A stretch of DNA of 64,000 nt from a virus. The notes beneath the pieces were generated by a model, which saw nothing but the letters and a program-made list of their open reading frames with translations, had not been told where the DNA came from and made no database searches. The stretch lies in IMG/VR virus record IMGVR_UViG_3300005096_000103, positions 64,001-128,000 of that record. The stretch is one strand, 5' to 3'. Both the position numbers and the translations under genes were made by a program. This document shows positions 1 through 64,000 of this stretch, in pieces (position 1 is the first letter of the stretch; every line of letters begins with the position of its first letter).

Positions 1-340
1 CAAAGTCACGCATATTTCTACGGACTTCGACAGCTAGTTTATGTGCGTCGTATCCATAAGTAGACACGTTATCACATATAGTCCGCAGAACCTCTTTAGG
101 GAGTTCACTCGCTTGTTTGACCGCGTACATCCACGACATGACCGCGTCGTCACAGGTGTGCACGGGGAACAGCTGCTTATCTGGCCAAGCGTATACAGGC
201 TTAGCTCGTGACAATTTAGTTAAGGGATTCTTAGGATCAAATTGTCTAGCAAGATCAGCCCTAAAAGCCTGTGCGTTATCAGCTCCTGCTATCTCTGCCA
301 GAGTGGCTAGATCCGGGTCACTAACGTGGTCATAGAACAT
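1..340 (-). CDS. Conserved hypothetical phage protein, N-terminal part (runs off the left edge)
   Basis: Not in the ORF track. ATG at 340 with GGAG 8 nt upstream; open to position 1: MFYDHVSDPDLATL...YAWPDKQLFPVHTCDDAVMSWMYAVKQAS... Confidence 0.75.
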   Translation of the reverse strand, partial: MFYDHVSDPDLATLAEIAGADNAQAFRADLARQFDPKNPLTKLSRAKPVYAWPDKQLFPVHTCDDAVMSWMYAVKQASELPKEVLRTICDNVSTYGYDAHKLAVEVRRNMRDF

Positions 341-416
341 TCTCTGTCTCCGGGATTAGGTACTCAAGTATCTAAAAGACACAACAATGTAGAGTTTAAC
401 ATATGAGAGGTACTAG

Positions 417-2060
417 GTGAATATATCAACTGAGGAAAAACTACATAGACTCTGGGGTACGATGGCGGATGCCCATCTGATCTACTCCGCGAATACCAAC
501 TCTGCCCTACAGGTAGAGGTTGGACTCGCTTATGGTATCCTACGGCAGTGTACCCATGTTTACCGTAGAGGCTATCCTGCACCAATGTCAGTGGGTTTCC
601 ACAATACCGGATACACGCTCACAGTGAACCTCGACTTTGTAGACGCAGTGACTGACTATAAGGACTTCTGGACTGTAGCAGTACACGAAGCACTCCACAT
701 CCTGAAAGGCGATCTTAGCCGTATGGTGAAACTACGCAGGACCTTTAGTAAAGATGTCGAGGCCTATAATGCACTGAGTATGATCTCCGCTGACCTGGAT
801 GTCAACTCAGTCTTGATAGGTATCCTCCCCACAAAGTTTCCTTCTAAATCGCTCGTCGTAAGTGTGGGCGGTGAGCCTGTCGTACCTGACGCTTACAGCG
901 TACATCCTAACCTCGCATACGAGAAGTACTTTCACCAACTGGCTAGCGAGCTTACGGAGGAAGATATACGGAATCTAACCCGTAACTATAGAATGATGAC
1001 GGGATCAGCTAGCGGTGGAGGCGGTCCAGATGGTGAGACTGAGGATGGGGGAGAGGAGGGTACGAGTCCAAAGGGAGAGGGTACGAGTCCAGGTCCTGGA
1101 GAGGAAGGGGGTGGACAGGCTGTAGGATCTGGTAGTGATGATAAGAGATCAAAGAGCTATAATAAAGCCGATAAAATCTGGCATCAGTCTGCTAAAGATT
1201 TTGAAGACCTCCCACCTAAAGACAAGGATGTCATAGCTGATATACTAGATCAGAAGAGAAACGAGGTAGTGATAAACGCGATAGAGTCGACAAAAGGATC
1301 TCGTCAACGAGGGACTATGCCCTCACACTACAAAGTGTTCCTCGATTATATTAATAGTGACACTGGTACAAAATGGGACGAGCTACTCGCTAGGATAGTT
1401 ACAGGTACTCTAACTGCAACATCAAAGAAGGTATACTCTCGCCCAAAGCGTTCCCGCTACTTCTATACGTTTGACGATGACAACACCTCGACACATGACG
1501 ACGTGATACAGGAGATACATACGCGCTTCCCGGGGGTGAAGGCGAATAAAGACTTCTCTATACTCGTTGCTGTAGACACCTCTGGGTCTATGGATACAAA
1601 ATCGCTACGTGCAGCGTTAAACGCGGTAGGGAGTATCCGTAAATCCGTGAGTACCGACATCACAATAATACAGTGTGATACTAGCATCTCAGATGTGTAC
1701 AAGCTTACGAATGACGATACAGTCGAAAAGTACATAAAGAAAGTTAGCTTAACATCCAGAGGCGGTACAGACTTTCTTAGCCCAATTCAGATGGCTAAGC
1801 ATACTTTCACAAAGCGTACCGAAGACCTACCTAAGATGTCTGAGGAGAATAAGCGTAAGGCTATCGAGATCGTAAAAGCTGACATACTGATCTATATCAC
1901 AGATGGTTACGCCCCACTGCCTGCCCGTAGCGATAGCCCTCCTTGCCAGGTTCTCTGGCTACTTACCAAACTAGGCAAGAGCCCTGAGTTAATGGAGGAG
2001 CAGATAAACTTTGGACTCGTGATGGCTATGGGCGTTAACGGCCGCGTTGGGGGAACGTAG
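417..2060 (+). CDS. vWA domain protein with N-terminal HExxH metallopeptidase-like domain (DUF2201-type)
   Basis: VHEALH motif, Gly/Glu-rich linker, MIDAS motif VAVDTSGSMD, IQCDT, GGTDF, IYITDG. Confidence 0.85.
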   Translation: MNISTEEKLHRLWGTMADAHLIYSANTNSALQVEVGLAYGILRQCTHVYRRGYPAPMSVGFHNTGYTLTVNLDFVDAVTDYKDFWTVAVHEALHILKGDLSRMVKLRRTFSKDVEAYNALSMISADLDVNSVLIGILPTKFPSKSLVVSVGGEPVVPDAYSVHPNLAYEKYFHQLASELTEEDIRNLTRNYRMMTGSASGGGGPDGETEDGGEEGTSPKGEGTSPGPGEEGGGQAVGSGSDDKRSKSYNKADKIWHQSAKDFEDLPPKDKDVIADILDQKRNEVVINAIESTKGSRQRGTMPSHYKVFLDYINSDTGTKWDELLARIVTGTLTATSKKVYSRPKRSRYFYTFDDDNTSTHDDVIQEIHTRFPGVKANKDFSILVAVDTSGSMDTKSLRAALNAVGSIRKSVSTDITIIQCDTSISDVYKLTNDDTVEKYIKKVSLTSRGGTDFLSPIQMAKHTFTKRTEDLPKMSEENKRKAIEIVKADILIYITDGYAPLPARSDSPPCQVLWLLTKLGKSPELMEEQINFGLVMAMGVNGRVGGT

Positions 2061-2106
2061 TATGCCTAAGCCGGGGAACGTAGTATGCCTAGGCTGGGGG
2101 AACGTA
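2050..2106. repeat. Tandem repeat, 23-24 bp unit, about 2.4 copies, between convergent genes
   Basis: GGGGAACGTAGTATGCCTA(A/G)GC units at 2050, 2073 and 2097; contains both stop codons. Confidence 0.9.
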
Positions 2107-3147
2107 ATCAGGGCAGAGCGATACAACTGCAGCTAGAGCAGCGTCTCTAAGTACAATCTGACCCGCCAAAGTCTGGTTGGCTGCACCTAATGACTCTTGG
2201 CAGTCAGACAGAGAGGTCACTGCGTTAGGAACGAGAGTACCAGTGAGCAAGTCTAGGCGTGTAGTAATCGTTAGTAACTGCGCGTCTAGGCGCCTAGACT
2301 TGTCTCGTAGCCCAGTCGTTGAGGCTTTGGCAGCCTGCTCCTTTATCGCAAAGTCTCTCAGTAACCCAGGGACTGTTCCTTCGTCTGCCTCCCCTGCAGC
2401 GGTAGGGTCAGGATCCCACATATACCCTAAGGTCGATGAAGCTGTAGACTTTATCTCACCAGCAATCTTATCACTTGTCACAGCTACAGTAGCCGCGTTA
2501 ACACTATCCGCGAATAGTTCTCCTGAACTGAAAAGGTCAGACCAAGTGCTAAGGCTCGCGGTTAACATCCCTGACAGGCCTGCTAGGGTATCAGACGTTA
2601 ACTGCAACGAGTCTCTTTCACTTGTCAAGTTATTGAGTACTACGGCTAGAGCGTCGCACTCCTTAACTTTAGCTGCGATGATAGCTTCTTGCGAAGTTAC
2701 AGTGTCTGCAGAAGTTAGATACTCTGCCTTAGACGCTTCGATTATAGAGTCAGCAAACAAGGGGAAAGCTGTGAGTTCAGTTCCCGTGAATCCAGATAAG
2801 TATAATGCATACTGCTCAACTAGAGAGTTGACGTAATCTTTGACTAGTTCTTTTGCAGTATTTGCTACACGTACGTTCGAGTATTCTTTAGTAAATGTTG
2901 CACTCCTGTAGAACCCAGAACCTTTAACAGTTGCTAATACTCTATCTCGCTCGATATCTACGTAGTCTGACACAGTAGAGACGCGGGAGTAAACATCTAA
3001 GGAGGGGTAAGCTTTGTTCACAATCTGGTAAACGAACACTCCGTCATCAGGTAAATCCCCTCTGTCCTGCACAGACGCAGTAATACGGTATAGCGCCTGA
3101 GCGTCTACACTGTAAACGTAGGGTGTGAAAAGCACATCTGTCGGCAT
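2089..3147 (-). CDS. Hypothetical (probable virion) protein with coiled-coil C-terminus
   Basis: 352 aa ORF; N-terminal domain resembles the upstream 3164-3526 protein; heptad-like C-terminal half. Confidence 0.75.
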   Translation of the reverse strand: MPTDVLFTPYVYSVDAQALYRITASVQDRGDLPDDGVFVYQIVNKAYPSLDVYSRVSTVSDYVDIERDRVLATVKGSGFYRSATFTKEYSNVRVANTAKELVKDYVNSLVEQYALYLSGFTGTELTAFPLFADSIIEASKAEYLTSADTVTSQEAIIAAKVKECDALAVVLNNLTSERDSLQLTSDTLAGLSGMLTASLSTWSDLFSSGELFADSVNAATVAVTSDKIAGEIKSTASSTLGYMWDPDPTAAGEADEGTVPGLLRDFAIKEQAAKASTTGLRDKSRRLDAQLLTITTRLDLLTGTLVPNAVTSLSDCQESLGAANQTLAGQIVLRDAALAAVVSLCPDYVPPA

Positions 3148-3163
3148 ACTAGACTCCAGAAGA

Positions 3164-3526
3164 TTAAGGGTACGTGTATAGTCTAGTCCCGTTGAAACTA
3201 TCTAGGACAGCTTGGTAATCCACGACCAACTTTGCGACTGCAGCTTCAACGAGTGCAATAGCTTGATTAGCTAGGTCTATAGATATATACTTAGCAGAGA
3301 TCGTGTTGACCCTATAGTGGGTAGCCGTATTGATACTCCGAGTCGTAGGGAACGTGAAATCAGCGACATTCACAATTCGAACGAATTTCTCCTTTGAAGC
3401 TAGCTTAAGAAATACCTGAGAGTCTATCTCGACATTCGCGGTTACCAACCAAGTCACCTGGTATTCTACGACACCGTCTACGAGAACAGGCAACTTAGTT
3501 TCACTTACTGTAAGGCTGACTGCCAT
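3164..3526 (-). CDS. Hypothetical protein, paralog of the N-domain of 2089-3147
   Basis: ATG at 3526 with AGGA 7 nt upstream; shared F-x-R...V-x-D, YR, AN-x-A, LV-x-x-Y...F-x-G pattern. Confidence 0.75.
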   Translation of the reverse strand: MAVSLTVSETKLPVLVDGVVEYQVTWLVTANVEIDSQVFLKLASKEKFVRIVNVADFTFPTTRSINTATHYRVNTISAKYISIDLANQAIALVEAAVAKLVVDYQAVLDSFNGTRLYTYP

Positions 3527-4114
3527 ATGCACTTCCTAGGAATAGACTCGTCAATCAACGGGACGGGCCTACATATAATAGACGTAAAGGGCAAGAGCGT
3601 CTACTTCAAATGCGTCCTAATCAAGTCTTCAAACCCTCTAAGGAAAAAAGGCTTCGGAGGTCAGAGGCTAAAGCTCATCTACGATAACGCCACAGCTACT
3701 ATTACTGATTACCTACCTGAATTCGCAGTCCTAGAGCAAGGTGCTTTCAGCGCAAATAGCCAGCACCATAAACTCGGTAAAGCTATGGGTGTATGTGAGC
3801 TAGCACTAGCTATAGAGTCAGTACCCTACGCTTACGTTGAGCCCTCTAGGCTTAAGAAAATGATCACAGGAAAAGGCCGCGCAGACAAGAAAGAACTCCT
3901 AGAGTATATGTACACGTTCTCCGGGATAGTCCGTGGAACTAAGGGTGTGACTCTAGATGTAAGTGACGCATACGCGCTAGCTCGCGTCGCAAGATTTGTG
4001 TACCTACATCACAACAATCCTACCCTACTCTACTCAAGACTCCCTAAAGGTAAGCGGGGACCTACAGCCTACCAACAAGGTGTCTTAGACACTATTGTCC
4101 TCAACAACCCATAA
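3527..4114 (+). CDS. ruvC: RuvC-like Holliday junction resolvase
   Basis: FLGIDSS, AVLEQ, VEPSRLKKMITGKGRADK, DVSDAYALA catalytic pattern. Confidence 0.85.
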   Translation: MHFLGIDSSINGTGLHIIDVKGKSVYFKCVLIKSSNPLRKKGFGGQRLKLIYDNATATITDYLPEFAVLEQGAFSANSQHHKLGKAMGVCELALAIESVPYAYVEPSRLKKMITGKGRADKKELLEYMYTFSGIVRGTKGVTLDVSDAYALARVARFVYLHHNNPTLLYSRLPKGKRGPTAYQQGVLDTIVLNNP

Positions 4115-4130
4115 CCTAAGGATTCTATAA

Positions 4131-7100
4131 ATGATATCAAGACCTCTAGAGTATTTGCCTAGATTCGTTGATGAAGACCCTAAGAAATCAAAAAACTTTG
4201 ACTCAGAGCTCTTAGACGTAGATGGTAACACCCTCTTTAAGCAGGAGGGAATCATAGCTCCAGCTAATTGGAGTCAGCTCTCTGTAGACATTTTTGCACA
4301 AAAGTATTTTAGGCGCTCAGGTGTACCTCTAGAGACAACCGTAGTCACTAGCGAAGGATTACCGGTCTGGATATCTCGTAGGGTAGCAGCCCAGTATACT
4401 GCTTTTGGAGGTGAGAGTAGCGTATACAAGGTGGTCCGCCGGCTAGCAGGTGGTTGGGTAAATTATATCTACAAGCAGGCTTTACTGGCAGATACCAAGC
4501 TAAACAACCATCATGTGAATCTTGATAACCCTTATAAGCTACAGGAAGCCTTAACTATTCTAGATGAGTCTATGGAAAGCCTGTTCTGGGATATACAGAA
4601 CTCTATGCTACAGCAATGCTGGGCACCGAATTCTCCCCAGTGGTTTAATACAGGGCTCTACTGGGCGTACGGTATCACAGGTGAAGCTAGTGGACACTGG
4701 CATGAGGCACCTAAAGGTTCTAAAAGCGTAGTAGTCGAGAGTGTTGACAGCTACTCACGACCGCAGTGTCACGCATGTTTTATCCAGGAGGTCGAGGATA
4801 CTCTGCTCGGAGATCACGGGATCATGGACCTAGTTGTTAGAGAGGCACGTCTCTTTAAGCTAGGGAGTGGTAGTGGCGCAAACTACTCTAATATCCGAGA
4901 GAAGGGCGCGCCACTATCCGGCGGTGGAGTGTCTTCAGGGCTATCGTCGTTCCTTGAGATCCCTGACGTAGCTGCAGGTGCGATTAAATCCGGAGGGACT
5001 ACCCGACGTGCGGCTCGTATGGTCTCACTCGACTTAAATCACCCCGAGTCTCAACAATTCATCTCCTGGAAAGCTACTGAAGAAGATAAGGCGATGTGCC
5101 TCGCACTAGGATCTAAAGTCTACAGAGAATCCATACGCGCAGTCTACCGAGAGCATACGGATCTCGGGTTCTTAACAGCTAGAGAAAAACAAGTTCTAGC
5201 AGATATAGATCCTAAGGTCCTACATCGTGCTACCCAGGCGCTGAAAACAGGTATCCCACTGAGCAGCTTACTACCTCCTGCTATAGACCTTGGATGGGAA
5301 GGTACAGCGTACAAAACCATCTCAGGTCAAAATGCGAATAACTCGATCCGTATCACCGACGAGTTCATGGATACTCTTCTGGCAGACACTGAGAATCCTG
5401 CAGACTTTAAGTTCACCTCCAGAGTCGGAGGTCGGGAGGCTGTAGAGACAAAATCGCATAAAGCTATCTGGGACGACTTGGTAAAGTCGGCATGGCTTTG
5501 TGGAGACCCTGGTATCCAATTCCACGATACAACAAACCGTGCGAACACTTGTCTGCATAGCGGTACTATTCGCGCCAGCAATCCTTGTAGCGAGTACCTA
5601 TGGTTCGCCGACACCGCATGCAACCTAGCTAGTATAAACCTGATGAAATGCCTAGAGAAGGACCATACAGGAGTCTACTGTTTCTTTACGGAGAAACTAC
5701 AAAATCTTGTAAGGATGATTGTACGCGTCCTAGACGCTACAGTTTCATACGCTCAGTACCCCTATGAGAGTATGGCGTCCGAAAGTCTTAAGTATCGTAC
5801 GATAGGTATTGGAGTATCTAATCTCGGAGCACTCCTCATAACGCTCGGTATACCCTATGGGTCTAAGGAGGGTCGTGATCTAGCAGCAGCAATCATGTCT
5901 ATAATCCAGGGTACCGCGTGCCTTGAAAGTATGAGTCTCGCTGCGGAACTAGGTAGCTTCCCTGCATTCGAGTTTAATAAGGATGCGTACCTAGAAGTAC
6001 TTGAGCAAACCTACACAGACACGTTTAACCTAGTTGTTAATACGTCTATATTTCCAGGGTACTCATCACGGGACATCTACCTTAAAGCTAGAGAAGTGTG
6101 GACCGACGTACACACTGCAATGCATCGAGACGACTTTGCTATGCGCAACGCACAGCTAACAGCTATTGCGCCCACGGGGACTATATCTCTGATCATGGGT
6201 TGCTCGACAAGTTCTATCGAGCCTGGCTACAGCTTAGTCACAAGTAAGAAACTGGCAGGAGGCGGCGAGATCATAACAGAAGCTTCAGACGAAGTTAAAA
6301 ACTATATCTCTGACATTATGCTAGATACCCAAACGGCTGATGACATTATTGAGCAGATCAACGACGGTGTGCCTATCTGTGACGTCGTTGGGTTAGAAGG
6401 TCATAACTACGCCAACGACGTCTTAGCTTGCGCTCTAGACATAACACCAACTAACCATATCCTAATGTGCGCTGCAATTCAGCCATTCGTTAGTGGAGGT
6501 ATCTCAAAGACTATCAACATGCCAAGCAACGCTACGCTACGGCAGGTTGGGGAAGCATTCAAATTAGCGTATCGCGAGGGTCTTAAGAGTATTACAGTGT
6601 ATCGTGATGGTTCTAAGTTCTCTCAGCCCCTAACGTCGTTAGTTGAGACTGTAGTGCCTGCTACAAAGGGTGTTCCAGTTGTTACATCAGGAGTACCTGT
6701 TACAGAAGCTAGGCTCTCAGCGTTGTCTACATCAAAGGAGCCTGCACCTAAGATGCCTCTACCCGCAGTTCGAGTAAGGCTCCCAAATGTCAGAGAAGGT
6801 GTAACGCACAAAATTACAACAGGAGGTATGACATTCTATCTCAGGACAGGAGTCTATGAGGATGGCTCACTGGGGGAGATTTTCCTCTCTACTGCAAAGT
6901 CTGGGTCTACATTCCGCGGAATTCTAGATGCCTTTGCTTGGTCTATCAGCGTTGGACTCCAGTACGGTATACCGCTGTCAGTTTACGCTGCGTCTTTCAC
7001 TGGTACGCTATTTGAACCTAATGGTTTTATTGCAGATCACCCCGACGTTAAGATGTGTGGCTCAATACTCGACGCGATATTCAAGATACTGGTGAAGCAT

Positions 7101-7235
7101 TATGATGGTAGACATACTGAAACTCAAGATAAGTTCACTGGAGAGCCTTGTTCAACTTGTGGTCACTTTAAGCTCGTATCCAACGGATCCTGTAAGATCT
7201 GTAGGAACTGTGGGACAACGACAGGGTGTTCGTAG
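4131..7235 (+). CDS. nrdJ: Class II (adenosylcobalamin-dependent) ribonucleotide reductase with C-terminal TSCPD-like and Zn-ribbon domains
   Basis: PNSPQWFNTG, CHACFI, AIKSGGTTRRAA, ASNPCSEY, IAPTGTISL, GGISKTINMP, YRDGSK, terminal CxxC..CxxC. Confidence 0.95.
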   Translation: MISRPLEYLPRFVDEDPKKSKNFDSELLDVDGNTLFKQEGIIAPANWSQLSVDIFAQKYFRRSGVPLETTVVTSEGLPVWISRRVAAQYTAFGGESSVYKVVRRLAGGWVNYIYKQALLADTKLNNHHVNLDNPYKLQEALTILDESMESLFWDIQNSMLQQCWAPNSPQWFNTGLYWAYGITGEASGHWHEAPKGSKSVVVESVDSYSRPQCHACFIQEVEDTLLGDHGIMDLVVREARLFKLGSGSGANYSNIREKGAPLSGGGVSSGLSSFLEIPDVAAGAIKSGGTTRRAARMVSLDLNHPESQQFISWKATEEDKAMCLALGSKVYRESIRAVYREHTDLGFLTAREKQVLADIDPKVLHRATQALKTGIPLSSLLPPAIDLGWEGTAYKTISGQNANNSIRITDEFMDTLLADTENPADFKFTSRVGGREAVETKSHKAIWDDLVKSAWLCGDPGIQFHDTTNRANTCLHSGTIRASNPCSEYLWFADTACNLASINLMKCLEKDHTGVYCFFTEKLQNLVRMIVRVLDATVSYAQYPYESMASESLKYRTIGIGVSNLGALLITLGIPYGSKEGRDLAAAIMSIIQGTACLESMSLAAELGSFPAFEFNKDAYLEVLEQTYTDTFNLVVNTSIFPGYSSRDIYLKAREVWTDVHTAMHRDDFAMRNAQLTAIAPTGTISLIMGCSTSSIEPGYSLVTSKKLAGGGEIITEASDEVKNYISDIMLDTQTADDIIEQINDGVPICDVVGLEGHNYANDVLACALDITPTNHILMCAAIQPFVSGGISKTINMPSNATLRQVGEAFKLAYREGLKSITVYRDGSKFSQPLTSLVETVVPATKGVPVVTSGVPVTEARLSALSTSKEPAPKMPLPAVRVRLPNVREGVTHKITTGGMTFYLRTGVYEDGSLGEIFLSTAKSGSTFRGILDAFAWSISVGLQYGIPLSVYAASFTGTLFEPNGFIADHPDVKMCGSILDAIFKILVKHYDGRHTETQDKFTGEPCSTCGHFKLVSNGSCKICRNCGTTTGCS

Positions 7236-7253
7236 AGCGTGGAGATAACTATT

Positions 7254-7481
7254 ATGCAGAGTAAACCAGATAAAGAAGGGCGTCGTGTTTATACTACTAC
7301 GGACGGTTGGGTCATAGGTGTCAGATGCCAGAAATACCATAGTCTAAGCCACAAATACTCTCGTCTACCTAAGCAGGGACTCTCCTGTATTGGATGTAGA
7401 AGCATGGCCCACGACCATATCGCTAGGTTTGAAAGCTTAGATGCTGCTAAAACTGCAGAAAACCAATTCGCTGACTCGTAG
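7254..7481 (+). CDS. Small hypothetical protein
   Basis: ATG 7254 with GGAG 9 nt upstream; follows nrdJ. Confidence 0.6.
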   Translation: MQSKPDKEGRRVYTTTDGWVIGVRCQKYHSLSHKYSRLPKQGLSCIGCRSMAHDHIARFESLDAAKTAENQFADS

Positions 7482-7516
7482 AAACACGTACTCTAAGGTA
7501 TACTAGGTGAGACAAC

Positions 7517-7550
7517 GAGGGTGGTTTAGAATGCCACCCTCTTTTTCTTT
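7517..7550 (+). terminator. Rho-independent terminator
   Basis: GAGGGTGG / CCACCCTC 8 bp stem followed by TTTTTCTTT. Confidence 0.8.
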
Positions 7551-7572
7551 AGCTTAGAGTGCGAGGCGACCT

Positions 7573-10500
7573 GTGGAAGACGACCTACTCCAGAGCATCA
7601 TACAAGGCGCCAATCAGGTATTCACCGGATACGCCCAAGGTACTGAAAACGCTAACGCTTTCTCTGCTGCTGCGAGCGCTGCGACACTCCCTGTGCCTCC
7701 ATTGCCGCCGCTGCCGATGCCTCCTCCACTGCCAGTACCTCCGCCTCTATCTCCACCTGGTTTCCTCCCGATGCAGCTACCTGCATTTGCAGGTCCACCC
7801 CCTTATCAGGGTGCTGCAGCACCGTTGCCTATGATGTTACCTCCACTTCCTCCACCTGCGCCGATTATGCCACCGTTGCCTCCCTTCAACCCTTTTGCAG
7901 GAGCGGGTGCTGCAATGCGGAGTGTAGGAGGTATACTACAGAGCGCACAGCGTAATTTAAATCCCACGCCTTACGTAGATTCTGCTATCTCAAGCACGCT
8001 TGAGATGTCTGCAGGTTACATCGTCGGTAATCAGAATCCCTTTATGCGGGAGATGAAGGCTTCTATGCGTCAGGCCGGAGATATTAGATCTTTGTACGGG
8101 ATGGTAGAAGAGGACGCACTCGGCTTAGGTGCACAGGGCCTAGCAACTGCGGGAGCCGCAGCATTTGGAGGTCTTGGAGGTGGGCTAGCTGGCGGAGCTA
8201 TTGGCGGTGCTATGACTGGTGGATCTGCTGGAGGTATCATTACTGGTTCGGATATTGGCGCAACTATCGGCGGTATAGCAGCTCCAATACTTGCACAGAA
8301 CAAATACGTAAGAGCTGTAACACAAGAGGTATTTCAGCCTGCTCTACGGCGCAACCTTGATATATCAAACACTCTAGGGATAAACCAAGGTGTAATGCAG
8401 GGTAGTTCGCTAGATATCTCCGGACGCGGATTAGATATCTACTCTGCAGGGTATGTCTCAGATTCATTAAGCGATCTATCTAACGTAAGACAAGGCGGTA
8501 AAGGTAGCGCTGCAGGTTCATTCACTAAACGTGATCTTATGGACATCATGTCTGTAAGTCGTGAACAAGGTCTGATGGAGTTCGCACAAAACAAAGATGA
8601 GATAGTCGGTGTTGTTAAGAACGTGTCTGGTATGTTGGCGACAGTGGCTAAGATTACAGGGGATCCTGATTTTAGGAACAACATAAAGCTTATCGGGAGC
8701 CTGCGACGTCAAGGTGGTGAGTTGAGTTCTATGTCACAGGATATTGCTGAGCTTCGTAGCGGGGCTGGGATATCTGGGATGTCGCTGCAAGACGCGTTGA
8801 ACTCACAAGGTGCACGAGGCGCTCAAGACTACAGCACTATGGGACTATCCAGATTCCAGGGTACCCGAATGGGGATCTTTGGAGCTGCGCTATCAAACCA
8901 AGCAGTGGCTGGCGGCGCGTACTCTGCTAGCGCTATAGACCGCTTCGGTGGTAAAGATCGGATGGCACAGCGTATTATGCAGATGACTGGGTCCTTCATC
9001 CAGAACTCTGATGCGCTGATCCCAGGTCTAACAAAGGTCGTAGATGGTAAAATCTCAATTGATAAAGAGAAACTCTCTGACTTAAACTCTAACAAGATAT
9101 CCCTGGACCAAGTACTCGCCGATAGCGCAAAGGCTAGCTCAGATCCAAAAGTACTTGAAGGCCTCATCAACTCGATGGACGATCTCAAAGAAGAGATGGC
9201 GAAAGGCTTAGGCCCCCAGGGCTCCTTCTCTATGATGGTTCGCCAGATAGACCGTGTCCAAGCCTCAATGGGGGGTAACGTCTCCTTCGAAGGCGCAGCT
9301 AATATGGTACTCGGGGATAAGACCTCAGCCCGCCAACTGTCAAAACTCTTGGCTAACGGAGGTTTGGATGGTGTAGTCCAAGGACTTGAGTCTGAGTCTA
9401 GACAGTCTCAGTTCTCTGCTGACAAAGCTGCCGCTAAGAACCGGGATGCGACAACAGGTCTCACTGGAGCTTGGAATCGTAGCGATATTGCTACAGGTTG
9501 GTTTAGGCGCGGGATAGGTGGTAGCTACGCTGATATGAACGAGAGTGTCAGCAACTGGACTCAGCGGCGTGACGAGACCGCTAGGATCAAAGCTGGTGGT
9601 GCAACCATGTATGAGAACAGTGGTCGAGCTTACTTGAGCAGCTTGAGCGATAAAGACGTTACAAGCGCTTTCCTCTCTAGAGAGGATACTAGTGGTATGT
9701 CTAAACGTCAGACCCTGTTTAGTCAAGGAGTCTTGGGATTCGCGAGCCAGGTAGGTGGTGGTATGTTCTCAACCGTAAAAGATACGACCCGAGGACTTAC
9801 CGGAGGGGTCCGTGGAATGTATGCTGCGTATAAAGGTGAGGGTAGCTACGCTGCAGCACTAGCACAAGGCAGCATCTATGGGACGGCATATGGCACTGTG
9901 TCTGGATTCGGATCAGCGTACTCAAGAGCCGCAGGCGGTGTAGTCCAGGCTGGATCAGATCTTGGCTACGAGTGGGACACTGCACTAGACGGGTCACGTG
10001 GTGGAGTAGGCGCAAACGAGGCTGCAGCTCTGAGAGACTACAGTCGAAACACCTCCGCGCTAAACCCCGTATCGTACCTAGGTGGTGTCGAAGACTTGGC
10101 AGGTGCTGCAGGTATAAACTCTTCGCTATTTGAACTAGGTAGTTCACTATATAGCCCGTTAACTGGTGGGACAGCGGGTCTACTATACAGGGATATATCC
10201 TCCCGAGGCTTAGTAGGTACCTATGACAAATATACTAGGCCTGCTGACCTAAAGAAAAAATATGCTGATGATAAGAAAGAGCTAGGCATCTACGTAGCGG
10301 CATCGAAAGCTGCGCTAGAAACTGACGGTGAAGGTGGGATGTCTCGACTTAGTGCTCGGGTTAAAAAACAACTCGAAAGTGCTAATGGAGGAAAGCCTGT
10401 ATCGTCTGATCAAGTTCAAGCTGCAGTTAGCGCTATGTTAGACGAGCAGGATACTAAGCGCGAGTATGCCGGTTACGGAGCATATAAAGCGACTAATGCT

Positions 10501-11604
10501 GGACAGGTAGGCGAAAGCATTAGAACTGGGATGGCTGCAAGTGGAATTGAGATGTCTACTACAGATATCTCAGATTTTGCAGACTCTGCAGCTATGGACG
10601 CTGGCTTTGCAAAAGACTTTGCGAGTGCTATCAGTGAACGCAACGGCGGAGTTAATGAAGCTGCAAAACGTACTATAGAAGCTGCTGGAGGTGTTAGTTC
10701 TGCTAGAGGGCGTGATACACTGTCGACTCAGATAGGTAACTCAAGTCAGGCTATTGAAGAGGCGTTCGGCTTAGACTTAGATAAGCGTTCAGATGCTGCA
10801 GCACTCAAAGTTATGGGTGAGCAGGATCCCGAAGTAGCCACGTTCTTGCTCCTCTCAGCATCTGGAGCAAGTAAATCAGAAATTACAGCGTATATTAACT
10901 CTAAGACTAAGGACAGTACAGAACGCAGCGCACTTTGGAAAAAGTATGCTGCAGCTAGTAAAGTTATGCGAGGTCTACCACCTAAGACTCTTGACGCCCT
11001 CAAGAAGATGGGTAGTAAACAAAATGTCATGACAAACGTTACTGAGAAGAAGTTCGAGGCAGTAGAGAAGAGTGCTACATCCGCGATATCAATAGGAAAT
11101 GCAATACCCAAACTCCAAGCACAAAGGTCTATTAAAGCAACAATGAGTCAGCTAGGAATCGGTATTGACCTCAAGGATCTTGGAGGTGAGGACGGACTCT
11201 CTGTTCTTAGAGGGAAACTACAGAAAAAGTTTACAACTCCTAAGTCATTAGAAGCTGCTCTCGCGAAAGCTAATCTAGACCCCTCAAAGTTAAGCGCCAT
11301 AAGGAGCCTTTACGAAGGTGGTGGGACTATGTCTGAGGAGGAGACAGGCAAGATCCTCAACCAGATGTTAGGCCCTGGTGGGCTAGAAACAAACTCTGTA
11401 AGAGATCCGACAGCTTACTCAGATGGGGACAAAGCGTCTAGAGCTAATCTAGAACAGTTAGACTCTCTACGTAAACTGTCAAATGATAACCAGCGTAGAT
11501 TCAGTGGTAGCATCACCTCTTTTAATAGAGGTGTTAACGCCCTTACGACTAACCTGAATAAGATCCCTGCGATGCTAGGTCACAAAGAGCTCGAAGAACC
11601 TTAA
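7573..11604 (+). CDS. Tape-measure-like protein with polyproline N-terminus
   Basis: 1343 aa, Ala/Gly/Ser-rich and helical, directly upstream of hub and baseplate genes; no catalytic motif seen. Confidence 0.65.
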   Translation: MEDDLLQSIIQGANQVFTGYAQGTENANAFSAAASAATLPVPPLPPLPMPPPLPVPPPLSPPGFLPMQLPAFAGPPPYQGAAAPLPMMLPPLPPPAPIMPPLPPFNPFAGAGAAMRSVGGILQSAQRNLNPTPYVDSAISSTLEMSAGYIVGNQNPFMREMKASMRQAGDIRSLYGMVEEDALGLGAQGLATAGAAAFGGLGGGLAGGAIGGAMTGGSAGGIITGSDIGATIGGIAAPILAQNKYVRAVTQEVFQPALRRNLDISNTLGINQGVMQGSSLDISGRGLDIYSAGYVSDSLSDLSNVRQGGKGSAAGSFTKRDLMDIMSVSREQGLMEFAQNKDEIVGVVKNVSGMLATVAKITGDPDFRNNIKLIGSLRRQGGELSSMSQDIAELRSGAGISGMSLQDALNSQGARGAQDYSTMGLSRFQGTRMGIFGAALSNQAVAGGAYSASAIDRFGGKDRMAQRIMQMTGSFIQNSDALIPGLTKVVDGKISIDKEKLSDLNSNKISLDQVLADSAKASSDPKVLEGLINSMDDLKEEMAKGLGPQGSFSMMVRQIDRVQASMGGNVSFEGAANMVLGDKTSARQLSKLLANGGLDGVVQGLESESRQSQFSADKAAAKNRDATTGLTGAWNRSDIATGWFRRGIGGSYADMNESVSNWTQRRDETARIKAGGATMYENSGRAYLSSLSDKDVTSAFLSREDTSGMSKRQTLFSQGVLGFASQVGGGMFSTVKDTTRGLTGGVRGMYAAYKGEGSYAAALAQGSIYGTAYGTVSGFGSAYSRAAGGVVQAGSDLGYEWDTALDGSRGGVGANEAAALRDYSRNTSALNPVSYLGGVEDLAGAAGINSSLFELGSSLYSPLTGGTAGLLYRDISSRGLVGTYDKYTRPADLKKKYADDKKELGIYVAASKAALETDGEGGMSRLSARVKKQLESANGGKPVSSDQVQAAVSAMLDEQDTKREYAGYGAYKATNAGQVGESIRTGMAASGIEMSTTDISDFADSAAMDAGFAKDFASAISERNGGVNEAAKRTIEAAGGVSSARGRDTLSTQIGNSSQAIEEAFGLDLDKRSDAAALKVMGEQDPEVATFLLLSASGASKSEITAYINSKTKDSTERSALWKKYAAASKVMRGLPPKTLDALKKMGSKQNVMTNVTEKKFEAVEKSATSAISIGNAIPKLQAQRSIKATMSQLGIGIDLKDLGGEDGLSVLRGKLQKKFTTPKSLEAALAKANLDPSKLSAIRSLYEGGGTMSEEETGKILNQMLGPGGLETNSVRDPTAYSDGDKASRANLEQLDSLRKLSNDNQRRFSGSITSFNRGVNALTTNLNKIPAMLGHKELEEP

Positions 11605-11613
11605 GGATAGAAA

Positions 11614-11823
11614 ATGAAACCTAAGTATATATTCCCAGACGCGGGTGCTCAACTTCGTACCTTGGAAGATTACATCAGGCAACAGATGAACCTCACGGAT
11701 ACTATTACGTTTGAGTTCCCGTCTATACTTGAGTGCGCAGACCTCGCTCTAAAAGAAGATACCCTTATTCGTCTTGAGACGTCTGATACTCCTGTAGCTG
11801 TAGGTAAGCCAAGTGAGCAATAG
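11614..11823 (+). CDS. Small hypothetical protein in tail module
   Basis: 69 aa ORF with AGGA SD, coupled to neighbours. Confidence 0.6.
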   Translation: MKPKYIFPDAGAQLRTLEDYIRQQMNLTDTITFEFPSILECADLALKEDTLIRLETSDTPVAVGKPSEQ

Positions 11824-12889
11824 TACTAAAGGCAACAGGGGCAAGATACTTGGTGGTCGTGAGTTCCGGTACCTTGATAAAAGTAAGAGTAGTCGGGAGC
11901 TAGCGGGAACCTACGCGGTAACACCTACGTTTTCACCAAAGTACCACACAGGTCACGGTCCTGACTCAGTACTAAAGCAAGCTAGGTTCATGATACCTCT
12001 ACCTAGCAAGCTCGTACTAGACCGGGTTATCAAAACCGCGAGTGGTTCAGCAATTGCGCGGAAGATCCTTAAGGTTCTTACAACGCGAGCCAATGACCCT
12101 ACAGGCGCTACTGCTAACTCTGGCCTAGAAAATAAAGAGGGTAGCTGGGGAGGATACGGTTACGTTGACTTCTGGCTCTCACAGATAAACCTGCAGTTTA
12201 GAGAGAAGAGACAGCTTGTCGAGCTTACCTCAGACGCTTATGCTGTGTACTATCACGGACTCGCTGCGCCAAACATTAGTCTTAGCGGTTCACTACTAAA
12301 CACTGTGCAGAATAACTGGTGGAGCAACTTCTTAGATCTATACATCTCAGCGATCCGAGGGACTAAAACTGCGATATTCAGCGCACCGCTGATACTGCTT
12401 CTAGACTCCAAGCGATACTCTATATCGATTGACAGTCTTACGCAGAGCCTTAGCGCAGATATGGAGATGCTAGGAAGCTTCAGCATGCAGGGTCTGGTCT
12501 CAAAAATAGAGGAAGTGGATACATTCACTTCTGGAGACCCTACAGCACTAGAAAATCTTGCAGGAGTTAGGACAGCACTAGATGCGAATACACGACCTAG
12601 CCTAGTTATCAACCCTTCAGCATCACCATTGGTAACTAATCAAGGTAAAGCCAGCGTAGCAAACCCCTGTGATCTACAATCAGCATTTAATGTCTCTGCG
12701 CTAGTATGTGGAGAGCGGTTTGCCTTACAAATGGACTCCCCTCCAGCAGCGGATGTTAGCCTAGACGTGGAGACTGCCGTGACTATCGCACAAGAGTCTT
12801 ACGTCCTGGAAGAAGCGGCCTCATTTGTTGCAGATCCTGTTGCTGTGAATGCTAGCTTCTCAGAGGCTCTATTCTCAGGAGTTGAGTAG
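11813..12889 (+). CDS. Probable tail-tube-initiator / distal-tail-like protein
   Basis: Position after the tape measure; beta-rich segment DFWLSQINLQFREKRQLV...NISLSGSLLN. Confidence 0.5.
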   Translation: MSNSTKGNRGKILGGREFRYLDKSKSSRELAGTYAVTPTFSPKYHTGHGPDSVLKQARFMIPLPSKLVLDRVIKTASGSAIARKILKVLTTRANDPTGATANSGLENKEGSWGGYGYVDFWLSQINLQFREKRQLVELTSDAYAVYYHGLAAPNISLSGSLLNTVQNNWWSNFLDLYISAIRGTKTAIFSAPLILLLDSKRYSISIDSLTQSLSADMEMLGSFSMQGLVSKIEEVDTFTSGDPTALENLAGVRTALDANTRPSLVINPSASPLVTNQGKASVANPCDLQSAFNVSALVCGERFALQMDSPPAADVSLDVETAVTIAQESYVLEEAASFVADPVAVNASFSEALFSGVE

Positions 12890-13318
12890 ATGTCTATTGA
12901 ATCAATCATCATGACCACCACACTCCCCTCAAACATAAACAACTACAGGTTGGCCTTAGCTTCCGCGTGTTCATCAACTAATGAGACTCTCGAAACTGGA
13001 AAATCAATAACCTACTTCCTTGCGGCAACCCCGCTGATTATACCTTTTGGCTGGTTTCTCCCACGTGACTTTTCTCTAGCGGCCTACGACTTAGATTCTC
13101 GCAGGTCTGTAGACAGCGCCTACGCTGATCTTAAGAGACTAAAGCCTATGCGGGATAGGGCATTGGGTGAACTAGTAAATCAAACTATAAGTCCAGACCT
13201 GTTAAGTCTACTAGACTCAGTAGATAGTCGACAACGCCGGTACTACATCGCAGCTTCATGTGCTATAGTGTTCCTCAGTGCTTTCAATCTAAGTGATAAA
13301 GTACAAACGGGAGCGTAA
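12890..13318 (+). CDS. Hypothetical tail-module protein
   Basis: 142 aa ORF abutting the previous gene. Confidence 0.6.
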   Translation: MSIESIIMTTTLPSNINNYRLALASACSSTNETLETGKSITYFLAATPLIIPFGWFLPRDFSLAAYDLDSRRSVDSAYADLKRLKPMRDRALGELVNQTISPDLLSLLDSVDSRQRRYYIAASCAIVFLSAFNLSDKVQTGA

Positions 13319-13350
13319 GTTGACCTGTAGCATATGATCTGGAGCATAAG

Positions 13351-16221
13351 TTGACTACCTACGAGAATGTTAATACCCCTCAAGTTAATGATTACCTAGT
13401 CTATATCTGCGGTGTAGAGGTCCCTGTATCAGCAGTAAGCGTACGTGGAGCCGTCTGGGATATTCCTACAGCAACGATACAACTACCTGCTGACAAAAAT
13501 CTAAGGCGTATAGGTGCTGAAGATCGTATAAGGGTTACGATATTCTACTTAGACACTGTATATTACGACGGTGTCTACTGTCTTATGTTCGATGGAGAGG
13601 TGACATCTGTAGGGTACTCGTCTTCAGCTATGACAGCACTGCTCTCTCTGAATTGTAGAGGCTTCGCTGCAGCATTCGAGAGGCTTAAGCTCTTATTCTT
13701 AACAGCGATGCCTAATTTCGTTAAAGCGAGTACTGGTAATCCAGATGCGGATGCAGTTGTCGCAGGCGCAGCATACTCTAAGATCTTCCCAGCCTCACTG
13801 TTCTATAGTGGACTATCACCCTCCGCAAATGAGCCTCTTACCCGCCCTTTTGATATCGTGAATAACGTATTCAAAGTCGTTGCTGGTATAGAGATGTCAC
13901 CACCTGAGCTACTAGAGTCTCTGTCTAAGGACGACGACACTGCGACGCCGAATGATACTAAATCCGTTGTCGCTACACATTGGTTTAACAGGTGGCTACG
14001 ACGGACTAACTTTATCAACATGTGGAATCCTCTACCAGGCTACGAGACTTCGTTCACGGACACAGACTCTTTATTCCCTGTCTTGAGCGTCATACAGCAG
14101 AACGAGGCTATTAACGCCCTTATAAAGATGGCTTCAAATATCGGAGATAGTGGGAGTGTCTGGGAGCTTGTTAGAAAAGTATTCATGACACTATACTACG
14201 AAGTCAATATAATGCTCAGCCCACCAGCTGTAGCAGTCAAGTCTAGTAGCCTAAAAGTCCGGGGACCCTTTTCAACTAAGATAGGTAATGACCGTCTTAA
14301 GATCTTAAGTCACGTGACTAAACCTCAGATGCTATTTGGAGTTCCACCTGCGTGCAATATCCTCTGGAAAAGTCTGATAACTAACACCTCTTATAGTGAA
14401 GACTATGCAGGTCAGCCTACTCGACTCCGCGCCTCATTTGGCCAACACTCAAATATCTACGCACCGAACGGCGGCAATAAGAACCCTGGGTCTCAAGAAA
14501 TCTTGAACCAAGTTATGGCGGTTGCGTTCCCACCTATAGCACAGTATCAACTCGATCAACGCGTAGGACGTGCAGATAAGGAAGGTGACTTCTCTCGTAA
14601 CGCCCACAATTTTCTAGTCTGGCCTGAGGAGTTCTTCAAAGGTCCAGTCTCCTCCTACAGAGAGATACCCCAGTGGTTCCACTTTCTAGCTAACGCGCAG
14701 AAAGCTCCTGCAGTACTCGGTGTAGCAGCTGACTTTGCGTCTCCGAGGTCATACCTGCTAGGTCTCGGTACTCTACTAAACACCATATTAAGTACAAACT
14801 CCTCAATCTATAAGGATCAATTCCCTCTAGAGATGATTGAGGGTTTTATAGAAGCTGCTGAGGCTCTGCCTACTAAGGTTAGAGAGTATGGGACTAACGT
14901 ATCATCAGCTCGAACAGGAGGCTACGACGAAAGCCTTGCTACGCTTAAAGACTACTACATAGGCGTCCTAGAGCTAGCTAAGCAATTCAGCCCACAACTC
15001 TCTAGCATCTCTCAGATAGACAAGTTTATCAGCGCGATAGACGAGGCGACTGTATCAACGAGAGTTACAGTGTCAGAGCCTGGCATAGCTGAGCCTCCTG
15101 ACGCTGAAGCTACTCCTGATCTAGCTACCCCTACTGAAGCTTCAGTAGCCTCAACAGAAGGTGACGATGCGACCCGTGAAGTCTATAAGCTCTACGCAGC
15201 TTATGAGTACCATAGAGAACGCTACTCACGCCGGAACGGGTCAGTTAATATGGTGTTCAACCCCTACGTGGCTGCTGGATACCCTGGTGCAGTATTCGAT
15301 AAGGACGCCCTACAATACCACCAGTTCATGTACGTCGTCTCTGTAAACCATAGTATGTCGCCTAACGGATTCAGCACGTCAGTGTCTTATTCGTATGCGA
15401 GGACATTCAATGAGTTCTTTCAAGAGCTGTTAGAACTTAGAAATCCTGACTCTTTTGCGCGTGTTGATACGTCTACGGATCAGGTATCTGGAGCCAGGAT
15501 CGAAGATAAGCTTTCCGACCTAGCTAGTTCCGTGCCTGCTACTGACTTCTTAATAGAACCTGGATTTTCTGACGTACCAAAGAAAGTGTTCGACACTCGT
15601 AACATCAGCGACTTCTTACAGGACCCTAGTCTACTCAAAGAAGAACCTTTAGACGCGGGACCTGCTAACCCTATTGAGAGCTATCGGAACGGATTCCAGC
15701 GTAACTCAGGCGCGAGGGCAATCTACGACAGTCTGTTCTGGCAGAACCTCCCTAGAGACGCTGACAAAGATACGATATTCGACTGGGCTAAACTCCTGTC
15801 TGTATCTCCAGGAGGTATGAACCCACAGGATATCGCATTAACAACTGAGAGTGCACAAGACTATAAAAATCCATCAACAGAGTTCCACCCCACTAAGGAC
15901 GCTCAAATATTTAATAACTCAACGCGTGATGGACTTAAGTACTGTGCCCGCCCTGTATGCACTCTAGAGGAGTGGATGACACACAACGCGTCCATAGGGG
16001 TTGCTAAGGATAAACTTATCGTAGAGACGCAGGGACACTTAGTCTCGTACTATGTTATGGTACTAAACTTAGAGGCTGGACCAGGGAAAGAACCGGCACA
16101 GACTGAGTTAGGTAATAGGGTCGGGGAAGTTACAGCAGATACCCGACTCCCTTGGGTTTCGTATCTGCTCCGCTATAGAAACAGGATCTATAATAGAGAT
16201 TTCCCACTAACGACTACCTAG
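13351..16221 (+). CDS. Baseplate hub-like protein (gp27/gp44-like, inferred)
   Basis: 956 aa; N-terminal YLVYICGVEVPVSAVSV..W...ATI and FDGEV pattern typical of hub proteins; position between tape measure and wedge. Confidence 0.55.
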   Translation: MTTYENVNTPQVNDYLVYICGVEVPVSAVSVRGAVWDIPTATIQLPADKNLRRIGAEDRIRVTIFYLDTVYYDGVYCLMFDGEVTSVGYSSSAMTALLSLNCRGFAAAFERLKLLFLTAMPNFVKASTGNPDADAVVAGAAYSKIFPASLFYSGLSPSANEPLTRPFDIVNNVFKVVAGIEMSPPELLESLSKDDDTATPNDTKSVVATHWFNRWLRRTNFINMWNPLPGYETSFTDTDSLFPVLSVIQQNEAINALIKMASNIGDSGSVWELVRKVFMTLYYEVNIMLSPPAVAVKSSSLKVRGPFSTKIGNDRLKILSHVTKPQMLFGVPPACNILWKSLITNTSYSEDYAGQPTRLRASFGQHSNIYAPNGGNKNPGSQEILNQVMAVAFPPIAQYQLDQRVGRADKEGDFSRNAHNFLVWPEEFFKGPVSSYREIPQWFHFLANAQKAPAVLGVAADFASPRSYLLGLGTLLNTILSTNSSIYKDQFPLEMIEGFIEAAEALPTKVREYGTNVSSARTGGYDESLATLKDYYIGVLELAKQFSPQLSSISQIDKFISAIDEATVSTRVTVSEPGIAEPPDAEATPDLATPTEASVASTEGDDATREVYKLYAAYEYHRERYSRRNGSVNMVFNPYVAAGYPGAVFDKDALQYHQFMYVVSVNHSMSPNGFSTSVSYSYARTFNEFFQELLELRNPDSFARVDTSTDQVSGARIEDKLSDLASSVPATDFLIEPGFSDVPKKVFDTRNISDFLQDPSLLKEEPLDAGPANPIESYRNGFQRNSGARAIYDSLFWQNLPRDADKDTIFDWAKLLSVSPGGMNPQDIALTTESAQDYKNPSTEFHPTKDAQIFNNSTRDGLKYCARPVCTLEEWMTHNASIGVAKDKLIVETQGHLVSYYVMVLNLEAGPGKEPAQTELGNRVGEVTADTRLPWVSYLLRYRNRIYNRDFPLTTT

Positions 16222-16234
16222 CTTTGGAGCTACC

Positions 16235-17341
16235 ATGCTTACAGACGATCTCGTAGAAAAAATGGCTAAGCTAGGTAAACAACGTTCTACACCTGTACCC
16301 TCTGGCTACCCTGTCAATCTATCGTTCGAGCTGAAGATGGCTCGTATCGCTAACCTGTTGAAGATGCCCTCTATCCCTAAGATCCCTAACGTCGTAGGAT
16401 CTTCTACTAAGGGTCTCGGGGACTCGGTATCTGCTTCAGCAAAGTCATTCTCTGCAAGTTCATTATCTCCAAAGTCGTTATCACCTAAGACTAACTTTAA
16501 GCCTATTGCAGCTCCTAAGCCTAAGCTACCTGCTACAGCGTCTAGCATAGCACCGGCAAAGAAACTGCAAGGTGGTAGTGCAGACTGGACCGCATCGGTA
16601 AAGTCAGCAAAAGTTACAGAAGTAGATGTCTTTAAGCTCACTAGGAAGCAAAAGGATATACAGCTGTGGAAGGACTGGAAGCACAGTGGACATAAGCCTG
16701 GAGCATTAAAGCCGCTGATGTCTGCGCTAGCCCCTGTTATTTTTAGCCAGACTAAGATGTGGAAAGGTCAAGTTCCAGACTACGCCCTAGATCGTACAGC
16801 TCAAAGCCTGGCGCTCAAAGCATTGTATAGTTACGACCCTAATAAAGGCGCGGCGCTCAATACACACGTAACAAATGGTCTGCGTAAGATAAGCAGGACC
16901 GTCTACCAGAACCAAGATATTATAAGACTACCTGAAGATAAAAAGCTTGAGAGTCAAGCCATCTTCAAATCAACTCAGGCTCTAGAGGACGAGCTAGGAC
17001 GGACGCCTTCCGATATGGAACTAGCCGATGATCTAGGGTGGAATGTCAATAAAGTCCGAAAGTCACAGGGACTCGGGGTTAACGAGTTGGTATCTAGTCT
17101 CGATGCAGGTGGTTTGTCTTTAGGGGATAATGGCGACTCTGATCGTAAACTGCGTGATACGATACATTACGTATACGCGGGATTACCTCCTACTGACCAA
17201 GTCATCTTTGAGCATTCAACTGGGTTTAGCGGAAAGCCTCGCAAGACAGCACTGCAGATATCTAAGATGGTTAAGATGTCACCTGGGCAAGTTCACCAGC
17301 GTAAGAAATCAATAGCTGATATGCTAAAGAAGGTGATGTAA
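16235..17341 (+). CDS. Sigma70-family RNA polymerase sigma factor with about 125 aa low-complexity N-terminal extension
   Basis: YDPNKGAALNTHV..GLRK (region 2), LEDELGRTPSDMELADDLGW (region 3), LPPTDQVIF..TALQISKMVKMSPGQVHQ (region 4 HTH). Confidence 0.8.
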   Translation: MLTDDLVEKMAKLGKQRSTPVPSGYPVNLSFELKMARIANLLKMPSIPKIPNVVGSSTKGLGDSVSASAKSFSASSLSPKSLSPKTNFKPIAAPKPKLPATASSIAPAKKLQGGSADWTASVKSAKVTEVDVFKLTRKQKDIQLWKDWKHSGHKPGALKPLMSALAPVIFSQTKMWKGQVPDYALDRTAQSLALKALYSYDPNKGAALNTHVTNGLRKISRTVYQNQDIIRLPEDKKLESQAIFKSTQALEDELGRTPSDMELADDLGWNVNKVRKSQGLGVNELVSSLDAGGLSLGDNGDSDRKLRDTIHYVYAGLPPTDQVIFEHSTGFSGKPRKTALQISKMVKMSPGQVHQRKKSIADMLKKVM

Positions 17342-18127
17342 GTGCAACGTACAGTGTTTAAAGGTCCACCTGAGAAGAGGGTTAGGGTTAAAAACCTAGG
17401 GATCTTAACAAAGACGGATCCTAGAGCTGTACTACTAGACGCTAAGCTGCGCGGTGGTGGTAGACAGTGGCTCCACTGGAGAGCTGCGACTAAGTTAGCC
17501 CAGTTGCTACAAGCCGCGTGGTCTGTAACCCCTGATCTAAGGGCAGTGTCCTGTCTAAGAGACCCAAAGAAAGATACTAAGGAAGAGTGGATAGCTAAGA
17601 TCAAAGCCTTTGACATTACGCCATCAGCCAGAGCGCCTAACGGTCCTAGAAAATACTGGAAGGTGACAGATCAAACAGAAGATCAATCTAGGAAACGGTT
17701 ATTCAGATTCAGAGCGTATAACAGTGGTCACGAAACCGGGCTATCTGTTGACTTTGCGTCTAGGTCAGAGGGTCTAGGGACCAACAGTAAACGTATCCAC
17801 TTTTATAGGGGTACACAGGTTTACGCGTGGCTAGCTTCCAACGCTATTAACTACGGGTTCACACCTTATAATAACGAACCGTGGCATTGGGAGTTATTCC
17901 TAACTCGCAAAGAATGGTTAGAGCTGCCTGACGGCGGATTCGTGATGCCAGACGCTTATGCGGCTAGAGCTACAGGCTTTAGTAGCGTCACACGTTATGA
18001 CGCCTATCAAAGTGCAAAAGACCCTCTAGCTGCAGACGTTCCTCTCGATAAAAAAATAGTTTACAAGATAGACCACGTACGTAGTATCGGAAAACTCTTT
18101 GACTTTGACTTAAACGTCTGGAGATAG
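17342..18127 (+). CDS. Peptidase M15 / VanY-like zinc peptidoglycan peptidase
   Basis: SGHETGLSVDF (SxH..G.A.D type) and NEPWHWE motifs. Confidence 0.75.
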   Translation: MQRTVFKGPPEKRVRVKNLGILTKTDPRAVLLDAKLRGGGRQWLHWRAATKLAQLLQAAWSVTPDLRAVSCLRDPKKDTKEEWIAKIKAFDITPSARAPNGPRKYWKVTDQTEDQSRKRLFRFRAYNSGHETGLSVDFASRSEGLGTNSKRIHFYRGTQVYAWLASNAINYGFTPYNNEPWHWELFLTRKEWLELPDGGFVMPDAYAARATGFSSVTRYDAYQSAKDPLAADVPLDKKIVYKIDHVRSIGKLFDFDLNVWR

Positions 18128-18168
18128 AATAGTGTATACTGGACTCCTTTTGAGGGGAGTGTGACACC

Positions 18169-18612
18169 TTGGCAAATACAAAAGACGACATTTGGGTTAA
18201 CCTATTTAGTGACGAACTCAATCAGGTGCAGTTCTCCTTTGGGTTAGGGGCGGGAGAGATACAGCGTGTATCAGGTAAGACACGCGTGCTTATGCAGTGG
18301 GTCAAAGTCCTTATGACCCGCCCAGGCTCTAATATCTTTGATCTTAACTACGGTACAGTGTTCAGCGAGCTTGTAAACTCTAATACTTCTGACGACGCAT
18401 ACGCTCGTGAAGTTGGAGCGGCTGGTATAGACCAGGCAACGGCAATTATAAAAAAGAATCAGTTAGGTAAGAGTTTCCCTGCAGGTGAGCGTCTAGAAAA
18501 CCACGAACTCCTCTCATTCGAAAAGTTGTCTGATACGAGCGTGTCCTTCATCGTGTCTCTCGTAAACGAACTCGGTGAGTCTATGTTGGTTGGCATTAGA
18601 ACAGGAAGTTGA
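18169..18612 (+). CDS. gp25/GPW-like baseplate wedge subunit
   Basis: About 147 aa; VLMT.PGSNIFDLNYGT and C-terminal beta pattern; precedes the baseplate J-like gene. Confidence 0.75.
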   Translation: MANTKDDIWVNLFSDELNQVQFSFGLGAGEIQRVSGKTRVLMQWVKVLMTRPGSNIFDLNYGTVFSELVNSNTSDDAYAREVGAAGIDQATAIIKKNQLGKSFPAGERLENHELLSFEKLSDTSVSFIVSLVNELGESMLVGIRTGS

Positions 18613-18615
18613 TAA

Positions 18616-21090
18616 ATGGCCACTGTAACGTTATCTGCGTCTGACATACAGAAAGCTGAAGAGTTTGTAGCTAGCTTCTTAGCAGCTGAAAACCCTGATG
18701 CTGACTACTCTAAAGGTTCAACCCTCCGAGATCTCGCGGTACGCGGTATCGCTATCTCATATGCGTACCTCACCTCACTATCTGATAAGGTACGCACGCT
18801 CTCAAGAATCAAAGAGATAGCTGTTATCACTGACGATGAAGAGCGTGCTGAGGCTATAATCAATTTCTCAGCTAACTTCTTTCTCACGCCACGAGCTGGT
18901 CGATACGCCCAGGGTTTAGTAGATATCTACTTTGATAAGCCCGTGTTTGGTGTTGTACCTAGCGCGTCTATATTCACGTTCAATTCTACGATTAACTACG
19001 TCCTTAACAACTTAGGTCAGCCACTAATCTTTGACACTGGAGATCTGACTACCGTATCCGTAGGTTTAGGGGGCAATACTCAGGTCCTGTATACGCTTCG
19101 TGTCCCTATCATAGCACTGAAAGTTGGAACTAGCTCACACATCGTTCCTCAAGTAGCTAGCAACTTTACTAGATTTCTCGCTGAAATAGTAAAAGTCGAA
19201 TCTATAGAGCCTATCACAAACGGTAGTGACGTTGAAGATGCTGATGTTTTCTTAGAGCGGATCCCTAACGCAATAACTGTAAGGAATCTACTGACTGAAC
19301 GTTCAATAACTACAGTTCTCACAGAAGGTTATCCACAGATAAGCTCACTCACTGTCATCGGCGCTGAAGACAGTGAGATGACTCGGGATATATCTCCCAT
19401 CTCCACAGAAGCTTTACCAATACACACAGGTGGTTCTGTAGACATTTTTGTTGATACTGGGATCATCACTACAGTATTCGAGGGTCTTATAGGTTCTCCA
19501 GCTACAGAGCGCTCCCCCTTGATTACAGTCTTCCGTGACTTACAGCTTATCGATATGGGAGTTGACTGGCGTGGTATGGTCGAACCAGGGGATACACTAC
19601 GAATCTACAATACTGAGGGGTCTGAGCCTAGCCTCTATCTAATACATAATGTTAGCGGTTACTTCCTCAGAGTCCAGGACCTCTTGCCGTTCAAGACGGC
19701 CAGGCCTGTAATCCTGCATAACGGAACCCGCTATGAGGAGTGTACACTCGTTGTTGCGACACTTATACTTACAGTCCCCTATACAAAGTTCACGAGTAGT
19801 GACATCGGTAACTTTGTATACCTCTGGGCTGCGGGTGATGCCTACTACAAAGAGATCAAATCCATCGTCAATCTGACCAGTCAAGGTTATGGGGACGTAG
19901 AACTAATTGACGTTGAAGGCGACCTCGCTACGTTTGCTACTAGTGGCATATCTGTGAGTGCATATGACTCTAAGGTCGAGTACTCTATTGGAGACGATGC
20001 TCCTACATACGCTAATAAGATGAGCAAGCGAGACTTTGGCCAGATAACTCGTAGTTACTTCTCGCCTGATGGAGTTATACTTACCGGGCTCCCAATATAC
20101 AAGATACACAGTGTAACACTCGTAGATACCACAAATCTTGCTGCATCTGCCGAAGTAGGTGGGGCGTCATTCGTAACTAGAGTTAATGTTCCACCAGAGA
20201 TGAAAGCAGATAAGACGCTCAACTATGAGTATCAAGCTATCAGCTTTGCCCCTAACTACCACCAGTCTACTAAAAGCTCGACACTAATACGTGTAGGCCC
20301 TGTGGACTCTAGAGGTGGCAACCAAGGCTCACTCGCTGTAACGAATGCTGCAACTCGGCAGGGCGTCTTTTCTAGTTTAGCTCCTGACTTTACTGTAGCA
20401 GACGTAGGCCTTGAGATCCTAGTGACCAAGGCGTTCAACCCTGGAAACGCAGGGCTTTATACGATTGATAGTGTCATAGACTCTAAGAACGTAAACGTAA
20501 CTAAAAACTCAAGGCACTATGATCCTGATGCTTTGGCTAATGAGATAAACTTAACCTGGGAAGTTATCGCGTCTAGTCGCGTTAGCGGATTACTACGTGT
20601 TACCTACGACACACTGAGTAACTTTAGTAGCCTGGCTGCATACGTTCAAGATTCTCCAGATCGTGTTGTAGCCTCAAGCCCGTTAGTTAAAGGCTACCAC
20701 CCTGTCTACCTTAGCATGAGCTTGAACTACACTGTTAAGACTGGTGAAGACCCGCCTGACGAAAATCAGATGAAAGCCAGTGTTGTAGACTTCGTAAACA
20801 ACTTCCTGGCTACTGACGTACTCAACGTAGGAGATATTACTAGCTACCTACGTCGGGCATTTACGAGCATAGGAAATATACTGCAACCTGTTAAAGTGGA
20901 CTACACGCTATACTCTCCCACAGGGGATGCTATCGTGTTCACTACCTACGACATAGTTGAAATATCCTCTACTAGTCTACTCTCTGCTTCGGACAGCGCA
21001 CTCTACTCCCTCGCTAAGAAATACGGGGTTAGTGATCGAACTGTGAGATATGTCTGTACCCGCAGTGACATCTCCCTCCTGAAGGTGTAA
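18616..21090 (+). CDS. Baseplate J-like wedge protein (gp6-like)
   Basis: DYSKGSTLRDLAV, ITNGSDVEDAD..L.R, ITVRNLLTERSI, GG.VDIFV motifs. Confidence 0.75.
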   Translation: MATVTLSASDIQKAEEFVASFLAAENPDADYSKGSTLRDLAVRGIAISYAYLTSLSDKVRTLSRIKEIAVITDDEERAEAIINFSANFFLTPRAGRYAQGLVDIYFDKPVFGVVPSASIFTFNSTINYVLNNLGQPLIFDTGDLTTVSVGLGGNTQVLYTLRVPIIALKVGTSSHIVPQVASNFTRFLAEIVKVESIEPITNGSDVEDADVFLERIPNAITVRNLLTERSITTVLTEGYPQISSLTVIGAEDSEMTRDISPISTEALPIHTGGSVDIFVDTGIITTVFEGLIGSPATERSPLITVFRDLQLIDMGVDWRGMVEPGDTLRIYNTEGSEPSLYLIHNVSGYFLRVQDLLPFKTARPVILHNGTRYEECTLVVATLILTVPYTKFTSSDIGNFVYLWAAGDAYYKEIKSIVNLTSQGYGDVELIDVEGDLATFATSGISVSAYDSKVEYSIGDDAPTYANKMSKRDFGQITRSYFSPDGVILTGLPIYKIHSVTLVDTTNLAASAEVGGASFVTRVNVPPEMKADKTLNYEYQAISFAPNYHQSTKSSTLIRVGPVDSRGGNQGSLAVTNAATRQGVFSSLAPDFTVADVGLEILVTKAFNPGNAGLYTIDSVIDSKNVNVTKNSRHYDPDALANEINLTWEVIASSRVSGLLRVTYDTLSNFSSLAAYVQDSPDRVVASSPLVKGYHPVYLSMSLNYTVKTGEDPPDENQMKASVVDFVNNFLATDVLNVGDITSYLRRAFTSIGNILQPVKVDYTLYSPTGDAIVFTTYDIVEISSTSLLSASDSALYSLAKKYGVSDRTVRYVCTRSDISLLKV

Positions 21091-21092
21091 TT

Positions 21093-24000
21093 ATGAGCGA
21101 ATTCCCTGGAGACGAAGACACCTATCTTAAGAACCTCGATTCATTCTGGACAGAGCTATTCACTGATACACCTATCCTAAACTCTATGTACCGTGGAGCT
21201 GAGGCCTTAATGGCTGAGTCGTACTTCACTCTCCTCCGGGAAGCTGCGTCGACTACTCTACAAAATACCCCTATCTATGCCCGCGAGTACTTCTCCGTCA
21301 TCTCATTCGTTGAGAGTGATCTTAAACTCGTTACTAGCGCAGGTACAACGTTCTATACATTCCTTCTCCCTGTGGGGGTGCAGTCTGTAGCGTTTATCAA
21401 AGATAGACCTCTAGATGAGAATACCATTCTAGAGAACGACCGAGACTATACAGTTAGCGATGTCACAACTATTATCCTGCCTGGAGCGCCATTAGAAGCT
21501 ACACGACGATTAATTTCGTTTTCAGCAAATCCTTTTGATATTGAAGGTGTAGCTACGACAATAGAGACGTTAACGTCTAATACACTTAACGCAGCAACAG
21601 ATGGGTTTGTGTCGGGTGGTCGACCACCTACGCACATCACATCATCATCTCTAGACCAGAATACACTGCTGAATAGTCGTAACTCGACCCGTCGTACATT
21701 TACGACGCTAGGGATAGTAGCGTCTCGTAGAACCTCCACGTTCTACCAGGGAAACATCTCTTGGCTTGAAGCTCCGTCACCTGTTTTCAGTGTAGAGCAC
21801 GTCGGCCTAACAATCAGAGTCTATGACTCTGGTGGACTTATTGGAACTGGAAAGGTCACTGGCGTATTCTCATCTCGCGTAGTAACTACAGACACGAGCT
21901 ACGTTACTTTAGATCCTACCGTAAGCTTCGAGCTGGTTAACCCTGACTTACTCTCTAGTACAGTAGGCTACGAGATTGTAATACAGGATAGCTACAACCC
22001 CGCTAACTCGGGTATATACACTGTAAGTTCTGTGACTAACGGACTCTCTGTAGTTTTGGACAGGCCACTGAGCTATCTATCTACTGCTCTACAGACTCAA
22101 ACGCTATGTACGCGGGTTGGTAGTATAGTATCTATATTGACTGGACTAACACGGGTAACCCTTAATGACGTGGGAAATTATATTTTCCTTAGCGACCAGA
22201 TTGGCGCAACAGGCTGGTTCCAGATCGTAACGGTTACCAGCCCTAACGTTGATAACTTCATGCAGGTAATTACTGTAGCAGAGTCGTTAGCAGCCTTCGA
22301 CTTGTTTAATCTAGTACTGAGTATTCATAGGATTCCAGTACAGTCTGCGAATATAGGCTGGATACTTCGTACACCCGCTAATGCTCGTAAGATCTCGTTA
22401 GTAGGCGTCGACGTACTTTACGATGATCTATCTCTAGCGTCAAAATACGGTGTACTTCTTGGTAAAGAAGAGGTCTCTAGTCTCACGTACAAAACTCTTC
22501 TCGAAGGCGTGTCACAATACTACTGGAAGGGCCCGACGATAAAAACGCTTTACTCTGCACTTAACTCTATGGCCTCGCTCCCTATAGTTAAAGAAGATAA
22601 AGAGACGCTAGTGAGTCTTGTAGACAACTCCGGTGTTACGACAGTCACTACTTCACTAAATACTTACATACTACCTACAGCACTAGTAAGAGATGATCTA
22701 CTGCTACCTGAGAACTCGTCCTACAAATTCTACAAACTTGAGCATCTAAGTAAAGCTATCATACTTGAAGACGATTATATAGACGAGACATGGCTCTACG
22801 GTAAAAAGCTGCCGACTAAGACGCTACCTCTAGCTACAGAAGCTCAGCGTCGCGTAGATACACGCCAGTATGTGACTACGTTTAATGGTAGCTGGAACTA
22901 CGGGGACATCGGTGTAAACTTCGGCAAGTCTACTGCGGGCGCGATATACCCTAACACAATCCTTAACTATCAAGACGCGTTCTTAGTCGCAGGGTCAACT
23001 GATACGCTTTTTTTCTCACTAGGAGCGTCAAAGATAACTCCCTCGCTTATCGGTAAGACTGTCTATATAAATGGAGAGCAGAATAGTATTAAAGCGGTCC
23101 TTAGTGACACACAGCTAACACTCACAAACCCTCTAGATACTACATACATCGCTAGTCTTACAGGCGATGGTTTTATGTTTGGAAACCAGCTTATATTCCT
23201 CCCTGCTAATAAACTTATCCTGGATAAGAAATACATTGGTGGGATAGTTAGATGGGTCGAAGGTCTAGGAACCGGTCTAAATGTTATCGACTCCTTAATA
23301 TGGGATAGCACTAGTGGATTCTATGTTAGCAACGTAGATGGTACCGCGGCTAACCATCCTATTAGAATCGTAACGTTCGATATGTCTATACCTGTAGTAA
23401 TACTTAACAAACCCCCAACACACCTCACGCTAGGTACAACTACAGCTAGCCTAGTGTCTTCAAATATATTCGGGGTGAGCTACGACCTGACTGATCTGTC
23501 TATAGACTCTGTTAACCTACAAGCGGACATCTCAGATATAGTGGTTAAAGGTCGACCAGCACACACTCTACTCCTTAACCAACCCTTTGCGCTCCTTAGT
23601 GACCTAGCTAGTTTCTCTGATGATCTACGTAGCTTATCTGTATTACCTGAAGAACTATTCAGAGTCATGTCTAACCCATTGACTATGAATGGGGGCTGGG
23701 TGTACGGAGACTCATACACACTAGTTAATGGGTACATAACCTGGAACAAACGGTATTTTGGTCCTGAAGTGTTAAATACTGTAGCTCTTCCTACAAACCC
23801 TTTCGACGCTAATGGTCTGATTCTGCACAGAGCTTTCGACGCTACATATGCAACCGAAGTTTATGTCTCTGCATACCTAAAGTCTGGTGGTGTAGCAGGA
23901 GTATACACACTAGAAGTTATGCTGTGGGATTCAGGTGCAAACATCTGGCTAGCAACAGGTATCATAAAGAGCGTGTCTAACGCTGCTGGGAGTCCTATTA

Positions 24001-24515
24001 CGATGTTCAACACTGGCGGAGCCCCTATAGCGTTCAAGCTTACACCTGTAGGTGCTGCTGTAATCTCTGATGTCTGTCTTGCTGTTGGGGCGCGCCGTGC
24101 ATTAGGTATCTTCGTTACACATAGCGCCTACACTCTATCCGGTTCAGCGGGGTCTATAATCCTCGGTAACAATGTTATGACTGACGCAGCGTCAACGTTC
24201 TTTGATCTTGACGTAGGGCGTGAAATTTCGCTTACGTACCCTGGATCGCCAGAAGTGTACGATAGCTGTCGGATAGTCTCGATACCTTCTCCGACGTCTG
24301 TGCGTTTGGTCTTTTCTTCTAGTAACCTCGACTATACAGCTCCTATGACCTCTGGTATAATCTCATGGAAGTTTAGAGCCCAGAGACGCTGGGGTCAAAC
24401 ACCTGTTGAGATAGGCTACACACTAACACCTAGCGTCCATAATCCAACAGGGACTGTCGCTGGAGATAATTTTATCGAAGAACTTCCAGTAGAAGTGAGC
24501 CTATTTGACACCTAA
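21093..24515 (+). CDS. Large baseplate wedge / peripheral structural protein
   Basis: 1140 aa, beta-rich, Thr/Ser/Val-rich; YYWKGPTIKTLYSALN segment; follows baseplate J. Confidence 0.6.
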   Translation: MSEFPGDEDTYLKNLDSFWTELFTDTPILNSMYRGAEALMAESYFTLLREAASTTLQNTPIYAREYFSVISFVESDLKLVTSAGTTFYTFLLPVGVQSVAFIKDRPLDENTILENDRDYTVSDVTTIILPGAPLEATRRLISFSANPFDIEGVATTIETLTSNTLNAATDGFVSGGRPPTHITSSSLDQNTLLNSRNSTRRTFTTLGIVASRRTSTFYQGNISWLEAPSPVFSVEHVGLTIRVYDSGGLIGTGKVTGVFSSRVVTTDTSYVTLDPTVSFELVNPDLLSSTVGYEIVIQDSYNPANSGIYTVSSVTNGLSVVLDRPLSYLSTALQTQTLCTRVGSIVSILTGLTRVTLNDVGNYIFLSDQIGATGWFQIVTVTSPNVDNFMQVITVAESLAAFDLFNLVLSIHRIPVQSANIGWILRTPANARKISLVGVDVLYDDLSLASKYGVLLGKEEVSSLTYKTLLEGVSQYYWKGPTIKTLYSALNSMASLPIVKEDKETLVSLVDNSGVTTVTTSLNTYILPTALVRDDLLLPENSSYKFYKLEHLSKAIILEDDYIDETWLYGKKLPTKTLPLATEAQRRVDTRQYVTTFNGSWNYGDIGVNFGKSTAGAIYPNTILNYQDAFLVAGSTDTLFFSLGASKITPSLIGKTVYINGEQNSIKAVLSDTQLTLTNPLDTTYIASLTGDGFMFGNQLIFLPANKLILDKKYIGGIVRWVEGLGTGLNVIDSLIWDSTSGFYVSNVDGTAANHPIRIVTFDMSIPVVILNKPPTHLTLGTTTASLVSSNIFGVSYDLTDLSIDSVNLQADISDIVVKGRPAHTLLLNQPFALLSDLASFSDDLRSLSVLPEELFRVMSNPLTMNGGWVYGDSYTLVNGYITWNKRYFGPEVLNTVALPTNPFDANGLILHRAFDATYATEVYVSAYLKSGGVAGVYTLEVMLWDSGANIWLATGIIKSVSNAAGSPITMFNTGGAPIAFKLTPVGAAVISDVCLAVGARRALGIFVTHSAYTLSGSAGSIILGNNVMTDAASTFFDLDVGREISLTYPGSPEVYDSCRIVSIPSPTSVRLVFSSSNLDYTAPMTSGIISWKFRAQRRWGQTPVEIGYTLTPSVHNPTGTVAGDNFIEELPVEVSLFDT

Positions 24516-24554
24516 GGCCCACGACTTATAAAACCACGTAAGGAGCTCAACCTG

Positions 24555-25106
24555 ATGGCCAACGGATTTATTAGTTACGGCCGGACACGTATATACCGAA
24601 TAACGGATGACGAGCGTGTATGTATTCTTGATAAGAGAAACCAGGTAACAACTGCGTTTCTTACAAATATTATGCGGCTTCTACTTCAGCGGGCCACAGA
24701 TCCTGCTGCAGTAGAGAACCAGTTGTTCTCTATATGGTTTGAAGCTAGTGCAGTCGCTCTTGCTAATCCCTCTATTACAGACACTGGGCCTGATGCAGCT
24801 TCCACAGTTGTAGCGCAGAAGATCGTGGCTGACGGTGACAAGATTGACAGCTCAGAAGGTTCAGACACTGTAGTAGCTGAGGTTAAAGCCTCCCTTGACA
24901 AACTAGAAGGAGTTGGGACAAGCATTGCGGGCTTTAGCTTATTTACAAAAGGTACACTAGCTGCGCCTCCAGCACCAGGAGGTTGGGTCCCAGGTACTGA
25001 TAACGTATGGTGTGTTGCACGCCAGGTCATAAGCCCCTTCGTTAAAACAGATAAATTCGCTCTTGAGATGAAGTGGGCGATAATCCTTAAAGCAGTAACC
25101 GTTTAA
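24555..25106 (+). CDS. Tail-fibre attachment / collar-like protein (inferred)
   Basis: 183 aa with AGGAG SD, between wedge and fibre genes. Confidence 0.5.
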   Translation: MANGFISYGRTRIYRITDDERVCILDKRNQVTTAFLTNIMRLLLQRATDPAAVENQLFSIWFEASAVALANPSITDTGPDAASTVVAQKIVADGDKIDSSEGSDTVVAEVKASLDKLEGVGTSIAGFSLFTKGTLAAPPAPGGWVPGTDNVWCVARQVISPFVKTDKFALEMKWAIILKAVTV

Positions 25107-25121
25107 TCAAAGGCAACACTG

Positions 25122-27881
25122 ATGTCCAATAAGAATGTAGACTTAACGACTATAGTTGATGATGGTACTGACCAAGCTTCATCTATCCAGCCTATCGGCG
25201 CTGAAGCTGCAACTCCTACAGTCGCGAACCGTCCTCATGAGAATCTACGCGTACGCACTGAAACTCTTCGTCGTGTAGCTAACATAGCTTCGTTCATGTC
25301 TGACAGATTCAGTAACTGGATACTAGACACGACGTCTGGTAGTACGTTGATAACGTATGGGGATACGTATGGTGGAGGAGCCCCTGCTGGAAACGAAGGA
25401 CGCATAGTCATAGGAAACGGAACAACTGACACAATGTTCCTCTTTAACTTTATGTCTGCAGGCGAGCCTAGAGGCGGAGCATCTGGTGACGCTGCGACCC
25501 CCTATGAAAACCTCTTGTCGTGGGAGACTTTTACAGACGGTGCAGCTACTTTCACACTGACGTCAAATAGCCTAGCTTCAGAGGGCGGTCACTGGGTAAG
25601 TATTACAGTCGTAGCATCGTCACAGCTTGAACCTCTAGTAACACTTGAAATAAAAGGTAATGCAGCTACAGTAGCTAACAAGCCTTTCACTCCTGGTGTT
25701 ACTGAAATTGTAGCTACAGTCTCAGGTATCGCGCCATTTCATACTGTAGATGATATACGTGTCGCAATACTAGGAAACGCAACAGCTAATGCGCTTGTGA
25801 CGATGACAGTGTCCGCTGCCGGCACAGCGTTCATGATTCCAAAAACTCGTCTACGCCAGGGATTAGAGACAGTAATGTTCTCAGTCTCCGGGTCTGTTAT
25901 GGCCAGCTTCTTTGCTGCTACTAACGACAACCTGCTTCGCGACGGGGACACACTCGCAGTATACTTTGCGGACGAACAAGTTCTCCTGTCAAAAGTTACT
26001 ACAGGGGGTGGTATACCTGCGCTGCTGTCCTCTAACTTGAAGAATATCTCACGCTACATAGACGATAGTCTCGGTGGCGGAGTATTAATCCCAATTTGCA
26101 AAGCATTCAACAACAAAGTTGTGTTCGTTAACGGGACTACAATCTCGAATACAACTCCAGGTAAGCTGTCTCTCCATGCAACGTCTATCTTAGCAAACGC
26201 ATTAACAGGTCGGGTCGTTACTGGAGCATCACCTTCTATCCAGGACGACTTAAACGCTATAGCTCTAGCGTTCAATACGCTGACCGATGCTGCAAATGCT
26301 GGTATTGATGCACCGATACACTTAGGCGGCGTCGCAGCTGGAGGGCGCTATATCGGGCGTAATACTGACGTAGCTCTACCTGCTGACTCTGACCTCGCTG
26401 TAGTTGACGGGATTAGTAACCATGCTACTGCTAATTACGCAGGCATCCGCGCACAGATTAAGCTCAGGACGTCTACAGTAGTCGCTGATGGTGACCAAGG
26501 TGCTGGCTTACTAGAAGTCAGGATTGCACCCCTTAACTCAACAGTCAAAGCGACATTACTCTCGATAACTACTAAGGAGACCCAAGTCGCGTCTGTGTTA
26601 CTACGTATCCCTAAGACGCAACCTAGCGGAGATATCGACTTCTCCGTTGAAGGGTCTACGAGTAACACGGTGTACGGAGACTCTAGTAACACTACTGACT
26701 TAACTAAGACTCACAACGCCCACGAGTTAAAGACTTTCTCAGCTGGCGGCGGTGCTTACACTACTGGGACCCACGCCCAACTCCAGTACCGTCTCGCAGG
26801 TGGCGGAGATCCTGAAGTACGCCTCTCACTGCAGATAAGCGATCAAGACGCTAGTACTGCAAGTTTAACCGACGAGGCGTTCTCCGTAACCAGCGATAAG
26901 GTTGGAATTAACCTCAGAGGCGACGCACACTCTAGCGCGCCACTCACCATAAGAAAGACCAGCGCTGCAGCTAACACAGTTAACCCTAGCGTACGACATA
27001 CTCTAGATGTCACGGGTGGAGGTGTTGGACTCCAGGATCTCGGTGCATCACAAGACATATACCTCGCTAATAGTGTAGGAACACAGTCTAAGGCCGGGGA
27101 CACACGGATCGTATGGCGCGATCCGGCTAACGCGGCAGAGTTATCAGAATTCCATGTAGCTCTTAAACAGTCTGGGACGTTAAACACTCAAGCTCTACAA
27201 ATAAGCGCAGACGGTCGTATAGGGATTAACGCTCCTATCGTAAGTGGCGCTAGTCTTAATAGAGGTCTAGATACTAATCTCACAGACGCTATGATGACGG
27301 ATCGTACCTATGTTAACACGACCGCAACCCCCATTATTGGGTACGGATTCGAAAATAGAGTTTACCTAGACAATAGTGGGAACACTTCGAAGTTAGCTTC
27401 TATAATCACAACCAAGTGGATCAAAACGCCTACAGGTGCTGGCGAAGCGGTCCTAAGACTGAATGCGTATAACGAGGCAGGGACATCACACAACGTAGAC
27501 ATAGACTACTTAGGAAACATTACCGCGCATAACACCGTTGTGGCCTGGGCTAAGATAGTCTCAGCAGGAGGTGTGGATGTTCTAACACCTTTTACATACG
27601 AGTCTAATGCGGCGTGGTCTGGAAATTTCACAGTAAAATCTGGTGGTGCAACTAATGAGATAGTTGTACTCTTCGGCAGCTTCTCTATGAAGAATACCAG
27701 CTATCACGTTGATATCCAACCAGATGATCCGTCAGGTGCTGTTGGTACAATATTCTACGCTTTTATGCTGAAAAGTGGATCTAAAACGACCCTAGGTTTC
27801 TCTGTCTACTGTCGCGATCTAATCTCGGATACCAATACGTATAGACCGTTCACCTTCAAGATTACTGGAGAGAGGGCCTAA
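25122..27881 (+). CDS. Tail fibre / receptor-binding protein candidate
   Basis: 919 aa, Gly/Thr/Ala-rich; RVGINAP repeats and C-terminal VVAWAKI..V.F..MKNTSY.V module. Confidence 0.6.
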   Translation: MSNKNVDLTTIVDDGTDQASSIQPIGAEAATPTVANRPHENLRVRTETLRRVANIASFMSDRFSNWILDTTSGSTLITYGDTYGGGAPAGNEGRIVIGNGTTDTMFLFNFMSAGEPRGGASGDAATPYENLLSWETFTDGAATFTLTSNSLASEGGHWVSITVVASSQLEPLVTLEIKGNAATVANKPFTPGVTEIVATVSGIAPFHTVDDIRVAILGNATANALVTMTVSAAGTAFMIPKTRLRQGLETVMFSVSGSVMASFFAATNDNLLRDGDTLAVYFADEQVLLSKVTTGGGIPALLSSNLKNISRYIDDSLGGGVLIPICKAFNNKVVFVNGTTISNTTPGKLSLHATSILANALTGRVVTGASPSIQDDLNAIALAFNTLTDAANAGIDAPIHLGGVAAGGRYIGRNTDVALPADSDLAVVDGISNHATANYAGIRAQIKLRTSTVVADGDQGAGLLEVRIAPLNSTVKATLLSITTKETQVASVLLRIPKTQPSGDIDFSVEGSTSNTVYGDSSNTTDLTKTHNAHELKTFSAGGGAYTTGTHAQLQYRLAGGGDPEVRLSLQISDQDASTASLTDEAFSVTSDKVGINLRGDAHSSAPLTIRKTSAAANTVNPSVRHTLDVTGGGVGLQDLGASQDIYLANSVGTQSKAGDTRIVWRDPANAAELSEFHVALKQSGTLNTQALQISADGRIGINAPIVSGASLNRGLDTNLTDAMMTDRTYVNTTATPIIGYGFENRVYLDNSGNTSKLASIITTKWIKTPTGAGEAVLRLNAYNEAGTSHNVDIDYLGNITAHNTVVAWAKIVSAGGVDVLTPFTYESNAAWSGNFTVKSGGATNEIVVLFGSFSMKNTSYHVDIQPDDPSGAVGTIFYAFMLKSGSKTTLGFSVYCRDLISDTNTYRPFTFKITGERA

Positions 27882-27885
27882 CTAG

Positions 27886-28233
27886 ATGGACTCTATAGCT
27901 GTTTACGTATTAGGTGTCGTAGTCGTTCTTATTGGCGTCGTCTACGCTGTATCACGCTCTGGTAACTATGATAGGCTTAATCGATTACTCAAGATTTCAG
28001 AAGCGGATAAACGTGTTAAGGATAAGAGTAGTCAGATACTAAAGAAAAACTTAGACACGCAGCTGGAATCCTTAGACGTGAGTATTACACGCGCTAAAGA
28101 AGAGTCTATACGCGCTCGGGACACTGCACGTGAACAGCGTATCAAGATAGACACTGCTTCATCCTGGCAAGCTCTAGACGATATTCTCGCTACACTACCT
28201 AACGATGATAAGGGAGAGAAAGATGGAGAGTAG
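27886..28233 (+). CDS. N-terminal TM plus coiled-coil protein (spanin-like candidate)
   Basis: IAVYVLGVVVVLIGVVYAVS TM helix followed by a charged helical region. Confidence 0.55.
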   Translation: MDSIAVYVLGVVVVLIGVVYAVSRSGNYDRLNRLLKISEADKRVKDKSSQILKKNLDTQLESLDVSITRAKEESIRARDTAREQRIKIDTASSWQALDDILATLPNDDKGEKDGE

Positions 28234-29230
28234 TAGAGACATCCGTGCTGCTAAGTACTCAGGAATAGAGTCTAAGCCGCTAGCTGATCCCCTTGCTGTT
28301 GGCCGAGACGCTGGATTACAGAGTGCAACAGCGTTGTCCTCAGGTCACGGGACTGTCGGCCACCGCATCACTGACGCTGCTTCAGCACAGATATCTAGGA
28401 AGTCACACCCCGGCGGTACAATAGGTGGTATAGCTGGGATGCTGGCGAGTGCACCGATAGCCACACTCGGAGGTCAATACGTACGTGGTCTTACTCGCGG
28501 AGCATTAGCTACCTACGCACCCAACCTCACTGTTAATAACCCACGTGCCGTAGATCTAATATCTCAAAGTGCACAGGGCCTTGCAACAGGTGGAATCGTC
28601 GGAACCGCCACTGCAGCTGGCGCAGCTACTGAAGTAGCACTCCGCAACGCTTACCGAAGACGATCGGAGCGCAAAGCACGCGAATCAGCAGCCGCTGAGT
28701 CAGTTAGACAACGTGCGAGACAAGAGAGCATTGCTAATCCTGGAGCTGCTAATCCTGGAGCTGCTAATCCGAGCATTGCTAATCCCCCGCAGGTCAACAC
28801 AAAGCTAAGCCGTATCAAGGTCGAGGATCTAGATATCTTAGAGTTTGCTAAGGACGTCGTACCTGCGTCAGCTATAGCAGTTGCAGGTGGTGTCTATGGT
28901 TTGGGTGAACTTAAGGAAACTATCAAAGAGGAAGGTCCATCAGGTATCCCGATGATGTTAAGTGGCGGTGCAATCGGCGGTGGTATTGGCAGTGCGTTAG
29001 CTCCGTATGTCGGTGGCGCCACCGGAGCACTTACCGAAGGCGCCGCTATGCTAATAGCTCCACGCTACGCACGTAAAGTCAAAGACACTATCGGAGATGT
29101 TGGTAGTGCTATCGGTGGATACGCTACAACAGGTCTACTCGGCTACATAGGCTACGAAGCTGGCAGATCCTTACGTGATGAGTACGACCCACCTACGTTG
29201 AGAGAACGTATCTTGGATAAGCTGTACTAG
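28223..29230 (+). CDS. Glycine-zipper-rich protein with ANP-repeat linker
   Basis: ATG 28223 after GGGAG; multiple GxxxG helices; SIANPGAANPGAANPSIANP repeat. Confidence 0.7.
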   Translation: MESSRDIRAAKYSGIESKPLADPLAVGRDAGLQSATALSSGHGTVGHRITDAASAQISRKSHPGGTIGGIAGMLASAPIATLGGQYVRGLTRGALATYAPNLTVNNPRAVDLISQSAQGLATGGIVGTATAAGAATEVALRNAYRRRSERKARESAAAESVRQRARQESIANPGAANPGAANPSIANPPQVNTKLSRIKVEDLDILEFAKDVVPASAIAVAGGVYGLGELKETIKEEGPSGIPMMLSGGAIGGGIGSALAPYVGGATGALTEGAAMLIAPRYARKVKDTIGDVGSAIGGYATTGLLGYIGYEAGRSLRDEYDPPTLRERILDKLY

Positions 29231-29232
29231 TA

Positions 29233-29583
29233 CTAAACAGTCAATGTCGAAACTCTCTGGAGCCTCTTAGAGTCCCTATCCTCTGCTTCAAGCTCAATGA
29301 CTCTCTTTTTATACCTAGCAATCTTATACTTAGTCGTATGTACACTTTCGTCAACATGTGCAATAACCGACTCTTCTGCGCGGCCTATGTACTCTTGGAT
29401 GATCTCGGGCTTAGCCCCTGTATACTGTGTACAAAGCATCAAAACTTTCATGTAAAATTGTAGCTCTTCTGCATCCCGATCCCTCTCCCGTAGATACATC
29501 TCTTTGAAGAGGATGCTCTGATATGTATACCTCTCTGGTAGCGGGAGTCCATGCCACACCCTATGTGCTCGGGCTCTGTTCAT
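29233..29583 (-). CDS. Downstream (T) frame of a probable tail assembly chaperone G/GT pair
   Basis: In the -1 frame of 29592-30584 with no intervening stop; no clear SD of its own. Confidence 0.7.
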   Translation of the reverse strand: MNRARAHRVWHGLPLPERYTYQSILFKEMYLRERDRDAEELQFYMKVLMLCTQYTGAKPEIIQEYIGRAEESVIAHVDESVHTTKYKIARYKKRVIELEAEDRDSKRLQRVSTLTV

Positions 29584-29601
29584 AGGGCTTTCTAAAAATT
29601 T
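29558..29601 (-). other. Programmed -1 ribosomal frameshift signal
   Basis: A_AAT_TTT heptamer (29601-29595) before TAG, 6 nt spacer, GCCCTATG/CATAGGGT stem. Confidence 0.75.
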
Positions 29602-30584
29602 GACATGAAGTCCTTTGAAAACACTGCTGCCACTAGTTGATCGAGTTCCCTAAGCTTATCAAGTAATAGAGTGTATACGGCCTCTTGCAGGTTACACGCC
29701 CATTCAATCCTAGCTTCAACAGTCCAGTCATCCATACGAGTGTCCCCGTACCTACATATTGACGCAGCTAAGTTCTGTCGCCAAGTTAAATATGATAACG
29801 TGATCCCTGACATCGCCGATTCTTCTGCGGACTGTTCAAGCTTCTCATTGATGCTTGCGATGTCTCCACCGTCGCGAGTCTTTAACTCAACAGAGAAGTT
29901 TCCTAGGATCTGATAGACGCGTCTATAAGGCTTATTCTGGAGCATCATAGTATCAATGATCTCCCAAGCCTCTTCCTTTGTTACACCTGCTAACTCTAGC
30001 TTTGCTTCAAATATCTCCTTCTTACTCTTCTCTACCTTGATCTGTTCTCCAATGATACTCTGTGGAGTGATGGAAACTTCTTCTTCGAGCTCTTTGGTGT
30101 CTAACGAATCTACCTTTTCTAGGACAGAGTCTGGCATCGCTGCGGAGAGTTCACCACCTTTAGGTGCGTCCTTAGACACGAGAGTTCTAGTCATCTGCCC
30201 TTCCTCGTCTTCCTCATATTTCTCTACTTTAATATTCCCTCCACGAACAGCTTTCCAGCGGTCTCTTACTTCTTTAGCTATACGTTCGTGAAACTCTTTA
30301 CCTACTAACTCTTCGTCTGTAGACGTTTCTAGGTTAGACGTTTCTAAGTTAGACATAACCATCTCACCCTCTACAACGACCGGAACAACTACTGAGCCCT
30401 CTTCTATAGCTTTAGACATTGCTTCGCCATCAGGGTCATAGTACCCTTCCTCTATCTTATTCATAAAGTCTTTAGAGCTTTCATAGATATCATCGCCATT
30501 ATAATGGGCGTTGAGCGTAACAGAAGCTAGAGCTTTAATCTTGAGATCGTCTCTATACTCGCTGCGTTCTTTGTCTGTTAGCAT
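29592..30584 (-). CDS. Probable tail assembly chaperone (G frame) with acidic N-terminal half
   Basis: 330 aa; helical C-terminus ending KDFMSNF* at the slippery site. Confidence 0.6.
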   Translation of the reverse strand: MLTDKERSEYRDDLKIKALASVTLNAHYNGDDIYESSKDFMNKIEEGYYDPDGEAMSKAIEEGSVVVPVVVEGEMVMSNLETSNLETSTDEELVGKEFHERIAKEVRDRWKAVRGGNIKVEKYEEDEEGQMTRTLVSKDAPKGGELSAAMPDSVLEKVDSLDTKELEEEVSITPQSIIGEQIKVEKSKKEIFEAKLELAGVTKEEAWEIIDTMMLQNKPYRRVYQILGNFSVELKTRDGGDIASINEKLEQSAEESAMSGITLSYLTWRQNLAASICRYGDTRMDDWTVEARIEWACNLQEAVYTLLLDKLRELDQLVAAVFSKDFMSNF

Positions 30585-30633
30585 GTCAGCTCCCTAGTTG
30601 CGTTATGTCTGGTTGTGGTGTAGCCTGTTTATC

Positions 30634-30642
30634 TGGTATAAG
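30634..30642 (+). promoter_or_regulatory. TGGTATAAG extended -10-like motif
   Basis: Intergenic, upstream of the 30687 gene run; one of six identical copies. Confidence 0.65.
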
Positions 30643-30686
30643 GTATTGGAACCTTAGCTACATTAGACTATAACTCGGATAAGGAA

Positions 30687-30992
30687 ATGTCAATGTCTAT
30701 CAGTGGCACTATTTCTTTAGATCACTGGAACTACCTATGGGACGCCTCTGAAGAGATAAACACAGATTCTGATGGTAGTTACATCAACCTGATAAGGTCT
30801 GATAAGAATGGTAAGCGGAGCATAACCTACCATCACGGGCCAGAGTCTATACCTCCAAGGGCTATAATAACTTTTAATACAGAGTCCAGCCGACTGATAC
30901 TCACAGGTCTTGGACACTACGCCGAAGAAGATGAACAGGGATATGCTAATTTCCTCGATGCCGTGTACGGCGGCTTCTTTCCAAAAGACTAA
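30687..30992 (+). CDS. Hypothetical protein
   Basis: 101 aa ORF after AAGGA. Confidence 0.6.
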   Translation: MSMSISGTISLDHWNYLWDASEEINTDSDGSYINLIRSDKNGKRSITYHHGPESIPPRAIITFNTESSRLILTGLGHYAEEDEQGYANFLDAVYGGFFPKD

Positions 30993-31015
30993 CATCCCTC
31001 CCTGAAGAGACCCAA

Positions 31016-33250
31016 ATGTACTGTTTCTCATGTAAGAGAGCCGTCCCTGTTGACGTATCAAATCCTGGACGGAAATGCCCATGCTCAGGGGCTTTGTACC
31101 TGACACCTCAAGACCTCCTTAGTTCTATGTACACTAAAATAGTTCCTCAGGTTAGAGAACCACAGGTTCAGATGGCCTCTATCATCGACGAGGCTATACG
31201 CGACAGTGTATTATCCCCTAAGTCAAGTGTCATAGCTATAGAAGCACCGACTGGTACAGGGAAAACGTTAGCTTACCTAGCTGCAGCTCTTGAGAAGCCA
31301 GACGCTTACGTCGTGATCTCTGTATCGACGAAGAACCTACAAGACCAAGTAAGCAATGACATTGGTAGACTCTGCGCAGATATCTTAAGGCTCACAGGTA
31401 GCGTGCCTACCAATCTTAGTAAGACCTATGCGCTGCGAGGGGCAAGCAACTATTTCTGCCGTTCTAAGTGCGCAACCTTAGTGGCGTCGGGTGGTCTTAC
31501 TGAGGCAGATGCGACTAACCTAGAGTCTATCAACGACTCGGTATATAGTGACTGCTCCTTATCATTAGCAGAGATAACCACAGCTAATCCACACCTCACT
31601 AAGTATCTCCGTAAGTGTGGCGTATACGGTAACAAGACCTGCACTAAGTGTGAGTTCAGGGATGAGTGCAACTTCATCGATCATAAGATCAAGATGTGTC
31701 AGCAGGGCAGCCGGATAGTGGTTGTAAACCACGCTATGGTAGCTGCTCAGATTAAGCTGAAGTCCAAAGCGCGTATAGACATTGAGCAACGTGTACCTGT
31801 TACGCCTGTAGAAATAAGCTCAATGGCTTTTAAGACGATCCTCAGCCGGTCTACAACTATTATATTCGACGAAGCTCATCAGTTTGTTGACTACTTAGAG
31901 AGCGCCTTCACTGATGATGTGTCGCTACCCACAGTACTTCGTAACTGTGGGTTGATTATAAGTAAAGTCCTACCAGGTCTGGCAGCGAGGTCAGGGTCTG
32001 GGATGCTAGCAGACAACACGACTAAGTACATCAGTCGTCTAACATCTGCTGTGCTAGAACTAGACATCGCATTCAAAAACCTCCTTAAGGATAGTAGAGG
32101 CGGTACCCATGTCATAACCTCTGGAGACTTTTCAGCGTTGTCGCAGGCTGCACTCGAAGCGCTGAGATTCCCAGAGACGCAGCCTATAGGCACTCACCTA
32201 GGCCCTTTGATTGATCTTAGGACCTACGAGTCACTAATCGAGGATGTAAAAAGTTTAAGAGCAATGTTTGACTGTGGTTTAAACTTCAGCTGTATAAACC
32301 TAACTCCAAAAGGTGAAGTTACTCTAACCATTAAATATCATATCCCTAAAGCCGCGATACAAAATATAGTAGCATTGAAGACTGTAGTCCTAACTAGCGG
32401 GACACTCGTTAAGGAGAGGAATGACGAGCTACATTGTAACCACATCCTAGGCCCTATGGGATTACAAAATGGAGCGTTTATACATCGGGTCAACACTGTA
32501 TTTAACTACGACAAGCAATGTGTGTTCTATATTCCTAGACGTAATGTTATAGACCCTTCAAACTATAGAAAGGGTGGTAGTGCGCAAGAAAAGTATCTTG
32601 ACGAGTTCATCAAGCATGCTGCCGAGCTTATACGTATCACAGACGGCGGGACTGTCATACTATTCAGTGCACGTAGGGAGATGGATTCCGTCTACGATAG
32701 ACTACGTGACCACGAGTCATGTACCAGTCGCGAGATACTTATTCAATCACTGAGAGTAAACACCGGAGACCTAACAAAAGACTTCGAAGAGCAAAGCATT
32801 GATGCTTACTTAGCAGAAGATCCTGGCCCTATTCTCCTAGGTCTTAATTCTTTCTGGGAAGGATTCTCCGTAGAGGGTCCAGCTCTCCGTAGCGTCATCG
32901 TAGCTAAACTACGATTTCCTCGCCCTCAAGACCCACAACTATTGTATCTAAAAGATCGTGGTGTTTCTGACACGTTTAATCAGTATTCAATCCCCTTTGC
33001 AACGCAACATCTCCGACAAGCTGAGGGGAGGCTCCTCCGTACACAACACGACTACGGTATTGTATCGCTGTTTGATACCCGGGTATCAACTAAAGCATAT
33101 GGTCGTAGGATACTAAAGCATATGAGTACCTGCACCGAGTCTACGAAAACACATAACCTTAAAGAAGTTGCAACACGGTATAACGAACTTAACGCCAAAC
33201 ACTCAGAGTACTGGGATGAAGAATATGTCAAACGACGAGAAAGTGAATAA
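31016..33250 (+). CDS. dinG: DinG/YoaA-family SF2 helicase with Fe-S cysteines and N-terminal Zn finger
   Basis: Q-motif REPQVQM, EAPTGTGKT, FDEAH, LTSGTL, FWEGFSVEG, LRQAEGRLLRT; Cys cluster FCRSKC..CTKCEFRDEC. Confidence 0.9.
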   Translation: MYCFSCKRAVPVDVSNPGRKCPCSGALYLTPQDLLSSMYTKIVPQVREPQVQMASIIDEAIRDSVLSPKSSVIAIEAPTGTGKTLAYLAAALEKPDAYVVISVSTKNLQDQVSNDIGRLCADILRLTGSVPTNLSKTYALRGASNYFCRSKCATLVASGGLTEADATNLESINDSVYSDCSLSLAEITTANPHLTKYLRKCGVYGNKTCTKCEFRDECNFIDHKIKMCQQGSRIVVVNHAMVAAQIKLKSKARIDIEQRVPVTPVEISSMAFKTILSRSTTIIFDEAHQFVDYLESAFTDDVSLPTVLRNCGLIISKVLPGLAARSGSGMLADNTTKYISRLTSAVLELDIAFKNLLKDSRGGTHVITSGDFSALSQAALEALRFPETQPIGTHLGPLIDLRTYESLIEDVKSLRAMFDCGLNFSCINLTPKGEVTLTIKYHIPKAAIQNIVALKTVVLTSGTLVKERNDELHCNHILGPMGLQNGAFIHRVNTVFNYDKQCVFYIPRRNVIDPSNYRKGGSAQEKYLDEFIKHAAELIRITDGGTVILFSARREMDSVYDRLRDHESCTSREILIQSLRVNTGDLTKDFEEQSIDAYLAEDPGPILLGLNSFWEGFSVEGPALRSVIVAKLRFPRPQDPQLLYLKDRGVSDTFNQYSIPFATQHLRQAEGRLLRTQHDYGIVSLFDTRVSTKAYGRRILKHMSTCTESTKTHNLKEVATRYNELNAKHSEYWDEEYVKRRESE

Positions 33251-33476
33251 AGGTAAAAAATCTGGATTCCTTCTGCTAGACAAGATTACAGTTTACCTTA
33301 ACTATAGCCCTTACGCTGACTCAGGTGTCTACTGGGCACCCGTAGGCGCTATCTCTATTGATGAGGGCATATACTGGGATACTTCTACGAAGCTGTACGT
33401 CCAAACTAAAACAGAAAAGACATGGTACCTTAACGATGACTTACTCCCAATCCTTAATGCATGGACAGGTGTATAA
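33225..33476 (+). CDS. Small hypothetical protein
   Basis: Likely start ATG 33225 (MSNDEK), overlapping the dinG end. Confidence 0.55.
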   Translation: MSNDEKVNKGKKSGFLLLDKITVYLNYSPYADSGVYWAPVGAISIDEGIYWDTSTKLYVQTKTEKTWYLNDDLLPILNAWTGV

Positions 33477-33524
33477 GGGATAGCTCAATAGACAGGTGTA
33501 TAAGGGAAAGCTCAATAGACAGGT
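33464..33524. repeat. 27 bp tandem duplication across a stop/start junction
   Basis: GACAGGTGTATAAGGGA(T/A)AGCTCAATA x2 plus a partial copy. Confidence 0.9.
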
Positions 33525-33529
33525 ATACG

Positions 33530-34471
33530 ATGGAAAACCCTACAGACTACGTAGCTATGCGAAACGTGAAAAAGAGTCTAGTTATAAACTCTGACTTTGA
33601 ACCTGAATTATACTATTTCGTTGACACGCCAGAGATGCTATTTAAGATCCTACCGCCAACAGGTAGAAAGAGCGGGGTAATTAAGAAAACTGCAGGGCGG
33701 CTGATGTCTATGATCCGCCTTAAGTACCCGTCACAGTCAATAAACGCTGTCAGGATCGGACGCGTGGACCTTATGTCGTTCAGGCGCTTCTTTAGATACT
33801 ACGCAAAACGCAACAAGATAGACAGTGAGAAATCTGAAGAGGAGCTAGCTATCAAGCTCAGCAAATCCTTCTCTAAGATAATATCAAGAGTACAGGCGCC
33901 TCGGGATATTCTACAAATAAACCCTCGCGAGATGCTTGACTTCTTCAGGTTACATAGAGTTGGTGGATTCTACCACCCGCCAGAGTCTATCCGCCGTCTA
34001 TTGACAAGCACACAGGCTCTCTACCTGTTCAGCATTATCACAAACTACAGTATGCGGTTCATGCTGTCTAATAGGCGGGGTTCAGAGCGAAATACACTCT
34101 ACATCACTGCTAGAGTAGACCCGAATGCTATCCCGTATAATCTCCCTCTAAACACTATATTCCCTAGTAGATACCTGGTCTTATGCAAGAGTCGTATGCA
34201 GGCAGAACTCGCCCTATACACACTGCTAATCCGTGAGATAAACAAGAATAAGATCTATAATGTCGGTGGAGCTATGTACGATAATGTTGCCAAAAACTTG
34301 AACAAATATTCTAAGGCCCTGTTCAAGGGTAACGCTATCGATCCTCCTACATGCTTTGCACCTTGGAAACTTGAGAGCATCAACGCCCTCAACATTCCGA
34401 CCTATCAAACGCATCTATTACAAAACAGGAAATCAGCCTACGACTACCGTAAAGTAGTCGTACTCAGTTAA
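33530..34471 (+). CDS. Hypothetical basic protein
   Basis: Long ORF; start placed after the repeat (MENPTDY). Confidence 0.7.
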   Translation: MENPTDYVAMRNVKKSLVINSDFEPELYYFVDTPEMLFKILPPTGRKSGVIKKTAGRLMSMIRLKYPSQSINAVRIGRVDLMSFRRFFRYYAKRNKIDSEKSEEELAIKLSKSFSKIISRVQAPRDILQINPREMLDFFRLHRVGGFYHPPESIRRLLTSTQALYLFSIITNYSMRFMLSNRRGSERNTLYITARVDPNAIPYNLPLNTIFPSRYLVLCKSRMQAELALYTLLIREINKNKIYNVGGAMYDNVAKNLNKYSKALFKGNAIDPPTCFAPWKLESINALNIPTYQTHLLQNRKSAYDYRKVVVLS

Positions 34472-34492
34472 ATAAAAACTCAGGGAGCTGTA

Positions 34493-35038
34493 ATGAAATG
34501 GTCGCTAACTGAAGAAATTAACAACCCTGATCAGTCTGCTGCGGAACTAGCACAGGAACGGGCGCCAGTAAGTTACACTCCGTTAACAGTAACGTACGAC
34601 GGTCCAGCCTACGTGTGGAATCTGACTTTCAGAGCTCCAAAATACACAAAAGATCAACTTGTTGAATTCTACAGAGACCTCTGTTCTTTAGACCCTAGCC
34701 CTACTGGGTGTGTCACACTAAAGAGTTCGCTACACCGTGTTCTGGGTATCTCTGACTTTGTGTTCAATAAGACACACCGTGCTACCTACTGTACTGTGTA
34801 CACAACCCCAGTAGACGAGCCGACATTCTACCCCGCGTCTATAACCTTATCTACCTGGACTTCACCTAAATTCACAAGAGGTTTACAGATATTACACCCT
34901 CCTATATTAATAAAATCTAATAGAGGAAACTCTACTAACACATCTCCGGCTCTTGAGGTCCGTCCGGAGATCCAAGAGGTCCCTGTCTACATTGAGGGGT
35001 TCTTGAGAAATATCATTATAACTGTTGACGGGACCTGA
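34493..35038 (+). CDS. Hypothetical protein
   Basis: 181 aa ORF with GGGAG SD. Confidence 0.65.
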   Translation: MKWSLTEEINNPDQSAAELAQERAPVSYTPLTVTYDGPAYVWNLTFRAPKYTKDQLVEFYRDLCSLDPSPTGCVTLKSSLHRVLGISDFVFNKTHRATYCTVYTTPVDEPTFYPASITLSTWTSPKFTRGLQILHPPILIKSNRGNSTNTSPALEVRPEIQEVPVYIEGFLRNIIITVDGT

Positions 35039-35052
35039 GAGGGCTGTATAAT
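35025..35052 (+). promoter_or_regulatory. Sigma70-like promoter
   Basis: TTGACG-N16-TATAAT upstream of the 35089 gene. Confidence 0.6.
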
Positions 35053-35088
35053 ATGCTATAGAGGTTACCTACCTAGGAGGGCTAGTAC

Positions 35089-35487
35089 ATGGCAGCCGAT
35101 AGAAAGACGCAGATACACCTCAAGGTATTCCAGATACCTGTACGTAGCCACAGCGAACACGTGGCTAAAATTATAGAGGCTAATAGGTGCCTACGAGATC
35201 GTCTACCCTGCATCTCACCCACCCGACCTCTCCTACACTTGTCTACCCATAACATTGAAGACAACTATTATGAATGGGAAGGTGTCTGGACATGTAGGGG
35301 ATTCAAGAGTAAACTTAAGCACCCTAGGATCGCGCGTAGAGTTGCGAGCATTATATGGGACGTATTTCAGCAGTATGTATGGCTTGAAGTCGTTCTTATA
35401 GAGTGCTTCCCTGATAAAATGGGGACTGTGTTTAAGACTTGCTTCGAGTTCAGTGACTCAGAAGATTATGATGCATTACACGGGTAG
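35089..35487 (+). CDS. Hypothetical protein
   Basis: 132 aa ORF with AGGAGG SD. Confidence 0.7.
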   Translation: MAADRKTQIHLKVFQIPVRSHSEHVAKIIEANRCLRDRLPCISPTRPLLHLSTHNIEDNYYEWEGVWTCRGFKSKLKHPRIARRVASIIWDVFQQYVWLEVVLIECFPDKMGTVFKTCFEFSDSEDYDALHG

Positions 35488-35511
35488 TATTGTTGAGAGG
35501 GAGTCTTTCAT

Positions 35512-35919
35512 ATGTCAGTAGATCCTTGGTCTCTCTGCATTACGCTAAGCGCTCGGATACCCGACGAAACTCTAAGTCTTATTGACTCTGAGCTAGACGA
35601 CTTCTTCACCGACGTAGCGTGGAACACCTTCTCAGCTAGCCGAGAGTCTGAGGTTTTTTATACCTTTGGTTCCAAAGGGGACGCCACTCGGCTTGACCTA
35701 GAAGAACTCATAAAAGTCCTAGTGTGGACCTGCACTAACCAATTTACCTACATCGAAGTCACTTCAAAGTATAAGAATGTAGACCACCGTAGGCGGATAT
35801 TTACACGTCGAGATTTCACAATGTTCCAACGTCACAGGTACCAACTCCACGATCTATCTAAGCTTGGTCCGTTAGACCGAAGCATGCGGAGATGGCTGCC
35901 TGTATTTACCCTAGAATAA
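35512..35919 (+). CDS. Hypothetical protein
   Basis: 135 aa ORF with GGGAG SD. Confidence 0.7.
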   Translation: MSVDPWSLCITLSARIPDETLSLIDSELDDFFTDVAWNTFSASRESEVFYTFGSKGDATRLDLEELIKVLVWTCTNQFTYIEVTSKYKNVDHRRRIFTRRDFTMFQRHRYQLHDLSKLGPLDRSMRRWLPVFTLE

Positions 35920-35930
35920 AGGTATGTTAT

Positions 35931-36623
35931 ATGTATAAGTTTTCCGTCGTGCTACTTTTTAGCGCGTTAAGTTTATTAGCCGCGTTAAGTTTATTAGCCT
36001 CAGATGTTAGTGCCGAAATGCGAAAGACAAACGTACACTCTAGCGAAGGGTTAGAGGCTCTTAGCTCCAAAACCACAGTGTATAATACAGCAAATTCGTC
36101 TCCTGAGACTCTGGCGCTCATAAATGCTGTCTATGGTGCACTTAGACTCGACTCCTCTCGACTTACGAAGGCAGAGATCACACCATGGGTTACTGCTGTC
36201 GCTAAGGAGAGCCGCGCTGCAGGAGTCGACCCCCTCGACGCTGTCACAATCATCTTTCTTGAATCTAGGTGGATGCCACGAGCGCTAGGAGATGGAGGTC
36301 GAGCTTGTGGTCTAGCACAGCAACATGCTCGATTCTCATCGAAGTGGGCTGTGTCGCCCTACTCCAAGATCAAAAACTCAAAGTCCCGGATAGAAAAGGA
36401 GTGCAATCTTCTAAAAACTCCTGAGTACTCAGCTAAAATACTCGCTTACCACCTAGCCTACTTGGCTGTCAAGGCTCGGAAGTCTGGTATCCCTCCCTCA
36501 GAGGTTATCTGGTGGTACAACGGCCGACGGCGTTATCAGGATAAGTTTGATAGATGGCGTGCAGCTATTAAAGACGCTTACATCCGCAGCCTAGCACGCG
36601 GTGCGTCTACCAACAAAACTTAG
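35931..36623 (+). CDS. Lytic transglycosylase (SLT-like) with N-terminal signal peptide
   Basis: MYKFSVVLLFSALSLLAALSLLASDVSA leader; IIFLESRW, ACGLAQQ, WWYNG motifs. Confidence 0.8.
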   Translation: MYKFSVVLLFSALSLLAALSLLASDVSAEMRKTNVHSSEGLEALSSKTTVYNTANSSPETLALINAVYGALRLDSSRLTKAEITPWVTAVAKESRAAGVDPLDAVTIIFLESRWMPRALGDGGRACGLAQQHARFSSKWAVSPYSKIKNSKSRIEKECNLLKTPEYSAKILAYHLAYLAVKARKSGIPPSEVIWWYNGRRRYQDKFDRWRAAIKDAYIRSLARGASTNKT

Positions 36624-36649
36624 CACATCCGCGGTGTACTACACCGTGT

Positions 36650-36723
36650 GGGACTGTAACCCAATTGGTAGAGGTAAGGGACTTAAAATCCCTCAAGTGT
36701 GGGTTCGAGTCCCACCAGTCCTA
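36650..36723 (+). tRNA. tRNA-Leu(UAA), short variable loop, CCA not encoded
   Basis: Acceptor GGGACTG/CAGTCCT plus A73; anticodon arm AGGGA-CTTAAAA-TCCCT; T arm GTGGG-TTCGAGT-CCCAC. Confidence 0.95.
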
Positions 36724-36790
36724 TAGATACTAATCATACCTGAACTGTCCTACTCGCACTGTCCCTATAATAAAGTAGGAGATACTTCAA

Positions 36791-37114
36791 ATGCCACCCG
36801 ACATCCCAGACATCAGCCCTGGGGGGCTAGGTCCTGTCATACATCACACTGATAGTGGTATTGCTTATATATACGAAGGCCCAGGGGGCGACTTGCTCCC
36901 ATTATACGTAGGCGCTGGTAAGTTCCTGGAAACACTATACAACACTCCTAGAGGTATGTGGGTCCATCCCCCAACACAGCGAAACGGTCCTTACTTAGTA
37001 ACTGTACGACTCGCTCGCGTTAGAGTATGTTCCAGCACATTTGAACTTGTCTACCAGGCTACAAAGCGTGGTCGCGCATACGTAAGATACACCTGGCGGA
37101 ATGCTAGCCGCTAG
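36791..37114 (+). CDS. Hypothetical protein
   Basis: 107 aa ORF with AGGAG SD. Confidence 0.65.
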   Translation: MPPDIPDISPGGLGPVIHHTDSGIAYIYEGPGGDLLPLYVGAGKFLETLYNTPRGMWVHPPTQRNGPYLVTVRLARVRVCSSTFELVYQATKRGRAYVRYTWRNASR

Positions 37115-37126
37115 CGAGAGAGACAT

Positions 37127-37480
37127 ATGGCTACAAGAGAGTATGCACATCTCCTCCGTGGAGAATATTTCGTTGACCGTTGTTCCGTGAAGAAAGGGAG
37201 AGCACACGGCTACAAAAACCAGCCTTACTCACCTAGCCTATCTATCAAACGTATTTCCGACGGAGTAACGATTGCTCGCATAACACAGGTCAATACAGTA
37301 GACTACACAGCTGAGTACGTAGTATGCGTACTAGACGATAAGACGCGCATTAAACACATCGAAAGATTCAGAAAACCCCAGGACGCTGTATCCTGCGCTA
37401 TGAACAACATTGACAAAGACTATGACCCTGATGGCGTCGCAATCTTAATCCCTACCTTAGACGAGGAAACTTATGAGTAA
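37127..37480 (+). CDS. Hypothetical protein
   Basis: 117 aa ORF. Confidence 0.65.
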   Translation: MATREYAHLLRGEYFVDRCSVKKGRAHGYKNQPYSPSLSIKRISDGVTIARITQVNTVDYTAEYVVCVLDDKTRIKHIERFRKPQDAVSCAMNNIDKDYDPDGVAILIPTLDEETYE

Positions 37481-37709
37481 CACTTTACTAGAAGAGAGTA
37501 ACACTTTACTAGAAGAGAGTAACACTTTACTAGAGAGTAACACTTTACTAGAGAGTAACACTATGCTTCGAAATCTTAAAGTAGCAGACATCGAAAGCTG
37601 GACTGCATCTTCCCTACGTAAAGCACTGGCAGGTGGTAGGCTGTCTAGCTGTGTAAAAACCTTTATCAAGTTTAGACTGCTCAAGATCTATGGAGGTGAC
37701 CTAGCATGA
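37473..37709 (+). CDS. Small protein with SNTLLE(E) repeat N-terminus
   Basis: GAGGA SD; an alternative ATG at 37563 follows the repeat. Confidence 0.55.
   Translation: MSNTLLEESNTLLEESNTLLESNTLLESNTMLRNLKVADIESWTASSLRKALAGGRLSSCVKTFIKFRLLKIYGGDLA
37475..37562. repeat. Tandem repeat, 21/21/18/18 bp units plus a partial copy
   Basis: GAGTAACACTTTACTAGA(AGA) units; the first contains the upstream stop codon. Confidence 0.95.
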
Positions 37710-38134
37710 CATTCTCAGAGTTCCAAAAGGACTGCCTGCGTACAGCAAATCCTGCGTTGAGTAATGACGATAAGATACTCAATGCTGCTCTAGGCATCGG
37801 CGGGGAGTCCGGGGAGATACTGGACCTGGTAAAGAAGTTCAGGTACCAAGGCCACAGGCTCAACATAGTCAAAGTCATTGAAGAGGTAGGGGATACGCTC
37901 TACTACCTCGCGAGCCTTTGCGACGCTCTAGGTATGCAACTTGGGATGTGTGCTAACTATAATACTTCAAAGCTCAAGATTCGCTACCCTGATGGCTTTA
38001 CTGTAAAAGATAGTGTTGAGCGGCGGGATAAGGATCTTGCCTCCACTGAGATATCTGCCTCGTCATCTAAGATATCTGCCGAATCTAAGGTAGCTACCTC
38101 GCCTAAAAAAGGTTTACCCTGGGAGAATCGCTAG
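37706..38134 (+). CDS. mazG: MazG-like nucleotide pyrophosphohydrolase
   Basis: FSEFQ, LNAALGIGGESGEILDLVKK, EEVGDTLYYL, N.SKL..RY. Confidence 0.9.
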   Translation: MTFSEFQKDCLRTANPALSNDDKILNAALGIGGESGEILDLVKKFRYQGHRLNIVKVIEEVGDTLYYLASLCDALGMQLGMCANYNTSKLKIRYPDGFTVKDSVERRDKDLASTEISASSSKISAESKVATSPKKGLPWENR

Positions 38135-38166
38135 AGTCTACTTCGCTGTTCACTCTAGCGATTCTC
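38123..38166 (+). terminator. Perfect 15 bp inverted repeat over the mazG stop
   Basis: GAGAATCGCTAGAGT / ACTCTAGCGATTCTC with 14 nt loop; weak U tract. Confidence 0.55.
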
Positions 38167-38208
38167 TCTGTTTCGATAGCATAGCACGAGCTATCAGACA
38201 CAAACACT

Positions 38209-38266
38209 GGTACCCGTACAACCATTAACTGGTATTTACCGTGGAGTGTACGGGTACCCTCTTTTT
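38209..38266 (+). terminator. 12 bp stem with large loop and T tract
   Basis: GGTACCCGTACA / TGTACGGGTACC followed by CTCTTTTT. Confidence 0.6.
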
Positions 38267-38305
38267 AATTAAGACCTCAGACGACTCTAAACATCTATAC
38301 TAAAC

Positions 38306-38314
38306 TGGTATAAG
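38306..38314 (+). promoter_or_regulatory. TGGTATAAG extended -10-like motif
   Basis: Intergenic, after a terminator and before the 38419 gene run. Confidence 0.65.
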
Positions 38315-38418
38315 AGTGTAAGAGTATTTCTAGACGAGGGTTGGATTGTTGTGTCAGGTAATTAGACCTGGCACTCAAGCAGTCTTGACTCTCTTTTAGC
38401 AACTAGGAGCTTATCGTC

Positions 38419-38916
38419 ATGGAACTCATTATTATGCGTGGGCTATCTGGGTCAGGTAAAAGTACCTTGGCTCACCAACTCGCAGGAGACGACGGCGTTG
38501 TCGTCTCGGCAGACGACTTCTTCACTGACAGTGAGGGAGTCTATAACTTTTCACCTTGGCAACGAGGGGAGGCGCATTCACATTGTATGCGCAAATTTAT
38601 AGAGACCGTTGACGCGGGCGCAACAGCTAGAGTCATCCTGGATAACACAAACTCCCGTCTGTGGGAGTACATCAATTACGCAAACGTGTTTACGCTGGCG
38701 TACACACCTGGCGTAGTGACCATACACGAGATCAAGTGCTCAGACGCAGATCAAGCTGCGGATTTTAATAAGCGCAACACTCACGGAGTCCCACTCGACG
38801 TTTCCCTTCGGATGCTTGAGCGGTGGGAGGAATACAACAGCCCTAAAGACCTGTTCACGTCTCGTAACCCTGGATGGAGCGTCAAGCATATATTACATAA
38901 TGCGGGGGGTCTATGA
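38419..38916 (+). CDS. P-loop kinase (AAA_33 / polynucleotide kinase-like)
   Basis: IIMRGLSGSGKST, VVVSADDFF, VILDNTN, RNTHGVP. Confidence 0.9.
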   Translation: MELIIMRGLSGSGKSTLAHQLAGDDGVVVSADDFFTDSEGVYNFSPWQRGEAHSHCMRKFIETVDAGATARVILDNTNSRLWEYINYANVFTLAYTPGVVTIHEIKCSDADQAADFNKRNTHGVPLDVSLRMLERWEEYNSPKDLFTSRNPGWSVKHILHNAGGL

Positions 38917-39569
38917 GTATTAAGAAGACCGCGGAGGCTAGATCCACGTCAGAGGGATTACTAAACACTCCTTTTGACTCTATGCGGGTATCACGACGTC
39001 CCAGTGAGTGGCGGGCACTAAACTACATAATTGAGAAGTCACTACCCTCAGATCCGCTTAGGTTCCCTGTACTGTTGACCGCGATACTAGGAGACAAGTG
39101 GTCACTAGACTCGTGGGCGTCTCTAGATCAGCTCGACCTCACTGGAGGTGTCGCATCAAACGGGTTTTGGGAACAGGATGGTGACGACTTCACCTACTCA
39201 ACAGGGCGATTCGCTATCCGTGTTCCCTCAGAAGGTGCTGTAACCGTTGCACTATGGAGGTACGTAGGCCTCGTACCTCTTGGAGGGAGTAAACCCTCTA
39301 CAAGCAATTTTAAGAGTATGTGTTACTTCACAATGGGTGTATCCACGGAGGGCGATGTAGCTAGTCTTAAGGGCTGTGTTGAACTCTGGACTCCCGACTT
39401 CTTAAGTCACATAACCTCCTATTTGCTACCTGCCTGGGTTGCGAGCGGTGGGGATCCTAAGCTAATCGTATCTCCTATGCGATGTCAAACAGGTCGTGCA
39501 CTAGATGAGATTGATGAATTCCTCAGCGAATTCGTTGATGATGACCTACTTCCTTGGTACTGGGTCTAG
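38913..39569 (+). CDS. Unknown-function paralog family A, member 1
   Basis: FPVLLTAILGDKWSLDSW and LSHITSYLLPAWVASGGDP motifs. Confidence 0.75.
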   Translation: MSIKKTAEARSTSEGLLNTPFDSMRVSRRPSEWRALNYIIEKSLPSDPLRFPVLLTAILGDKWSLDSWASLDQLDLTGGVASNGFWEQDGDDFTYSTGRFAIRVPSEGAVTVALWRYVGLVPLGGSKPSTSNFKSMCYFTMGVSTEGDVASLKGCVELWTPDFLSHITSYLLPAWVASGGDPKLIVSPMRCQTGRALDEIDEFLSEFVDDDLLPWYWV

Positions 39570-39618
39570 AAACTACACAACGATACTGGGTCTAGAAACT
39601 AAATACAGGAGGTCTAGT

Positions 39619-40446
39619 ATGACAGACATGCCATCACTTAAACACCTCGAATCCTTACAAGACGCCTACTACGAGGCTAGTAAGGTCTGTGAGCTAGTTG
39701 AAAATAATTGGAACGAGGGGCTAGTCCCTCATGCCGACGTCCAACTAGAGATGGACGTCGTAGATGCCGCTCGGCAGCGTCTATACGAAGCTAGGGATGC
39801 ACGTCTCTGCTCTGGTGAGGCGATATCACTCGCGGAGATTCGAGGTATGCCGACTATACTCATCCCTCGTAAGTCCCGCCCAGGTTCATGGTCTCAGATA
39901 GGCAAGACAATTGACGCGTCACTCGATAAACTCGGGTATAAAACAAAAGGAATTGGAAGGTTCCCTGTAACACTGTCCTGGCTCCTATGGGACGAGTGGT
40001 CTCACTACAGCTGGTTAACCTACCAGGACTGGCTGGGAGATGGTACTCCGTTAGCGCTACTAGGAGGTAGCGAATGGTACCTATCTCAAGATGAGGAGGA
40101 ACCTACGTGTAAGTACACAAAAGGGAACTTGACTATCCTGGTCAATGACTCTAAAGGGACCCGCGTATCGCTAACAGCCCAAGTTGACGGAGGGGATCCC
40201 GTGGACTACTTTACAATATACTCAAGCCTAGAAGGTGGTTATCACGTCAGAATAGACACTGATCTAATTACTGACAGGAGACTTCATCACGTTTATGACT
40301 ACATACTTCCTGCGCTGTGTTTGTCTGGTGGGGACCCTACCGACGTACTCACATCCCTCGACCCTGAGAACTTGAAACGTCGTTCAGGTGGGAAATTGCC
40401 GGACATGCCTTTTCTCCGCAAAGGTCTTGAGTTCTTTGAGACTTAG
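39619..40446 (+). CDS. Unknown-function paralog family A, member 2
   Basis: ATG 39619 after AGGAGG; FPVTLSWLLWDEWSHYSW and LHHVYDYILPALCLSGGDP. Confidence 0.75.
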   Translation: MTDMPSLKHLESLQDAYYEASKVCELVENNWNEGLVPHADVQLEMDVVDAARQRLYEARDARLCSGEAISLAEIRGMPTILIPRKSRPGSWSQIGKTIDASLDKLGYKTKGIGRFPVTLSWLLWDEWSHYSWLTYQDWLGDGTPLALLGGSEWYLSQDEEEPTCKYTKGNLTILVNDSKGTRVSLTAQVDGGDPVDYFTIYSSLEGGYHVRIDTDLITDRRLHHVYDYILPALCLSGGDPTDVLTSLDPENLKRRSGGKLPDMPFLRKGLEFFET

Positions 40447-40538
40447 GCCACTCAATGCACTTGACGTCCTACAACCTACAGACTATACTCACGTCTGTAG
40501 GTTGTAGGACGCTTTACTTTAGATTTTACAGGAGACGC

Positions 40539-41147
40539 ATGCAAATCACGAAGGACGCTGTCCTAAAGGTCTGGGACAACTTGTCCGCGAGATACAACAC
40601 GAAAGTCTTCGCTAAGGAAGGTAGTCTGCTGATGTGGTTTATCGGCTTGTTTTTGGATACTATTGGTATCCTTGACAAAGAGGTGTTTCGTAGCCGGTTC
40701 ACTACAACTATTGGTCGGCGTATTTATGTTCCCGCTGTGATTGGGGAGGGTGATACGAATACACTGTGGTTCCAGATTAAGCTTGCTGTGCACGAGCATA
40801 CACACGCAGTACAGCTAATCGATATAGGGAGCGTCCCTTTCACCTTTGGCTACCTGCTCTCAAGTCGTAAGCGTGCCCTCTATGAGTCTGAGGCTTATGT
40901 CACTGGAATCGAACTCGAACTGTGGCGTACGAGTGGTACAGCGTATATCAATACGCAAGAGATCGCTAACCGACTTAAGAACTACGGCTGTACTCCACAA
41001 GACATCGCTGCAGCTAAGAAAGTCTACGACAATAAGGTTAAGGCCTTGAAGGGTGGTGGACCTTGGGAAGATATGGCTGTAGCATTTCCCGTAGGCCTCA
41101 GTCCTATCACTATGCGTGTCATAGATATCTTAAATGAGGGAGACTAA
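40539..41147 (+). CDS. HExxH zinc-metallopeptidase-like protein
   Basis: ATG 40539 after AGGAG; AVHEHTHAVQ and downstream ESEAY. Confidence 0.65.
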   Translation: MQITKDAVLKVWDNLSARYNTKVFAKEGSLLMWFIGLFLDTIGILDKEVFRSRFTTTIGRRIYVPAVIGEGDTNTLWFQIKLAVHEHTHAVQLIDIGSVPFTFGYLLSSRKRALYESEAYVTGIELELWRTSGTAYINTQEIANRLKNYGCTPQDIAAAKKVYDNKVKALKGGGPWEDMAVAFPVGLSPITMRVIDILNEGD

Positions 41148-41434
41148 TGAGTTCACCAAAGTTCACAAAAACTGCGTATCAAGCAACTAACGTTAGTACT
41201 ACAGCTTTAGCTGCTACACCTGGTGGTCGTTCCTACCTCAGTATCCACAACGCAGATACCCAGCTTGTCCGCTACACCATTGAAGGCAGCGCTGCTACGA
41301 TGACTACGGGTACCACACCTCTCTACCCTGGTGAAACTGACATCTGGGATGAGGCCGTCCCTGCTGACACCATCAAAGTCATTGTAGCCGCAGGAACCGC
41401 TGACCTCGTCATCCGGAGCGCTGACAGTGTCTAG
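41147..41434 (+). CDS. Small beta-rich protein (decoration-like, inferred)
   Basis: 95 aa; SYLSIHN, LYPGE pattern. Confidence 0.6.
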   Translation: MSSPKFTKTAYQATNVSTTALAATPGGRSYLSIHNADTQLVRYTIEGSAATMTTGTTPLYPGETDIWDEAVPADTIKVIVAAGTADLVIRSADSV

Positions 41435-42230
41435 GAAGAAGAACGGCTTAATAATCTCACACGACTCTGTAATCCCTACGGTTCCCACACGTCTGCCTTG
41501 GGCCATGCACAACGCAGACGGAAGCGTCTCACAGGTGGGATTCGAGGGCACGACTCAAAAACATCCAAAACCCTACGCCGGAGGCTATAAAATCGACCTC
41601 GGCTTAAACGGCCCGTTTCGCGAAGACCCTGCAGACGGTTACATCCAGACGCTTGGCAACACGTCACAGACGGCAGCTGGTCTAGTGCAGACGCTGAATG
41701 CGGGGCAGACGAATACTACGATTGATTTGCCGGGGATGGGTCCGGTGTTTGCGTTTTCTAAGATTCTGTTGGGTCTTGGCATTGTTAATGCCGCACCTGC
41801 GCCAGGTAACAATAGGGTAGGTCTGCAGCTCAGCAATAACCGTGTTGCCTACACAGTTGACACCGCGGTGTTCCGCTCTGGAGATTGGAAAGCCGGTCAG
41901 TCCATAAACGGAGGTGGGTGGACTGCCGCTGGCTCTGCGGGTGGTGTTGCAATTGCAGACGTGGGTGATATTGACTATATCGTGCTAGACCTCACCTCTG
42001 GATTGTCTAGTGCGTTCGCGCAATCCTACTCAATCTCAATCGGCGAAGAAGGCAACCTCGTGCCGTTTCAAGCCTATGGCAGCACATTTTCAACGCTGTT
42101 TATCCGCAACGACATCCCCGACACATATGATCTTACACTTAGGGCTTTCTTCGCTGGTGGTAGTGACTTCATCGTCACCTACAAATACCTGATGATCTTC
42201 CCGCAACCCACACTGTCAGTGGCGGACTAA
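41427..42230 (+). CDS. Paralog family B, member 1 (beta-sandwich, adhesin-like inferred)
   Basis: GLNGPFREDPADGYIQTLG..QTAAGLVQTLNAG. Confidence 0.75.
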   Translation: MSRKKNGLIISHDSVIPTVPTRLPWAMHNADGSVSQVGFEGTTQKHPKPYAGGYKIDLGLNGPFREDPADGYIQTLGNTSQTAAGLVQTLNAGQTNTTIDLPGMGPVFAFSKILLGLGIVNAAPAPGNNRVGLQLSNNRVAYTVDTAVFRSGDWKAGQSINGGGWTAAGSAGGVAIADVGDIDYIVLDLTSGLSSAFAQSYSISIGEEGNLVPFQAYGSTFSTLFIRNDIPDTYDLTLRAFFAGGSDFIVTYKYLMIFPQPTLSVAD

Positions 42231-42234
42231 ACTG

Positions 42235-43047
42235 ATGAGCATTATCCAAAAGCCATTTGTCCGCTCTCAAGGCGCCGCGATTCCAGACGCCCCCAACGGT
42301 GCGCCGTTTGTCATGCTGGACCGTGCTGGCAAAGTCTACAACGCCGGGATCCAAAAGCTTGTGAACAAGCATCCGGGCATCAATCCAATGGCCTCGGGCC
42401 TCCCGATCCATTTAGGGACAAATGGACCATTTTCGGAAGACCCTGCAGACGGCTACATCAAAACGACCGGGACCAGCGCACAAACGGCTGACGGCCTCGT
42501 CTCGACGCTAAACGCGGGCAACATCCTAACTGAGATTGATTTACCAGGCATCGGACCATTCACGCCAGGGATGATCCACGTTGAGATGGGTATCTCGGGT
42601 GCGTCGCCAGTGGTAGATAACGCTGCAGGGTTCAGGATCGACAACAACCTTATTGCTTTCAACTATAATATCATGTGCATCGCCAACGCGACTGAATGGC
42701 GTGTAGGTGATCGATTCAATGGTATCGGCACAGGGAGCTACACTCTAGGGACTCTTGGCCTTATCGCTTTTAGCAACGAGGCGAATCTTGGTTATATTGA
42801 GCTTGGTTTCGTCAACAACTGGTCCATCACTACAGGGCAAAACTACTCGGCGTCGATGGGGACTACTGGGATTATTAACAAGCTGGACGGGCGAGGTGGA
42901 GGTTTCAGTTCAACGGGATATCCAAACCTCAACCCGCCAACGTTTGACTTGATTCTACGCGCTCAGTGGCTAGGTGGGTCAGACCTCGTCGTAACCTGGA
43001 AGTCTGTGACGATACTACCTAAACTTCAACAGACATCGGTGGGCTAG
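42235..43047 (+). CDS. Paralog family B, member 2
   Basis: GTNGPFSEDPADGYIKTTG..QTADGLVSTLNAG. Confidence 0.75.
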   Translation: MSIIQKPFVRSQGAAIPDAPNGAPFVMLDRAGKVYNAGIQKLVNKHPGINPMASGLPIHLGTNGPFSEDPADGYIKTTGTSAQTADGLVSTLNAGNILTEIDLPGIGPFTPGMIHVEMGISGASPVVDNAAGFRIDNNLIAFNYNIMCIANATEWRVGDRFNGIGTGSYTLGTLGLIAFSNEANLGYIELGFVNNWSITTGQNYSASMGTTGIINKLDGRGGGFSSTGYPNLNPPTFDLILRAQWLGGSDLVVTWKSVTILPKLQQTSVG

Positions 43048-43072
43048 CTCTACAAGCTAACCAAGGACTAAG

Positions 43073-43273
43073 ATGCCTAACAACAAACGGAAAGTCCCAC
43101 GCTTACCAAAGACGATGGACGAGATAGACTACATGGGGTTTGAAATGCTAGATGCCATGGCTCGCGGTGAAGATGGCTACGAAGCATCCCGCATACGTGG
43201 GCAAGACCTAGTCGTGAACTGGAAGTCCATCACGCTGGAGTCGCTGCCTAAGGAGCCAGAAGATGCCACGTAA
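43073..43273 (+). CDS. Small protein carrying a remnant of the family B C-terminus
   Basis: DLVVNWKSIT versus DLVVTWKSVT. Confidence 0.55.
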   Translation: MPNNKRKVPRLPKTMDEIDYMGFEMLDAMARGEDGYEASRIRGQDLVVNWKSITLESLPKEPEDAT

Positions 43274-43559
43274 CCCAAGACTCTCACAAGACGCACAAGG
43301 CAAGTGGAAGCGTCAAAAGATGCCCGAGGCCCCTAAGTGGACCGTCACATATCCAGGACAGTCTAAACCTATGGCCGTTCGCGCTGCTAAGCGGCGGGAT
43401 GCTACGGAAGAGGCTGCACAGCGTATCTTTCGCCGTGAGGGCATTGACGTGTTCCCCCTGGACGTGACGGTACAGCGTACAGACAAGTCTAAGTCTTGGA
43501 CTTTTAACGTTAGGGCTGTTGTTCAGATGGTAGACTTTCGGTTGGTTAAGCAGTTCTAG
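43263..43559 (+). CDS. Basic hypothetical protein
   Basis: 98 aa ORF with GGAG SD. Confidence 0.65.
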   Translation: MPRNPRLSQDAQGKWKRQKMPEAPKWTVTYPGQSKPMAVRAAKRRDATEEAAQRIFRREGIDVFPLDVTVQRTDKSKSWTFNVRAVVQMVDFRLVKQF

Positions 43560-43583
43560 CGCTTAATACACCGTAGTACTGTT

Positions 43584-43624
43584 AGGCATCTTGAGACTTT
43601 GGTCTTGAGGTGTCTTTTTTTTTT
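43584..43624 (+). terminator. Rho-independent terminator
   Basis: 14 bp stem with G-U pairs (AGGCATCTTGAGAC / GTCTTGAGGTGTCT) and T10. Confidence 0.85.
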
Positions 43625-43680
43625 GTATACTACCTAGTAGTCTACACCTAACAAGCTACACCTTATAGGAGCAAAGACTT

Positions 43681-44004
43681 ATGGACACTGATCCAGATCT
43701 CGTAAACGCACTGTCAAGTATGTGTTACCGTAGACAAGGAACCACTAACGTCTGGGCTAAACCTGTGGCTCACCACTTGTTTGTCCTCGACGTAGAGACT
43801 ATGGAGTGGTCAAACTGGTTTATTGGCCGTGAAGAGGAGGAGAAGTGTATTTGGGAGACAAAAGTTCTTAGCTTGCCCGAGGGTGATAGCGACGCAACGT
43901 ACCTATCCTGTTTGAAGGAGATTGAACGGTATACACGACTTTGGATGGGTAGCTCAGGTCCTAAAGGCTTACACCTTAAATCTGAATACGAATTCGACTT
44001 GTGA
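43681..44004 (+). CDS. Hypothetical protein
   Basis: 107 aa ORF with AGGAG SD. Confidence 0.7.
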   Translation: MDTDPDLVNALSSMCYRRQGTTNVWAKPVAHHLFVLDVETMEWSNWFIGREEEEKCIWETKVLSLPEGDSDATYLSCLKEIERYTRLWMGSSGPKGLHLKSEYEFDL

Positions 44005-44027
44005 GGGAGATAAGCCCTACCTTTAAT

Positions 44028-44036
44028 TGGTATAAG
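44028..44036 (+). promoter_or_regulatory. TGGTATAAG extended -10-like motif
   Basis: Intergenic, upstream of the 44148 gene. Confidence 0.65.
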
Positions 44037-44147
44037 ATAGTGTACGTATCATCTACGTATAACTACGCGACACTCTAACGTCTTACTTGCCCAATAAGGG
44101 GTTTAAAAGTTGAGACTATGTCGCAAGTCCCTTAGGAGGGATATACT

Positions 44148-45062
44148 ATGGACAACACTCAAACTGAGACAACTATCGCCGTAAGTAACAACAACGCCAC
44201 TTCGGTGGCACTGAGCCAGCTCCGGGAGGAGGAGAGAGCCGCCCACGCGGCTTACGTGGATACCCCGTCGCCCCCGGCGTTTACGCCGCTGGGGGATCCG
44301 AGGGTCGTAGCATTCGAGGACGCTCGGATCAATTTCGACGCGGCGAGGGACGAGCTCCAGGAGGGGTTGTACACCGCTGTCACTTCCGGCGTCGCCATCT
44401 CACCCTCCGTTCTGGAGGAGTGCCCGTGGCATCTCGTCCGGGGGAGGGGTAGTTGGGGCGCGGTGGGGAGGACTGTGACTGCGTCCGTGGCGGAGGGGGT
44501 CTTCCCTCTAGTCCTGACCGCCCTCCTGGGCGATCACTGGTCGTTAGAGTCCTGGCCGTACGGGTTCGGAGGGGCGTCCTCGCCTCCTGAGGAGTCGTAC
44601 TGGTACAGTGCAACCCGTCATGTCGGCGAGGACATAGAGATGTCCGAGTCCCTCAAGACGAGGGTGTACATAACCACGTCGGGAAGAATGAGAGTCACCG
44701 TCGAGCCCGATGGCTCGGTGACCATCGGCCTCCATACGTCGGTGGGGATGGACGATCTCCTCGACGCCACGTCGAATTCGACGCCACGTAAAGATGTATG
44801 CTACTTCGCCGTGGAGTTCTCCCCATCTGGGGGGATCACCGCCCTCTGGGGAGACAGGGGCCTGTGGACGAGCAGCCGCCTGTCCCACCTGGTCCAGTAC
44901 ATCCTGCCGGCCATGTCCGTCGCAGGGTTTGCGAGCACTCCCCTCGTGGAGGCGCTCGTTGCCTCCACCAATTACTCACTCCCACGTGGGAGTGAGGACT
45001 TCTTCGCTCGGCTTGAGGAGTGGGGGGCTCAGCCCCTCACTCGCCTCGACTACACAAAGTAG
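44148..45062 (+). CDS. Unknown-function paralog family A, member 3 (GC-rich)
   Basis: FPLVLTALLGDHWSLESW and LSHLVQYILPAM; AGGAGG SD. Confidence 0.8.
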   Translation: MDNTQTETTIAVSNNNATSVALSQLREEERAAHAAYVDTPSPPAFTPLGDPRVVAFEDARINFDAARDELQEGLYTAVTSGVAISPSVLEECPWHLVRGRGSWGAVGRTVTASVAEGVFPLVLTALLGDHWSLESWPYGFGGASSPPEESYWYSATRHVGEDIEMSESLKTRVYITTSGRMRVTVEPDGSVTIGLHTSVGMDDLLDATSNSTPRKDVCYFAVEFSPSGGITALWGDRGLWTSSRLSHLVQYILPAMSVAGFASTPLVEALVASTNYSLPRGSEDFFARLEEWGAQPLTRLDYTK

Positions 45063-45088
45063 TCTCCTGCCTTTCTTCTCGCCTTCTC

Positions 45089-45133
45089 GGCGTCTACAGT
45101 TTTCAAAAACTGTGGGCGCCTTCCTCTCTTTTT
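45089..45133 (+). terminator. Rho-independent terminator
   Basis: GGCGTCTACAGTT / AACTGTGGGCGCC stem then TTCCTCTCTTTTT. Confidence 0.7.
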
Positions 45134-45158
45134 AGCTGTGCTAGCCTAGCTAAATACC

Positions 45159-45167
45159 TGGTATAAG
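45159..45167 (+). promoter_or_regulatory. TGGTATAAG extended -10-like motif
   Basis: Directly after a terminator, upstream of the 45391 gene run. Confidence 0.65.
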
Positions 45168-45231
45168 AAGGCAATTGGAACCTATGTATATTATACCTCT
45201 ATAGGGTGCTTAATTGTGGCTTCCGCGAAAC

Positions 45232-45303
45232 CTACCGATGTCGCTACCGATGTCGCTACCGATGTCGCTACCGATGTCGCTACCGATGTCGCTACCGATG
45301 TCG
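45232..45303. repeat. Perfect 12 bp x6 tandem repeat
   Basis: CTACCGATGTCG repeated six times exactly. Confidence 0.98.
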
Positions 45304-45390
45304 TAGGTGCTACGCCAGGTAGACTCTTTACGTAGTAATAGAGGCACCTTATATTAACCTTATATTAACCTTAACTTAGGAGACAAAACA

Positions 45391-45810
45391 ATGGGAAACT
45401 CAGCTAACGCAACACTATGTTACGGGATACGAATTGATGTCGGTGCTATTGAATCGTGTTTCTATGAACCTAGCGACATTGGGCACATTAGTCATGATGG
45501 CGCAGGTCTCCATGGATTTTCCGTAGAAAGACTGTGTGAGTGGATTGACGATAACTTAACCTCTAAATTAAAGACTATCGAGTTTCGTATGGTCTCAGGG
45601 GATCCAGATGGTAATAACAAAGATAATTCCTGGCTGCTCGTAGTGTCAGACACTATCGTTACAGCTGACTGGGAGGGTCTTGAGTCTCTTGACACTACAG
45701 ATTTTGCGTCAGTGCCTCTCCGCGACGTTGTACTTGCTCAAATAACTTTAGCTTTGGACCTTCCTACTGTGGGTGTCGCAGGATGGAAGCTAGGCGCTAC
45801 TACTACTTAA
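45391..45810 (+). CDS. Hypothetical protein
   Basis: 139 aa ORF with AGGAG SD. Confidence 0.7.
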   Translation: MGNSANATLCYGIRIDVGAIESCFYEPSDIGHISHDGAGLHGFSVERLCEWIDDNLTSKLKTIEFRMVSGDPDGNNKDNSWLLVVSDTIVTADWEGLESLDTTDFASVPLRDVVLAQITLALDLPTVGVAGWKLGATTT

Positions 45811-45826
45811 CTAGAGGGGATACACT

Positions 45827-46195
45827 GTGAAACACTTCACTAAAGATCAAATATTAGATATAGTCTCACCTAAAGACCTCGAAGGTCTAAATCGTGAGGA
45901 AATCTACAACCTGTCACTCCAGTGGTTTGCTGCGATGAGTGACTATTGCACTGAACGTGCTGGAGAAGCTATGAAATTTTATAACCGTTTAGACGAAGGT
46001 ATCAAAGGTAAGAAGTTTAGAGACGAAGGGGACTTACTCTTTAAACGCTCTCTTCTAGAGGTTTTGGAATATGATATCATACACATCTGTATGAATAATA
46101 TGCTCACATATGGTAAGTCTATCAAGATTACTGAGACGTTTAGGGAAGAACACGGTGGATTCTTATCCAGGGAGAAATTCAATGCCAATTCTTAA
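45827..46195 (+). CDS. Hypothetical protein
   Basis: 122 aa, GTG start after GAGGGG. Confidence 0.65.
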   Translation: MKHFTKDQILDIVSPKDLEGLNREEIYNLSLQWFAAMSDYCTERAGEAMKFYNRLDEGIKGKKFRDEGDLLFKRSLLEVLEYDIIHICMNNMLTYGKSIKITETFREEHGGFLSREKFNANS

Positions 46196-46487
46196 CACAG
46201 AGTCTGAGGTTAATGCGCCTGCTAAGCGTGGATCAATTCCTGAAGCCACTATCATGGCTATATCATCGCTGTTACTCTCCTTCGTTACAGTCCCATCAAT
46301 ATTCTGTTTGATTGGTTACGGATCTGGCATTGTGTCAGTGATGCTGACTGTACTCGTCTACGTTAAGTACCGTAAAGGTTCAGCGACTCTATCTGATGTC
46401 ATCGTAGCATTGACTGGAGCTATCGTGTCCATATTCGTCATGGTAGCTTATACTATGCTGTTCATCTCTAACATGCCCGCGCCTTAA
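46182..46487 (+). CDS. Small multi-pass membrane protein
   Basis: ATG 46182 after GGGAG; about three hydrophobic helices. Confidence 0.7.
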   Translation: MPILNTESEVNAPAKRGSIPEATIMAISSLLLSFVTVPSIFCLIGYGSGIVSVMLTVLVYVKYRKGSATLSDVIVALTGAIVSIFVMVAYTMLFISNMPAP

Positions 46488-46499
46488 GAAGGTTGTAAT

Positions 46500-46763
46500 A
46501 TGTCTAGTGAGAAGAAGTCACCGTCTGAAAAACTTAACATGCATATGTACTACCGCATCGCAAGTAAAGACCTAACAATGATCTACTCGAACCAGGATCA
46601 CCCTACGCTAGCGCGGAGAGTAGTCAAGTTACTACCGCATCCGTATCCCTGGGTTGTAGATGAAGAGATAGTCTACACGTATATACCTGGTAGTTCGTTA
46701 GACTTGGAACGTATGCGTACTAAGCTTGCTGAAGCAGGGTTTACACTAGAAGAGGAGGTTTAA
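46500..46763 (+). CDS. Hypothetical protein
   Basis: 87 aa ORF. Confidence 0.65.
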   Translation: MSSEKKSPSEKLNMHMYYRIASKDLTMIYSNQDHPTLARRVVKLLPHPYPWVVDEEIVYTYIPGSSLDLERMRTKLAEAGFTLEEEV

Positions 46764-46777
46764 GGAGGTTTAGTTCT

Positions 46778-46948
46778 ATGAGATATTTACGCTGTAGGAT
46801 TCGTGGTGCTGTAAAGAAGGTACGTATAAATGCGACTAACTGGTTTATGGATGTTAGTGATGATCTTAGCTTGTCGGTTAGATTGTTCTTACTGTTACTC
46901 ACGGCTGTGTCCTTCGTTGTATTCCTCTATGCACTCATAATGTACTAA
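46778..46948 (+). CDS. 56 aa protein with C-terminal TM helix (below the ORF-track cutoff)
   Basis: AGGAGG SD; MRYLRCRIRG...LFLLLLTAVSFVVFLYALIMY*. Confidence 0.65.
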   Translation: MRYLRCRIRGAVKKVRINATNWFMDVSDDLSLSVRLFLLLLTAVSFVVFLYALIMY

Positions 46949-46960
46949 CGGAGATCAAAA

Positions 46961-47593
46961 ATGACTAAGACGACTAACAAACAAAACCAGGTATTCCTTG
47001 GCGACCTACCTGATCACCTATTCGACTTCGTAAAAGAGGCAGGTACCGTTGCTGTTGACATCGAGACAACAGGTCTTAATTGGCGTAGCGAGATCATTTG
47101 TACTTGCCAGTTGAGAATACCACAGCATCCAGGTTGGATCGTGAAGATGAGTCGAGACATCAAACCCTTAAACCTCGCTGTCATCATCGAGTCGAAACAC
47201 ATAACAAAAATCTTCCACCATGCTATGTTCGACCTATGCTTCATGGCGCATTGTTGGAGTGTGGTTCCTAATAATATCCAGTGTACGAAAATCATGGCAA
47301 AGATTACCAGGATTATCTCAACTAGTCTTAAAGACCTACTAAAAGGCCTACTTGGCGTCTCCCTGATTAAAGACCCTAACATCCGCTGTGGTGACTGGCG
47401 GGCTGAGGTTCTTAGTCCTGAGCAGATTAAGTACGCTTTACACGACGTAAAGTATCTCATAGAATTACGGGATGTCCTACGTAGACCTCTTATAGAAAGC
47501 TCAAAGCTTGAATTAGCTGAGAGCTGTTTCAACTTTATCCCCTCAAGGGTTGTATTAGAGATACAGGGCTATGGCGACGTCTTCAAGTACTGA
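46961..47593 (+). CDS. rnd: RNase D-like DEDDy 3'-5' exonuclease
   Basis: VAVDIETTGL, KIFHHAMFD, DWRAEVLSPEQIKYALHDV. Confidence 0.9.
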   Translation: MTKTTNKQNQVFLGDLPDHLFDFVKEAGTVAVDIETTGLNWRSEIICTCQLRIPQHPGWIVKMSRDIKPLNLAVIIESKHITKIFHHAMFDLCFMAHCWSVVPNNIQCTKIMAKITRIISTSLKDLLKGLLGVSLIKDPNIRCGDWRAEVLSPEQIKYALHDVKYLIELRDVLRRPLIESSKLELAESCFNFIPSRVVLEIQGYGDVFKY

Positions 47594-47969
47594 TATTAAG
47601 AATCCTGATATTAAGAATCCAATAGTCCCCCTACGTCCACGAGGTCTTGGACTTGGACTCGAAACGATGCCAGGATGTTTTGTCTGTGGTGGCTGCACAG
47701 ATATGTATAATAACCTGTCAGCCTTTGTCGAAACTAAAGAAGAGGGGGAGAGAGCTGTAGCGATGTTCACTCAGGGAGCTAAGCTTGACTACCGACCTCA
47801 GGAGCCTAACTGGATACAAGTTAAGGTAGGCGCGTGTGACACACATCTGGAGAATCTAGTGTGGCTCCTAGACATGATCGAGGAGTCTAAAGGAATCTGT
47901 GCTGAGACAGTTTACATCTGTTCGGACGAGACAATTCATCTCTGCTCTAGAGTAGACAGCGAGGAGTAA
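47571..47969 (+). CDS. Cys-containing hypothetical protein (start may be 47667)
   Basis: CFVCGG...LDYR...IQVKVGAC..H. Confidence 0.65.
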   Translation: MATSSSTDIKNPDIKNPIVPLRPRGLGLGLETMPGCFVCGGCTDMYNNLSAFVETKEEGERAVAMFTQGAKLDYRPQEPNWIQVKVGACDTHLENLVWLLDMIEESKGICAETVYICSDETIHLCSRVDSEE

Positions 47970-47970
47970 T

Positions 47971-48537
47971 ATGACACCTTATGAAGAATACGGACCGAAC
48001 TCAGATCGTGACATCACCATTGACGAAGTAGGTCATATAAGGTGGGAAGTCTATAGAGGTACAGATAAATTAATAACATACTGGTCTATCGGAGACGATA
48101 CCTCTCCAGGCACCTGGACTATTATCTGTACAGGTAAGGTTGTCGGGGAACGTCTAAGTGCTAGCGACGTAGTACTAGTTGACGCTATCCTAGCGTGCAT
48201 CAAACGCTCAGAAGGTATTACATCCTCCTTAAAGTCTCACCTAGCGGTGACCTCTCCAAGCAAGTCAACATGTTCCATCACCCGTGAACGCTTAGCTAGT
48301 GCACTCGCAGACATCCCGAACCCTGCACGAACTCCAAAGGTTACAGCTATGACTATACACTGGCTTGGGGATGTTGACGTGCACTACTCCTGTGTGTTTC
48401 CTGAGGACAGGTGGCGTTTTAAGTATGGAAACGTTACAGGGTACGGGGATACACTCCGTAAATCTATAGCTGACTACGACGCTAAGCTTTCAAGGGCACT
48501 AAAAGTGTTTGAGGTGCAGTTAGTGGAAAAAGCGTGA
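47971..48537 (+). CDS. Paralog family C, member 1
   Basis: TPYEEYG..SD and HYSC...W.F.Y..V.GYGDTLRKS. Confidence 0.7.
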   Translation: MTPYEEYGPNSDRDITIDEVGHIRWEVYRGTDKLITYWSIGDDTSPGTWTIICTGKVVGERLSASDVVLVDAILACIKRSEGITSSLKSHLAVTSPSKSTCSITRERLASALADIPNPARTPKVTAMTIHWLGDVDVHYSCVFPEDRWRFKYGNVTGYGDTLRKSIADYDAKLSRALKVFEVQLVEKA

Positions 48538-48857
48538 GCGGAGATAGCGTGAACGAAGACATGAACCCACGACGCAAGCCAATGACGTCCCTCACACTCT
48601 TTGGGCGTCGTTGGTTTAGTAAGACCTATGGTAACTCGTACTGTAGCGTCTCAATCATTGTTAACGGTGTGCACATCACTAGAACGGACTATACAAGCGG
48701 TTACGGTGACTACTACGTACAATACGCACGCGAGTGGCTTGTAAAACTGGGTTACATCCACGAGAGCGAGAAAGACCTTCTATGGAAATACTGCCAAAAT
48801 TATGGGATAGCATACCATTATGAGGTGTGTGATGTTAGTAGGGAGAAGGACCTATAG
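48534..48857 (+). CDS. Hypothetical protein
   Basis: GRRWFSKTYGNSYCSVSI..YGDYY. Confidence 0.7.
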   Translation: MSGDSVNEDMNPRRKPMTSLTLFGRRWFSKTYGNSYCSVSIIVNGVHITRTDYTSGYGDYYVQYAREWLVKLGYIHESEKDLLWKYCQNYGIAYHYEVCDVSREKDL

Positions 48858-48902
48858 GTAGTTTGACCTGTAGGTAGTTTGACCTGTAGGGAGAAAGCCA
48901 AC

Positions 48903-49583
48903 ATGATGAAGCTACTTAAAGCACTAAAGAAACTAGATACTAAAATTAGCGCAGCCCTGGATGACGGCAAACCTTTCTGTGTCTCTGACAGCGATAGACA
49001 TAGAAGTAAGACACTGCCTCTACTTCATAAACTCGGATTTATAGAATATACCTACGGGCCTCTATCGATCCCTAGGACGTCCTGGTCTAAGAATATAGTC
49101 ACTCAAATTACATATGAGGGTATGGAGGCTCTAGACCTGTACGATAAGTCACAGAAAAGAAAAGCGGCGGAGAGACTAGCTAGGACAGCTACGGGTAGTA
49201 CAACTACAGCTAAACCTACACAAGTTAAACCCGTCCAAGCTGTCAAGACGCCTCGCTCCCTCGACCTACAGCTCATTACGCATAACGAGTGGCAGAATAT
49301 GTTGGGCGTAGTCGTCTACGCATTCGGCAGGGCGTTAGCCTACAGCAGAGACGAAGCAAGAGACATAGACGGACACCACACTGATTTTACTCTGAGCGAA
49401 TATACTAGCTACCTGTGTGCTATTGAGGACCTGGTTATTACCGCTCTTATGTTAGCCTCGGGTGTTGAGAGCAAGGATCTTACTCGGGCTATTACATATT
49501 TGAGGGATCGAATGTCTTCTGAACTGCTTGAGGAGGGAATGCAACGTACGGTAACGAAAGCAACCTGGGACTTTACAAAGTAA
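48903..49583 (+). CDS. Two-domain protein (winged-helix-like N-domain plus helical C-domain)
   Basis: LHKLGFIE...ITYEGMEAL; C-domain similar to 50828-51139. Confidence 0.65.
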   Translation: MMKLLKALKKLDTKISAALDDGKPFCVSDSDRHRSKTLPLLHKLGFIEYTYGPLSIPRTSWSKNIVTQITYEGMEALDLYDKSQKRKAAERLARTATGSTTTAKPTQVKPVQAVKTPRSLDLQLITHNEWQNMLGVVVYAFGRALAYSRDEARDIDGHHTDFTLSEYTSYLCAIEDLVITALMLASGVESKDLTRAITYLRDRMSSELLEEGMQRTVTKATWDFTK

Positions 49584-49604
49584 GGGACAAAGTGGGAGAC
49601 TCTT

Positions 49605-49926
49605 ATGTCTAAAAAAAAAAGAGAAAGAGAATAAACCCAAACTTGTGATCTATACGTCGATTAAAGCTGTTGAATCTACATTGGTGATGTTCAAGGGAAA
49701 GGTCTTCTCAGTCTGTATCGGGCTGTCCACAGCCTGCGGGCTTATCGTTGGGATACTAAGCTACGACCTGACACTGTCTAAGGGACTTAACTCTATTACG
49801 CTTGGCGTAGATAATACTCTTTCAGAGTTTATACTCAAGTTAGGTTTTATGGGGATGGGTCAAGGAGTATTGCTGGGCATCATCGCGATGAGTATAATTA
49901 ATAGACTCGTAAAAGCGCGAAGTTAG
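49605..49926 (+). pseudogene. Two-TM membrane protein gene interrupted by an A10 tract (frameshifted or phase-variable)
   Basis: SD GGGAG plus ATG 49605; A10 at 49611-49620 gives a stop at 49632, whereas A9 would join the 49645-49926 frame. Confidence 0.55.
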
Positions 49927-49954
49927 TAGCGAGACTACTAGGAGAGGGTATGTT

Positions 49955-50116
49955 ATGGCGACACAAAGCGCGCTCTACAAAGAAAAACTTGAAGAAGCCC
50001 TTGAGGCTATTGAAGCCGGCGAACCAGCTTGGCGTGTGTCAGGCTGGTTTGAAGGCAAACACTACAACTGCTTTGGTCGCGGATCTACTGCACTTAAGGC
50101 TCTGAGAGACATGTAG
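49955..50116 (+). CDS. 53 aa hypothetical protein (below the ORF-track cutoff)
   Basis: AGGAG SD; MATQSALYKEKLEEALEAIEAGEPAWRVSGWFEG... Confidence 0.6.
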   Translation: MATQSALYKEKLEEALEAIEAGEPAWRVSGWFEGKHYNCFGRGSTALKALRDM

Positions 50117-50187
50117 TCTTCAGTGGTAGCTCTGAGAGATCACTGAGTTCGTGGAGTCTGTTAGAGTGGGATTCTAAAGCATAAACT

Positions 50188-50196
50188 TGGTATAAG
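50188..50196 (+). promoter_or_regulatory. TGGTATAAG extended -10-like motif
   Basis: Intergenic, upstream of the 50298 gene run. Confidence 0.65.
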
Positions 50197-50297
50197 CGGG
50201 TAGTGAAAACTTTACAAGCAGGCATATCTTCTATCTAATGTGGATAGTTGTTGTGCTTGCTTATTTTTTAGTAGCGAGACCTACTAGGAGGGAACCA

Positions 50298-50825
50298 ATG
50301 AGACTAGTCATAGAACTACTGCAAAAACTCAGGGGCGCTACATCTGAGATAGGGGTAACCCCTCTAAACCTAAAAGATGTAAACAAGGAGGCTGCTAGGG
50401 TCTTAGTAAGTCTAGGGTTTGTTACAGTAAGCTCGTCACTCAACTACGATCTGGAATCTGAAATCTGGATCGCAAAGACTGGTCTTAGTTTCTTGGACTT
50501 TATTGAAGCGTCTGGGACCGAGTTAGTCTACACAGAGCCTGAGCCAGAAGTCGAAGCTGAGCCTGAGAAAGAATACACACTCGTGTTCACTCCTGAGGAT
50601 GTAGCTACTTGTAGATTCGTAGGCAACAGGTATTGTTGGAGTAGTGTTCTAAAGAACCTAGATGCGGATACGCATACCTTCGGAGAATCTGAGGCTCGGG
50701 GGATGCTCAAAGAGTTCGAGAAGGATACTGAAGGGGGTCACACGATGTTCCCGATGCTTGATATGCGAAGTAGCTTAGCAAATGAGCTTACTGAGTTCGT
50801 GTATACTATTAAGGAGGGTTACTGA
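50298..50825 (+). CDS. Winged-helix-like N-domain protein
   Basis: ATG 50298 after AGGAGG; LVSLGFV...IAKTGLSFL. Confidence 0.65.
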   Translation: MRLVIELLQKLRGATSEIGVTPLNLKDVNKEAARVLVSLGFVTVSSSLNYDLESEIWIAKTGLSFLDFIEASGTELVYTEPEPEVEAEPEKEYTLVFTPEDVATCRFVGNRYCWSSVLKNLDADTHTFGESEARGMLKEFEKDTEGGHTMFPMLDMRSSLANELTEFVYTIKEGY

Positions 50826-50827
50826 CT

Positions 50828-51139
50828 ATGGATATTTCTAGAGAGACACAGCGGTGGATAAACCTACTCTGCATGACTGCTTACGCAGGTAATACCACCC
50901 TAAACTACCTAAGTAATCACATAGCTTGTGACCCTAGTGATTATAGTATTGAAGAGTACGAGGGGTACATAGCGGTCTACACAGACGAAGCATTAAAGGA
51001 GCTGTTTAAGGCATCTGGACTAGAAGACAAAGGTTACACACTGCACAAAGCTCTTGAAATCGGTTGTTCAGAACATATTGAAGAAGGTATAAAATCTCTT
51101 ATTTCTGAGGGTAAATGGGCCTTAAAGAAAACTACCTAG
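50828..51139 (+). CDS. Hypothetical protein, paralog of the 48903 C-domain
   Basis: W.N.L...YA....L.Y...D...EY..Y pattern. Confidence 0.65.
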   Translation: MDISRETQRWINLLCMTAYAGNTTLNYLSNHIACDPSDYSIEEYEGYIAVYTDEALKELFKASGLEDKGYTLHKALEIGCSEHIEEGIKSLISEGKWALKKTT

Positions 51140-51164
51140 ATCTTAGTATAGAGGAGGGGTACTG

Positions 51165-51938
51165 ATGGAACATAGTGATCTTGACATCCTCAAGGCAGAC
51201 TTATCTGCTGCTGAGGCTACCTTAGATGCCTTCGTTGATGAGGTGGGAGCCGTCTATAGCCTTGTGGAACTCAGGTCTAAAGGTAGCCTCGCCTTTACAG
51301 CGTATACGAGTGCGTTACAGGCTTTTAGGAAGGCTAAGCTTCGTCAAGCTCTCGGAGGTAAAGCTATCAGCGTTGAGGACCTGCTTGAGTTTCCACATTC
51401 TGAAATACGAACGGCTGATGACTGGGCAAAGTTTAGCAAGACAGTGTGTGCATCACTCCCCTCGGACCCTCGGCGGTTCGCGGTGTTCATTGCCTGTTTA
51501 ATCGGAGATGTCTGGGCTGGAGATGCTTGGGCGGCTGAGTCTATTGAGTTTGATGATACTAATGGTCCATGGACGTTTATATGCATCCCGTCTACCTACC
51601 CTGAATCTACTGACGATCCATCGCTAGGTGTGTCTGTAGATGTCAGAGGTAACACAACGCTTAAACTCTGCGATGCAAAGGGTATACCTTTCATAAACAT
51701 TTGTATTGACCCTGAGGGTGTAGTCGAACACTTCTATGGTGACGTGAGTCAGTGGACGACTACTAGGCTGGGCAGTGTCCTACGTACTATACTTCCAGCC
51801 TGGGTCGCTATGGGTCATGATCCTTTAGATATCACAAGTCACTTCTGGGAGAAGACTAAGCACCGTGTCCCAGAGGAATGTAGGTTGTTCTACAAAAAGC
51901 TGACTGACTGGTCGCCTGATCCTGCGTTTCGCTTCTGA
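51165..51938 (+). CDS. Unknown-function paralog family A, member 4
   Basis: SLPSDPRRFAVFIACLIGDVW and LGSVLRTILPAWVAMGHDP. Confidence 0.75.
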   Translation: MEHSDLDILKADLSAAEATLDAFVDEVGAVYSLVELRSKGSLAFTAYTSALQAFRKAKLRQALGGKAISVEDLLEFPHSEIRTADDWAKFSKTVCASLPSDPRRFAVFIACLIGDVWAGDAWAAESIEFDDTNGPWTFICIPSTYPESTDDPSLGVSVDVRGNTTLKLCDAKGIPFINICIDPEGVVEHFYGDVSQWTTTRLGSVLRTILPAWVAMGHDPLDITSHFWEKTKHRVPEECRLFYKKLTDWSPDPAFRF

Positions 51939-51964
51939 TACACTGTCTGATAGGAGAATAACAT

Positions 51965-52528
51965 ATGAAAGACGAAACAAGCACCACACTTACCCCCTAT
52001 GCCGAATACGGTATCCACTCTGATGATGAACTGTTTATGGACGAGCGTTGGGAGAAGCGCTGGCGTACTCCTGCAGGTATCATAACCGCATGGGAGCCAG
52101 ACCTTGACACTAACAAACCTTGGACTGTGGTATATGGTGATATCAGCACTAGGGGCGGTAAGCTGTTAGACGCGCTTATAGACGCTAGGGATCTCGCTAC
52201 TGACCTACAGACAGTGTTTAGCGACGCTGTAACTCGGCGGCGAGCACAGACTAAACATAGGTCTGCGCGTATGACTGCAGCAAGGAATAAGATGTCAGAC
52301 CGCTACATAATAATAACCTTAGATTACGAGATCCAGTGGACCTTCGAGGGAATTGGGATCACATATTCCTGCGAAGGGGATGAGGACCTGTGGATCTACA
52401 ATTATAAAGGGGTGCCTGCAGGCTACGGGTCGACACTAGAAAAGTCGATGCGTAGCTATAGTGCTACGGTCTCCGCCCTCTTGAATAAACTTGAGAGGCT
52501 CATCCCATCACCCTTAGGAGGCTACTAG
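51965..52528 (+). CDS. Paralog family C, member 2
   Basis: TPYAEYG..SD and TYSC...W.Y.Y..V.AGYGSTLEKS. Confidence 0.7.
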   Translation: MKDETSTTLTPYAEYGIHSDDELFMDERWEKRWRTPAGIITAWEPDLDTNKPWTVVYGDISTRGGKLLDALIDARDLATDLQTVFSDAVTRRRAQTKHRSARMTAARNKMSDRYIIITLDYEIQWTFEGIGITYSCEGDEDLWIYNYKGVPAGYGSTLEKSMRSYSATVSALLNKLERLIPSPLGGY

Positions 52529-52828
52529 ATGTCTAAAATGGTAAATATACGGTGTCTAACTCGTAGAAAGGCTAATGACTTAATAGATCAGGTCAATAAA
52601 GCTGAGGCTGAACTTGAAGCTGCCGTAAAGATTGCTAAGGCGGAGCATGAATTAGCTGATGAAGCGCGGCAAAATGCTGACGAAATATCAGAGCTGTGGA
52701 GATCAGCGATGCGCAGAAGTGACAAGGCTATGGAGGTGTTGAGGTTACGTAATGTATACACAATCGCTATGGCTGTGACGGCTATAGGCGTCTCCGTAAT
52801 TGTTATGATTATCAGTATGAATACTTGA
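52529..52828 (+). CDS. Coiled-coil protein with C-terminal TM helix
   Basis: Helical charged body then IAMAVTAIGVSVIVMIISM. Confidence 0.7.
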   Translation: MSKMVNIRCLTRRKANDLIDQVNKAEAELEAAVKIAKAEHELADEARQNADEISELWRSAMRRSDKAMEVLRLRNVYTIAMAVTAIGVSVIVMIISMNT

Positions 52829-52844
52829 TAAGAGGCTTGCGTCT

Positions 52845-53120
52845 ATGGCGAATACTATAACCTTCACTGCAACTCGTGAGATTAATATCAATGGGTTTTC
52901 CCACTTCACAATTGAATGTGAAAGGGCGTGTACGTGTAGGGCGATTACATGTCCTGTATGCGAGATCTACGAATTCTTTGAGGGTAAAGAGTGGGGCGAG
53001 ACTCTGAAGGAGCTGAAACTTAGAGTGAGTACATGTCGCAAACTACGCATTACAGGGTATATGAACGATACACCTGGCGTGAAAGATGAGTTCGTTGTTA
53101 CTGACACAAAGAGCCTCTAG
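52845..53120 (+). CDS. Cys-rich hypothetical protein
   Basis: CERACTCRAITCPVC. Confidence 0.6.
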   Translation: MANTITFTATREININGFSHFTIECERACTCRAITCPVCEIYEFFEGKEWGETLKELKLRVSTCRKLRITGYMNDTPGVKDEFVVTDTKSL

Positions 53121-53165
53121 GATTCTTCGTCCTGGTAGGTCTGACGCTTTCTAGAGGTTGATAGA

Positions 53166-53435
53166 ATGGACATAGACCTACCAGACGAAGTCACAGCTAG
53201 GCTAGAGAAGAACCAAGGTAAGCCTTATAGTAATGCAAACAGGTGCTCAGGGCAATGTGTTTTACCAGAACGGGAATGCACGAGGTGTGAGCAGTACGTC
53301 TGTATAGCCTGTAACCTCGTACATCCTTGGGAATTTGGTGCAACAGACAGCCCTGTTTGTGATGATTGCTGGAGTATAAGAGTAAAGGCTGGTCTACCGT
53401 TATTAAAATGGCCATCACTATATAAGGCAACATAA
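53166..53435 (+). CDS. Zn-finger-like hypothetical protein
   Basis: CxxxC, CxxC, CxxC, CxxC. Confidence 0.65.
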   Translation: MDIDLPDEVTARLEKNQGKPYSNANRCSGQCVLPERECTRCEQYVCIACNLVHPWEFGATDSPVCDDCWSIRVKAGLPLLKWPSLYKAT

Positions 53436-53484
53436 CTATGACTGTTAATACAACGATAGAAAAGCTACGTAGAGGAGACGAACG

Positions 53485-53688
53485 ATGCCTAAAAACTGTG
53501 AATGCTGCGGTGACCCCGGGGTAGATCTTATCTGCGTCAAAGACGACGTCAACGACTTAGAGTTGTTTGTATGTCAGGAGTGCATTGAGTATGCGTTCCT
53601 ACATATTAAACATGTTAAGTCTCCTGAGGAGGATCTGGTGAGCACGCTGCGGGACATAGAGGGTACTAAACGTGGTATAAGCACGTAG
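53485..53688 (+). CDS. Small Zn-finger-like protein
   Basis: CECCG...VCQEC; GAGGAG SD. Confidence 0.65.
   Translation: MPKNCECCGDPGVDLICVKDDVNDLELFVCQECIEYAFLHIKHVKSPEEDLVSTLRDIEGTKRGIST
53673..53681 (+). promoter_or_regulatory. TGGTATAAG extended -10-like motif
   Basis: In the last codons of the 53485 gene, about 40 nt upstream of the pentapeptide gene. Confidence 0.55.
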
Positions 53689-53722
53689 ACACTGTAACAT
53701 GTAACTCTAATGAGAGAGGCCT

Positions 53723-54349
53723 ATGAAAATCTCGGTAGAAACCTTATACAAGCTCAACATTCAAAATGGTCTTATTTACGTCGACTTATTCAAGGATCAC
53801 TTCCCTGAGGGGTGGGATGGTGAATGGACGGCAATGTGTCAAGCTGTTTTCCTAATGAATCCTGATCTCGCAACTACCTGGAGCCGGCTTTGCAATCTTG
53901 GACTCCTACCCCGTTATAGTATGGCGGGTTGGAACCTCCAAAACGTTAACCTCAGCCACGTTGACCTACGCGGCGCAAATCTAAAAGGGGCAGACCTTCG
54001 TGAAGCTAATTTCAGCTACGCAAATCTCGACTACGTTGACCTGAGTGGTGCTGACCTGCGAGGCGCTAGATTCATCGGAGCCACTCTACGTAGGACTAAC
54101 CTCCATAGCGCTAACCTCAGTGTTAACCCTGCAGGTGTAGGAGCTGACATGACCGGAGCAGATCTTAGCCATACAGACCTCGCGTGGGCAGATCTACGAG
54201 GAACACGATTCCGTGGCGCTAACCTGAGCTACGCTGACCTAAATAATGCAGATCTAAGAGGTGCTAACCTCACAGCTGCCAACCTTACATGCGCTAACCT
54301 TAATGATGCGCTCCTTGCTTCAAGCAGAGGAATAGATGGAAACTTTTAA
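53723..54349 (+). CDS. Pentapeptide repeat protein
   Basis: Long run of A(N/D)LxG/A pentapeptides after a unique 60 aa N-domain. Confidence 0.95.
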   Translation: MKISVETLYKLNIQNGLIYVDLFKDHFPEGWDGEWTAMCQAVFLMNPDLATTWSRLCNLGLLPRYSMAGWNLQNVNLSHVDLRGANLKGADLREANFSYANLDYVDLSGADLRGARFIGATLRRTNLHSANLSVNPAGVGADMTGADLSHTDLAWADLRGTRFRGANLSYADLNNADLRGANLTAANLTCANLNDALLASSRGIDGNF

Positions 54350-54557
54350 AATTCTTAAGAGTCTTAAGAGTCTTAAGACTCTAGTCACCCCCCTCTTTAG
54401 CGCGATGAGTGGGCTCCTAATCTGGTATGTTATAGGCGGCATAGGTATTGTAGGTATGGGTAGCGGCGTAGGGTGTGGACCAGGGTCATTCATGCTGGGC
54501 GCTGCTATTGCCGGAGTCGTTGTCACGTCAATATGGAAAAGTCGTAAGGAGTCCTAA
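54336..54557 (+). CDS. Small two-TM membrane protein
   Basis: Two Gly-rich hydrophobic segments; LKSLKSLKT repeat. Confidence 0.65.
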   Translation: METFKILKSLKSLKTLVTPLFSAMSGLLIWYVIGGIGIVGMGSGVGCGPGSFMLGAAIAGVVVTSIWKSRKES

Positions 54558-54558
54558 C

Positions 54559-54879
54559 ATGGAAAAGATATGCACAGCATGCGGGTCAATCGGAAGGTCT
54601 AAGACACTAACAAAAGGTAGCTTCATTCTAGAGCTAATTCTGTGGGCTATGATGATACTGCCGGGTATGTGCTACACCGTATGGCGTCTTACAACGAGAG
54701 GTCCGGTATGCTCTAAGTGTCTCAGCCCTAATTTAGTACCTCTATCGAGTCCGATGGGTCGGAAACTTCAAGCTGACTTTCTAGAAATGGAGTCTGCGGT
54801 GAAGAAGGTAGAAGATACGATCGCAGAAGATAAAGAAGCCCTTGAAGATGGGATGAATAAGCTAGGAACTAAAGAGTAG
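54559..54879 (+). CDS. Zn-ribbon protein with TM hairpin between CxxC pairs
   Basis: ATG 54559 after AGGAG; CTACG...ELILWAMMILPG..Y..WR...CSKC. Confidence 0.75.
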   Translation: MEKICTACGSIGRSKTLTKGSFILELILWAMMILPGMCYTVWRLTTRGPVCSKCLSPNLVPLSSPMGRKLQADFLEMESAVKKVEDTIAEDKEALEDGMNKLGTKE

Positions 54880-54921
54880 GATATATAGTGGGAGTAAAGC
54901 CCTCAAAAGGGAGTACAGACT

Positions 54922-55335
54922 ATGTCTGAGACAGACTACATCGACTCTGATATACTATGCTCTAACGTTGAGGCGGATGAGCTATACATATTCAATGACA
55001 AACAAGGGTTCAACGTGCCAAATCAAAGACTAGATACCGACAGTGAGAACCTCTGGCCTCACTACGCCATACGAACTGTAGATAACTTGGGTACAAACAC
55101 CATAGAGACGTATGACAGCTTGCGGGCTGCAGAGGATGCTTACGCTGAGAAAATGGAACAGCTCAAAGAGGAGGTGGCTGTTAGACGTAGAGCTGAAGCG
55201 GATTTAGGAGAGCAAAGGTTCTCGTTTGTTGCACTGAGGGGATACTCAGAGCCTTTGAACAAGGATGTTACATCAGGGGAGCTTGACGACTGGTCAGGGA
55301 TGACTACTGCAGTGATCAAATCTGAGGTGGTTTAG
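54922..55335 (+). CDS. Acidic hypothetical protein
   Basis: 137 aa ORF with GGGGAG SD. Confidence 0.65.
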   Translation: MSETDYIDSDILCSNVEADELYIFNDKQGFNVPNQRLDTDSENLWPHYAIRTVDNLGTNTIETYDSLRAAEDAYAEKMEQLKEEVAVRRRAEADLGEQRFSFVALRGYSEPLNKDVTSGELDDWSGMTTAVIKSEVV

Positions 55336-55372
55336 AGGGCTAGAGAGGTGGTTTAGAGGGCTAGAGAGGTGC

Positions 55373-55633
55373 TCAACTCACCGCCTTAGCGTAAGATACC
55401 ATCCTCCTTAAAAAAGATCCTGTATTTCTTGCGGCTCTAACACCTCTTGCGCCTACAATACCAAGGCTAGTCAAGCCAACTAGACCTCCCCCGCCTATTA
55501 TGAGCTTCTGAGTTGTAGACACACCATTTCTGCCCTTAGAGTCTTGATGGCTCATTGCAACTTTTAGGCTGGAGGTTTCAGCGTTGTAAGCGTTTTGATA
55601 GGCTAGCTTGACTAAGCTTTGTAGGTTGTACAT
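55373..55633 (-). CDS. KLAY-leader family small basic protein 6
   Basis: MYNLQSLVKLAYQNAYNAETSSLKVA plus Gly-rich hydrophobic helix and Arg-rich tail. Confidence 0.8.
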   Translation of the reverse strand: MYNLQSLVKLAYQNAYNAETSSLKVAMSHQDSKGRNGVSTTQKLIIGGGGLVGLTSLGIVGARGVRAARNTGSFLRRMVSYAKAVS

Positions 55634-55642
55634 GATGGTCTC

Positions 55643-55924
55643 CTAGACTGCCTTCTTAATAACTTTAGCAGCTGCTGCTGCTGCTGCACCCATAGCAGAC
55701 TTAGACTTGAGTAACTTTTTTGCGGATCGTCGTGCTGCTAATGTTGCAATCCCAATACCGGCTGTAGTCCCTACGACTCCTTGGCCAATGGTTTTAAAGA
55801 GGCTATCTGATTTAGTTACGAGTCCGTCGATTCCGCGGTGCTTAAGTGCAATCTTTACACTGTCAACGTAGTCGTCGTAGGCGTTTTGATAGGCTAGCTT
55901 GACTAAGCTCTGGAGGTTGTACAT
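55643..55924 (-). CDS. KLAY-leader family small basic protein 5
   Basis: MYNLQSLVKLAYQNAYDDYVDSVKIA plus amphipathic Lys/Ala tail. Confidence 0.8.
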   Translation of the reverse strand: MYNLQSLVKLAYQNAYDDYVDSVKIALKHRGIDGLVTKSDSLFKTIGQGVVGTTAGIGIATLAARRSAKKLLKSKSAMGAAAAAAAKVIKKAV

Positions 55925-55951
55925 CTTTTTTTTTAGCTCCCAAGAATGTTG

Positions 55952-56545
55952 TTATAGTACTTTGGCTACGTTCTTAGCAACACTTGCTAGAACCTTCTCA
56001 GCTTTTAGAGCTGCTGTACCCTTAGCTGCAATGTTAACCGTTTTGTTTACTGTACTAGGGACTGCTTTTGCTGCGGCGTTAGCTGCTACGTTAAGTGTCT
56101 TAGCTTCGCTCCTAATACCCGCTTTGGCTGCTGCGGCGCTAGTAGCTCGCTGCTTACTTACTGTCTTGTATAAGTCCTTACCTAAATCTCTCACAGTGTC
56201 CACGCCGTAGCCTAAGCCCTCACGCGCCATAGTTGGTATAGCTGAGAGACCTTTAGCCTTCCCTAGTCGTGAGTATCTCTTAGCTAAATTCGTCTTTGCA
56301 GATGTACCACCTAGAAACTTCTGAGCTATTGCACCAGTTCCTACTAATCCAGTTCCTGCAACTAGGCCTCCCCCTCCTGCAGCTAGTCCTGCTGCTGCAA
56401 TTCCAGCACCTGAACTTCCTTTACGGCGAGGTACAGGCAAATGTGCTGCGATTTTATTTAGCTGGGAGGCTAGCGCACCATATTCCTCGTTATACGCAAT
56501 TGTGTATACACTAGCTAGGCATTTCTTATGTGTGTCTGTGTACAT
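55952..56545 (-). CDS. KLAY-leader family protein 4 (divergent leader)
   Basis: ...VYTIAYNEEYGALASQLNKIAA plus glycine zipper and Lys/Ala-rich tail. Confidence 0.8.
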   Translation of the reverse strand: MYTDTHKKCLASVYTIAYNEEYGALASQLNKIAAHLPVPRRKGSSGAGIAAAGLAAGGGGLVAGTGLVGTGAIAQKFLGGTSAKTNLAKRYSRLGKAKGLSAIPTMAREGLGYGVDTVRDLGKDLYKTVSKQRATSAAAAKAGIRSEAKTLNVAANAAAKAVPSTVNKTVNIAAKGTAALKAEKVLASVAKNVAKVL

Positions 56546-56569
56546 CTATCTTCCCTAAGTAAGTCGCCA

Positions 56570-56989
56570 TTACATCTGAGCTAAAGCAGCGCGGAGATTA
56601 CGTCCCCTCTCAAAAGATATATCCCCCTGGAGCTCTGAGACTGTATCTCTAACCACAGACTTATTAGCGCCTCTAGCAGCGCGTAATCCTGCACCAGCCC
56701 AGTCGTCTACGACGTTGAACGCTTTGCGCATCCCACGACCTACCCCGTAAGTCAGACCTATTGTCGCTGCTGTTCCTGCCGCCGCGATTCCTAAGCCTTT
56801 TGCGACGCCACCCATAGTAACAGGTCCAGTCTGTGTGGGTATTGGTGGTCGCATGGGTGGCATCAGCGCCTGTGCCTGGCTGTGCATAGCGACTTTAGGG
56901 CTCGACGGGCTAGCTAGTCGAATCCGTCGGACCTCTTCAGCGTATGAACGTTGATACGCCAGTTTTACTATGTAATCTAGGTCATTCAT
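56570..56989 (-). CDS. KLAY-leader family protein 3
   Basis: MNDLDYIVKLAYQRSYAEEV...KVA plus GLGIAAAGTAATIGLTYGVG. Confidence 0.8.
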   Translation of the reverse strand: MNDLDYIVKLAYQRSYAEEVRRIRLASPSSPKVAMHSQAQALMPPMRPPIPTQTGPVTMGGVAKGLGIAAAGTAATIGLTYGVGRGMRKAFNVVDDWAGAGLRAARGANKSVVRDTVSELQGDISFERGRNLRAALAQM

Positions 56990-57008
56990 TCATATACCCA
57001 TAGGTACG

Positions 57009-57410
57009 CTAAGTTACAGCCTTAACTACAGTCTTAGCAGTATCAGCAGCAGCAGCTAGAGCTTTGCGTTTCTTTAGTGCGTTCATGATAGTATAACCTG
57101 TAGACGCTAAGAGTCCGCCACTTAAACCATCTACAATGCGGTTATCAAGAGTACCTTTACGTCTACTCACGTACTCTGTTACCTTTTCACCAGGGAGCAT
57201 CTTAGCACGTATATGCCTGGCTTGCTTCCCTCTATCACCAATCATATGCTTTAAGTTGTAGATTTCCTTCGCCGTCAGCTTAGACGACACGCGTTTAAGC
57301 GACTCGCGAATCGTAGCGTCTCGTTTACGCGGATCAGCGTTCTTAATCGCTGCCATCTCTTTGTTGTACGCTTCGGAGTAGGCGAGCTTTACTAGGTGCT
57401 GTAAATTCAT
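57009..57410 (-). CDS. KLAY-leader family protein 2
   Basis: MNLQHLVKLAYSEAYNKEMAAIKNA plus a highly basic body. Confidence 0.8.
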   Translation of the reverse strand: MNLQHLVKLAYSEAYNKEMAAIKNADPRKRDATIRESLKRVSSKLTAKEIYNLKHMIGDRGKQARHIRAKMLPGEKVTEYVSRRKGTLDNRIVDGLSGGLLASTGYTIMNALKKRKALAAAADTAKTVVKAVT

Positions 57411-57538
57411 CTTTTAACCCTTTATAGCCTTGAAACTAAATTCACACCCTTACGAAGTAGGTTCTAGTGGCCTACTTCGTTTAGACGTTGAGGAGACTCT
57501 ATTAATCTATATACCCGTCTGACGCCGGGACCAGTCGT

Positions 57539-57901
57539 CTATGCGTTCCTTAAGAGGGGTACACCTATAGCTGCAAATTCGTCCAGTCGACGCTGCGTCC
57601 GTGAAGGCGCTGACGCTGCGTCGACTACTTCCCCCGCGACATCCCCTACAGCGTCGACTGCAGCTCCACCAGCTTGACGGAGCCCTCTGCCTTTAAGGTA
57701 GCGACCTCCTAAGTATAGCGCACCTGCGCCCATAGCTAGACCGCCTAGACCTGCACCAACCTGCGCTCCTAACCCAACTTTAGCTGGAGTGCTTAGGCCT
57801 TTGTCTTGTCCTTCCTGACTGAAGAATCCTGCAAGTTTAGCAGACTCTTCGTTATAGGCTTGCTGGTATGCTAGCTTCATGTGGTATTGCAGGTTGTTCA
57901 T
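57539..57901 (-). CDS. KLAY-leader family protein 1
   Basis: MNNLQYHMKLAYQQAYNEESAKLA plus VGLGAQVGAGLGGLAMGAG; GAGGA SD. Confidence 0.8.
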   Translation of the reverse strand: MNNLQYHMKLAYQQAYNEESAKLAGFFSQEGQDKGLSTPAKVGLGAQVGAGLGGLAMGAGALYLGGRYLKGRGLRQAGGAAVDAVGDVAGEVVDAASAPSRTQRRLDEFAAIGVPLLRNA

Positions 57902-57962
57902 CCAATTCCTCAGTTCTAAACCACTCTAAGATCAGACTCTATAGACTCTAGATCCACCTCAA

Positions 57963-57991
57963 AGACTAACAGCCTCACAACCCTTCGTCAA
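57963..57991 (-). promoter_or_regulatory. Sigma70-like promoter for the KLAY cluster
   Basis: TTGACG-N17-TAGTCT with TGn extension, 55-60 nt before ATG 57901. Confidence 0.6.
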
Positions 57992-58008
57992 TGTCGCCTC
58001 CCGCCCTT

Positions 58009-58037
58009 TTGACGTCACCGGCATCAGGGTGTAAGAT
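58009..58037 (+). promoter_or_regulatory. Sigma70-like promoter for the glycine-zipper gene
   Basis: TTGACG-N17-TAAGAT, about 65 nt before ATG 58103. Confidence 0.6.
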
Positions 58038-58102
58038 GTCTTGACGATGTAGAGCTTCTATAAACTACAAGATTCTAGAACTTTAACACAGGGGAAATAA
58101 TT

Positions 58103-59332
58103 ATGGGACTTAGGGAAACTGCTAGAAACAATACTATCGCAGGTGGAATTGCGGGTGCGGGGTTTGGCGGCCTTGGTGGTGGACTCAAAGCTTTCCGACG
58201 TGGAGGGGGTCTCGCTGGAGCGGGCCTCGGTGTCTTAGGTGGAGGTCTACTAGGTGGTATCGGAGGTGGTATCGGAGGTGGCATCACTGCAGGTGTCTCA
58301 CACGCAGTAGGTAACGGCAACCTCGGATATGCACAACAGGCTGGTGGTGACGCAATTCTTGGAGGCATCCTCTCTGCGCCCCTTGGCGCAAAGGGTGCAC
58401 TACTAGGAAGTGCACTAGGTGGTGGGCAAGGTGCTGCTAGGGAGTATATTAGGCAGAAGATCTCGGCTAGTCAGGGGCTTGGAGAGGCTATTGGTGAGAA
58501 CGCTATTGCAGGAGGTCTTGTAGGCGCTGGAATTGGAGGTCTCGCTGGTGGGGCTCGGGCCATACGGGCTGGTGGTGGATTAGCTGGTGTAGGTCTAGGC
58601 GCCTTAACCGGCGTTTTAGGTGGTGGGATTGCAGGTGGAATCGGTGGAGGCATAGTCGGTGGAGGGCTGAACGCTGTTGGGAAAGAGGAGGGTTATAGAG
58701 GTCAAGTTGCAGGTGGTGCACTACTCGGTGGACTCTTAGCAGCGCCTTTTGGCCCGCAAGCTGCACTAGCAGGTGGCGCACTAGGTGGTGGGCAAGGCGC
58801 TGCTAGGGAGTACGTCAGGCAGAAGATCTCGGCTAGTCAGGGGCTTGGAGAGGCTGTAGTGGAGAACGCTGTTGCAGGCGGTGTGGGCAATGGTGTAGTC
58901 GGAGGTTTAACAGGCGGAGCACTTGGCGCACTAGGTGGTGGTCTTGGGGGTTACTTCGTGGGCAGAGAGGAGAAAAAAGTAGGCCCTGTGCTAGGGGCCC
59001 TATTAGGCGCAGGTCTCGGCGCGGGAGCCGGCGCACTAGGCGGGACGGCGTTAGCTTCAGGTCTAGGTGCACTTGAAGGCGCTGGTGCTGGTGCAATGAT
59101 GCACGCTGCAGGTGTAAAGCCTAACTACAAAAACCAGATGCTTGCGAGTGCAGGTATCGGTGGTCTTTTAGGCTTGTCGGGTGGAGCTTTAGCACCCATT
59201 ACCGTTCCAGTATCTGCGGCTACAGGTTCTCTAAATGGGATACCTCGCGAGTATGCACGTCGAGTACTCTACAAAGAGTCGTCTTATAGATCTGAGGGTC
59301 TTAGTGCTGCAGAGATGTGTGGATTCCGCTAG
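58103..59332 (+). CDS. Glycine-zipper protein made of three ~122 aa repeats
   Basis: Continuous GxxxG helices; each unit ends in REYxR; 78 bp DNA repeat at 58412 and 58778. Confidence 0.85.
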   Translation: MGLRETARNNTIAGGIAGAGFGGLGGGLKAFRRGGGLAGAGLGVLGGGLLGGIGGGIGGGITAGVSHAVGNGNLGYAQQAGGDAILGGILSAPLGAKGALLGSALGGGQGAAREYIRQKISASQGLGEAIGENAIAGGLVGAGIGGLAGGARAIRAGGGLAGVGLGALTGVLGGGIAGGIGGGIVGGGLNAVGKEEGYRGQVAGGALLGGLLAAPFGPQAALAGGALGGGQGAAREYVRQKISASQGLGEAVVENAVAGGVGNGVVGGLTGGALGALGGGLGGYFVGREEKKVGPVLGALLGAGLGAGAGALGGTALASGLGALEGAGAGAMMHAAGVKPNYKNQMLASAGIGGLLGLSGGALAPITVPVSAATGSLNGIPREYARRVLYKESSYRSEGLSAAEMCGFR

Positions 59333-59400
59333 GCAACCTACTACAGCTTAACACTCCTACTACAGCTTAACACTCCTACTCTACTAAGTGGTGTAATCCA

Positions 59401-59973
59401 ATGATGCTGAATGAATTTCTCGATCTATACAGTGTTAATACGTTGGTAAGGATACCACTGGCTGAGTATCTCGTACTGAGTGTTAAAGCTGATAGGGCTT
59501 TTAACGTTCTAGTCGACGAAACTCGTATCATCTCTAATGGTAGGGACACGTGGTATACTGCTATGGATGCTCATGCGGCGTTGAAGCGTTGGTTGTCTAC
59601 ACTTAGTGACTCTACAGTTGGTAAAAACTGTAGCACCTTTGCGCCTGCTTCCATTGGTCCGGGTATCACGAATAGCGACTTAGACAACGCTGAGGCGTTT
59701 AGTGGTGATAAGCTGGCTAAAGGTGAAAGGTCGTGGGTTATCCGAGAGTCTCAGACTAATCCTACGACGAAGTTCACTATAGGTTCTGTAGACTATAGCT
59801 ATACCCTAGACAGCGAATCCTGGGACGTCCTGAGCCCCTGGTTCAGCGAGATAGGTCGGGAGTACACACCCTTGATTGTACTAATCTATAGCGCACTACG
59901 ACGGACAAAGATTGGTCGAACAGTCCATAGGGACCTTATTAGGAGAGAAAATGAACAAGTTCGTCTGGGTTGA
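59401..59973 (+). CDS. Hypothetical protein
   Basis: 190 aa ORF. Confidence 0.65.
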   Translation: MMLNEFLDLYSVNTLVRIPLAEYLVLSVKADRAFNVLVDETRIISNGRDTWYTAMDAHAALKRWLSTLSDSTVGKNCSTFAPASIGPGITNSDLDNAEAFSGDKLAKGERSWVIRESQTNPTTKFTIGSVDYSYTLDSESWDVLSPWFSEIGREYTPLIVLIYSALRRTKIGRTVHRDLIRRENEQVRLG

Positions 59974-60829
59974 TGGCCCACGCCCTAAACTAGCATCTGA
60001 GATTGCTAGGTATGTAGAACTTCTTGAAACGATTGAAGTCGATGAGTATATCATCCAGCTCCAGTCCCCTAGAGTTAGGAGACGTTGGAAGGTTGACCGA
60101 CTCGTCGAGGTGACTAAGCTACTCCAGTCCCACGGGAAATCTGTTAGTTGGCTCGTTTGGGGCTACGCTGACGACGTGAAGATTGACGATCAGTTTGAGT
60201 ATCTCATGGAACTCCTCCCCCTAGCTCAACCCCGTAGTATCCAGTGGGACTGTGAGGAGCAGTGGGACGATAAGAAGCTAAGCGACTCAGATGTTAAAAA
60301 GTCTGCAAAGCATCTAGAGGCTGCAATGGGCAACCTACTCGCCCTCTGGCCTGAGCTCGTCTTCGGCATCTCCGCGATAACCCAGTGGCCTAAGGCGAAG
60401 TTCACCAAGAAGGTAGCTTACGCCCTCGCTATCAAGTACGTCACCGAGGGCTACGCACAAATCTACGCCTTTTACAACAAGCGCATCAATAGTCGTGGAA
60501 AACGCCACTGGTCTACAAAGATGCCTGTTGAGCGCCGCCTCGCTGACCCAATCCTAGCCGCCTGGAAGACGCTGAATAACGTCACAATAAGCGTTGGACT
60601 TGCAGCCTACATGCAGACCTGGCCCTCGCCTCGCATCTACCCTGGCTGGAACGGTCCTACCCCTAAACCTGTTGAAGCAATGCGGCGTAATTACATTGCG
60701 ATCCGCGACGCAGTCCTACTTATTAACCCAACGGCACGAATTGGCTGGTGGGCTGCAAAACATCTGGTAGACTTAGAGGAGTTTACAGACAAGTCGAGTA
60801 GGGCAAAGACGCTTATTAACGCTCTCTGA
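59951..60829 (+). CDS. Possible TIM-barrel glycoside-hydrolase-like protein
   Basis: ATG 59951 after AGGAG; VWGY, IQWDCEEQW, GYAQIY pattern; weak functional call. Confidence 0.45.
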   Translation: MNKFVWVDGPRPKLASEIARYVELLETIEVDEYIIQLQSPRVRRRWKVDRLVEVTKLLQSHGKSVSWLVWGYADDVKIDDQFEYLMELLPLAQPRSIQWDCEEQWDDKKLSDSDVKKSAKHLEAAMGNLLALWPELVFGISAITQWPKAKFTKKVAYALAIKYVTEGYAQIYAFYNKRINSRGKRHWSTKMPVERRLADPILAAWKTLNNVTISVGLAAYMQTWPSPRIYPGWNGPTPKPVEAMRRNYIAIRDAVLLINPTARIGWWAAKHLVDLEEFTDKSSRAKTLINAL

Positions 60830-60880
60830 TGAGTATTTAGTACCTCATAGAGTATTAGGAGCTAAAGTAAGAGGTGTGCG

Positions 60881-61153
60881 ATGGTTGACTCTGTGAGTAC
60901 TGACAAACATGCTGACGACTCTACATCTTTAGATGCTGATACATCTTTAGATGCTGATACATCTTTAGATGTTACACCCACTGATGCTGTAGACACTGTC
61001 GCAAAGCTACGACTTGAGCTAGCCTACGCGATGTCATTAGCTCACTCACACGCTCTCGAAACTGAGGAGGTAATTGCAGAGCTCCAGGGTGAGATACGTG
61101 AGCTTCGTGAGGAGTTGCGTACGTACAAGCGTAGACGCGGAAGGCGTCAGTAA
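60881..61153 (+). CDS. Small coiled-coil protein with DTSLDA repeats
   Basis: GAGG SD; 18 bp tandem repeat at 60922-60971. Confidence 0.65.
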   Translation: MVDSVSTDKHADDSTSLDADTSLDADTSLDVTPTDAVDTVAKLRLELAYAMSLAHSHALETEEVIAELQGEIRELREELRTYKRRRGRRQ

Positions 61154-61475
61154 CTCCCTGGTCTACTCCCTGTGTAAGCGTCTCCTTCAACTCCCCTGTG
61201 CACCGCTCATCCCTCAACGCGAAATAATACGGCTCAATAAGGGCTACGTTTAACATCGCTTCTGCGATGTTAGAGGGTAGTGTGCTGTCGTAGAGTAACT
61301 CGTCTAAATCACTGAAATACTCTGTATAATGGAACTTGGAGTCAGCGTGGAGGATCTCGTACGCAGCTCGGTAGCCTACAGTGCTAGAGATGTAATCTGC
61401 TGCGGCTCGTAGGTCTGCTGCAGACCCTAAGGCTCCGCTAAGTTCTTCGTAGCATAAGTTGACTAGATGTTGCAT
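60972..61475 (-). CDS. Hypothetical protein; 3' third overlaps the convergent gene
   Basis: AGGAG SD before ATG 61475. Confidence 0.55.
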   Translation of the reverse strand: MQHLVNLCYEELSGALGSAADLRAAADYISSTVGYRAAYEILHADSKFHYTEYFSDLDELLYDSTLPSNIAEAMLNVALIEPYYFALRDERCTGELKETLTQGVDQGVTDAFRVYACTYATPHEAHVSHPGALQLPPQFRERVSELMTSRRLAQVVALRQCLQHQWV

Positions 61476-61485
61476 GGCTCGACTC

Positions 61486-62154
61486 CTAGTGATCTGCTCC
61501 CTCCCCTCCTAGCAGCGGCTTAATCTTCACCCTCGACCTGACCCCGGTTGATACGAATACCGACTTCCCCGCGTACTCAAAGCTGAACGTCGCGTCTCCC
61601 CCTGTTATAGGACCTATTGTATACCCTACGAGTCGTCTAACCTTCGTAGGGTGCGTACGTAGCTCGGCTGCTAACTCGAATACGTTATCTAAAACCCAAC
61701 CCTCAAACCTCGTCTTAAACCTGTCACGTAGATATGCTCGTATTAGCTCCCTATGGAACTTACGAGCGTCATCTACAGTGTATTCGACACCTTTAAAGTC
61801 TATAAGTTCCCCTGAGTCGTCACAGGAGGCTTTGTGGCTGGGTTGCCTGACTCTCGCAGCTGCTGTAAATACGTACGGACCACACAACAACGTCAAGACT
61901 TTTGTATAAGGTGACACTTCAAGTGTTTGTGCAGATAAGGCAAGCTCGTTGTCTATAGTCTTCAGGTCTAGCTCTAGCATCCACCTGTAGAACTCTACGT
62001 TTATACCCGCATACGTCCCATACTTATCAGACACCACAATACTACGGAACCTACTCCGCATGAAGGCGTGTAAGACGTGAAGCACCGTCTGTCTATTCTC
62101 GTGTAATAGTTGCATTAGTATATTAGTCCGTTCTGCTAAATTGAGCCACACCAC
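61486..62154 (-). CDS. Hypothetical protein
   Basis: 222 aa ORF. Confidence 0.65.
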   Translation of the reverse strand: MVWLNLAERTNILMQLLHENRQTVLHVLHAFMRSRFRSIVVSDKYGTYAGINVEFYRWMLELDLKTIDNELALSAQTLEVSPYTKVLTLLCGPYVFTAAARVRQPSHKASCDDSGELIDFKGVEYTVDDARKFHRELIRAYLRDRFKTRFEGWVLDNVFELAAELRTHPTKVRRLVGYTIGPITGGDATFSFEYAGKSVFVSTGVRSRVKIKPLLGGEGADH

Positions 62155-63539
62155 AGCTACCTACGACTGTACCATATCTGAAGCTGTAATCTACTTGTGA
62201 GCTTAGTAGTTGAATAGAGGCTTAGCGCTAGCTAGGTAGACTACTTAACTATTGTTAAACATAGTACTTGTGCAAAGGCTGGCGTCTCTTGCACCCCAGG
62301 CCGATTTAGGGTCCAAAACAAACACGTCGATATCCTAGAAATATTTGTCCTGATTTTCAGAAAGCTATATTTATCAGGGAGAGGAAGGGACGACACAGAT
62401 GGCACTAACCTGTAGTGCCAGCAGCGTCAAAACCCGTCATTTCGCAGAAAGTCCTCAAATCGCAACTCACAGGTCGAGTTCCACGTCAAGTGTTTAATGC
62501 TTAGAGGGCTTAAAATAGTAAGAAACATATACATCTCTGCCACTCCCGGCTAATACCTGTACTAGCAGATGGCTACTGTAAAGTTACACACCCCAATAAG
62601 CTGTAAAAAAGACAGGGGTATTTTTCGTTGTACGTTTTCCAGGAAATACGGGGTTTACCTTTTCAAGTTCAGATTTTTCCCTTACATTAATCTAGGAAGT
62701 TGAAGGTCGGCGTTTTGCAAGTTGCACCAAACCTTTAACGATTACAGGATTAAGGTCCTAAATATTCAGATCACTGCAGTATTTACAGCCCGATTCTACT
62801 GCAAAGATGTTCTCCCCTATTTGCTATTTCACTAGATAGAACATACACTTACAGAACACAGAAGCTCGTTGACAACACCCTCTGAGAATACATACGTTAA
62901 CCGAGGCTATTTTACGACGTTTAATCTAGGAAATATCAACACCCTCAAAACTCGTTGATAAAAATCACAGACAGAAAACCGTGTTTTAAGCCTAAAAGGC
63001 CTTGTAAGTGCACTTACCTCTGTCAAAGTTCCAGCCCTTAAAAGTCTCCAGCGATTTTTAGTACCCTTTTTTTCTAGGTATTAGTGCATTTACCCACTGA
63101 ACATCTGGTTGATTAACCTACATCTCATTTCCAAGGTCTCTGTTACCCCATGTTTTACCCTGTTAATTACACTGTAAAGATGTTCTATACATTTGTGAGT
63201 TTACTAGATAGTTCATGTACTTACAGGTCTCAGAATCCCTAATCCTATAAATCTACCGTAGATCGTTATCTTCTCTGAATTCCAAAATCTATGCGTCCCG
63301 TCACCGCCGACGTCCCCGCCTCCTCACCTAATTTAACCCCAATTTGGTTGTCTAATCTCATTTTTGTCGATTTTAAAAAGCATGACCCTATAAAAGGGGA
63401 GCTAAATGAGTAACATTAAGATAGGCTAAAAAACAGCGTTTGTTTTGTCGAAAACCCGAACGGATCCCGTGTTTATCGAAACTACCAGTTTTCTAAAGAG
63501 CGATATTCTGAAAAGCTCAGAAAGAGCGAAAAAAGAGGG

Positions 63540-63569
63540 TTGAGTGACTGTGTGTTTTATTTATATAAT
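63540..63569 (+). promoter_or_regulatory. Sigma70-like promoter candidate
   Basis: TTGAGT-N18-TATAAT; a second TATAAT at 63569-63574. Confidence 0.4.
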
Positions 63570-63701
63570 ATAATATTAGTTTAAACAGAACATTATAGAA
63601 TACAGGATTAATAGATTCCGACCCTTCTTCTCCACACCAACTTTCCCTATATACAACTCATCGTTTTCAAAACGACCAAAAACTCATTTGACACAGCTAA
63701 C

Positions 63702-63777
63702 GGACCTTAGCCCGTAGGGTCTCCGACGGATCATCGGGGAGGCAGGCGGGTAACTAGCACCGGTGCTATCGAGGTCC
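63702..63777 (+). other. GC-rich multi-stem structured element
   Basis: GGACCT/AGGTCC closing stem, TCTCCGA/TCGGGGA stem, TAGCACCGGTGCTA palindrome. Confidence 0.5.
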
Positions 63778-63822
63778 CTTCAAAACGCACCTCTCTCAAC
63801 AAAAACCAACACTAAACCAATG

Positions 63823-63911
63823 TTTTCCTAGATTAAAAAGCTACAAAAAATCGCTGCTAAAAAGGTAAACCTCACTTTTCCTAGATTAAAAAGCTACAAA
63901 AAATCGCTGCT
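63823..63911. repeat. Two exact 36 bp direct repeats
   Basis: TTTTCCTAGATTAAAAAGCTACAAAAAATCGCTGCT at 63823 and 63876. Confidence 0.95.
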
Positions 63912-64000
63912 TTTTTTATCTAAAAAATTTCCTAGAAAAACATAAGGCATAAATACAAACTCTCAACACTCTTCTCAAAAACCAACCCTTTAAGCCAAAC

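Follow-up and report, generated by a model that had tools for sequence, protein, structure and literature searches.

Six tandem genes of an uncultured phage, here called the KLAY genes (K1 to K6), were found to join one conserved N-terminal leader to six dissimilar, small and basic cargos. Judging from their sequences, we lean towards viewing the KLAY proteins as analogues of the T4 capsid-targeting sequence (CTS)/internal proteins, taken up into the virion and processed by a protease. The capsid-internal, protease-processed reading explains the genes best because the conserved leader stands on divergent cargos and contains the probable motif of the prohead protease.

The KLAY array and its genomic setting

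The source phage has a 138-kb genome with direct terminal repeats and is a lytic-type or virulent-type element. The window analysed is a stretch of 64,000 nucleotides of this genome (positions 64,001 to 128,000 of IMG/VR record IMGVR_UViG_3300005096_000103). A sequence-only reading of the window had listed six tandem minus-strand genes of 86-197 aa, and all six ORFs were recovered in place, as shown in Table 1. The array sits in the accessory region of the genome, surrounded by small genes without assigned function, and further Gly-rich or TM-like small proteins are encoded next to it (54336-54557, 54475-54879 and 58103-59332).

Shine-Dalgarno-like GGAG/GGG sequences lie upstream of each of the six genes. 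The gap between K5 and K6 holds a hairpin (57452-57480) of ten perfectly paired bp and a 9-nt loop, without a U-tract, and the gap as a whole folded no better than shuffled sequences (z = -0.28). The divergent intergenic region upstream of K6 is presumed to be the promoter region of the array; it had no motif in common with other operons, and neither scans for promoters and terminators nor k-mers common to upstream regions revealed a (late-promoter) motif linking the array to virion operons. Note that GC and AT skew were inverted over 56-58 kb, as expected from minus-strand coding.

Table 1. Positions of the KLAY genes and associated features in the window (residue numbers refer to the encoded protein).
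Feature	Position	Strand	Remarks
K1	55373..55633	-	86 aa; pI 10.8
K1 leader	residues 1-26, nt 55556-55633	-	K9-L-A and K24-V-A; HMM E 8e-23
K1 Gly-rich segment	residues 44-62, in the cargo	-	
K2	55643..55924	-	93 aa KLAY protein
K2 leader	residues 1-26, nt 55847-55924	-	
K2 extra K-x-A sites	residues 75 and 90	-	
K3	55952..56545	-	197 aa; 6-residue N-terminal insertion; TIAY replaces KLAY; HMM E 1e-13
K3 second site	N-K31-I-A	-	retained
K4	56570..56989	-	139 aa KLAY protein
K4 leader		-	8-residue insertion ahead of second site K32-V-A
K4 Gly-rich segment	residues 65-84	-	
K5	57009..57410	-	133 aa KLAY protein
K5 leader	residues 1-25	-	K8-L-A and K23-N-A
K5 hydrophobic segment	residues 95-112	-	weakest among the six
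Intergenic gap K5/K6	57411..57538	-	sole sizeable gap within the array
K6	57539..57901	-	120 aa; first gene of the array; 17% Gly
K6 leader	residues 1-24	-	K9-L-A and K22-L-A-G
Divergent intergenic region	57902..58102	.	between K6 and a 409-aa Gly-rich gene

A leader conserved as a peptide on dissimilar cargos

The leader follows the pattern M-x-x-L-x4-KLAY-x-x-AY, an acidic patch and a second K-x-A, with M1, L4, A11, Y12 and Y16 invariant in the alignment. As had been described, five genes carry KLAY and one carries a degenerate form, namely T-I-A-Y in K3, and every leader has D/E residues downstream of the AY block, with the second K-x-A at residues 22-32. Both K-x-A positions were kept despite indels, and the joint composition-based null probability of a second K-x-A in 7/7 leader genes (including the seventh copy described below) was ~1.5e-5. 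The reported near-identity of two gene starts was reproduced for K1 and K2, whose first 44 nt are identical at 42 positions, with both differences synonymous. In all pairs other than the recent pair K1/K2, codons were scrambled: of the 4-11 codons that encode the same residue, only 1-4 were identical. Since residues were retained while codons were scrambled, selection acts on the leader as a peptide.

In an AF2 model of K1, residues 4-35 were helical, with pLDDT of 67-75 across the first 20 residues; as the model was built on a six-row alignment and reached an overall pLDDT of 52, only the N-terminal helix is usable. A leader HMM run against the six-frame translation of the genome recovered the six array genes (E 1e-13 to 1e-23) and, beyond the array, one marginal N-terminal match (genome 9753-10403). 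In an unbiased all-versus-all comparison of N-terminal 40-mers, the KLAY family was the largest set by far.

Once the leaders were stripped, no pair of cargos was significantly similar (best E = 0.17 in a nine-sequence database), in line with the description of the downstream parts as unalignable. The cargos are basic, as had been noted (whole-protein pI 9.0-10.8), and each contains a single uncharged, Gly-rich stretch (~18-33 residues) with basic residues on both sides. The C-terminal amphipathic ending that the sequence-only reading called frequent was seen as an AK.V/KAV-type ending in 4/6 cargos. K-x-A was absent from the Lys/Ala-rich cargo of K3 (zero versus 3.9 expected, P = 0.008); such avoidance was significant for K3 only (pooled P = 0.11).

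The Gly-rich segments with their basic flanks, one per protein, could also belong to small non-virion membrane proteins with a role in the infected cell, such as holin/antiholin-like, superinfection-exclusion or envelope-remodelling proteins, whose N-terminus would be an uncleaved cytoplasmic amphipathic helix for oligomerisation or regulation and whose K-x-A would be incidental. The Gly-rich and TM-like neighbours of the array suit this possibility, as do the residues that follow the leader K-x-A sites (Y, M, L, A, M, D or G), which are mostly not S/A/G. However, the best 19-residue hydropathy of the KLAY proteins was 0.8-1.8, borderline for a transmembrane helix, and the best Kyte-Doolittle mean over 19 residues was as low as 0.8-1.4 in 5/6 proteins. 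Lysis or exclusion genes would not usually come as six paralogs with a further copy in a baseplate operon, and both K-x-A positions survive indels. Relatives moreover show the combination of tag and Gly-rich part again in their structural block, as do abundant virion proteins of phage Arash (see below). We consider this explanation unlikely.

The KLAY family is confined to one genome

Comparison of the six KLAY proteins with Pfam (E <= 1) and PHROGs returned noise only: no leader or bacteriocin family of Pfam was matched, and neither database linked the proteins to Gly-zipper families (Gly-zipper_Omp/YMGG, Rick_17kDa_Anti) or holins. A word-indexed search of 5.8 billion proteins with K6 and with a six-protein profile found proteins of the same genome only, and an exhaustive leader-HMM search of 1.84 billion protein representatives found only the six proteins themselves. 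Note that a 41-position profile misses diverged short leaders at that database size, so that the result speaks for uniqueness of the strict KLAY motif and not of the tag class. The leader profile had no match in the whole genomes of Arash, Vibrio phage D69 and 26 IMG/VR relatives; the leader-HMM scan that the sequence-only reading had proposed thus yielded the six array genes and a marginal seventh in the genome itself, and nothing among the representatives or relatives. A degenerate DNA pattern gave ten matches in IMG/VR, all out of frame or stop-filled and close to chance expectation. No related locus was found with single KLAY proteins, blastn of the array region against cultured phages gave no match, and the best K4 look-alike in the ESM Atlas scored 0.82, under the meaningful level. 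By these sequence searches, the KLAY proteins form an orphan family, restricted to a single metagenomic genome.

These searches also bear on the competitor-killing branch of the sequence-only reading, in which bacteriocin-like secreted peptides would lose the leader on export and the diversified, membrane-active cores would hit competitors. A conserved leader with variable, cationic and Gly-rich cores does resemble class II bacteriocin precursors. However, neither leader nor core matched any Pfam, PHROG or other family, the KLAY leaders do not end in a Gly-Gly cleavage motif, and the scanned window neighbours, large ORFs and structural region contained no gene for an ABC transporter/C39 peptidase, for immunity or for modification, in agreement with the remark that the window shows no transporter or modifying enzyme. 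The element is moreover a virulent-type phage with one leader copy in its baseplate operon. This branch therefore falls away as very improbable, while the other branch proposed for a sorting and cleavage leader, that of capsid-internal, protease-processed proteins, gains circumstantial but convergent K-x-A evidence.

K-x-A is the probable cleavage motif of the prohead protease

The genome encodes a prohead protease (genome 23458-25497) with invariant H130 and S183. Its sequence gave only noise against the PDB, and the Foldseek E-values of its fold were weak, so that the match needed structural realignment; realigned, the model of the protease domain (core pLDDT >90) matched T4 gp21 (5jbl_B) with Z = 10.0 and rmsd 3.2 over 137/164 residues, followed by herpesvirus assemblins (Z 5-6.5).

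In the head module around the protease, K-x-A-[SAG] occurred 37 times versus 9.6 +/- 2.9 expected, a count reached in 0/200 shuffles, whereas the rest of the genome had 43 versus 38. Local enrichment near the protease recurs in four relatives: Salmonella phage Arash, where gp220, gp223, gp225 and the protease gp222 were enriched (z = 3-7), Vibrio phage D69 and the IMG/VR relatives G001 and G003. In the 22-kb head/tail loci of two closer relatives, the proteins enriched in the motif are all encoded in the head block, upstream of the major capsid protein (MCP), and the tail genes contributed none. Site positions were conserved among orthologues only 27-36% identical. Specifically, K-E-A was found at residues 27-32 of the MCP N-terminus in 5/5 genomes read, three K-x-A sites of a scaffold-like protein align between orthologues, and one site directly precedes the catalytic domain of the protease. 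Among 34 protease homologues, K52 and A54 ahead of the domain are invariant or at least 90% conserved, and K303 is invariant within a consensus K-x-A-A-L after the domain. The motifs [LI]-x-E and [SAG]-x-E were not enriched in head or KLAY proteins. On the basis of the head-specific enrichment, the conservation at the MCP N-terminus and the sites flanking the protease domain in the 34 homologues, K-x-A-[SAG] is probably the maturation cleavage motif of this lineage.

The KLAY proteins share features with the products of the head module. The first K-x-A falls within 35 residues in 6/6 KLAY proteins, 10/15 head-module proteins and 10/123 other proteins, and among the products of the head module are small proteins of pI 10-11.4 that combine an N-terminal K-x-A with Gly-rich segments and are of one class with the KLAY cargos. 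Two findings speak against packaging and processing of the KLAY proteins: the residue after the leader K-x-A sites is mostly none of the S/A/G favoured in head proteins, and across whole KLAY proteins K-x-A-[SAG] was not enriched (2 observed versus 3.7 expected). A predicted complex of protease domain and leader scored 0.00, which is evidence neither way.

A seventh leader copy in the baseplate block

The array was described as one of six, and six genes it has; the family, however, has a seventh member outside it. A seventh leader, MDTASLIKLAYANAF...EKAAS, begins a gene in the tail/baseplate block (genome 9750-10391) and aligns with KLAY in register (N-terminal BLAST E = 9e-5). This copy is probably the ancestral family member. 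The gene and its orthologues lie between baseplate-block genes in at least 18 genomes. The positional orthologue in G001, which starts MRRPFLEKIAIED, repeats its own leader internally, right after K-Q-A-S, and G001 has a second leader-bearing paralog within the same block. Slot genes of relatives mostly encode basic proteins with a short start peptide that ends in K-x-A, followed by a Gly-rich part; K-x-A lies in the first 15 residues in 12/18 relatives versus 7.4% background (p about 3e-10, the relatives being not fully independent). In the closest relative, the N-terminus of a head protein (MSISATKLAYARG) resembles KLAY too loosely to count.

The location of the probably ancestral copy among baseplate and not head genes is a point against packaging in the head, as tail proteins are not normally exposed to the prohead protease. 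The KLAY proteins might instead be tail or baseplate virion proteins, located in the lumen or acting as pilots and released to pierce the envelope, with the leader as a tail-assembly docking tag; the slot shared by at least 18 genomes and the second G001 paralog are in favour of this. Any processing would fall to another enzyme, such as a DUF2201-type putative metallopeptidase (window 417-2060), and a K-x-A-rich gene (genome 63264-64340) does adjoin a putative metallopeptidase/VWA gene. However, K-x-A goes with the prohead protease itself, whose domain it flanks at conserved sites in 34 homologues, with the MCP N-terminus and with scaffold-like proteins. In most proteins of the tail block K-x-A is scarce or missing, and gene position does not fix virion location. 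We regard a tail assignment as improbable.

Proteins of similar design in Arash virions

Arash and oyster Vibrio phages belong to the lineage, together with more than 360 contigs of IMG/VR. Arash (OQ632216) is 36% identical to the present phage in MCP, 34% in protease and 35% in RNAP. Its proteins gp95c, gp96c, gp97c and gp100c are basic, Gly/Ala-rich and encoded outside the structural operons, and are abundant in purified virions (406, 816, 1060 and 471 spectra, respectively, versus 1333 for the MCP; PMC10585845 Table 2). Note that the Arash virion proteome of 116 proteins includes obvious non-structural enzymes, so that detection there is a weak discriminator (PMC10585845). MCP coverage in that dataset was 86.6%, which is compatible with propeptide loss and not diagnostic. 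Arash gp95c starts with MSLHKLAK...LKAAP and continues with a Gly/Ala segment and a basic tail (PMC10585845); its K-L-A at residue 5, charged helix and K-A-A at residue 24 precede the Gly/Ala segment, an order like that of the KLAY proteins. The likeness is in design only, with no significant sequence similarity, and, unlike the KLAY proteins, the four Arash proteins have no common leader among themselves.

Comparison with known systems

In T4, basic internal proteins are brought into the core by propeptides of 10-19 residues, which gp21 removes; IPII and IPIII have an identical CTS, and cargos diverge between relatives (PMC9026906). The KLAY array resembles this system (IPI, IPII, IPIII, Alt) in that a short N-terminal peptide is common to otherwise dissimilar small basic proteins, the leader contains what appears from sequence to be the motif of the phage's own protease, that protease has the gp21 fold (Z = 10 to 5jbl), the genes are clustered with fast cargo turnover, and two members (K1/K2) have near-identical leaders, as IPII and IPIII do. 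Unlike the T4 CTS, the KLAY leader has no similarity to MKTYQEFIAE, is longer (~24-34 residues) and has two candidate sites, and the presumed motif is K-x-A, with assemblin-like Ala at P1, in place of L/I-x-E. The KLAY cargos also differ in their Gly-rich uncharged segments, one family member lies in the baseplate block, and the phage is of an unrelated, Arash-like lineage whose virions contain a multisubunit RNA polymerase. Given the lack of CTS similarity and of L/I-x-E enrichment, KLAY is an analogue and not a member of the T4 family. The term "undescribed system" holds for the orphan protein family but is overstated for the design, since T4 already joins a shared cleavable leader to unrelated, small and basic proteins in its CTS/internal-protein system (PMC9026906).

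The phiKZ-like giant phages phiKZ, 201phi2-1 and SPN3US have ejection or inner-body paralogs whose N-terminal propeptides are cut by gp175/gp245 (PMC10052503, PMC5694885). Head-internal paralog families processed by a gp21-related protease would be a likeness to the predicted fate of KLAY proteins, and both groups have a virion-packaged multisubunit RNA polymerase that needs ejection; propeptides of 20-24 residues (SPN3US gp45, gp225) are comparable to the KLAY leader. However, the (S/A/G)-x-E or A-x-E motif of that group was not enriched here, there is no sequence homology, the present genome is only 138 kb, and phiKZ-group paralogs align over their full length, whereas KLAY cargos do not.

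To our knowledge, assemblins do not use N-terminal targeting tags on cargo proteins. Herpesvirus assemblin sites read (V/L)-x-A followed by S and are cut after Ala, as in VQA-S (PMC4498786). The protease described here has the same superfold, its sites likewise flank the protease domain and occur in scaffold, and the cut would likewise follow Ala with a small residue next; unlike in assemblin sites, Lys at P3 is specific to the present motif.

Proposed function and significance

In the explanation that we prefer, the six genes would be a lineage-specific expansion of small basic Gly-zipper-type proteins that become part of the virion, most likely within the head. The ~25-residue N-terminal helix would act like a T4 CTS and dock the precursor into the assembling prohead core, and the gp21-fold protease would then remove the leader by cutting at or beside K-x-A. 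The freed basic cargo (~60-165 residues) would stay with the DNA and exit the capsid at infection. We thus infer K-x-A to be the cleavage site, the leader to be a targeting tag and the KLAY proteins to be present in virions. As for the role of the cargo after ejection, one may speculate that it inserts into membranes or forms a passage for DNA and the large virion RNA polymerase, as the Gly-rich uncharged segments suggest, or that it neutralises the charge of DNA, as the basic pI suggests.

A wider and more tentative proposal is a hitherto unrecognised "address and cut" code of the whole, widespread lineage, in which a short N-terminal hydrophobic-x-K-[L/I]-A tag, cut by a gp21-fold protease of assemblin-like K-x-A specificity, would load Gly-zipper proteins that form a trans-envelope conduit for DNA and the ~250-kDa virion RNA polymerase. 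In the present phage the tag would have become a portable module that gave rise to a six-gene, fast-evolving arsenal, with the leader serving also as a recombination handle for cargo swaps.

As the family is an orphan in one metagenomic genome and the general design is known, the advance is incremental and not conceptual. If the preferred explanation is true, KLAY would be a second and mechanistically distinct case of capsid targeting by a tag, this time beyond the T4 group and cleaved by an Ala-specific code, and it might be used as a tool to package foreign proteins into phage particles. The K-x-A-[S/A/G] rule would predict maturation sites, scaffold-like proteins and packaged cargo in a large, barely studied lineage of RNA-polymerase-carrying phages. 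The cargos would be candidates for ejected membrane-active small proteins, and their fast diversification could reflect an arms race at the host envelope.

The KLAY Array, Its Leader and Its Cargos

Six KLAY genes (K1 to K6, K6 being first in the array), each joining a shared leader of about 25 N-terminal residues to a divergent cargo, lie head to tail as tandem minus-strand ORFs of 86-197 aa, as the sequence-only reading had described. Each ORF is preceded by a Shine-Dalgarno-like sequence, and the strand composition of the region agrees with minus-strand coding. The proposed leader stood in its framework, M1, L4, A11, Y12 and Y16 being invariant in the alignment of six, but KLAY itself was present in five; K3 reads TIAY there and carries an insertion of 6 residues. 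Every leader also has the predicted acidic residues and second K-x-A, at residues 22-32 after the AY-x-x-x-Y block. The first 44 nt of K1 and K2 were, as claimed, identical at 42/44 positions with both differences synonymous and abrupt divergence beyond, reflecting recent duplication or leader-confined gene conversion. The other paralogs share leader residues but not codons, indicating that conservation acts at the peptide level. Residues 4-35 were modeled by AF2 as helical with moderate confidence, and nothing was reliable past that.

No cargo pair was significantly similar once the leaders were removed, and the basic design noted earlier was recovered (pI 9-10.8, a single uncharged Gly-rich segment each, often a C-terminal AK.V/KAV ending). 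The K3 cargo, with its 18 Lys and 36 Ala, nevertheless avoids K-x-A (P = 0.008); pooled over the KLAY cargos, K-x-A avoidance was not significant. The general design is that of T4 capsid-targeting sequence (CTS)/internal proteins, and it is scarcely credible that these are bacteriocin-like peptides.

Small Gly-rich or membrane-like proteins are clustered here: the array, the 409-aa gene and the 73-aa and 134-aa genes (see the table) lie close together. The 409-aa protein (about 30% Gly, pI 9.9) gave no family match; it has eight uncharged Gly-rich segments, with a unit containing GGQGAAREY[I/V]RQKISASQGLGEA present twice, and the Pro-rich ORFs opposite are its mirror image. A perfect 10-bp inverted repeat (9-nt loop) within the array lacks a U-tract, and folding around it was no better than for shuffled sequence. 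Plus-strand genes are repeatedly preceded by an extended -10-like decamer, TGGTATAAGA (or TGGTATAAG), a candidate host-sigma-70 early promoter that was absent upstream of the KLAY array.

Coordinates of features in the whole 138,359-bp record (genome), the window or a relative
Feature	Coordinates	Strand	Remarks
Tail/baseplate block	genome about 3300-19800		reciprocal comparison with Arash
MCP (major capsid protein)	genome 19889-20806		reciprocal comparison with Arash
Protease	genome 23458-25497		reciprocal comparison with Arash
RNA polymerase	genome 33570-40585		reciprocal comparison with Arash
Portal	genome 42652-44415		reciprocal comparison with Arash
K-x-A-enriched head module	genome 20890-35972		outside window; loci L007, L006
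Slot gene	genome 9750-10391		213-aa product
G001 slot gene	G001 124352-125197		locus L141
K-x-A-rich 358-aa protein	genome 63264-64340	-	divergent neighbor of putative metallopeptidase
Putative metallopeptidase	window 417-2060	+	DUF2201-type, VWA domain
Sigma-70-family protein	window 16235-17341	+	42% identical to Arash gp10
Pentapeptide-repeat protein	window 53723-54349	+	Pfam E = 1.5e-37; few genes from array
73-aa protein	window 54336-54557	+	Gly-zipper-like, hydrophobic; just upstream of array
134-aa protein	window 54475-54879	+	CxxC...CxxC, hydrophobic helix; just upstream of array
KLAY array	window 55373-57901	-	K1 at lowest coordinates
Inverted repeat	window 57452-57480	-	between K6 and K5
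409-aa protein	window 58103-59332	+	divergent from array
-10-like decamer sites	window 38135-38418, 44005-44147, 45063-45390, 49927-50237; genome 1669-1987		

Lineage of the Phage

The IMG/VR virus record, whose bases 64001-128000 make up the window, bears direct terminal repeats and codes for a class II ribonucleotide reductase, a DinG-type helicase, a 679-aa protein weakly matching head-maturation proteases and, within the virion operon, a two-gene multisubunit RNA polymerase. The closest cultured relatives by tblastn were Salmonella phage Arash and Vibrio phages D69, D148 and D181, and head and tail genes were assigned by reciprocal comparison with Arash. Arash gp10, the relative of the sigma-70-family protein, was found in Arash virions together with RNA polymerase subunits (PMC10585845). 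Protease homologues numbered more than 300 in metagenomes (40-64% identity) and 363 in IMG/VR, many on 150-200 kb contigs, which places the phage in a large, essentially unstudied lineage. Four long homologues (P0050, P0107, P0110 and P0115; 950-1015 aa) carry Hint/intein and LAGLIDADG domains, which are inteins within the prohead protease gene of relatives.

K-x-A as a Putative Maturation Motif

In 15 head-module proteins, K-x-A-[SAG] occurred 37 times against 9.6 +/- 2.9 expected, in the context K-(L/I/V)-A-(S/A/G), with the rest of the genome at chance; the T4 and phiKZ motifs were not enriched in the same test. Local enrichment around the protease was repeated in Arash, D69 and the IMG/VR relatives G001 and G003, and in two closer relatives (22-kb head/tail loci) every motif-enriched protein mapped upstream of the MCP gene, within the head block. 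Lineage-wide head-module specificity of K-x-A-[S/A/G] covers Arash, D69, G001, G003 and loci L163 and L164. Orthologues sharing about 30% identity kept the positions of their sites: in 5/5 genomes read, K-E-A stands at MCP residues 27-32, and a scaffold-like protein has three aligned sites common to its orthologues. The first K-x-A fell in the first 35 residues of 10/15 head proteins, 6/6 KLAY proteins and 10/123 others.

In 34 proteases the catalytic domain is bracketed by K52-x-A54-(S), directly in front of it, and K303 (consensus K-x-A-A-L), behind it. The confident model of this domain matched T4 gp21 (Z = 10.0), followed by herpesvirus assemblins, whose cleavage falls after Ala, as in VQA-S (PMC4498786). 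The most economical explanation is that K-x-A is probably the cleavage site of this protease clade, suggesting an undescribed specificity for a gp21-fold prohead protease. Such cleavage would mean that head proteins are made with N-terminal propeptides and that scaffold-like proteins are fragmented, as described for T4 and SPN3US (PMC9026906, PMC10052503).

Elsewhere, the 358-aa protein contains 8 K-x-A (2.7 expected), and its pairing with the putative metallopeptidase is conserved in G001; the two may represent a further protease with its substrate, or else an additional head component.

Likeness to Virion Proteins

Several small proteins of the head module (pI 10-11.4) have an N-terminal K-x-A and Gly-rich segments and belong to the same class as the KLAY cargos. 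In Arash, gp95c, gp96c, gp97c and gp100c cluster outside the structural operons and have a KLAY-type design, the likeness being architectural only: gp95c reads MSLH-KLA-K, charged helix, L-KAA-P, Gly/Ala segment and basic tail, and gp97c has K-G-A plus Gly-zipper units strung together. These four were present in purified virions at 406-1060 spectra, comparable to MCP, in a very inclusive proteome of 116 proteins (PMC10585845). Beside these likenesses, it is unlikely, at perhaps one chance in five, that the KLAY proteins are non-virion membrane proteins.

Origin of the Array

A leader HMM, built as had been proposed and run on the six-frame genome translation, matched only the KLAY genes and, marginally, the slot gene (the slot being its position in the tail/baseplate block). 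Searched exhaustively, 1.84 billion representatives yielded no leader beyond the six proteins, word-based searches of 5.8 billion proteins returned only these six, each on a single contig, and the leader motif was absent from 28 related genomes. In an unbiased comparison of all N-terminal 40-mers with one another, the K2 and K1 N-termini paired in register with the slot product (E = 9e-5), a seventh leader that starts MDTASLIKLAYANAF, with E-K-A-A-S at residue 32. The neighbors of this gene on either side are the Arash gp236 and gp237 orthologues.

In exactly the same slot, G001 has a gene that starts MRRPFLEKIAIED (27% Gly), in which the leader plus Gly-rich unit is tandemly duplicated inside one ORF. 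The internal leader starts directly after a K-Q-A-S site, so the product resembles a small polyprotein with a putative built-in processing site. A G001 paralog three genes off starts MYKRRPFLEKLAQDDF and runs on into a Gly-zipper. The slot was then read in 23 relatives, anchored on the conserved downstream gene. K-x-A lay in the first 15 residues of 12 of the 18 usable slot genes, compared with 7.4% of all proteins, and the majority were Gly-rich and basic; that of the relative G011 starts MDKATYNLIHKLAGDGED and is visibly KLAY-like. These tags indicate that the lineage probably inherited a short hydrophobic-x-K-[L/I]-A tag plus acidic patch on Gly-rich proteins from its ancestor, and that the KLAY array arose as its local expansion.

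Discussion

The best-supported reading of these sequence comparisons is that the KLAY array would be a T4-CTS-like system, in which precursors would be docked into the prohead by their leader helix and then freed of that leader at K-x-A by the gp21-fold protease, and the basic Gly-rich cargos would stay in the particle for release at infection. Its main weaknesses are that atypical residues follow the leader K-x-A sites and that the probably ancestral gene sits in the baseplate block. A tail-associated role with processing by another protease is improbable, given roughly one chance in seven, and a slim chance is left for something unforeseen. On the CTS-like reading, what would be new is the lineage (Arash-like, RNA-polymerase-carrying), a putative Ala-type cleavage code, a Gly-zipper cargo class, and an array whose origin may be traced to a conserved structural-block gene.
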